Below, piece after piece: positions 1-32,000 of a stretch of DNA of 32,000 bases. Under the pieces are notes generated by a model. That model had not been told where the DNA came from. It did no database searches and worked only from the letters and a program-made list of their open reading frames with translations. Within the stretch, counting starts at the first letter, position 1, and each line of letters opens with the position of its first letter. The translations under genes were made by a program, and so were the position numbers. Source of the stretch: Okeania sp. SIO2C9 (GTDB lineage: Bacteria > Cyanobacteriota > Cyanobacteriia > Cyanobacteriales > Microcoleaceae); NCBI RefSeq assembly GCF_010672455.1, contig NZ_JAAHGO010000007.1, positions 306,659 through 338,658 on the forward strand, in the 5' to 3' direction.

Positions 1-800
1 CTCTTGGTGCTAGTGTGGCAGAACTTAATTTTAAGAGTATTATAGACCAATTATCAGCTTTAATGTATGAGTATCCATTTACTGTGCCTGCTTATTATGC
101 TTTGATTATTCGTTCTTTGGTAACTTTGGAAGGTATTGCGATTAATGTCGAGCCTAATTTTAAGGTGTTGAGTAAAGCTTATCCTTATGTGGCGAAACGT
201 TTACTAACTGACCCTGCTCCTGAGTTAAGAACTTCTCTGAAAGATTTACTTTTTAAGGATGGTGATTTTCGTTGGAATAGATTGGAAAATCTATTAAGAA
301 ATGCGAGTAATAGTGATGATTATGATATTAGCAAGGTATTAGACCAAGCTCTAGATTTCTTATTGTCTGAACGTGGTGATTTTATTCGGGTGCGTTTAGT
401 TGAAGAGTTGATTAATAGTCTTGACCTAGCATCCAGAAATACTTTTTCTAATATGAGAAATAGAGTGGGTGAATTGTTGGGTATGAAGGAAGAAAAACCG
501 ACCAGAATTACATCTACAAATTCTCCAGAAGAAAAAAGAGCAGAGCATATTCAACGTATTTGGCAAATTATTCAAGATACTCCTGGTTTTGATGCTATGC
601 AGTTAGCGCAGTTAGTACCAAATTTGTTGGTTAAACCAGAAATGCAAAAGATGGGGCAACAAGTGGCAAGTGGTTTGACTCAACGGGCGATCGCTCGTTT
701 GATTCGTCAAGTATTATTATCTCCAGAGCATTCTAATGGTAATGGTAATGGTCATCAACCAGATACTAAACCTCAACTTTCTTTGCCTATTCCAAGGTAA
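1..800 (+). CDS. ABC1/UbiB (AarF) family atypical kinase, C-terminal part; 5' end lies outside the window
   Basis: The frame is open from the window edge (LGASVAELNFKS...). YPFTVPAYYALIIRSLVTLEGIAINVEPNFKVLSKAYPYVAKRLLTDP is the conserved C-terminal region of cyanobacterial/plastid ABC1 kinases. TAA stop at 798-800. Confidence 0.8.
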   Translation, partial: LGASVAELNFKSIIDQLSALMYEYPFTVPAYYALIIRSLVTLEGIAINVEPNFKVLSKAYPYVAKRLLTDPAPELRTSLKDLLFKDGDFRWNRLENLLRNASNSDDYDISKVLDQALDFLLSERGDFIRVRLVEELINSLDLASRNTFSNMRNRVGELLGMKEEKPTRITSTNSPEEKRAEHIQRIWQIIQDTPGFDAMQLAQLVPNLLVKPEMQKMGQQVASGLTQRAIARLIRQVLLSPEHSNGNGNGHQPDTKPQLSLPIPR

Positions 801-809
801 GTTGATTAA

Positions 810-1038
810 TTAGGGTTTGCTGAAAAAGTCTTTTAGTAGGAGTAGGAGACAGGAGACAGGAGACAGGAGAAATAGGAATTTAGAAGAGGTAGGAGTAAGA
901 ATTGTCCCTTGATTTTTCTGCCCAACTATGAGCCTAAAATATGAGCGTGAAGAGCTGAAAACCAGGTACTTTTTTCGACCCCAAAAAGGCACTTGTCTTT
1001 ATATGTCAATGCTTTTAGATTTAATCAGCAATCCCTAG
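810..1038 (-). mobile_element. MITE family 1 copy (TIR TTAGGG(C/T)TTGC...GCAAACCCTAA), reverse orientation, internal (CAGGAGA)n
   Basis: It starts TTAGGGTTTGCTGAAAAAGTCTTTT and ends TTAATCAGCAATCCCTAG. These are the reverse complements of the ends of the forward copies. There is no coding capacity. Confidence 0.75.
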
Positions 1039-1385
1039 TTATTTAATAGTTAATTATTATTAGTTGTTAGTAGGAAAAGTTTCTACTGGCAACTAATTTT
1101 TTTATCAAAAAATGGAGGCTTAATTGAGCAATAATACCAAATTGATAAATGTTTGCTACAAATAATTTTCTAGGTGTTATACCAAATTCAAAAAAGGTCG
1201 CTACAGTATTAATCTCAAAACTCCTACCAACAAAATAAAGCACTGTAACAGTATTTTTTGAAAATGGTATTAGGTGGTAGATGTTAGGTACTAGATGCTA
1301 GGTTTTAGGTTTTAGGTGGATTATTATAGCCAGTTTATTTGTAAAATTATTTTTTCAATTTGGTATAATACCAAATTTAATTTAA

Positions 1386-1627
1386 TTAGGGCTTGCTGAT
1401 TAACTGTCAAAGCCTTTATCTGTCAACACTTGATAATTTTTAGAGTTAAAAAATGTGCAAGTTTTTTGGTCTAAAAAGCTAAAAAAATTAGAGTTTTGAG
1501 TAGATAAGGATAGAAAAATAAAGGGATATTTCTTCCTCCTAAATCCTCTAAATTATGAATTATGAATTATAAATTATAAATCCTGAATTATATCCTCAAC
1601 TATAAGACTTTTGAGCGCAAACCCTAA
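1386..1627 (+). mobile_element. MITE family 1 copy, internal (AATTATG/AATTATA)n
   Basis: TTAGGGCTTGCTGATTAA ... GAGCGCAAACCCTAA. It aligns along its length with the copies at 1628, 2533 and 4158. Confidence 0.8.
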
Positions 1628-1867
1628 TTAGGGCTTGCCGATTAAATCTAAAAGTATTTATAGACAAAGGTTTTAGCCTTTTTAAGTATCAAAAAATGCG
1701 AGGTTTTAGGTGGTAATGGTTCAAAAATGAGTGGATTTTGGTCAAGAGTTGAGCAGAAAAATCAAGGGACGATTCTTCCTACTATTTCCTCTATAGTTTC
1801 CATTTCTCCTGTCTCCTGTCTCCTGTCTCCTACCCGAGCAAAAAGACTTTCCATACGCAAACCCTAA
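1628..1867 (+). mobile_element. MITE family 1 copy, internal (CTCCTGT)n; abuts the previous copy head-to-tail
   Basis: TTAGGGCTTGCCGATTAAAT ... CATACGCAAACCCTAA. The junction with the previous copy reads CCCTAA|TTAGGG at 1627/1628. Confidence 0.8.
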
Positions 1868-2532
1868 TTAGTATCTTTCTAAAGAGGGGAAAGCAAAAGG
1901 CAGAATGATTAAAAAAGAGTTGGAAAAAGTATCTTTTAATAACTGGAATTAGTATAAAATTTAAACTCCACTATACAGTAGATAAATTATATTATCGGGA
2001 ATTCAACAAAGCAAAAATGAACATTTATCAAAAATCATTCAAGCTAATTTTAGCGGGAAATACAAACATTCCTGCAATGATTAACGCTATTATTGGAGCT
2101 ACCCTTCAAGCACGAAGTGATACTAAAAATAGTGATTTAACTTTTCGTCAAGTACACATTTTTCATTCTGAACAATCATTACAAGCTTTGACAACTTCAG
2201 TAACTTGGCAAGAAGCTCTAAGCAACTATAAAATTTCTTCAACAAGTTTAGTTCATCATGTCACAAAAATAGAAGATTCTAATATTGATAGATTTAGGGA
2301 TCTTGTAGAGCAACTACGAAAAAATTTAACCCTTTTGATAACCCACAAAACTATATTGACTTGACAGGTGGTATTTCATCTCTTAAGTCTATACTTGCTG
2401 TTTTTGCTTATGTACTTGATATAGAAAATATTTATTCGTTGGAAATAGATTTCTCTAAATATACAGTTATTAGAAATATTAGAAAAAAGCCAGCTAGTCT
2501 TTTTTCTCATGATTTAGAAAAAGCAGGTGTAA

Positions 2533-2770
2533 GTATGGTTTACTGATTAAATATAAAAGCACTGACATATAAAGGTTTTAGCATTTTTTAGTTAAAAAAA
2601 GTCTAAGCTTTTAGGTCGCTTAGGTTCAAAAAATTAACATTTTAGGCAACAGTTGTGCAGAAAAATCAAGGGACTATTCTTCCTCCTAGCTCCTATATAA
2701 TTCCCCTAACTCCTAACTCCTAACTCCTGACTCCTACCCTCACCCATAAGACTTTTTGAGCAAACCCTAA
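2533..2770 (+). mobile_element. MITE family 1 copy inserted in the CARF-HEPN-mCpol-like gene, internal (CTCCTAA)n
   Basis: GTATGGTTTACTGATTAAAT (degenerate left TIR) ... TTGAGCAAACCCTAA. Deleting exactly 2533-2770 (238 bp) joins the flanking frames in phase (...EKAGV-NIKYRKFPP...). Confidence 0.75.
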
Positions 2771-3780
2771 ATATAAAATATCGCAAATTTCCGCCGATAA
2801 GGGAGTTTGATAATTTCGGAAAATTAAATTACACAGAAGTTTTACGCCATCGCTCAAATATTAACTATCTTGTAAATTGCCTAACAAATTTATTACCTTC
2901 TGGATTTGATATTGAACATTTACGAGAATCACTTTTATCTGGAGTAAATTCTTGTCTAATTGGCGAAGTAACTGAAGAAACCTATAGTGATCGTCATTCT
3001 ATTTTTTCTTCCTCTGCTGGAGTTGAAGAAGTCGCAAATATCATTTTAACGATTATAAAAAGTGCTGATTTGGAAAACAAAACACTAGGAAAAAAGTTAG
3101 ATGAAGTGCGGGATGTTTTTTCTCAAAATCCAAAATACTTCGTTAAGACTGAAACATTAGAATATATCACTAGACTAATCACCTCCGTACGAAATGATAT
3201 TGCTCATCCTTCTTCAGAAAATAGTTATTCAAAGGATATAATAGCTATTCAATCTCGCTTGTCTTCTCAATTAGCATTTGCATTTATACAATTTACGACT
3301 AAAACACTAAGTTCTTTTCTAGATAAAAATGGTCAACTTGTAAATGTTCAAATTCTAGAAACCCCAGCAGATAAAAATCAGACAATTTTTTATTTCGGGT
3401 TCGATGGTGATTCTACTGACTACTATTTAGAAATGGCGTTTGAAAAATCAAATGAAGACGAAGTAAGACAACGAAGTCAGATATTACATGAAGTTATTGG
3501 GGAGTTGAAAAAGTTAATCTACAAAGCAACAAAAGATAACAAAAGTGTACTTTTTGCAGAAGGAGACAATATTCTATTTAAAGCATCTTATCAGGCAATA
3601 TCATTTCTCTGTAACAATGCGCTTAATAATTGTTGCTCAGACCTTATTAAACGGACTATTCTAATCTTTGATATTAAGTGCAACTTCATGGATAAATGGT
3701 ATAAGTTTACTAAACAATTTACAGAGAATTTACAAAGAGAGAACTGGATTAACTGGCACTATAGGATATGTTCATTAATG

Positions 3781-3925
3781 GATAATTGATAATGGATAAT
3801 TGATAATTACCTCTGGTTAAAACCGCTCTTGATTGAATATAAGGAATATTGTCTTTTTTTTCCTCTTAAAAGGGGAGGCTTTAAACCAGAATTATTTAAT
3901 TATTAATTATTAATTATTCGGTAAA
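3781..3925 (+). mobile_element. MITE family 2 copy (AT-rich heptamer array + ATTACCTCT ... CCTTAAAAGGGGAGGC ... TTCGGTAAA), short variant
   Basis: (GATAATT)n followed by ATTACCTCTGGTTAAAACC...CCTCTTAAAAGGGGAGGCTTTAAACC...TTCGGTAAA. It is homologous to the copies at 6284, 20352, 21160 and 31358, and in reverse to those at 11705 and 14804. Confidence 0.7.
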
Positions 3926-4157
3926 ACATTACCTGAAGTTGCTTTAGCAATGCGTCTATCTAAAGCTAAAGGTGGAGGTAAAATTATGGGTATAGCTTTA
4001 AAAAATTAGAAATAGAGAATTAGCAAAAATTAATTACAGTCTAAAGTTTTCTAATTAATCTAATGTCAAGTAGCGAGTGTATTGTAATTCAAAATTTTGA
4101 CATTTTTATCTAACTATTTCCTATATAACAATCCTAAATAGGTTGTGAAAAATTGAA

Positions 4158-4402
4158 TTAGGGCTTCTTGATTAAATATCAAAGCATTTATAGACAAAGA
4201 TTTGAGAATTTTTAGGTCGAAAAAAGTGCGCTTGTTTCAGTCTAAAATGCTCAAAAAATTAGGATTTTGGGAGGATTATGGCAGAAAAGTCAAGGTACGA
4301 TTCTTCTGACTACTTCTTCTATAATTCCCATTCCTCCTGACTTCACCGATTCTGGATTCTGGCTCCTACCCTTACCAAAAAACTTTATTCAGCAAACCCT
4401 AA
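4158..4402 (+). mobile_element. MITE family 1 copy, internal (GATTCTG)2
   Basis: TTAGGGCTTCTTGATTAAAT ... TTCAGCAAACCCTAA. Confidence 0.8.
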
Positions 4403-4690
4403 TTATAATTAATAGCCATTAGACATCTCTAAAAAAATATAAATATATAGAATTTTTGTAAGAGTAGAGAAAAAGGAACAGGGAATAGGGAATAAATTTT
4501 CAATCCAAAGATAGGAAAAATGATTTTGTAAGTGAATTTTACAACTTTACCTTATGTTAAATAAAGAGCAAGTTTATTTTCTGTAGATATCTATTAAAAA
4601 TCCTTTATATTCTGACTCGCTGACTCCAGCAATTCTTACTCCTAACCAACACTAAAATATTACAAATGAAATTAGGATGACTATATAACT

Positions 4691-6127
4691 ATGGAAAAAC
4701 AACCAACCTCTAAAAAACGCGCCGATGCTTTAGATGCTTTGCGTGGATTTGCTATTTTAATGATGGTATTATCTGGCATAATTCCTCGTGATGGAACATT
4801 ACCTGCTTGGATGTATCATGCTCAAACACCGCCACCAAATTATGTATTTAATCCTAATATTCCTGGACTGACTTGGGTAGATATTGTTTTTCCAATTTTC
4901 TTATTTGCAATGGGAGCATCTATACCCCTAGCTTTATCTCGATTAATAAATAAAGGATGGCGATACATTTCAATATTTTTATTCATCCTGAAAAGAGGTT
5001 TTTTACTAGGCACATTTGCTATAGTGCTTCAACATTTTCGACCGCACATTATTAATAATGCAGAGGAAATTCCCGAAAAGTGGAAACTTGCTTTATTGGG
5101 ATTTTTAATCCTCTTTTTAATGTTCAGTCGTTTACCTAAAATTTTCCCCAAGTTTCTAAATCAATTTATTAGTATAGCTGGGTGGAGTATATGTATTTTA
5201 GTTCTGAGTAGATTAACATATCCAGATGGTAGTAACTTTTCATTAGAACGTAGTGATATTATTCTCATCGTTTTAACTAATATGGCAGTTTTTGGTTCGA
5301 TAATTTGGTTATTTACTAAATCTAATTGGTGGTTACGTTTAGGATTATTGGGAATATTATTAGGACTAAGATTTTCTGCTGCTGATGATGGATGGGTAAA
5401 ATATTTTTGGTTTAACTCTCCTTTACCTTGGATTTTTAGATTTGATTATTTAAAGTACTTATTTATTGTTATTCCAGGTACTATTGGCGGAGATTTAATT
5501 TTAAAATGGATGAGAAATAATGAAAGTAGCGATCGCAATTCAAACTTAGAAAAATGGCCAGCTAGTCGTTTTTTTATTATTGCAGTATTAATGCTAACTA
5601 TTGACTTGGTGTTATTGATTGGGTTACAATCTAGGCTTGTTTTAGAAACGAGTTTAATAAGTGGAGTTTTATGTGCTTCTGGTTGGTTATTATTCCAGCA
5701 ACCAAGTAATCAGATAGAAAGTTTACTCAATAAACTTTATAGTTGGGGGATTTATTGGCTAGCATTAGGATTAGCTTTTGAGCCTTTTCAAGGTGGAGTT
5801 AAAAAAGACAGTGCTACCCTAAGTTACTTTTTCATTACCACAGGAATGTCTATTTTTTTGTTAATTCTATTCACTGTTGTTAGAGATTATTTTCAGCAGA
5901 AAAATATTCTCAAATTATTTATCTATAATGGTCAAAATCCAATGATAGCTTATGTGGTTTTTGGTAACTTACTCTTACCTATCTTAAAATTAACTGGATG
6001 GTATGAAGAAATTACACAAATGACTCAAACCACAAATTTAGGATTATTTACGGGATTTATTTATACATTCATAGTGGCATTAATCGTAAGTATTTTTAGC
6101 AAATCCAAGCTTTTTTGGAGGACTTAA
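4691..6127 (+). CDS. DUF5009 / heparan-alpha-glucosaminide N-acetyltransferase-like polytopic membrane protein
   Basis: 478-aa ORF with many hydrophobic segments. The N-terminus ADALDALRGFAILMMVLSG...LPAWMYHAQTPPP...PGLTWVDIVFPIFLFAMGASIPLA is typical of this acyltransferase-3-like family. Confidence 0.75.
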   Translation: MEKQPTSKKRADALDALRGFAILMMVLSGIIPRDGTLPAWMYHAQTPPPNYVFNPNIPGLTWVDIVFPIFLFAMGASIPLALSRLINKGWRYISIFLFILKRGFLLGTFAIVLQHFRPHIINNAEEIPEKWKLALLGFLILFLMFSRLPKIFPKFLNQFISIAGWSICILVLSRLTYPDGSNFSLERSDIILIVLTNMAVFGSIIWLFTKSNWWLRLGLLGILLGLRFSAADDGWVKYFWFNSPLPWIFRFDYLKYLFIVIPGTIGGDLILKWMRNNESSDRNSNLEKWPASRFFIIAVLMLTIDLVLLIGLQSRLVLETSLISGVLCASGWLLFQQPSNQIESLLNKLYSWGIYWLALGLAFEPFQGGVKKDSATLSYFFITTGMSIFLLILFTVVRDYFQQKNILKLFIYNGQNPMIAYVVFGNLLLPILKLTGWYEEITQMTQTTNLGLFTGFIYTFIVALIVSIFSKSKLFWRT

Positions 6128-6283
6128 AAACAGCATTGAAGAAGGCAGAAGGCAGAAGGCAAAATTGCTTAAGACAGAGAATTTTTTTTCCTACTGTGCC
6201 CTGCTGTAGTGAAAGCCTTAAAGCTAATATTAAAATATAGATAATGATGAAACTAATTCATTTATCTCCGTCGAGCTACGTTC

Positions 6284-6413
6284 AATAATGAATAATTAAT
6301 AATGAATAATTAATAATTACCTCTCCTTGAAAAGAAGAGGATTGACTCAAAAGAAAATTTTTATTTATTATCCCCTTAAAAGGGGAGGCGCATACCCACA
6401 ATTTTTCGGTAAA
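6284..6413 (+). mobile_element. MITE family 2 copy, short variant
   Basis: (AATAATG/AATAATT)n then ATTACCTCTCCTTGAAAAGAAGAGGATTGAC...CCCCTTAAAAGGGGAGGCGCATACCCACAATTTTTCGGTAAA. Confidence 0.75.
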
Positions 6414-6631
6414 TTCAAAATTGAATCTTAATTCTATGCAGCTTCATTTTAATTGGATATTAGAATATTACTACTTGTACAGTACTATAGGATTTATCAA
6501 GTTACTGAGGTACAGTTATTTTTCTTTTTTTTTATCCCCTATTCCCTACTCCCTAAAGCAAAGGAATTTTGTACTTCACTCTTCTTGGGAATTGCTATAC
6601 CAATATTTATTAATAAAAGAAGGAGGATTTG

Positions 6632-6991
6632 ATGAGTAGTATAATTCCTGTTATTTTTGTATGGTTTATAGCACTATTTGGAGCTTGTTTAGGTATTGTT
6701 ATTGGAGGTACTATTGGGGGAATTGTTGGTGCAATTACCAACTTAATCACTAAATTTAGATGCACGATGAGAATATTCAATGCAGCAACTTTTACTTCAC
6801 TTTTGAGTACCTTCATTTTTCTCGTTGTAGCTCATCAAAAAATTCAACCTTTAAATTGTGCGGATGGTTTAGATGGACTGTATGCTTGTTTCAGTCCACT
6901 ACTTATCCCATTTTGGGGAGCAATTATTGGAGGAATATTTGGCTCATTTGTAGGAGTTATCATGGAAATATATACTAAATCTAATAGTTAA
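6632..6991 (+). CDS. Small membrane protein with two glycine-zipper segments (hypothetical)
   Basis: ATG at 6632 lies 5 nt after a strong AGGAGG (6621-6626). The protein contains GIVIGGTIGGIVGAI and GAIIGGIFGSFVGVI. No recognisable family. Confidence 0.6.
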   Translation: MSSIIPVIFVWFIALFGACLGIVIGGTIGGIVGAITNLITKFRCTMRIFNAATFTSLLSTFIFLVVAHQKIQPLNCADGLDGLYACFSPLLIPFWGAIIGGIFGSFVGVIMEIYTKSNS

Positions 6992-7105
6992 ATTCAAGAG
7001 TGTATTGAAATATCTCGTATTGATTTTGGATAAATTAGTTTTAATATCAAGTCTGATTAGTTAGCAATAATAAAAATATTTTCTCTGATAAATTTCTGCC
7101 TGTTG

Positions 7106-7172
7106 CCTATTCCCTATTCCCTATTCCCTATTCCCTATTCCCTATTCCCTATTCCCTATTCCCTATTCCCTA
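7106..7172. repeat. Heptamer STRR array (CCCTATT) of about 9 units
   Basis: Perfect tandem CCCTATT units read directly. The array ends 3 nt from the stop codon (7176-7178, minus strand) of the GGDEF gene. Confidence 0.95.
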
Positions 7173-7175
7173 ATC

Positions 7176-8684
7176 TTAACAAACATAATTAATTCTATGA
7201 GCAATAACACAATCTCGTCCCTGTTCTTTTGCTTGATAAAGTGCCTGATCGGCATCTATTAATAATGTACGAGCAGATAATTGTAACGTAGGAATTACGC
7301 TACTTACTCCTAAACTTACAGTTACATAAGGACTTACTTTTGAACAAGCATGAGGTATTTCAAGCCTTTTGATTTCTCTCCTAATTAATTCTGCTCTTCG
7401 TAAAGCTTCCTCAATATTTGTATTTGGTAATATAACTCCAAATTCTTCGCCACCATAACGACAGACTAAATCTGTAGAAAATTTAGCTACCTTGCTAATA
7501 GCTTGAGCAACTTTTTTGAGGCATTGGTCTCCCTCTGGATGCCCATAACAATCATTATAATATTTGAAATAATCCACATCACAAAGGATGAGAGATAAAT
7601 ATTTTTTTTCTTGTCTAAGTTGCTCCCATTTTTGATGAAAATATTCATCAAATGTACGACGATTAGCTAGAGAAGTTAAACTATCAAAACTGGCAATTCG
7701 TTTTAAATCTTGGTTTGCTTTTTTAAGAGCTATCTCAGATTTTTTCCGTTGAATTAATCCACCTAACTGAGTTGCCACAGCATTAACTAACTGTATAGAA
7801 TTTTGATCTAATGTTTGAGAAAATTTCTGGAAAAATACTAAGATAGCTAAAACCTGTTGCTCTAGAATAATCGGTATTCCTAAAGCAGATTTAATACCTA
7901 TTTTTTCAGCAATTTGAAAACCAATCAAAACCGATTCTTTTTCCAGATAAATATCTTTGACCCATTCTGTTTGCTGAGAATTCCACACCCTTTGTAGTAA
8001 GCTTTGTTGAGAGTTAAAGGTAATAATCTGATGCTGTTGTCGAAATTTTAGAGCTGCGGGTAAAGTACCATTATTACTATTACTAGAATACCATCCTCTA
8101 CTAAATTTGAGCATTGTAGCTTCTGGGTCAGGAATCCATGCTTCTCCAAAATCCCAATTCATTGTTTGACAAACTTCTGCTAAAGTTAATTCTAATGCTG
8201 ATTCAATATCAGATGCTTCACTAATAGCATGAGTCACTTTTAATAATAGTTGTAATAAAGCATTTTGTTGTTGTAATTGCTGCTGTAGCGATCGAAGACG
8301 TAATTGGTTTTCAATTCTGGCTAAAATTTCAATTAATTCAAATGGTTTTGTAATATAATCTACTCCACCCACAGTAAAAGCTTTAACTTTATCCATCGCT
8401 CTATCCAAAGCAGAGATAAAAACTATAGGGATATTAGCAGTTTGTTTATCTATCTTGAGACATTCACAAATTTGATAGCCATCCATTTCTGGCATTTTAA
8501 CTTCTAATAAAATCAGGTCTGGCAGATCAAAATAAATATTTTCTAGAGCTTCTTTTCCACTGGTGGCAATTTGCACTTTATACCCTTGTACAGATAACAA
8601 CTCAGTCAACAGCTTTAAACTTTTAGGATTATCGTTAATAATTAAGATACTTTCTCTAAGTATAGAATTTTGTTGTTGATACAT
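7176..8684 (-). CDS. Response regulator receiver - GAF - GGDEF diguanylate cyclase
   Basis: N-terminal REC region (ILIINDNPKS...DLILLEVKMPEMDGY...PIVFISA...ITKPF), a coiled-coil linker, a central GAF-like region, and a C-terminal GGDEF domain (DSLTSLANRR...DVDYFKYYNDCYGHPEGD...YGGEEFGVILP...ADQALYQAKEQGRD). Confidence 0.85.
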   Translation of the reverse strand: MYQQQNSILRESILIINDNPKSLKLLTELLSVQGYKVQIATSGKEALENIYFDLPDLILLEVKMPEMDGYQICECLKIDKQTANIPIVFISALDRAMDKVKAFTVGGVDYITKPFELIEILARIENQLRLRSLQQQLQQQNALLQLLLKVTHAISEASDIESALELTLAEVCQTMNWDFGEAWIPDPEATMLKFSRGWYSSNSNNGTLPAALKFRQQHQIITFNSQQSLLQRVWNSQQTEWVKDIYLEKESVLIGFQIAEKIGIKSALGIPIILEQQVLAILVFFQKFSQTLDQNSIQLVNAVATQLGGLIQRKKSEIALKKANQDLKRIASFDSLTSLANRRTFDEYFHQKWEQLRQEKKYLSLILCDVDYFKYYNDCYGHPEGDQCLKKVAQAISKVAKFSTDLVCRYGGEEFGVILPNTNIEEALRRAELIRREIKRLEIPHACSKVSPYVTVSLGVSSVIPTLQLSARTLLIDADQALYQAKEQGRDCVIAHRINYVC

Positions 8685-8711
8685 GATTGAGTTGCGGTAG
8701 AGTAAATATGG

Positions 8712-8862
8712 TTACCAATGGATAATTGACAATTGATAATTAATTAATTAATCTTTAAGGTCTCTTCTTTTGAAGAATAAAAAATTTAACAATTTCTTCG
8801 GTTGTATCAATCCTCTTCCTAAAATGAGGGAGATAATTATTAATTATTGAATATTTGGTGTA
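8712..8862 (-). mobile_element. Degenerate MITE family 2 copy (reverse orientation)
   Basis: GTATCAATCCTCTTCCTAAAATGAGGGAGATAATT resembles the reverse complement of AATTACCTCTCC..AAGAGGATTGAC. It is flanked by GATAATT-type repeats. Strongly diverged. Confidence 0.4.
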
Positions 8863-9120
8863 GCTATTGGCCAAATTTAAGAAAATTAAATTTGTGTCAT
8901 ATTTAGGAGGGTATAGAGTTGTCATATTAACTCTGTCAAATAATAATTAATAGCTGTTTAATTGAATTTCATCTACTCTCTTAAGGAAGCTACAAGCATT
9001 TTTTGTAACATGTACCCTGAAGTGTTTTAAACATAGCAGTTTTCAGTTTAGTGAGGTACTACCAGTTTTTCTTCTTTTCTGTTCCTATATCTGGTGGTCT
9101 CTAAAACCTGAATTTTTGCA

Positions 9121-9487
9121 CCCCATCAGTATAAAAATTGCTATCTTCATGTATAACATAACTTTAATATAAAAATATTTAACTTTAATTAATATAGCAT
9201 TTTCATTTGAGTGGTGAAAATACTTTTGAGGAAAAAGCAACAAGGAATCAAGCAGATCGAGATTTTTGATTGTGGAATTAAAGATACAGCCATTTTTGCC
9301 AATTTTATATGAATGATTTGTATTAGATTCAGAAAATTCTAAAATCAGCTTTCATATAGTTGATTGATTACTAATTTTTGGTTAGAGGACATCAGTATAA
9401 GAGGATGAAAATAGGGCTTAATTTTTTACTTTATTAACTTTTTTAACTGTCAGCTTAACAAGTATAGCATTTTTAATACTGATGAGG
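9121..9487. mobile_element. Candidate MITE bounded by 24-bp imperfect inverted repeats
   Basis: CCCCATCAGTATAAAAATTGCTAT (9121-9144) matches the reverse complement of ATAGCATTTTTAATACTGATGAGG (9464-9487) at 21 of 24 positions. The interior is AT-rich and non-coding. Confidence 0.4.
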
Positions 9488-9620
9488 TAGCCTTGCCTTA
9501 GCAATATCCTGAATGCTAATTAGTTATGTAGCAGTAAATAATTTCCGACTGCTATATGAATTTATATTGATTTAGTTAATCATTTTTTCAATCTAATAAT
9601 TGACTTTTATTTATTATTTA

Positions 9621-11363
9621 TCAATACTGAGCTACAACACAAGTTGATTTGGAAGCTGACTTTGGTGAAACTAAAGCAACTACATGAGGAACAGGATGTG
9701 GAGTATACCTGACTAAAGATTTACCTTCATAAACTAGAGACGTACTAGCTCCAGAATCTAACATAACTGCATCCCGAAATCTTACTTGTGCTAAAAGTTG
9801 AGCAAGTTTAACGGAACCAACTCTTTGATAGGATACGCCAATAATAGGTTAACCACTACGATGAATGCCCCAAAATGCTCGGTGACGAGGTTCATTAAAC
9901 TTGAATAGTTCACCAAAAGTTTCTGCTGGTTGTGGTTGATAATTTCTCACTAAAAATGCAGCTCCCACAAAAGCATCTGTAAAATTTTGCATCTCTGCTT
10001 TTATGCCTTTGATTGTATTGTGATTTTCGGGATTAAAAGGAATAAAATTTACTTGAGCATTACTAATTAATACTAGCGGACTATTCTTTAATTTATTATT
10101 GTCATAGCTATCTCCAGGCACAAATTTTTTTGTATTCTGACTAAAAATCGAACCAATTACTTCGTTATAATCTAGTTTTTCCAGAGAAAAAAATACTCCA
10201 TCTACTCCAGCGATCGCCTGATGTTTTGCCAGAATATCTTTGACTTGATACCGACTATCTGCATGAATAGTTATTGGTTTTCCTCCAGAAATTAAAATTA
10301 ATGGAATTCCTTGAAGAGTTATTTCATTTTTGATAATTTGACCAGTAAAATCAAACCCAAATTTCCAGGGAGGTAATTGTAATCCACCAAAAGTTTTTGC
10401 AATTGCCTTTTTTAATCCTGATTGACCAAAGCGGTCTATTGCCAATAAACTTTTTGATTTATTGCTAAAGATATTTCTATTATTTTCCATTGTTAGTGCT
10501 GCTTCATATCCCCCTACTTTTACCCAAGCACTAACACGCTCATCATATTTACCTTCTGGATAAGTAAAATAGTTAATTTTTATTCCTAATTTTTTCTCTA
10601 AAATTTGCTTTGATTTGAAAATTTCTGCTTGTAGTTCTCGGTCAGATAATTTAGTTAAATCTTTGGGATGAGTAACACTATGGGAAGCAATTGTGACTAA
10701 TGGATTTTTTGCCATTTCTTGCAATTGTGACCAACTGAGAGTAGAACGACCAACTATTTTGCCTTCTACTTTGTCTGTATATACTGAGAAAACTGCTGGA
10801 TAATTATATTTTTTGAGTAGGGGATAAACTATTTCATAATGACCAATATATCCGTCATCAAATGTCAGAACTATTGGTTTTTCTGGTAATGCTTCTCCTG
10901 TGCGTAAATGCTGAATTAGTTGGTCTAAACTAATGGGTGTTACTCCACTTTCTTGAATTAATTCAAGATGCTTTTCAAATTGTTTTACTGTGACATCAAA
11001 AGAAACTTTTTTCTTGGGCAAAATATCGTGATACATCATTACAGGAACTTTCCCTAATCTTGCTCGTTCGTGAATTATCGGCCAAGGATTGGGTATAGTA
11101 TTAGCAGCAACAATTGTTTGTTCTCCCAGTGTTGTAATTAAGTTAGCTAATCCCATTTCTGGATTCGTCATCCAGTTAGAAATAGTTAGTAACTTATTTA
11201 CTGAATTATCGACTGATATTTCTGATAATTGAATATTGTCATTGTTGCAAAATTGAAGAGATTTTAAATTAGAAGTAGTTTGAGCAACTATTGGTTCTGA
11301 AAATATTCCGATTAATAGAGTTAAACTCAGATATAAACTGAATCGATTGTGATTTTTAGCCAT
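9621..11363 (-). pseudogene. Secreted polysaccharide deacetylase (NodB) fused to a phosphodiester glycosidase (NAGPA/DUF2233-like) domain, interrupted by an in-frame TAA
   Basis: The start MAKNHNRFSLYLSLTLLIGIFSEPIVAQ (ATG complement at 11361-11363) looks like a signal peptide. NodB motifs: VPVMMYHDI, LTFDDGY, SHSVTHP. The ORF stops at TAA (9849-9851), yet the same frame continues as PIIGVSYQRVGSVKLAQLLAQVRFRDAVMLDSGASTSLVYEGKSL... to TGA at 9621-9623. That continuation is the conserved end of the glycosidase domain. Confidence 0.7.
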
Positions 11364-11407
11364 TTTTAATATTTTTTTTAAGGAACAGAAAAAGCAAATT
11401 ATCAAGA

Positions 11408-11523
11408 AAGGCAGAAGGCAAGAGGCAGGAGGCAGAAGGGAGAAGGCAGAAGAGAATTCTGACTCCAGCTCTCGCTGCCCGTGACCGAAGGGAACAAGGG
11501 AATTAAACCCAAAATAAAAAGAT
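11408..11523. mobile_element. Repeat element family 3 ((GAAGGCA)n + GC-rich core + ..TTAAACCCAAAA(T/G)AAAAAGAT)
   Basis: AAGGCAGAAGGCAAGAGGCAGG...GGGAATTAAACCCAAAATAAAAAGAT. The terminus matches the copy inside the methyltransferase gene (GGGGTATTAAACCCAAAAGAAAAAGAT). It accounts for the spurious N-terminal extension of ORF 9849-11588. Confidence 0.55.
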
Positions 11524-11704
11524 AAAAAATGACAATCTAGTTTGAATTCATCTAGATATTTGAAAAATACCAATAAAAAGAATAGCAAGATTTTTTAGAC
11601 AGTTTATCAATACTTTTATTTGTTTTAATCAATGTATAACAGCCAACAAAAATAGGAATTAAGTGTTTAAAAAAAAGTTAACAATAGATTAATAATTTTT
11701 GATA

Positions 11705-11872
11705 TTTCACCGAAAAATTTGGGTAGTTACGCCTCCTCTTTTAAGAGGATAAAAAGCCCTCAAGCGATGGCGAGTTATCCTCCCCATATCTAATGGACTA
11801 AGAGAAAAGAAGATTCCGTATTTTCTTACCTCCTTATTGCAGAGGTACTGGTAACTGATAACTGATAACTGA
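11705..11872 (-). mobile_element. MITE family 2 copy, long variant, reverse orientation
   Basis: TTTCACCGAAAAATTTGGGTAGTTACGCCTCCTCTTTTAAGAGG...GATGGCGAG...AGAGGTACTGGTAACTGATAACTG. It is the reverse complement of the ATTACCTCT...TTCGGTAAA family and carries the GC-rich core. Confidence 0.65.
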
Positions 11873-11939
11873 AATTACACCAGCCTCATCAAACCTTTAC
11901 CTAAAGTTGAGATATAATTAACCTAATTAATTGTAATTC

Positions 11940-12120
11940 GTAAGCATTTAGCTGTTAGTTCTTATCAGGGAGTCTTAATAAATATAGACTGTTTCAGCCA
12001 GCTTTTATAGTAAGTATAAATTCTGGCTCAATTAGTAAAGTTTTTATCTAAAACTAAAAGCCATAGCTGATAGCTGATAGCTGACTGCTGTTTGCGCAGC
12101 ATTCCGGAGGAAATGCTTAC
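11940..12120. mobile_element. MITE family 4 copy (TIR GTAAGCAT...ATGCTTAC, internal (AGCTGAT)n)
   Basis: GTAAGCATTTAGCTG ... GGAGGAAATGCTTAC. It is homologous in ends and size to 15186-15370. Confidence 0.7.
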
Positions 12121-12140
12121 TATAATTGTGGAGAAAAAAA

Positions 12141-13274
12141 ATGAAATTTAACCGTCGTTATTTCCTAATTTCTCTCGGCAGTGCATTAGGATTAGCTTTT
12201 AATTCTTGCAAAAATTTCCAGCAAACCCAGACTACAAACGCCGAAAATTTTAACTCTCAAATTCCCGCAAATCAGACTATTTCTCCCTCATAAATATCAA
12301 CTCCATCAACACCAGCTCCTCCAGGAATGTTTGCACCAAAACGAGGAGATATTCGACTCGTAGTTATCAGTGATTTAAACAGTAGTTATGGCTCCACAAC
12401 TTACCAACCACAAGTAGAAAAAACTATTCCTTTAATACCTGAATGGCAACCAGATTTCGTGCTTTGTGCAGGTGATACGATCGCCGGACAAAAACAGTCA
12501 CTTACTGAAGAAAATATTCAAGCTATGTGGGATGGTTTTGACCGTTATATTGCCACACGATTACGTCAAAGAAAACAACCTTTTGCTATTACTATTGGCA
12601 ATCATGATGCTTCAGGTTATTTCAAAAAATCTGGGGATGGATATAAATATGAAAAAGAGCGCAGACAAGCACAACTTTATTGGAGCAAACATCAAAATGA
12701 TTTAAACATAAATTTTCTAGAAGCAGATGGATTTCCTTTTTATTACAGCTTTCTCCATAAAGAAATTTTTTATTTAATTTGGGATGCTTCTATGCTTCGG
12801 ATTCCTAAACAACAATTAGAATGGGTAGAAAAAAGTCTCGCAAGTAGTCAAGCACAAACAGCAAAAATGCGAATTGTCATGGGGCATTTACCTTTTTATG
12901 CTGTTGCTCCTACTAAAAATAAAATGGGTGATGTTTTAGCGAAAGCTGATGAGTTACGAACTATGCTAGAAAAGTATAATGTTCACCTATATATTAGCGG
13001 TCATCATCATGCTTATTTTCCTGGTTATAAAGGTAATTTGAAGTTGCTTTATTCTGGTGCTTTAGGTAGCGGTCCGCGTACTTTAATTGGTAGTAAGTTA
13101 TCTCCCAGAAATACTTTGACAGTTGTTGATATTAATCTAGAGCAAAATAAGAGTTTTTACACAACCTATGACATGAATACTTTAGCAGTGGTTAATCCAC
13201 AGGAGTTACCAGAAAAAATTACAGGTTTAAATGGTTGGGTTTTACGAGAAAAAGAAGTAATGTTGCCTAGTTAA
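12141..13274 (+). pseudogene. Calcineurin-like metallophosphoesterase; Tat/lipoprotein signal peptide separated from the catalytic domain by an in-frame TAA
   Basis: ATG at 12141 encodes MKFNRRYFLISLGSALGLAFNSC (twin-Arg plus lipobox Cys). TAA at 12291-12293 is in the same frame as ORF 12327-13274. That ORF has GDTIAG, GNHD, GHLPFY and SGHHH motifs. Confidence 0.75.
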
Positions 13275-14215
13275 AAAAATTGGGATAATCTGACATACTG
13301 TCTATCGAGGTAATTTAAAATTACTTGATTCTAGAGCTTTAGGTGGGGTCCTGCTGTTGATATTAATTTAGAGGAAAACAAGAGTTTTTATGCTACCTAT
13401 GATCTGAAGACTTTAGTAGTGGTTAACCTACAGAAATTACCAGAAAAAATTACAGGTTTAAATGGTTGGGTTTTGCCGGAAAAAGAAACAATGTTGCCTA
13501 GTTAGAAAAAATCAGGAGAATCTAAACACACTGTCTATCGAGGTAATTTAAATTACTTACTCTGGTGTTTCAGATAGGAGTCTGCATAATTTAATTAGTA
13601 CTAACTTATCTCCCAGAAATACTTTAACAGTTCTTGATATTAATTTATGGCAAAACAAGAGTTTCTACATAACAGGTTCCGAACATTTTAGCAGCGGTTA
13701 ACCCACAGGAGTTACCAGAAAAAATTACAGGTTTAAATGGTTGGGTTTTACGGGAAAAATCAGCAATGTTGCCTAGTTAGAAAAAATCAGGAAAATCTAA
13801 CACACTGTCTATCGAGGTAATTTAAAATTACTTGTTCTAGAGCTTCAGGTAGAAGTCTGCATAATTTAATTAGTACTAACTTATCTCCCAGAAATACTTT
13901 GACAGTTATTGATATTAATCTAGAGCAAACCCAGAGTTTCTACACAACAGGTTCTGGAGACTTTAGCAGTGGTTAACCTACAGGAGTTATCAGAAAAAAT
14001 TACAGGTTTAAATGGTTGGGTCTTGCGAGAAAAATAAACAATGTTGCCTAGTTAGAAAAAATCAGGAAAATCTAAACACACTGTCTATCGAGGTAATTTA
14101 AATTACTTGCTCTGGTGCTTCAGGTAGGATTCTGCGTAATTTAATTAGCACTAACTTATCTCCCAGAAATACTTTAACAGTTCTTGATATTAATTTAGGG
14201 CAAAACAAGAGTTTT
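13031..14215 (+). repeat. Tandem array of about 275-bp units copying the last ~75 codons plus 3' flank of the metallophosphoesterase gene
   Basis: The anchor AGGTAATTT recurs at 13031, 13308, 13541, 13815 and 14091. The anchor ACAGGTTTAAATGG recurs at 13221, 13452, 13727 and 14002. Copies carry substitutions, indels and frameshifts. The last unit is cut by inserted elements at 14216. Its remainder is at about 15040-15097 and 15426-15520. Confidence 0.9.
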
Positions 14216-14803
14216 ACCGAATAATTAAGGTAAAAAAGCTTTTATGTAAAGAAGAAATAAATCCCAAAAATCCCCTTCGTCAATCCTATCGGTTTTTAGG
14301 AGAAGTAATTATCTTTTTCTTTATGAGTTTAATATCCCACCTGAAAGGGTGTCTATAAACCCCAATCAATTGTAGACACAAAGTGGTTTGTCGAAGACTA
14401 TTCCCATTCACTTTTGCCTTCTTCCTTCTCTCCTAGATAACTAAAGCCTTATTACTTTTTACTTCTTCTTTCTTATACCAATTAACTTTAGGAATGTCAC
14501 AAATAGTTTCCAAGTTTAAATTTCAAATAATTGCCCGAAACTATCGTCTTATCAAAGTTTTTAGTCGATCAAATCTAACTTATAACCTCAGCATTCAGCC
14601 ATTAGCGGTCAGCTTTCCTCCTCCGGAGGAACTACGTTAACAGGAATTAATAGTTTGAGGATTTGAGTAATATTGAGTTTGAGTCGTGAGCAAGTAGCTA
14701 ATTTATTTCATAATTTTAATTCTGTTAAATATTTCAATTCTGATTCCTCAAAAAAGCGCAATTAAGTTAATAGCTGATGCCTGTATAGCTGACACCTGAA
14801 TCC

Positions 14804-14990
14804 TTACCGAATTATTAATAATTAATAATTAATAATTAAATAATTATGGTTTAAAGCCTCCCCTTTTAAGGGGAAAAAAGCGGTCGAGGGATGGCGAGGT
14901 CTCGGAGCCATATCCAATCGACTCCTGTGAAGAAATCAGATCTCCTTATATTCAATCAAGAGCGGTTTTAACCAGAGGTAATTATCAATT
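14804..14990 (-). mobile_element. MITE family 2 copy, long variant, reverse orientation
   Basis: TTACCGAATTATTAATAATT...TTTAAAGCCTCCCCTTTTAAGGGG...GGATGGCGAGGTCTCGGAGCCATATCCAATCGACTCC...ACCAGAGGTAATTATC. Confidence 0.75.
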
Positions 14991-15185
14991 AATGAACTTC
15001 TAACTTCTGCCTTCTGCCTTCTTCAATAACTGTTAAAACTACCTATGAGCAGTAGTTAATTCACAGGAATTACCAAAAAAAATTACAGGTTTAAATATAG
15101 TAATCCTAAATTGGTTGTGAAAATTTTTATAATAGTTAATTTGAACTGAAAACATTAGTAAATTCTAACTCCTGACTCCTGACTC

Positions 15186-15370
15186 GTAAGCATTCAGCCG
15201 TCAGCTATCAGCTATCAGCTATTGCTTTTAGTCTAGGATCAAAGCAATATTTAATTGTCTTACTACAAAAGTTGACTCCTTTACCCTTAAAGTCAGTTGT
15301 TAATTTAAATACTGTCCTTAAGGAGACATTCTTGTTGCTGATAGCTGACAGCTAATAGCTGAATGCTTAC
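15186..15370. mobile_element. MITE family 4 copy inserted in a (CTGACTC)n STRR array
   Basis: GTAAGCATTCAGCCGTCAGCTATCAGC ... GCTGACAGCTAATAGCTGAATGCTTAC. It is flanked on both sides by CTCCTGACTCCTGACTC repeats. Confidence 0.75.
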
Positions 15371-15533
15371 CCTGACTCCTGACTCCTAACTCCTAACTGC
15401 CACCAAAATATTACAACTTAAATAGGATTGCTATAGTTAGGTTTTGCGGAAAAAAGAAACAATGTTGTCTAATTAACAAAAATCAGGATAATCTGACATA
15501 CTGTCTGTTGTAAATCATTTTTGGCAATCTATT

Positions 15534-16769
15534 ATGGCAACAATTAACGATAATTACCTCAAACTTAAAGCAGGTTATCTCTTTCCAGAAATCGCCCGTC
15601 GAGTAAATACCTTCGCTGAAGCTCACCCAGAGGCCAAAATTATTAAACTAGGTATTGGGGACGTCACCGAACCCCTGCCAGAAGCTTGTCGTCAGGCCAT
15701 TATTAAAGCTGTAGAAGAAATGGGCGATCGCTCAACTTTTAAAGGTTATGGCCCAGAGCAAGGTTATGGTTGGTTGCGAGAGAAAATTGCGGCTGAAGAT
15801 TTCCAAGCTAGGGGATGTGATATTGATGCCTCGGAAATATTTATTTCTGATGGATCTAAGTGCGACACTGGTAATATTCTCGACATTTTTGGTCACGATA
15901 ATACTATTGCAGTTACTGACCCAGTTTATCCGGTGTATGTGGATACTAATGTAATGGCAGGTAATACTGGAGATGTGAATGAGAAAGGAGAATATGAGGG
16001 TTTAGTTTATTTACCCATTACCGCAGAAAATAATTTTACTGCTGAACTTCCCACTCAAAAAGTAGATTTGATTTATCTGTGTTTCCCGAATAACCCTACT
16101 GGTGCCACTGCCACAAAAGAATATCTCCAGACTTGGGTAAATTATGCAAAAGCAAATAATGCGATTATTTTATTCGATGCTGCTTACGAAGCATTTATTA
16201 CTGATGCAAGTCTTCCCCACTCCATTTATGAAATAGAAGGAGCAAGAGAATGCGCGATCGAATTTCGCTCCTTTTCTAAGAATGCTGGTTTTACAGGTAC
16301 TCGTTGTGCGCTTACTGTTATACCCAAAACTCTCAAGGGGAAAGCTGCTGATGGTAGCGATGTAGAATTATGGAAGTTGTGGAACCGCCGTCATTGCACA
16401 AAATTTAATGGAGTTTCTTATATTGTGCAGCGTGGTGCGGAGGCAGTTTACTCCGATGAAGGGAAAGCACAGGTGAAGGGGTTGATCGAATTTTATTTAG
16501 AGAATGCCAAAATTATTTGTTCCCAGTTACAAGCGGCAGGGTTAACTGTTTATGGTGGTGTGAATGCGCCTTATGTTTGGGTGCAGACTCCTACAGGTTT
16601 GTCTAGTTGGGATTTTTTCGATAAACTGTTGCACAACTGTAATGTTGTCGGTACTCCCGGTTCAGGTTTCGGTGCAGCAGGTGAAGGTTACTTCCGAATT
16701 TCCGCTTTTAATAGTCGGGAAAATGTGAATGAGGCGATGAAACGGATAACTGAGAAATTTAAAGTTTAG
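15534..16769 (+). CDS. dapL: LL-diaminopimelate aminotransferase
   Basis: 411 aa. [49 protein letters not shown], plus [13 protein letters not shown] (PLP-lysine region), are characteristic of cyanobacterial/plant DapL. Confidence 0.92.
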
Positions 16770-16883
16770 GTAGGCGATCGCTAAAATCAGTATTAGTAGG
16801 ATGGGCAAATCTTCAGTTATGGAAAATATTTCTAACTGAAGCAACATTTGCCTACCTATTTGTCAATCAAATGGAAAAACTAT

Positions 16884-17504
16884 ATGTCTTTTAGTAACTA
16901 TAAAAGTATTAGTGCAGTTATCCAAGAATTTCAAATTACCTACATTGAATCTGATTTTATTTTAGAGACAGAATTTAGCATTCCTGAATATTTCAGAAAT
17001 GATATAGAAATAGTTATGCGGGAAGGAATAGTTGATAATTCAAAATTTGCTATCTGTGAAAATTTAATTTATCCAGTTTTAAAAGAAGTCTGGAAATCTT
17101 ATTGTAGTAAGTTGATTTTGTGGAGTCATCAGTCGCTGATTTATAACGATAATCTTGCGGATTTTCCAGAATATATTCTAGCGAAACGTTCTCCACTAGG
17201 AAAAGTTGTCTTTGACAAACCTTATTTACTTTTAGTAGAAGCAAAACAAGATAAATTTGAGGAAGGATGGGGACAATGTTTGGCAGAAATGGTAGCTGCT
17301 CAAAAATTAAATGAAAACCCAGAGATGATAGTTTTTGGGATTGTTTCAAATGGCAAAATTTGGCAATTTGGTAAACTACAAGCAAATATTTTTACCAAAA
17401 ATATGACTTTTTATTCTTTTCAAGACTTAGACCAATTATTTGCCGTGGTTAACTATATTTTTCAACAATGTGAACTACAGCTAGTGCCGCTACGCGGAAG
17501 TTAA
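16884..17504 (+). CDS. HSDR_N-like PD-(D/E)XK nuclease-fold protein (hypothetical)
   Basis: The ATG at 16884 is preferred over the TTG at 16848. The pattern ...LADFPEYILAK...PYLLLVEAKQDKFEEGWGQCLAEMVAAQ fits the D...(E/Q)xK core of type I restriction enzyme R N-terminal-like domains. Confidence 0.55.
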   Translation: MSFSNYKSISAVIQEFQITYIESDFILETEFSIPEYFRNDIEIVMREGIVDNSKFAICENLIYPVLKEVWKSYCSKLILWSHQSLIYNDNLADFPEYILAKRSPLGKVVFDKPYLLLVEAKQDKFEEGWGQCLAEMVAAQKLNENPEMIVFGIVSNGKIWQFGKLQANIFTKNMTFYSFQDLDQLFAVVNYIFQQCELQLVPLRGS

Positions 17505-17522
17505 AAGTCAAAAGTTAAAAGC

Positions 17523-17565
17523 GAGTGTGTAATTCTGAGGTTTCCTCAGAATGTAAGACACACTC
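17523..17565. terminator. Long imperfect hairpin flanked by AAAGTCA/AAAGTTA heptamers (terminator or small palindromic element)
   Basis: GAGTGTGT-A-ATTCTGAGG TTT CCTCAGAAT-GTAAG-ACACACTC. The inner 9-bp stem is perfect. It sits 19 nt after the stop of 16884-17504. Confidence 0.45.
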
Positions 17566-17993
17566 AAGACAGTCAAAAGTTAAAAGTCAATCATTTTTTA
17601 TTTGTAATTGTTTGAGGATTTTGTAATAGAAACTTGAAAAAATAATGTTACAAATAATAAGCAGTATTAAAATAATTTGTAGGAAATATATATTGGACTA
17701 AAAAGATAAATTACTACACAATAAATGGTATTAAACCTATTCATTCTGACTCCTGACTCCTGACTCCTAAGCAGTAACCTAAATATTTGTAGCAAAGATT
17801 TATCAAACTGGTATAACTGGTCAGTTATTTCTACTATCCTGCACTAGATTCTCAAGTCTCTGTTTAATATTTTATTTAACAAGAATCAAACTTTTCCTAG
17901 GAAACCAAGCCTAGTTGTGTAAATCCTGAGTTAGTATTAAAATAATAAGTATCTATAGCTTTGTTAAATTAAAAACAAACAGATAAAAGTATC

Positions 17994-18584
17994 ATGATTA
18001 ACCCCTTAGAAATAGCCAAATATTTCATTATGCGGGCTTATGAAGATGGTAGAGAAGCTGAAATAACCAATATGAAAGTACAAAAACTTCTCTACTATAG
18101 CCAATGCTTATATTTAGCTCTTAATGATGAACCTTTATTCGCCGATGAAATACAAGCTTGGCGATCTGGTCCTGTTTGTCCTCCTGCTTATAAATTTTAC
18201 AGTAAATTTGAAGCCGAACAATTACCTATTCCAATTCAGGAAAATATGGCAAATTTAACCTCAGAAATCAAGCATATTTTAGAGGAAGTCTGGCAATATT
18301 TTGGCGAATATGATGCTTACGACTTAAGTGACTTAACACACTCAGAATCTCCTTGGAAAAAAGCCAGAAAAGATTTACCTAGTGATGCAAATTCAGACGA
18401 ACCTATACTATTAGAAGATATGCGTTTATTAGGAGAAGAAAAACTTTTAGAAATTGAGAAAGAACATCCTCACTACACATCCATTGTTTCTTATGTTTTA
18501 AACACAGCAATAGAATCTAAGGAAGAACCAGAATATATTCAGCAAGGAGAAGTAAATGACTGGCTCAAATCTCTTCTTGATTAA
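17994..18584 (+). CDS. Panacea-domain (DUF4065, SocA-like) antitoxin
   Basis: ITNMKVQKLLYYSQCLYLALNDEPLFADEIQAWRSGPVCPPAYKFY matches the KLxKLLYy...W..GPV..vY signature of DUF4065. The acidic C-terminal half and the 29-nt overlap with the next ORF fit a type II toxin-antitoxin operon. Confidence 0.75.
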   Translation: MINPLEIAKYFIMRAYEDGREAEITNMKVQKLLYYSQCLYLALNDEPLFADEIQAWRSGPVCPPAYKFYSKFEAEQLPIPIQENMANLTSEIKHILEEVWQYFGEYDAYDLSDLTHSESPWKKARKDLPSDANSDEPILLEDMRLLGEEKLLEIEKEHPHYTSIVSYVLNTAIESKEEPEYIQQGEVNDWLKSLLD

Positions 18585-18990
18585 GAAGAATACTAACTTT
18601 GAAAACAGTTTTAAAAAGTTAGTGAAAACCTATAAATCTAAGTCTGAAAAACAGAAGTTTACTCAGGATATTAGTATATACCTCAATAAACTAATCATTG
18701 ACCCTTATCCTCCTCAAGCAAGGGCTGAACCTTTACCAAAAGGTCTTGAATTACCTGATGAATGTCAGTTTTATAAGTTACTTTTAACTATTGGTAAAGG
18801 TACATCAGGAAAAATCAGATTAATGTATTTAGTTTACGAGATGAAAAGAGTAATTAATCCTTTATGGATTTATAATCATCAACAATTTGAAAAACGACCT
18901 CCTGATCGAGATATTAAAGATGTTATTCAAGAAACTTTTGAGGAAAAATCTATTGACAGAGAAACTACTAAAAATGAAATAGTTGCTTGA
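18556..18990 (+). CDS. Putative toxin, RelE/ParE-superfamily-like
   Basis: AAGGAG lies 8 nt upstream of the ATG. The pattern FENSFKKLVK...IYLNKLIIDPYPP...EPLPKGL...FYKLLLTIGKGTSGKIRLMYLVYEMKRVINPLWIYNH follows the RelE/ParE layout (F..lkkL, dP, yK.rl...g.yRl.Y.v......l.i.h). Confidence 0.55.
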   Translation: MTGSNLFLIKKNTNFENSFKKLVKTYKSKSEKQKFTQDISIYLNKLIIDPYPPQARAEPLPKGLELPDECQFYKLLLTIGKGTSGKIRLMYLVYEMKRVINPLWIYNHQQFEKRPPDRDIKDVIQETFEEKSIDRETTKNEIVA

Positions 18991-19014
18991 CTATTTTTGC
19001 TAAAAGTATTACTT

Positions 19015-20357
19015 ATGAAACCATTAATATTAGATATTTTTTCCGGTGCAGGCGGTTTTAGTCTTGGTTTTAAATGGGCAGGTTGTCAAATTATTGGTGC
19101 TATAGAAATAGATAAATGGGCATCAGAAACTTTTGCTTATAATCATCCAGATGCAGTTGTTATCAATCAAGATATTACGAATATTACTAATAAGGATATA
19201 GCAGGGATTTGGAGTAATAATAAACCACAAATTGTGATAGGAGGTCCCCCTTGTCAAGGATATTCTATTTGTAATAAAAATTCTGGAGATCCTAAAGACC
19301 CTAGAAATAATCTTTTTAGAGAATTAATCAGAATAGCTGTAGTTTTTGAGCCAGAAATATTAATTATGGAAAATGTGCCTAACCTGATAAAAATTAGGAC
19401 TCATTCTCAAACCAAAGTTATTGACATTATTGAAGAGGAGTTTAATAAGATTGGGTATCACGTCTACATAAAAATATTGGAAGCTACAGCATACGGCGTA
19501 CCTCAAATCAGAAAACGTTTATTTATTGTTGCTTCAAAACGGGAACTAGAAAATCCTTTTCCCTTGCCAACTCATGGAATATTAACCAATCAGCAAATGT
19601 CTTTATTTGGAGAAAATTTAAAGTTCTGTCCGACATTATGGGATGCTATTTCTGACTTACCGACCTTGGAAGCTGGTGAAGGAAAAGAAGAGTCAAATTA
19701 TTCCAAACAACCGTCGAATGAATATCAAAAATTGTTGAGAAATGGCAATAAAATTCTGTTTAATCACAAAGCAATGAATCACACTAAAAGAATGGTAGAA
19801 AGATTTGCCACAATGAGTTGGGGAAATTCTGGAAAAGATGCACCAAAACATTTACAACCGCGACAAAGAAACTCTACAAAAATATCTAAAAAAATCTACG
19901 ACCAAAATAATAGAAGACTCCATCCAGATAAACCATGCCATACAATTCCAGCATCATTTTATGCTAATTTTGTTCATCCTTATCAACATAGAAATTTCAC
20001 AGCTAGAGAAGGTGCAAGAATACAATCATTTCCAGATAGTTTGAAATTCATGGGTAAACCAACAGTTGTTAGTCTTAAAGAAGGAAGAAGGAAGAAAGAA
20101 GAAGGAAGAAGGAAGGAAGGAAGGAAGGAAGGAAGGAAGGAAGAAAAAGTGGATGGGGACTCAAACCCCAACCAATTGTAAGCACCCCCGTTTACCGTGG
20201 GGTATTAAACCCAAAAGAAAAAGATGAGCTACTATTGAGAGAAGGTCGTTTAGCAGAAAAACATTTATGTCAATACAATCAAATTGGAAACGCCGTTCCT
20301 CCTTTGTTAGCTAAAGCTATTGCCGATAATATATTAAAACAGTTTTCAATAATTTAG
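19015..20357 (+). pseudogene. C5 cytosine DNA methyltransferase (Dcm type) split before motif X by a repeat element
   Basis: Motifs I LDIFSGAGGFSLGF, IV GGPPCQGYS, VI ENVPNL, VIII QIRKRLFIVA and IX REGARIQSFPD are in the frame of 19015. Motif X (QYNQIGNAVPPLLAKAIA, 20271-20357) is in another frame, after an insert of about 150 bp made of (GAAGGAA)n plus a GC-rich core. Confidence 0.8.
20063..20218. mobile_element. Repeat element family 3 copy inside the methyltransferase gene
   Basis: (GAAGGAA/GGAA)n ... AAAAGTGGATGGGGACTCAAACCCCAACCAATTGTAAGCACCCCCGTTTACCGTGGGGTATTAAACCCAAAAGAAAAAGAT. Related copies lie at 11408-11523 and, inverted, at about 14335-14450. Boundaries are approximate. Confidence 0.55.
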
Positions 20358-20479
20358 AATTTAGAATGCGCGAATTTAGAATTACCTCTCCTTGAAAACG
20401 GATAGGATTGACGAACAGGAAAATTTTTATTTATTATCCCCTTAAAAGGGAAGGCTTTAAACAACAATCTTTCGGTAAA
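20352..20479 (+). mobile_element. MITE family 2 copy, short variant, between the M and R genes
   Basis: (AATTTAG)n then ATTACCTCTCCTTGAAAACGGATAGGATTGAC...CCCCTTAAAAGGGAAGGCTTTAAAC...TTCGGTAAA. It supplies the false N-terminus of ORF 20408-21166. Confidence 0.75.
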
Positions 20480-20494
20480 ATAGAGCTAAATAAG

Positions 20495-21484
20495 ATGTAT
20501 GTTTATGGTCATAATTTAGAGCAAAAGGAAAATCATAAAACGAAATATATAGACGAAGATTATCGGAGATATTTGAGAGAAATAAGAGAAAAATATAATG
20601 AGTGGAAATTGGCTGATGAAGGGCTAATTGCTCCATCAATTGAAACAACAAACCAAGATAGCGAATTATTGATAAAGCGAGTAGAATTTTTGAATAAATA
20701 CAAAGATTTTCTAGAACAACAACACTATGCTGAAAAATTTGATTCTCGTTCAAATCTCCATTCATCTGTCTTGGAAGAATTTATGTATTACCTTTTCAAA
20801 GATTTAGTTAGTGAATTTTCATCACAAGCTTTAATTGGTAAGTCTCGTACTTTCAAAGATATATTTTTTCGGTCTGAAAATTATCAAGATATGCTCAATT
20901 ATCCTCATGCTTTAATTGAGTTGAAAGATAATGATTTTGCCATAGGAGTGAGAATTCATGCCCAAATGAATTGTCAGGGTTCTCAAGAATTAGAAAGTCA
21001 TATTTGGGATGTACCTGCTGTAGTTATAGAATGTAAAACTTATTTGGATAAAACTATGCTTCAAGACGCAGCAACAGCAGCAGAACAACTTAAGCATAGA
21101 AACTCTAATGCCATTTATATTTTAGTTGCAGAATGGCTAAAATTAACAGATGCCTTCAATAATTAATAATTAATAATTAATAATTACCTCTTCTTTTCAA
21201 GGAGAGGATTGACTAAAAGGAAAATTTTTTATTTTTTATCCTTTAAAGGAGAGGCTTTAAACCTTAATTATTAGGTAAATTTACGAAAATTCAAAATCGA
21301 CCAAATATATGTATTAAGAAAACAAAAGAATACGGATAGAGAATTCCGATATCAGAAAGGGTATATTAAAAATCCTATATATGTAGATGTGGTAGAACAT
21401 TTATTTGTTAATATTCGAGATTATTTAACCTCTGATTGGGAGGGTGGTATTAATTTTGGTTTGAAGCGTGGTTATTTAATTTAG
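20495..21484 (+). pseudogene. Type II restriction endonuclease (PD-(D/E)XK, ...D-x(n)-ECK) truncated by a MITE
   Basis: It lies downstream of the methyltransferase. It contains IELKDNDFAIG...DVPAVVIECKTYLDKTMLQDAATAAEQLK. A MITE at 21160-21279 introduces TAA at 21164-21166. The same frame resumes at 21275 (VNLRKFKIDQIYVLRKQKNTDREFRYQKGYIKNPIYVDVVEHLF...GLKRGYLI, TAG at 21482-21484). Confidence 0.6.
21160..21279 (+). mobile_element. MITE family 2 copy, short variant, inside the restriction endonuclease gene
   Basis: (AATAATT)n then ATTACCTCTTCTTTTCAAGGAGAGGATTGAC...CCTTTAAAGGAGAGGCTTTAAACC...TTAGGTAAA. Confidence 0.75.
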
Positions 21485-21758
21485 CTAGCTAATCATTTGT
21501 ATTGAAATAATTTCAACTGTGCCAGTTTAGAAAAATCACTACAACTGTCTACTCTCTTCTATGACAATTAAATAACTGTCACCTACATACTAAGTTCTAC
21601 CTTAATAGTTAGCTTAGGATTGGTATTAAGAAAGGCAAGAACACAAGAGTGACACTTTTTAATCTGGTCAGTTTCTATTAATAATCTGTCAGAGACTTGG
21701 TAACACTTTCTCAAATCTGCCTAGATCATTACACCAAAAATAACTTAACTGAAAAACC

Positions 21759-22730
21759 ATGAACTTATTAACAACAATTAATTCCACTAATCAGACCCAA
21801 TTTGACCTAGCTGGTTATTGCCATTCCACTCCTAATTATCTACAAACCAGAGCCAGAATTAATTATTTACTTGAACGCTATCTTTCTCAAGACATTCTTA
21901 CAGAAAGACTATTAGACTTACCTCAACAATTTGAAAATCCTCAACAAAGACCATGGCAAAAAATTAATTTGCAAGCAATTAACAATAGTCAAATTATTGG
22001 TATCGAACCAACATTATTTTTACAAGTAATTGCTTCCGCCGTAGAAATTGAAGCACCAATTCGTTCCTATTCCCAAGAAAGTTGGGGTTATTTACAAACA
22101 GCTCATCCTCAATTAGCTAGATTTATGGGAGGTGTAACTGATGAAAATGGGAAAATAATTGAAGTTGGTACTTGGGAAAAAGAAGAACGACAACACGCCC
22201 CTACTTTTAACAAGATTTATCAACAACTTACAGGGAAAAAATTACAGCAAAAACCTAATACCGTTCATGGTTATAAACCTACTGGAAATGTACGGGCAGA
22301 AATCTATAATCATGGAGTAAGTAGAATAAGTTCTGAATGGAGTGCCGTATCTATTTATATATGGTTAATGTCTCATTCTACAGGGGCATTACAAATGGCG
22401 ATCGCTCAACCTTTACAAGATGAAGTTAATCATTTGGCTAAGTTTTGGGGAATCACTAGATGGGGTTTTGGTGATTCGGTTTTTCGGCGAGTTATTGGCA
22501 GTATCTCTCGTCTACTTAGACTATTAAATTATCATCAAAAAGAGCGAACTTCTGGTCAAGATATTATCAAGTTTTATCATTTAAAATATGGTATTGAGAT
22601 TGGCTATAGCTTGATGAAAGTAATGACACAAATGTGTCGTTGGAATTACCATTTAAAAGCTGATGCTTTGAGTCAAGTTTTTGGTAATTATCTCAGTCAT
22701 ACTTCTGAAGTTCAAAAATCAAATGAGTGA
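21759..22730 (+). CDS. Ferritin-fold di-iron carboxylate protein, acyl-ACP desaturase-like
   Basis: 323 aa with two EXXH motifs at the appropriate spacing (WEKEERQHAP and LQDEVNHLAKFW) plus extra Glu residues (AVEIEAP, SSEWSA). This resembles the EENRH/DExRH ligand set of soluble desaturases. Confidence 0.6.
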   Translation: MNLLTTINSTNQTQFDLAGYCHSTPNYLQTRARINYLLERYLSQDILTERLLDLPQQFENPQQRPWQKINLQAINNSQIIGIEPTLFLQVIASAVEIEAPIRSYSQESWGYLQTAHPQLARFMGGVTDENGKIIEVGTWEKEERQHAPTFNKIYQQLTGKKLQQKPNTVHGYKPTGNVRAEIYNHGVSRISSEWSAVSIYIWLMSHSTGALQMAIAQPLQDEVNHLAKFWGITRWGFGDSVFRRVIGSISRLLRLLNYHQKERTSGQDIIKFYHLKYGIEIGYSLMKVMTQMCRWNYHLKADALSQVFGNYLSHTSEVQKSNE

Positions 22731-22731
22731 T

Positions 22732-23628
22732 ATAGCAGAAGGAAGAAGGAAGAAGGAAGAAATAAGGACCGAAGTTAGAAAAATCTGGCGTTGTCTGAAT
22801 TTTTAGCTTTTGATATGTCCTAACCTTTTCTTCGACTGTGATAATTATTGCGAGGGAAGTTTTTAAGAGTTAATTATTTGGCATCCGAATCATAGAGAAA
22901 ATTAACATCTATATATTGTCCTCTTCCTTCTTTCCTTCCTTTACCGAATAATTAAGATTTAAAGCCTAATCTCATCAATAATTGTTAATTCTTAATTGTT
23001 GAAAATTGTTATATTATTTCGATTCCGGATAATAGCGTGATGAAAAAATCGATCCTCCTATCTTTTCTTTTCTATAGAATCATTTGGTATCTTTACACAC
23101 GGTATGTGCTTTTGGGATAGAAGTCAGTCCTCAAAACTCAGTCTTGGTGAAGTCAGAAAATTCAGAAATAGAATAGGGGAAAAAGCGGATGCGACCCCGC
23201 GCCGTCACACGGCGCAAGCGGTCTGACCCCGGCGTTTGCGTCAGCGTCCCGTAGGGAAAGGTTTCCTCGCCATGGGAATGCTGAAGAGAGGGAACGCGCA
23301 CCAAGCAGAATTCCCAAAATTGTCTGTTCGTTGAATAAAACTCTGACAATGACATTTTGAAAACATAAACAGAATGATGCAAGTAGAACAATGAAAAAAC
23401 CAAGCATATAATTTATAACAAAGGACTGTTTTAAGACCTTGACTATTGTGGCATTAATTATATGATGTCTGGTGAATAACTTTTAAATAGATTAAGAGTT
23501 AGCCTTCTTTGGAGGAACTACGTTAACAGTTATAGCTATCAAAGGAAAGGGTGCAGAAATATCAAAAGCTTAAAACTCAGACAACGCAAAACTTTTCCTT
23601 CTTTCTTCTTCCTTCTTCCTTCTGCTAT
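22732..23628. mobile_element. Non-autonomous element of about 900 bp bounded by 70-85-bp imperfect terminal inverted repeats that begin with (GAAGGAA)n
   Basis: The left arm (22732-22816) is ATAGCAGAAGGAAGAAGGAAGAAGG...GCGTTGTCTGAATTTTTAGCTTTTGATAT. The right arm (23559-23628) is ATATCAAAAGCTTAAAACTCAGACAACGC...CCTTCTTCCTTCTGCTAT. The interior holds other repeat fragments and a GC-rich core, with no credible ORF. Confidence 0.6.
23170..23300 (-). repeat. GC-rich structured module (paralogue of 25341-25450 and of the cores of long family 2 MITEs)
   Basis: The minus strand reads ...CCCTACGGGACGCT...GACCGCTT-GCGCCGTGTGACGGCGC-GGGGTCGCATCCGCT. The copy at 25341-25450 reads ...CCCTACGGTTCGCT...GACCGCTT-GCCTCTGTCGCCGAGGC-GGGGTCGTACCGCT. 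Confidence 0.6.
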
Positions 23629-24319
23629 ATCAAGTGTATGATAGAGGATAGCGAATAGACTTGTCGTTTTATAACTTAAAAAATCCCCAAAAACTTTGTT
23701 ATGTAAGGATTGTAGCTATTGGTAGCCAAAAAGTATTGGAATTATTGCTCTGTCTAGGTTGGAGCGATTTTTTCCCTCTATTTAGCGACAACTCTAATGT
23801 TTACTCCGCGTCTACAGACCCGCCATCAATACGCACTACACGCTTTTCAAAATATTGTTAATTGTTGAAAACCGTAATCAGTATACTAGCAATGACCGGA
23901 TTTGGTATAACTAGAAAATAAGAAAGTAGTTGATACAGCAGAAGTCAGGATGCTGGAAAACTTATATATCTGGTACTGTGGATATGAAAGTACATAAAGG
24001 TTTATCTATTGCGACCAATACACTATGCTTCGCCACGTCCACTACCTCGTTCATCACAGTACACCCTAACTTGAGCAAAAGATTGTTGGGTATTTGAGGT
24101 TGAGTAATTTAGTTGTAAACTGCAGATATTACGGAATAAAATCGTCGAAATTACGATGGAAATGTAAATAAATAGGTAGAGACTCATAGGAGTTGTCCAT
24201 TGTTCATGCAAGGAGTTTCTACTATTAAATACAAAACTTATATAGTCTTTTCAGGATATAATTCAGTGTCTTTACTTATTCCAGGAAAATTGCGGCCAGA
24301 TGATCAATTATTTAGGTGA

Positions 24320-24940
24320 TTAGGGATGAGCGATCGCTGAGTCTACTTGCTTCAACAAGATTTCTAAGGTTGAGGAGTTATCCAAAACTACATCCGCTTG
24401 TTGACACTTATTTTCTAGAGGCATTTGATGATTAATTCGAGTGTAAGCTTGTTCTTGACTTAACCCATCCCGTTTCATCAATCTTTCTATTTGTTGTTGA
24501 GGAGAAGTGTATGTAACCCAAATTTCTGTTACTAAATCAGTCATTTTGGCTTCAAACAGTAATGGTACTACTAATACTGCTGTGGGGTATCTATCGGAGC
24601 TATGATACCCAGGTTCATTATTTTTGATGACAAACTGCTGAATATTCTGCTCGAAGCGATCGCGTACATAAGGATGAATTTGTTTCTCTAACCAGAGTAA
24701 CTCCTCTTGATTGTTAAAAACAATCTCTCCTAATTTTTGCCTATTAAGATTACCATTAGCTAACAATATATCAGTGCCATAGTTTTCTACTATATTATCT
24801 AAAATCAATGAATTTGGTTGTACGGCTTTGCGAGCATAAATATCTGCGTCCCAAATTGGGAGATGGTGAGTTTTGTTCAGATAATTTGATACAGTAGTCT
24901 TTCCTGTACCAATACCCCCAGTTAAACCAATGAGACGCAT
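24320..24940 (-). CDS. coaE: Dephospho-CoA kinase
   Basis: MRLIGLTGGIGTGKTTVSNYL (P-loop), ...DADIYARKAV...VVPLLFEA..., about 206 aa, the typical CoaE length and layout. Confidence 0.9.
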   Translation of the reverse strand: MRLIGLTGGIGTGKTTVSNYLNKTHHLPIWDADIYARKAVQPNSLILDNIVENYGTDILLANGNLNRQKLGEIVFNNQEELLWLEKQIHPYVRDRFEQNIQQFVIKNNEPGYHSSDRYPTAVLVVPLLFEAKMTDLVTEIWVTYTSPQQQIERLMKRDGLSQEQAYTRINHQMPLENKCQQADVVLDNSSTLEILLKQVDSAIAHP

Positions 24941-24946
24941 ATAAAT

Positions 24947-24995
24947 AAGTCAAAAGTCAAAAGTTAAAAGTCAAAAGTTAAAAGCCAAAAGTTAA
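24947..24995. repeat. Heptamer STRR array (AAAAGTC/AAAAGTT) of about 7 units
   Basis: AAGTCAAAAGTCAAAAGTTAAAAGTCAAAAGTTAAAAGCCAAAAGTTAA lies directly upstream of the coaE start codon. The same heptamers flank the hairpin at 17523-17565. Confidence 0.9.
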
Positions 24996-25340
24996 TTATT
25001 TTTAGACAGAGCCTAACTTTTAGTAGTTTAGCTTAATTTATACCATTTATTATCGTCGCTAGTTCCTTTGCTGGTAGTTGTAGGTTGTAGGTGTAGAAAA
25101 CAGGCGCGAGCAACCCTGATTGAAAACTCCTCTTCCTTGTAATTACTGTTATCTTCACTGAAAAGTTACAAGCAAGTTATGAAAATTTTAGATTACAGTA
25201 GAAATGGAAATAGCTCAAACAGAAATTTTCTCTATAATATTTATTTGATTTTATGTTATGGCAATAGCCAGAGCGGTTAGGACTTATGCTGATGATGAAT
25301 CTTAGACTAAGCAATGTTTTTCCCACTGTTCCCTATCTTG

Positions 25341-25450
25341 GTCAATTGGATATGGTGAGGAGACCTCGCCATCCCACCCTACGGTTCGCTTTGAAGATCG
25401 ACCGCTTGCCTCTGTCGCCGAGGCGGGGTCGTACCGCTGTTCCCTGTTTC
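25341..25450 (+). repeat. GC-rich structured module, second copy
   Basis: GGTCAATTGGATATGGTGAGGAGACCTCGCCATCCCACCCTACGGTTCGCTTTGAAGATCGACCGCTTGCCTCTGTCGCCGAGGCGGGGTCGTACCGCTGTTCCCT. It is flanked by CTGTTCCCT on both sides. Confidence 0.6.
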
Positions 25451-25538
25451 CTGCTATAGATGTAGCTCATTAATTAAAGGACAAAAAAATATTGACGAAA
25501 GAGTAGTTATATGATAAGCGATCAAAAATCACAAACCA

Positions 25539-28500
25539 ATGAACCATGCACCCATCTATAAAATTTATCAGATTCTCATAGCTGTTCCCCTAACAGGACT
25601 TTGGATATTGGATACTGCTGCCCTCCTACCATTCCATGACAAGGAAAATAATGGTAGATTAAGAATGATTTCATGGAAAATTTTGTCCGCTAAAATCGCA
25701 TCAGCTCAAACATCAACTCAACCAATAGTTCCCGAAGAAAACTCAACCAATACAGTAGTAACTCCGGTAATACCATCCCCAGATTCTTCCCAAACTCGCT
25801 TTGATATTACAGGTGGGAAGCAATCAAAAGATAATACTAATCTTTTCCATAGCTTCGAGAGATTTAATTTGGGAGAAAACCAAATTGTTAACTTTATCTC
25901 TAACCCAAATATCAAAAATATTCTGACTCGTGTCACTGGTGGAGATGCTTCTGTAATTAATGGTCTAATTCAGGTAACAGGGGGCAATTCCAACTTACTG
26001 ATTATGAACTCTGCGGGTATAATTTTTGGTGCAAATGCTAGATTGGATGTACCTGCATCTTTTGTCGTGACTACTGGTTCAGGTATTGGTTTTGACTCTG
26101 GTTGGTTCAATAGCATAGGTGAAAATAACTACGATATTTTAACAGGAAATCCTAGTGCTTTTTCTTTCCCGATGACGAGTCCTGGAGTCATTTTAAATGA
26201 AGGAGAGCTAACTGTTGAAGCAGGAGAAAGTATTATTTTATTGGGGGGTACAATTATTAATACGGGTAAAATTTCTGCACCAGGTGGTGAAATTACGATC
26301 TCTACAGTTCCTGGAGAAAATTTAGTCCGTATTAGTCAAGAAGGACGTTTATTAAATTTAGAAATAGCGACAGAGGATGGAGGAATTTCTAATGATTTAC
26401 CAGAAGAATTACACAGTTTAAATCCCTTATCTATACCAGAGCTTTTAACAGGTAATAGTGAAGTGATGGAAATGGCTACTGGAGTTAGAGTTAATGATAA
26501 TAATGAAGTGGTTTTGACAGGTTCTAATCAAGTAATTCCTACAGATTTAGGTACAACGATTGTATCTGGTTCTCTTGATATTTCTTGGGCAGAAAATTCT
26601 GAATTGGCAAATACAAGTAGAATCAATATTTTTGGAGAAAAAGTAGGATTATTTAATGCCAAGCTTAATGCTTCTGGTCTCTATGGTAGTGGCAATATTA
26701 GAATTGGTGGAGATTCTCAAGGTTTAGGAACAGCTCCTCGTGCTACTCGTACTTATGTAGATGAAAATACAGAAATATTTACTACCTCTTTTAGGGATGA
26801 GGGTGGAAATATAGTTATTTGGAGTGATGAAGAAACTAGCTTTTTTGGCAAAATAGAAGCTATTGGTCGGATTGAGGAACAGTCTATATCGGCAGAACAA
26901 AATTCCAGTAAAAATCTAGTAGAAGTTTCTAGTCAAGGAAATTTAATTTTTGATGGTACTGTTAATTTAGGTTCTCCAGATGTGTTGGGCAGTTTATCAT
27001 TTAAGGCTGAAAATATTAATATTGTAGATACAAATATTGAGATAGCAGATAATCCTTTAAGAGGTGAAACGGCAATAGAATCTCAAATATCAAAATCATC
27101 AATAGAAAGCATATCAGATAGTACAAATATTACTTTTCAAGCGTCTGATAATATTACTATCAACAATTTATCTGAAACTCAATTAAGCTTTGCTCAGACA
27201 AAAGGTGAAATCTCATTTGTCGCAGATAGTGACGAAAATGGTTTGGGGTCTTTGACAATAGACTCAGAAAATACTATCAATACTCAAGGAGCAGCAGTTA
27301 ATATTTCTGGCACGACGATAAATACTGGAGATATTAATACAGAAGGAGGAGAACTTAATCTCACCAGTAGTCAAGGTTTTGTGATGACTAATAACTTATC
27401 TACTACCAACTCAAATATGACAGTAGAAAGCAATGGTGGGAATATTGATATTACAGCACAGGGAGATATTACTACAGGGGAAATTGATGCGAGTGGAGAC
27501 TCTAGGGGTGGGAATATCACTATGAATGCTGCTACTAATATTGATACAGAAAGCATTAATGCTGAAGGTCAACAAAGTGGTGGGAATATTGATATTAGAG
27601 CACAGGGAGATATTACTACAGGAGAAATTGATGCGAGTGGAGACTCTAGGGGTGGGAATATTACTATAAATGCTACTACTGATATTGATACAGAAAGCAT
27701 TCATGCTGAAGGTAGGCAAAGTGGTGGGAATATTGATATTAGAGCTGGAAATACTCTAAACTTGCGAGGAATATCAACCTCAAGCGGTAGTCGAGAAACT
27801 GGTAACATTAGTATTACTGGAAATGAAATCAACCTTTTAGGTGGAGAAAACAGTGTCAGTAGTAATGGGAGACTCATCTTACAACCAGCATCAGAAAATC
27901 AAAATATTACTCTGGGAGGATTTGAAAATATAGAAGGGACAGACGGCAATTTGCCTCTACACCTGACAACAGGAGATTTGGTAACTTTGGCAAATGGTTT
28001 TGAGTCTGTTACTATCGGAAAATCTGAAAACTCTGGCAATATTACTATTGCTTCTACAGAAAGCAGCAATAACAATGGAGTTGTATTCAATGACCCCACA
28101 ACTATTCAAGCAGAAACAATTACAGGTACAGGTACAATAACTGGGGTAGATAATGCTCAAATTACTATAAATGCTAATAGTGATATTTCCACTGGCAATA
28201 TTTCCACATCCACAGGTATTAGTATTACCAGCATTCAAGGCAATGTTAAGACTGGAGATGTGACTGCAAATATATCAGATAATAGTATTGGCAATATTGA
28301 TATTGCTAGTAGTGGTTCTATCGAAACGGGAAAACTAACCACCACAAGAACAACAGCAGGAGGAAATATTAATTTACAAGCAGGCGATCGTATAACTATA
28401 GGTAGAATAAATTCTAGCGCTACACCAGGAAATGCAGGAGAAGTTAAACTGAATGCGGAAAACGCTATTGAAGTCATATCTATACAAGCAGAAGGGGGAA

Positions 28501-30707
28501 ATAGTGGAGGTAATGTAGAAATTACTACAGGTGATACTCTCAGGATAAGAGGTACTTTTTTAGACCAAAATCAGAATATTGCTAGTATTTCTACCGCAGG
28601 AGAGGTAGTGGGGGGAAATATTGCTATTAGTACTGGAAATACACCTTTTATCGTTGGAGATGCTACAACTAATGGTTCTGTAGGAGCAATAACAGATGGA
28701 AAATCAACAGTTTCACCCGATCGCTCTCTACCTAGTAGTTTTCAACTCAAAGAAGTAGAGAACTCTCAACCACAAAATTCTGACACTACTGAAACCACAA
28801 CGGAATCAGAAAGTCAAGAAAATCAACCTCACTCAGAAGAATCAACTCCTCAAAATGTCACTCAACCAGAATCGACAGAATCTAGTAATTCTGAGGAAAA
28901 TCAAACTACTACCATTACCGAAACTCAAATAGAATTAGTTGAGGAGCCAAAAAATATAGAGGAACCGCAAACTCAAATTCCCCCTGAAGTAGATAACGAG
29001 GAACCCTCAAACACAGATCAAGATATACAGATAGTATCTCAAAACCCCGAATCAAACTCACAAATTTTAGATAATTCTGAACCTACTGCCCCTATTGCAG
29101 AAAACATTGCATCCTCAATGAGTAGTTCAGAAGAACCTACGACCCCTATTGCAGAAAACATTGCATCCTCAATGAGTAGTTCAGAAGAACAAATTATCCC
29201 ATTAGTTGTGGAAAATCAAAATCAAAATCAAAATCAAAATCAAAATCAAACTACATTGGAATTTGACCAACCGAATAACTCTCAACTTGTTGTCGAAAAT
29301 GTGGAGACAAATATTCTTGTAGAAGATACTAATTCCAGTTCAATTGCATCAGTTTTAGAACAAACTGTTGCTATAGAAAATCCCGTCCAAGGTAAGTCCT
29401 CTCAGAAACAAACTCCAACTATAGTCGTAGAAGAAAATATGACTACCACTGCTTCCGAAATTTCTCGCAACGATAATTACAATCAAGTTAGTTTAACTGA
29501 TACCCTATCGCAAATAGAGTTAAACAGAGGCAGAGAATTCGCGGGTTATTTAGGAAAAAATATTACTAAAAAAACTGTCACAGCAGCAAATATCCGAAAT
29601 ACTCTCAGTAGCGTTGAAAAAATAGGCATCAGACCAGCAATTATATATGTATCTGCACAACCCAATAATTTAGAACTGCAATTGTTTTTGCCAAACGGTA
29701 AACCTATCGTCAGAAGTAGTGGGCAAACAAGAGATGAAGTGATTGAGGTTGCCAAAAAATTTACAAATCAGATTAGGACTCCCAGTCAATTAAATTCTGA
29801 TAATTATTTACCAAATGCTCAAAAATTACATCAATGGTTAATTGCACCAATTGCTGAAGAATTGGCAAATCATAATATTAATACGATCATTTTTTCGATG
29901 GATAGCGGTTTGCGAACTCTTCCCATAGCCGCTCTACATGATGGTCAACAATTCCTGGTCGAAAAATATAGTTTGGGATTAATTCCTAGTTTTACTTTAA
30001 CTGATACAACGTATGTTGGATTAAATGGTTCTCAAGTTTTGGCAATGGGAGCATCTGAATTTCCTGGTAATACCGAGCAAACTCCTCTGCCAGCAGTACC
30101 TGTAGAACTTAAAAGCATCGTGAATAATCTTTGGCCTGGTAAATCTTTTTTGAATCAAGGATTTACTCTCGAAAATTTAAAGCAGCAAAGTAGCAAAGAA
30201 AAATTCAAAATTATTCATTTAGCTACTCATGGAGAATTTCATCCAGGGGGTGCTGACAATTCTTATATTCAATTCTGGGATACTAAGTTACGCTTAAATG
30301 AATTACGCCAGTTACGTTTGTATAATACACAGGTAGAGTTATTAGTTTTGAGTGCTTGTACTACTGCAGTCGGAGATGAAGAAGCTGAGTTAGGTTTTGC
30401 TGGGTTAGCAGTGCAAGCGGGAGTCAAGTCTGCTTTGGCAAGTCTTTGGTACGTTAGTGATACTGGTACATTAGCTTTAATGACTGAGTTTTATCAGAGT
30501 TTATCTAACAGACCAATTAAAGCAGCAGCATTACGACAGGCCCAGTTAGCAATGTTACGGGGAGAGTTGCATTTACAAGATGGTCATATACTCCGAAATG
30601 GTAATAAACATCTACCTCTACCACGGGAGTTAGCTAGAGGAGGTAGAAGGGATTTATCTCATCCTTATTATTGGGCAGCATTTACGATGATTGGTTCGCC
30701 ATGGTAA
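25539..30707 (+). CDS. Giant secreted protein: filamentous-haemagglutinin-type TPS domain - beta-helix repeats - low-complexity acidic/polar linker - C-terminal CHAT (caspase-like) protease domain
   Basis: TPS region: FDITGGKQSKDNTNLFHSFERFNLGENQIVNF...ILTRVTGGDASVINGLIQV...NLLIMNSAGIIFGANARLDV. Repetitive GGNI(D/T)I-type beta-helix turns follow. The linker is E/S/T/Q/N-rich. The CHAT dyad is IIHLATHGEF (His codon 30228-30230) and LLVLSACTTAVG (Cys codon 30357-30359). The start codon (25539) is uncertain. Confidence 0.85.
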   Translation: MNHAPIYKIYQILIAVPLTGLWILDTAALLPFHDKENNGRLRMISWKILSAKIASAQTSTQPIVPEENSTNTVVTPVIPSPDSSQTRFDITGGKQSKDNTNLFHSFERFNLGENQIVNFISNPNIKNILTRVTGGDASVINGLIQVTGGNSNLLIMNSAGIIFGANARLDVPASFVVTTGSGIGFDSGWFNSIGENNYDILTGNPSAFSFPMTSPGVILNEGELTVEAGESIILLGGTIINTGKISAPGGEITISTVPGENLVRISQEGRLLNLEIATEDGGISNDLPEELHSLNPLSIPELLTGNSEVMEMATGVRVNDNNEVVLTGSNQVIPTDLGTTIVSGSLDISWAENSELANTSRINIFGEKVGLFNAKLNASGLYGSGNIRIGGDSQGLGTAPRATRTYVDENTEIFTTSFRDEGGNIVIWSDEETSFFGKIEAIGRIEEQSISAEQNSSKNLVEVSSQGNLIFDGTVNLGSPDVLGSLSFKAENINIVDTNIEIADNPLRGETAIESQISKSSIESISDSTNITFQASDNITINNLSETQLSFAQTKGEISFVADSDENGLGSLTIDSENTINTQGAAVNISGTTINTGDINTEGGELNLTSSQGFVMTNNLSTTNSNMTVESNGGNIDITAQGDITTGEIDASGDSRGGNITMNAATNIDTESINAEGQQSGGNIDIRAQGDITTGEIDASGDSRGGNITINATTDIDTESIHAEGRQSGGNIDIRAGNTLNLRGISTSSGSRETGNISITGNEINLLGGENSVSSNGRLILQPASENQNITLGGFENIEGTDGNLPLHLTTGDLVTLANGFESVTIGKSENSGNITIASTESSNNNGVVFNDPTTIQAETITGTGTITGVDNAQITINANSDISTGNISTSTGISITSIQGNVKTGDVTANISDNSIGNIDIASSGSIETGKLTTTRTTAGGNINLQAGDRITIGRINSSATPGNAGEVKLNAENAIEVISIQAEGGNSGGNVEITTGDTLRIRGTFLDQNQNIASISTAGEVVGGNIAISTGNTPFIVGDATTNGSVGAITDGKSTVSPDRSLPSSFQLKEVENSQPQNSDTTETTTESESQENQPHSEESTPQNVTQPESTESSNSEENQTTTITETQIELVEEPKNIEEPQTQIPPEVDNEEPSNTDQDIQIVSQNPESNSQILDNSEPTAPIAENIASSMSSSEEPTTPIAENIASSMSSSEEQIIPLVVENQNQNQNQNQNQTTLEFDQPNNSQLVVENVETNILVEDTNSSSIASVLEQTVAIENPVQGKSSQKQTPTIVVEENMTTTASEISRNDNYNQVSLTDTLSQIELNRGREFAGYLGKNITKKTVTAANIRNTLSSVEKIGIRPAIIYVSAQPNNLELQLFLPNGKPIVRSSGQTRDEVIEVAKKFTNQIRTPSQLNSDNYLPNAQKLHQWLIAPIAEELANHNINTIIFSMDSGLRTLPIAALHDGQQFLVEKYSLGLIPSFTLTDTTYVGLNGSQVLAMGASEFPGNTEQTPLPAVPVELKSIVNNLWPGKSFLNQGFTLENLKQQSSKEKFKIIHLATHGEFHPGGADNSYIQFWDTKLRLNELRQLRLYNTQVELLVLSACTTAVGDEEAELGFAGLAVQAGVKSALASLWYVSDTGTLALMTEFYQSLSNRPIKAAALRQAQLAMLRGELHLQDGHILRNGNKHLPLPRELARGGRRDLSHPYYWAAFTMIGSPW

Positions 30708-31357
30708 AAGAAGGAAGAAGGAAGAAGGAAGAAGGAAAAATAGGGAAACAATTTATCGCTCCAACAGTTTCACAAGAAAAAATAGAAAGTTCAACTTTGC
30801 TCTCCTGCGATCGCTATTCAATACCGTTCTACATACCATCCAGGAATACCATAGTTCCATCCTCTCATAGTTTCAAAAGGGTCTGCTCTTGTTAGTCTCT
30901 GATCGTCAGACACAGCTACCAGAGGTTTTAAGTTATTGTTAATTTGTTGTTTTTCAGTTACGTTGTTCAAAGTATTTCGTGGGAGATTTTTTTCTTTCTC
31001 AATCATTTTTTTTGATTCAAATTGTTTGCTAATTTAACATTAACCTACTTATTAAATTAATCAATCCCTCTGGTCGTTAATCTCAATATTTCATTAAATA
31101 AATTTAAACTTTGTAATGTATGTTTAGGAATCCCGCGCTGTCTCGTAGAGCAGCGTCGGGAGGATGTCAAAAGAATGATTATTATTATGAGAAAAACATT
31201 GAATTTTTGAAAGGGATTATATCTTTTAAACCCTTACCCCACAATAGTTTTGAGGCGCTTGTCACCCCGTGAGGTTTCTAGGTGTCTTTTTCTCCCCCTA
31301 ACTCCACATTCCCCTCCAGGGAGGGGTTATATCAAATCCGTTTAATTCGGCACTTCA

Positions 31358-31563
31358 ACAATTAATAATGAATAATGAATAATGAATAATTACCTCTCTA
31401 TGAATTGAAGAGGATTGACAAATTCATGAAAATTTTTCTTCACAGGAGTCGATTGGATATGGCTCCGAGACCTCGCCATCCCACCCAACGGGGAAGCTGC
31501 GAAGATCGACCGCTTATTATCCCCTTAAAAGGGGAGGCGCATACCCACAATTTTTCGGTAAAA
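31358..31563 (+). mobile_element. MITE family 2 copy, long variant
   Basis: (AATAATG)n then ATTACCTCTCTATGAATTGAAGAGGATTGAC...GGAGTCGATTGGATATGGCTCCGAGACCTCGCCATCCCACCC...GATCGACCGC...CCCCTTAAAAGGGGAGGCGCATACCCACAATTTTTCGGTAAA. Confidence 0.8.
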
Positions 31564-31620
31564 AATGTTCCATCTTCAACCATTACCAAATATTTCTAGA
31601 TATCCCCATCTCCCTATCTC

Positions 31621-31668
31621 CCCTACTCCCCTACTCCCCTACTCCCCTACTCCCCTACTCCCCTACTC
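31621..31668. repeat. Octamer tandem repeat (CCCTACTC) x6
   Basis: Six perfect units read directly. They are preceded by the related TCCCTATCTC. Confidence 0.95.
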
Positions 31669-31821
31669 ACCATCTAATTACACTGATGCTACCGGATTTG
31701 ATATTAGGGGTGGGTATCCACACTCCCTATCAATTATTCTCTAGTGAGAATAAATTAACCCTGCCCTCCGAGGGAGCTACACTATCGGATAATTTAGTTA
31801 TAATAAAATTTGTGTTTGTTT

Positions 31822-31874
31822 GTAGTTGGACTTTAGCCCTAATATAAGTATTGTCAGGGCTAAAGCCCAACTAC
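31822..31874. repeat. 19-bp-stem hairpin / palindromic element
   Basis: GTAGTTGGACTTTAGCCCT - 15 nt - AGGGCTAAAGCCCAACTAC, with one mismatch in the stem. Confidence 0.7.
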
Positions 31875-32000
31875 GAAGCCCTACTATCAAAATAATATGA
31901 GTCTGGCAACCCCGCCTTTTAAGGCGATCGGGTTTTTGGAGCGGGGCTTAAATCCCCTAATTCCCCTCCACGGTCGGGGGAGGGGCTAGGGGTGGGTTAA

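Follow-up and report, generated by a model that had tools for sequence, protein, structure and literature searches.

We have found that positions 2017-4009 on the plus strand of a 32,000-nt stretch of DNA from Okeania sp. SIO2C9 (the whole stretch analysed, hereafter the window) almost certainly hold a pseudogene of the CARF–HEPN–mCpol family. The gene type is already catalogued, and the window carries a dead copy of a known kind. Judged by its sequence, it is a rare one-protein bacterial immune gene, predicted to combine a maker of a cyclic nucleotide, a sensor and an RNA-cutting enzyme. In a profile search the joined pieces match the PADLOC model PDLC01967 ‘CARF_HEPN_mCpol’ nearly over its full length (E=1.3e-180, 599.7 bits); the best-matching segment spans profile positions 1-421 of 471 and another takes in the C-terminus. 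The joined pieces are also 83% identical to an intact protein of 496 aa; together the two results rule out a chance resemblance.

With the three insertions removed and one nucleotide restored, the repaired ORF has 499 codons. The intact proteins among the 81 homologues are single ORFs of 496-520 aa, and the length of about 600 aa given in the original prediction was therefore too high. The claim that sensor, RNase and cyclase make one chain is confirmed by these homologues, where all three domains lie within one ORF (e.g. L001, L004-L006, L008, L009 and L011-L014). A reading of the locus as three separate genes was rejected, since every intact homologue is a single ORF. The one uninterrupted frame typical of the family is lost in the window copy through a frameshift and three insertions.

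The mCpol domain reportedly goes back to Burroughs et al. 2015, and the CARF–HEPN–mCpol fusion is said to appear in the CARF classification of Makarova et al. 2020; the NCBI name of such fusions is ‘mCpol domain-containing protein’. In PMC13577387 the fusion is called a ‘potential’ defence by a single protein, with reference to Makarova 2020. Our literature search found no biochemical or phage-defence test of the CARF–HEPN–mCpol family, in agreement with the earlier statement that the architecture had only been inferred computationally.

Table 1. Coordinates of the pseudogene, its domains and its lesions in the window
Feature	Position	Strand	Details and basis
Whole CARF–HEPN–mCpol pseudogene	2017..4009	+	ATG at 2017, TAG at 4007-4009
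CARF domain, residues 1 to ~172	2017..2533	+	motifs, homologue conservation, structure model, PADLOC CARF models
Frameshift, codon 104	2319..2326	+	1-nt deletion at 2325/2326, after A6 run 2319-2324
In-frame insertion, 9 nt	2467..2475	+	+3 aa in a CARF surface segment; alignment
MITE-A insertion, 238 nt	2534..2771	+	between codons GVS and IKY, last CARF strand
HEPN domain, all-helical, residues ~180-350	2800..3310	+	motif, conservation, structure model
mCpol palm, first part	3370..3596	+	Pfam, conservation, OptS alignment
MITE-C, third insertion, 106 nt	3597..3702	+	31-nt terminal inverted repeats
mCpol, second part (SLLNNLQRIYKERTGLTGTIGY)	3703..3768	+	different frame
MITE-B insertion, 150 nt	3769..3918	+	between GY and GKTLPEV, codon 467
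mCpol, last helix and strand (GKTLPEVALAMRLSKAKGGGKIMGIALKN), stop codon	3919..4009	+	alignment

The peptides on which the domain calls had been based (NYIDLTGGISSLKS, SVRNDIAHP, FYFGFDGDSTDYY, VLFAEGDNILFKA and LSKAKGGGKIMGI) were all found on the plus strand in the frames given for them, and TGLTGTIGY is present on the same strand in another frame, as had been said. Owing to the frameshift, the CARF domain of the window is read in two frames. Its ligand-loop motif reads IDLTGGISS, with the family-invariant D115 at 2358-2360, and D115, G119 and S121 are conserved in the homologue alignment. Pfam and NCBIfam CARF profiles gave sub-threshold matches only. The profile searches proposed with the original prediction were complemented, also as proposed, by an AlphaFold2 model with Foldseek searches for the closest intact homologue (P0001; pLDDT 84.8). 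In this model strand and helix elements alternate across residues 8-175, the CARF region, and Foldseek matched the CARF–HEPN proteins Csm6 and Csx1 over ∼420 columns with E-values down to 9e-8, as well as the solved Panoptes mCpol OptS. With Foldseek matches to Csm6 and Cad1-CARF and a conserved ligand loop, the interpretation of the N-terminus as a CARF sensor is supported.

The HEPN catalytic motif R-N-D-I-A-H (3190-3207) is intact in the window. Among 66 homologues R310 and H315 never vary, and N311 is conserved in at least 90%; the Rx4-6H motif of HEPN domains is thus present, and the all-helical domain matches the HEPN domain of Csm6. The earlier identification of RNxxxH as an HEPN RNase motif was correct.

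For the C-terminus, the assignment to mCpol and the palm fold was likewise borne out. Pfam mCpol (PF18182) scored 68.9 bits (cut-off 26.4; E=6e-19), the NCBIfam mCpol model stayed below its cut-off (25.9 against 40), and a profile match to the solved OptS structure (9mnr, E=5.6e-6) aligned D381 to Asp6 and D435 to Asp57. Foldseek TM-scores for the mCpol match, with normalisation to the target, were 0.72-0.82. The palm retains the two catalytic aspartates of the family, Asp381 (in FDGD, 3403-3405) and Asp435 (in AEGDN, 3565-3567). The original prediction had taken AEGDN for a possible sign of a degenerate or drifted cyclase. This reading was rejected: FAEGDNILFK is conserved family-wide in the homologue alignment, the Asp of AEGDN aligns with the catalytic Asp57 of OptS, and OptS, whose motif at this position is QAADG, is active with only one acidic residue there. 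Across the family, conservation of D115, G119, S121, R310, H315, D381 and D435 is complete or reaches at least 90%; all three activities are probably under selection.

A 1-nt deletion and three MITE insertions put the gene out of action; we mapped them by aligning the locus globally with its intact syntenic orthologue in Okeania sp. SIO2B3 (L001:4682-6169). The frameshift predicted at the A-run 2319-2324 was located at the end of that run. The MITEs predicted at 2533-2770 and 3781-3925 are both real elements, with measured bounds as in Table 1, and a disruption does exist where ‘frame breaks near 3600-3660’ had been suspected, its nature being a single 106-nt insertion. The 9-nt in-frame insertion was absent from the earlier list of lesions. 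Empty sites of all three insertions are seen in the SIO2B3 locus, terminal inverted repeats are found in MITE-B and in the 106-nt element (3598-3628 and 3672-3702 in the latter), and the features of MITEs are thus present. The MITE-A family has five copies in the window (the others at ∼810-1037, inverted, 1387-1627, 1629-1867 and 4169-4402) and the MITE-B family more than five copies or fragments (including ∼6280-6413, 20345-20479, 21158-21279, 31354-31562 and, inverted, 14817-14991); both families are also multi-copy across Okeania loci. The 106-nt element is single-copy in the window, and the one further copy seen is its orthologue in Okeania hirsuta (L015), at the same site and 95% identical. 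The codon-104 deletion also occurs in O. hirsuta, so that frameshift and MITE-C are both common to the two genomes; a reading of the 106-nt element as the earliest lesion of the window lineage, which would have told against the guard model discussed below, was dropped for this reason.

The pieces could conceivably have stayed functional, either as individual shorter proteins or by recoding, in which case the locus would not be a pseudogene. An ORF of 239 aa (3070-3789) survives, every catalytic motif can still be read, and the window copy departs from the family at just five of 107 highly conserved columns. However, none of the surviving ORFs spans a complete domain: breaks fall in CARF at codons 104 and 172 and in the palm at codons 445 and 467, and HEPN lacks its own start codon upstream of its first helices. 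The dN/dS ratio between the window and the intact copy is raised (0.42, versus 0.18 for the neighbouring gene), the nearly invariant glycine G386 is replaced by D (Q156P is another substitution at a nearly invariant column), and relatives of the same clade bear further, different lesions. We consider continued function of the pieces very improbable, and with lesions mapped against an intact syntenic copy and a raised dN/dS the call of a pseudogene, already made from the sequence, is upheld. The locus is an example of MITE-driven loss of a defence gene in Okeania-type cyanobacteria.

The pseudogene is flanked by genes for an ABC1 kinase and a DUF5009 protein. The search for intact orthologues and their neighbourhoods placed the intact SIO2B3 copy at the same chromosomal position, syntenic and 94-96% identical; the synteny of the window with Okeania is at 94-98%. 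All-against-all BLAST of the neighbours in 27 loci revealed no conserved partner gene outside the Okeania/Dapis synteny. The window has no cas genes and no CRISPR-like arrays, as had been noted from its sequence. Outside Okeania, type III Cas10/Cmr genes occur within 5 kb in four of 23 loci (L013, L023, L025 and L027). The gene occupies the csm6/csx1 accessory position adjoining cas10-cmr genes in L013 and L023, and in L013 it stands between cas1 and cas10-cmr3-cmr1-cmr4. Such loci would fit a Csm6/Csx1-type accessory left over from a lost type III CRISPR-Cas system rather than an autonomous gene. Against this, the five Okeania/Dapis loci and the window share housekeeping-type neighbours with no cas gene among them, no cas gene lies within 5 kb of the family member in the other 19 of the 23 loci, and the gene encodes a cyclase of its own, so that Cas10 is not needed. 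A leftover accessory is an improbable origin for the locus.

Since the window copy is dead, it allows no direct functional reading and adds no function by itself. The comparison with its relatives offers three starting points: intact orthologues (e.g. the L001 copy in Okeania sp. SIO2B3 and L006:10001-11515 in Microcoleus vaginatus HSN003), copies truncated naturally in the cyclase alone, which are relevant to whether control is activating or inhibitory, and the presence of type III CRISPR-Cas genes beside a minority of the loci. Very probably, to judge from its domains, the intact protein is a self-contained RNase controlled by a cyclic nucleotide. Two C-terminal mCpol palms would pair up, as expected because the active site of the solved mCpol is built from two protomers, and the pair would convert ATP to a cyclic (oligo)adenylate by means of Asp381 and Asp435. 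The N-terminal CARF dimer would bind a cyclic nucleotide, and binding would control the Csm6-like HEPN RNase (R310, H315), whose indiscriminate cleavage of RNA may arrest the infected cell. Under the activating logic that we slightly favour below, the ligand would come in cis from a gated cyclase or, next to a type III system, would be supplied and primed in trans by Cas10. A CARF–HEPN–mCpol fusion would be the simplest conceivable cyclic-oligonucleotide immune pathway, with maker, sensor and effector in one chain.

As for the sign of control, we slightly favour activation over inhibition, at what we regard as an even chance of being right. To our knowledge, all characterised Csm6/Csx1 proteins, which are CARF–HEPN RNases, are turned on and not off by their ligand, and the closest structural matches of the CARF–HEPN part by Foldseek are ligand-activated Csm6 enzymes. 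The csm6/csx1-like placement of the gene in L013 and L023, beside cas10-cmr genes, points the same way. Whether signalling in such fusions is activating or inhibitory is a question raised since the Panoptes papers of 2025-26 (PMC12657218), where the sign of regulation in these fusions is given as unknown. The characterised mCpols are all constitutively active and inhibitory, in type I Panoptes (PMC12657218, PMC12657230) and in type II with its CARF-TM effector (PMC13577387).

The latter findings speak for a different reading of the same family and the same pseudogene, with the intact protein a fused Panoptes-like guard: a constitutive decoy nucleotide would keep the HEPN RNase off until its depletion by phage sponges or phosphodiesterases sets the RNase free. 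Every mCpol system studied experimentally is inhibitory, one of them with a CARF sensor (PMC12657218, PMC12657230, PMC13577387). The catalytic residues of mCpol are conserved here and the cyclase has no obvious regulatory domain; with the domains fused 1:1, every dimer could be loaded with inhibitor of its own making; and the type III CRISPR-Cas system that some members adjoin is a possible guarded system, as Panoptes adjoins CBASS. The ligand-activated behaviour of characterised CARF–HEPN RNases and of the nearest structures argues in the other direction, as do three homologues with a single lesion each: L003 (MITE at codon 467), L007 (2-nt insertion at ∼codon 445) and L010 (stop at codon 356) have lost only the cyclase and keep all conserved CARF and HEPN residues. 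These copies count against the guard, under which they would be constitutively active toxins and presumably lethal. The truncations weigh weakly against strict guard logic: they are three copies from draft or MAG assemblies, a sequencing error may explain the stop in L010, and the truncated proteins may simply be unstable. On balance we find the guard somewhat doubtful.

Under activation, a constitutive cyclase joined to a ligand-activated RNase would be toxic to its own cell, so activation requires a gate on the cyclase. We therefore suggest, tentatively and with somewhat less than even confidence, that mCpol in this family is a gated cyclase whose product activates its own Csm6-like RNase and that, next to a type III system, the protein may act as a feed-forward amplifier of the Cas10 signal. 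If true, mCpol would here be inducible for the first time, and a single protein would amount to a genuine immune pathway based on a cyclic oligonucleotide; the repeated decay seen in Okeania/Dapis would then come from the cost of the module or from its redundancy.

Compared with known systems, the window copy is closest to the CARF–HEPN–mCpol fusions themselves (PDLC01967), with the same domain order, length and motifs; unlike them it is broken in four places and cannot make the protein. Csm6/Csx1 proteins (e.g. EiCsm6 6TUG, StCsm6' 8PE3 and TtCsm6 8JBC) share CARF, HEPN and R-N-x-x-x-H and are the best structural matches, but sequence identity is only 11-14% and the family has a C-terminal cyclase domain in addition. 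Moreover, the type III cas operon or array next to which Csm6/Csx1 genes are expected is absent from the window, and cas genes are absent near most family loci, although some members hold a type III accessory position. The palms of Cas10 (Csm1/Cmr2) and of GGDEF diguanylate cyclases have the same fold and two-metal aspartates (Foldseek matches to Csm1 6O78 and 6O75 and to DgcZ 4H54), whereas here the palm is a minimal single one of ∼125 aa, has AEGDN instead of GGDD or GGDEF and, unlike that of Cas10, lies outside any RNA-guided complex. Panoptes of type I (OptS/mCpol with 2TM-beta) and type II (mCpol with CARF-TM) likewise contains an mCpol palm with both catalytic aspartates, and in type II the mCpol product is sensed by CARF, as is predicted here. 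Panoptes is a two-gene operon of mCpol and a membrane effector, while no such conserved partner gene exists in our 27 loci; in the present family cyclase, sensor and effector are on one polypeptide, and the effector is a soluble HEPN RNase rather than a membrane protein.

Every peptide quoted in the original prediction was seen in the three-frame translation of window positions 2017-4020, spread over the frames listed in the table. A rough join of the translated pieces, used as the query in profile searches, matched the PADLOC model PDLC01967 'CARF_HEPN_mCpol' with E=1.3e-180 and the Pfam mCpol model PF18182 with E=6.3e-19 (68.9 bits, cut-off 26.4); CARF profiles gave sub-threshold scores only. 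The PADLOC and Pfam scores put the resemblance far beyond chance, and on sequence grounds we assign the pieces at 2017-4009 to the CARF_HEPN_mCpol family.

Okeania contigs align collinearly with the window at 94-98% identity, and in Okeania sp. SIO2B3 (L001) the same neighbours flank an intact orthologue, an ORF of 496 codons. Lesions mapped by global alignment to this reference bear out that the window copy is a pseudogene. The predicted A-run frameshift proved to be a 1-nt deletion and the MITE placed at 2533-2770 was recovered, while that placed at 3781-3925 is real but has other bounds. The frame breaks described as scattered near 3600-3660 are in fact one insertion, a third MITE-like element (MITE-C), and a 9-nt insertion had been missed. 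Further MITE-A copies cluster round the gene, at ~810-1037 (inverted), 1387-1627 and 1629-1867 in the upstream intergenic region and at 4169-4402 directly downstream (the nest spans 810-1867 and 4155-4402).

Once the three MITE-like insertions are taken out and the missing base is put back, the ORF has 499 codons and differs at five of 107 highly conserved columns; two of these changes, Q156P and, in the FDGDxTG loop, G386D, are unique and likely to be harmful. The dN/dS ratio between the window and the intact copy, 0.42 (0.18 for a neighbouring gene, 0.21 for two other Okeania copies), is based on small counts and is consistent with relaxed constraint.

Coordinates of the pseudogene pieces, lesions, domains and informative homologue loci
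Feature	Position	Strand	Remark
ABC1 atypical kinase, C-terminal part	window 15-800		flanks pseudogene
DUF5009 membrane protein			flanks pseudogene
MNIYQ...EQLRK	frame opening at window 2017	+	three-frame translation
NPFDNPQNYIDLTGGISSLKS...EKAGVS	frame next to that of 2017	+	three-frame translation
IKYRKFPP...SVRNDIAHP...FYFGFDGDSTDYY...VLFAEGDNILFKASYQA	after 2772, first frame again	+	three-frame translation
SLLNNLQRIYKERTGLTGTIGY	yet another frame	+	three-frame translation
GKTLPEVALAMRLSKAKGGGKIMGIALKN then stop codon	after 3919	+	three-frame translation
1-nt deletion	2325/2326	+	codon 104, end of A-run
9-nt in-frame insertion	2467-2475	+	alignment to L001
MITE-A, 238 nt	2534-2771	+	5 copies in window
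106-nt MITE-like insertion	3597-3702	+	31-nt terminal inverted repeats exactly at ends
MITE-B, 150 nt	3769-3918	+	>5 copies or fragments in window
CARF conserved residues	D115, G119, S121		66-member alignment
HEPN conserved residues	R310, N311, H315		66-member alignment
mCpol conserved residues, first	D381, G382, D383, T385, G386		66-member alignment
mCpol conserved residues, middle	A432, G434, D435, N436		66-member alignment
mCpol conserved residues, last	S464, I465, G466, G468		66-member alignment
Alpha/beta Rossmann-like domain	P0001 residues 8-175		AlphaFold2 model
All-helical domain	P0001 residues 180-350		AlphaFold2 model
Beta-alpha-beta-beta-alpha-beta palm	P0001 residues 375-494		AlphaFold2 model
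Anaerolineae locus	L013:7123-16475		intact 58%-identical homologue between cas1 and cas10-cmr3-cmr1-cmr4
Type III locus	L023:5704-11527		gene follows cmr1-cmr4-cmr6
Type III locus	L025:2167-8703		cas10 within 5 kb
Type III locus	L027:3208-11365		cas10 within 5 kb
Cyclase-only lesion	L003:10001-11622		MITE at codon 467
Cyclase-only lesion	L007:10001-11490		2-nt insertion near codon 445
Cyclase-only lesion	L010:2015-3508		stop at codon 356

The window and O. hirsuta (L015) have both the 106-nt element and the deletion at codon 104 in common, and O. hirsuta bears additional lesions of its own; as judged from these shared sequences, the pseudogene is older than the split of the two lineages. In Okeania sp. 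SIO3B5 the sole lesion is a MITE-B (L003:11401-11534) at a site identical to that in the window (GGATAT/G.../GGTAAA, codon 467). Similarity inside the two inserts is only ~70%, and MITE-B is absent from this codon in O. hirsuta despite the older lesions that it has in common with the window; this suggests either independent insertions into a single favoured target or conversion among MITE copies. Other lesions disrupt the copies of Okeania sp. KiyG1 (L018) and Dapis (L002), in the latter including two nonsense codons and G382C. Disrupted copies were seen at 10 of the 27 retrieved loci, some of which, in MAGs, may reflect sequencing errors.

A search of 5.8 billion proteins returned 81 homologues, several labelled 'mCpol domain-containing protein' at NCBI; the top one, P0001, has 496 aa and 83% identity. 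Full-length members measure 496-520 aa, so that the prediction of one protein of about 600 aa was correct as to the single ORF but not as to size. The main hosts are filamentous cyanobacteria (Okeania, Coleofasciculus, Phormidesmis, Lyngbya, Microcoleus and Kamptonema), joined by Chloroflexi/Anaerolineae, Nitrospirae and Candidatus Magnetobacterium. When 1.84 billion cluster representatives were searched exhaustively with a profile, just 68 reached E<=1e-30 (~45 full length), with stand-alone mCpols of 110-150 aa as the weaker matches. The family is real but rare. Residues that are invariant or at least 90% conserved among 66 aligned full-length members are listed in the table; a distant branch (L023-L027, 24-29% identity) has A/S-G-D-D in place of AEGDN.

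Neither cas genes nor a CRISPR-like array were found in the window. Across the 27 loci there is no conserved neighbour outside Okeania/Dapis synteny, so that the gene stands on its own as a module. Among 123 neighbouring ORFs scanned with PADLOC there were, however, type III CRISPR-Cas genes; they belong to four loci, in each of which they lie within 5 kb of the homologue, and in two of these, L013 and L023, the homologue takes the place where csm6/csx1 accessory genes usually sit. The earlier remark that no CRISPR-Cas lies nearby thus applies to the window and most loci but not to the whole family. At 13357-14214 a 275-nt unit is repeated in tandem (3.1 copies, 88% identity), starting close to where a calcineurin-like phosphoesterase ORF (12327-13274) ends and with related copies from ~13049 and at 15041-15506; this is not a CRISPR array.

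The window holds several other features. A restriction-modification pair (18997-21279) comprises an apparently intact C5 DNA methylase ORF (18997-20181) and a Bpu10I-like endonuclease ORF (20408-21166) bracketed by MITE-B copies (20357-20479 and 21158-21279); the latter matches only profile positions 4-135 of 218 and is thus probably truncated as well. The final part of a SocA/Panacea antitoxin-domain ORF (17994-18584) overlaps a 144-aa ORF (18556-18990) that matches nothing in Pfam, and the two may be a toxin-antitoxin pair. A 1722-aa ORF (25539-30707) combines a TPS (two-partner secretion) domain at its N-terminus with a CHAT protease domain at its C-terminus and has internal 144-nt and 54-nt tandem duplications (27434-27745, 29079-29190). 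A response regulator-GAF-GGDEF diguanylate cyclase, an unrelated palm-domain cyclase, lies 3 kb downstream of the pseudogene (7176-8684, minus strand); both the gene and its position are conserved in Okeania/Dapis loci (L002, L015 and L018).

The architecture is already catalogued. As cited in PMC13577387, the definition of mCpol goes back to Burroughs et al. 2015, and Makarova et al. 2020 reported its fusion to a Csx1-family RNase as a candidate defence system consisting of one protein; PADLOC includes an HMM made for this architecture, and mCpol-HEPN fusions are on record with the sign of regulation unknown (PMC12657218). A literature search found no experimental study of the CARF–HEPN–mCpol fusion, in agreement with the original view that it is known by computation only. 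The window copy is thus a new, inactivated representative of a type that is on record but has yet to be tested. On its own it offers little; moderate interest attaches to the family and to what the comparison of its members suggested.

P0001 was modelled with AlphaFold2 from the 66-member alignment, with a mean pLDDT of 84.8. Foldseek against the PDB matched Enterococcus italicus Csm6 (6TUG, E=9e-8), S. thermophilus Csm6' (8PE3), T. thermophilus Csm6 and Csx1-Crn2, each over ~420 columns corresponding to CARF plus HEPN, as well as Panoptes OptS mCpol (9MNR, 9PD0, 9NWN; target-normalised TM-scores 0.72-0.82), Cad1 CARF and the Cas10/Csm1 palm. All three predicted domains were upheld: CARF by the Csm6 and Cad1 matches and its conserved residues, HEPN (SVRNDIAHP) by its conserved residues and a helical domain lying within the Csm6 matches, and mCpol by PF18182 together with OptS, matched by both sequence profile and structure.

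All three domains are present with conserved catalytic residues. By homology, mCpol would make a cyclic (oligo)adenylate, CARF would bind a cyclic nucleotide and HEPN would act as a Csm6-type RNase. The ligand may well switch the RNase on, a reading in which we place middling confidence; to our knowledge, every CARF–HEPN RNase characterised so far is ligand-activated, which argues against the original idea that a constitutive nucleotide holds the RNase off. In Panoptes, catalytically dead mCpol releases the toxin; were this so here, copies that have lost the cyclase alone should not persist, yet three such copies (L003, L007 and L010) keep every conserved CARF and HEPN residue. These natural 'cyclase-dead' variants are informative on the direction of control, activating or repressing, and, coming from three draft assemblies, they argue weakly against repression. 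Repression, which we rate as possible but somewhat doubtful, is favoured by the fact that all characterised mCpol systems are constitutive and inhibitory (PMC12657218, PMC12657230, PMC13577387). Explanations other than these two we consider unlikely.

The sequence profile matched OptS directly (E=5.6e-6), pairing D381 with Asp6 and D435 with Asp57, the catalytic aspartates by experiment, in an active site that is assembled from two protomers in the solved structure (PMC12657218). AEGDN had been suspected of marking a degenerate or drifted cyclase. This is ruled out, since the motif is conserved in the family, OptS itself reads QAADG and the Panoptes authors describe GGDEF as 'nearly absent' among mCpols that are active (PMC12657218). 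AEGDN is the conserved and presumably active motif of the CARF–HEPN–mCpol family, standing at the same position as QAADG in OptS.
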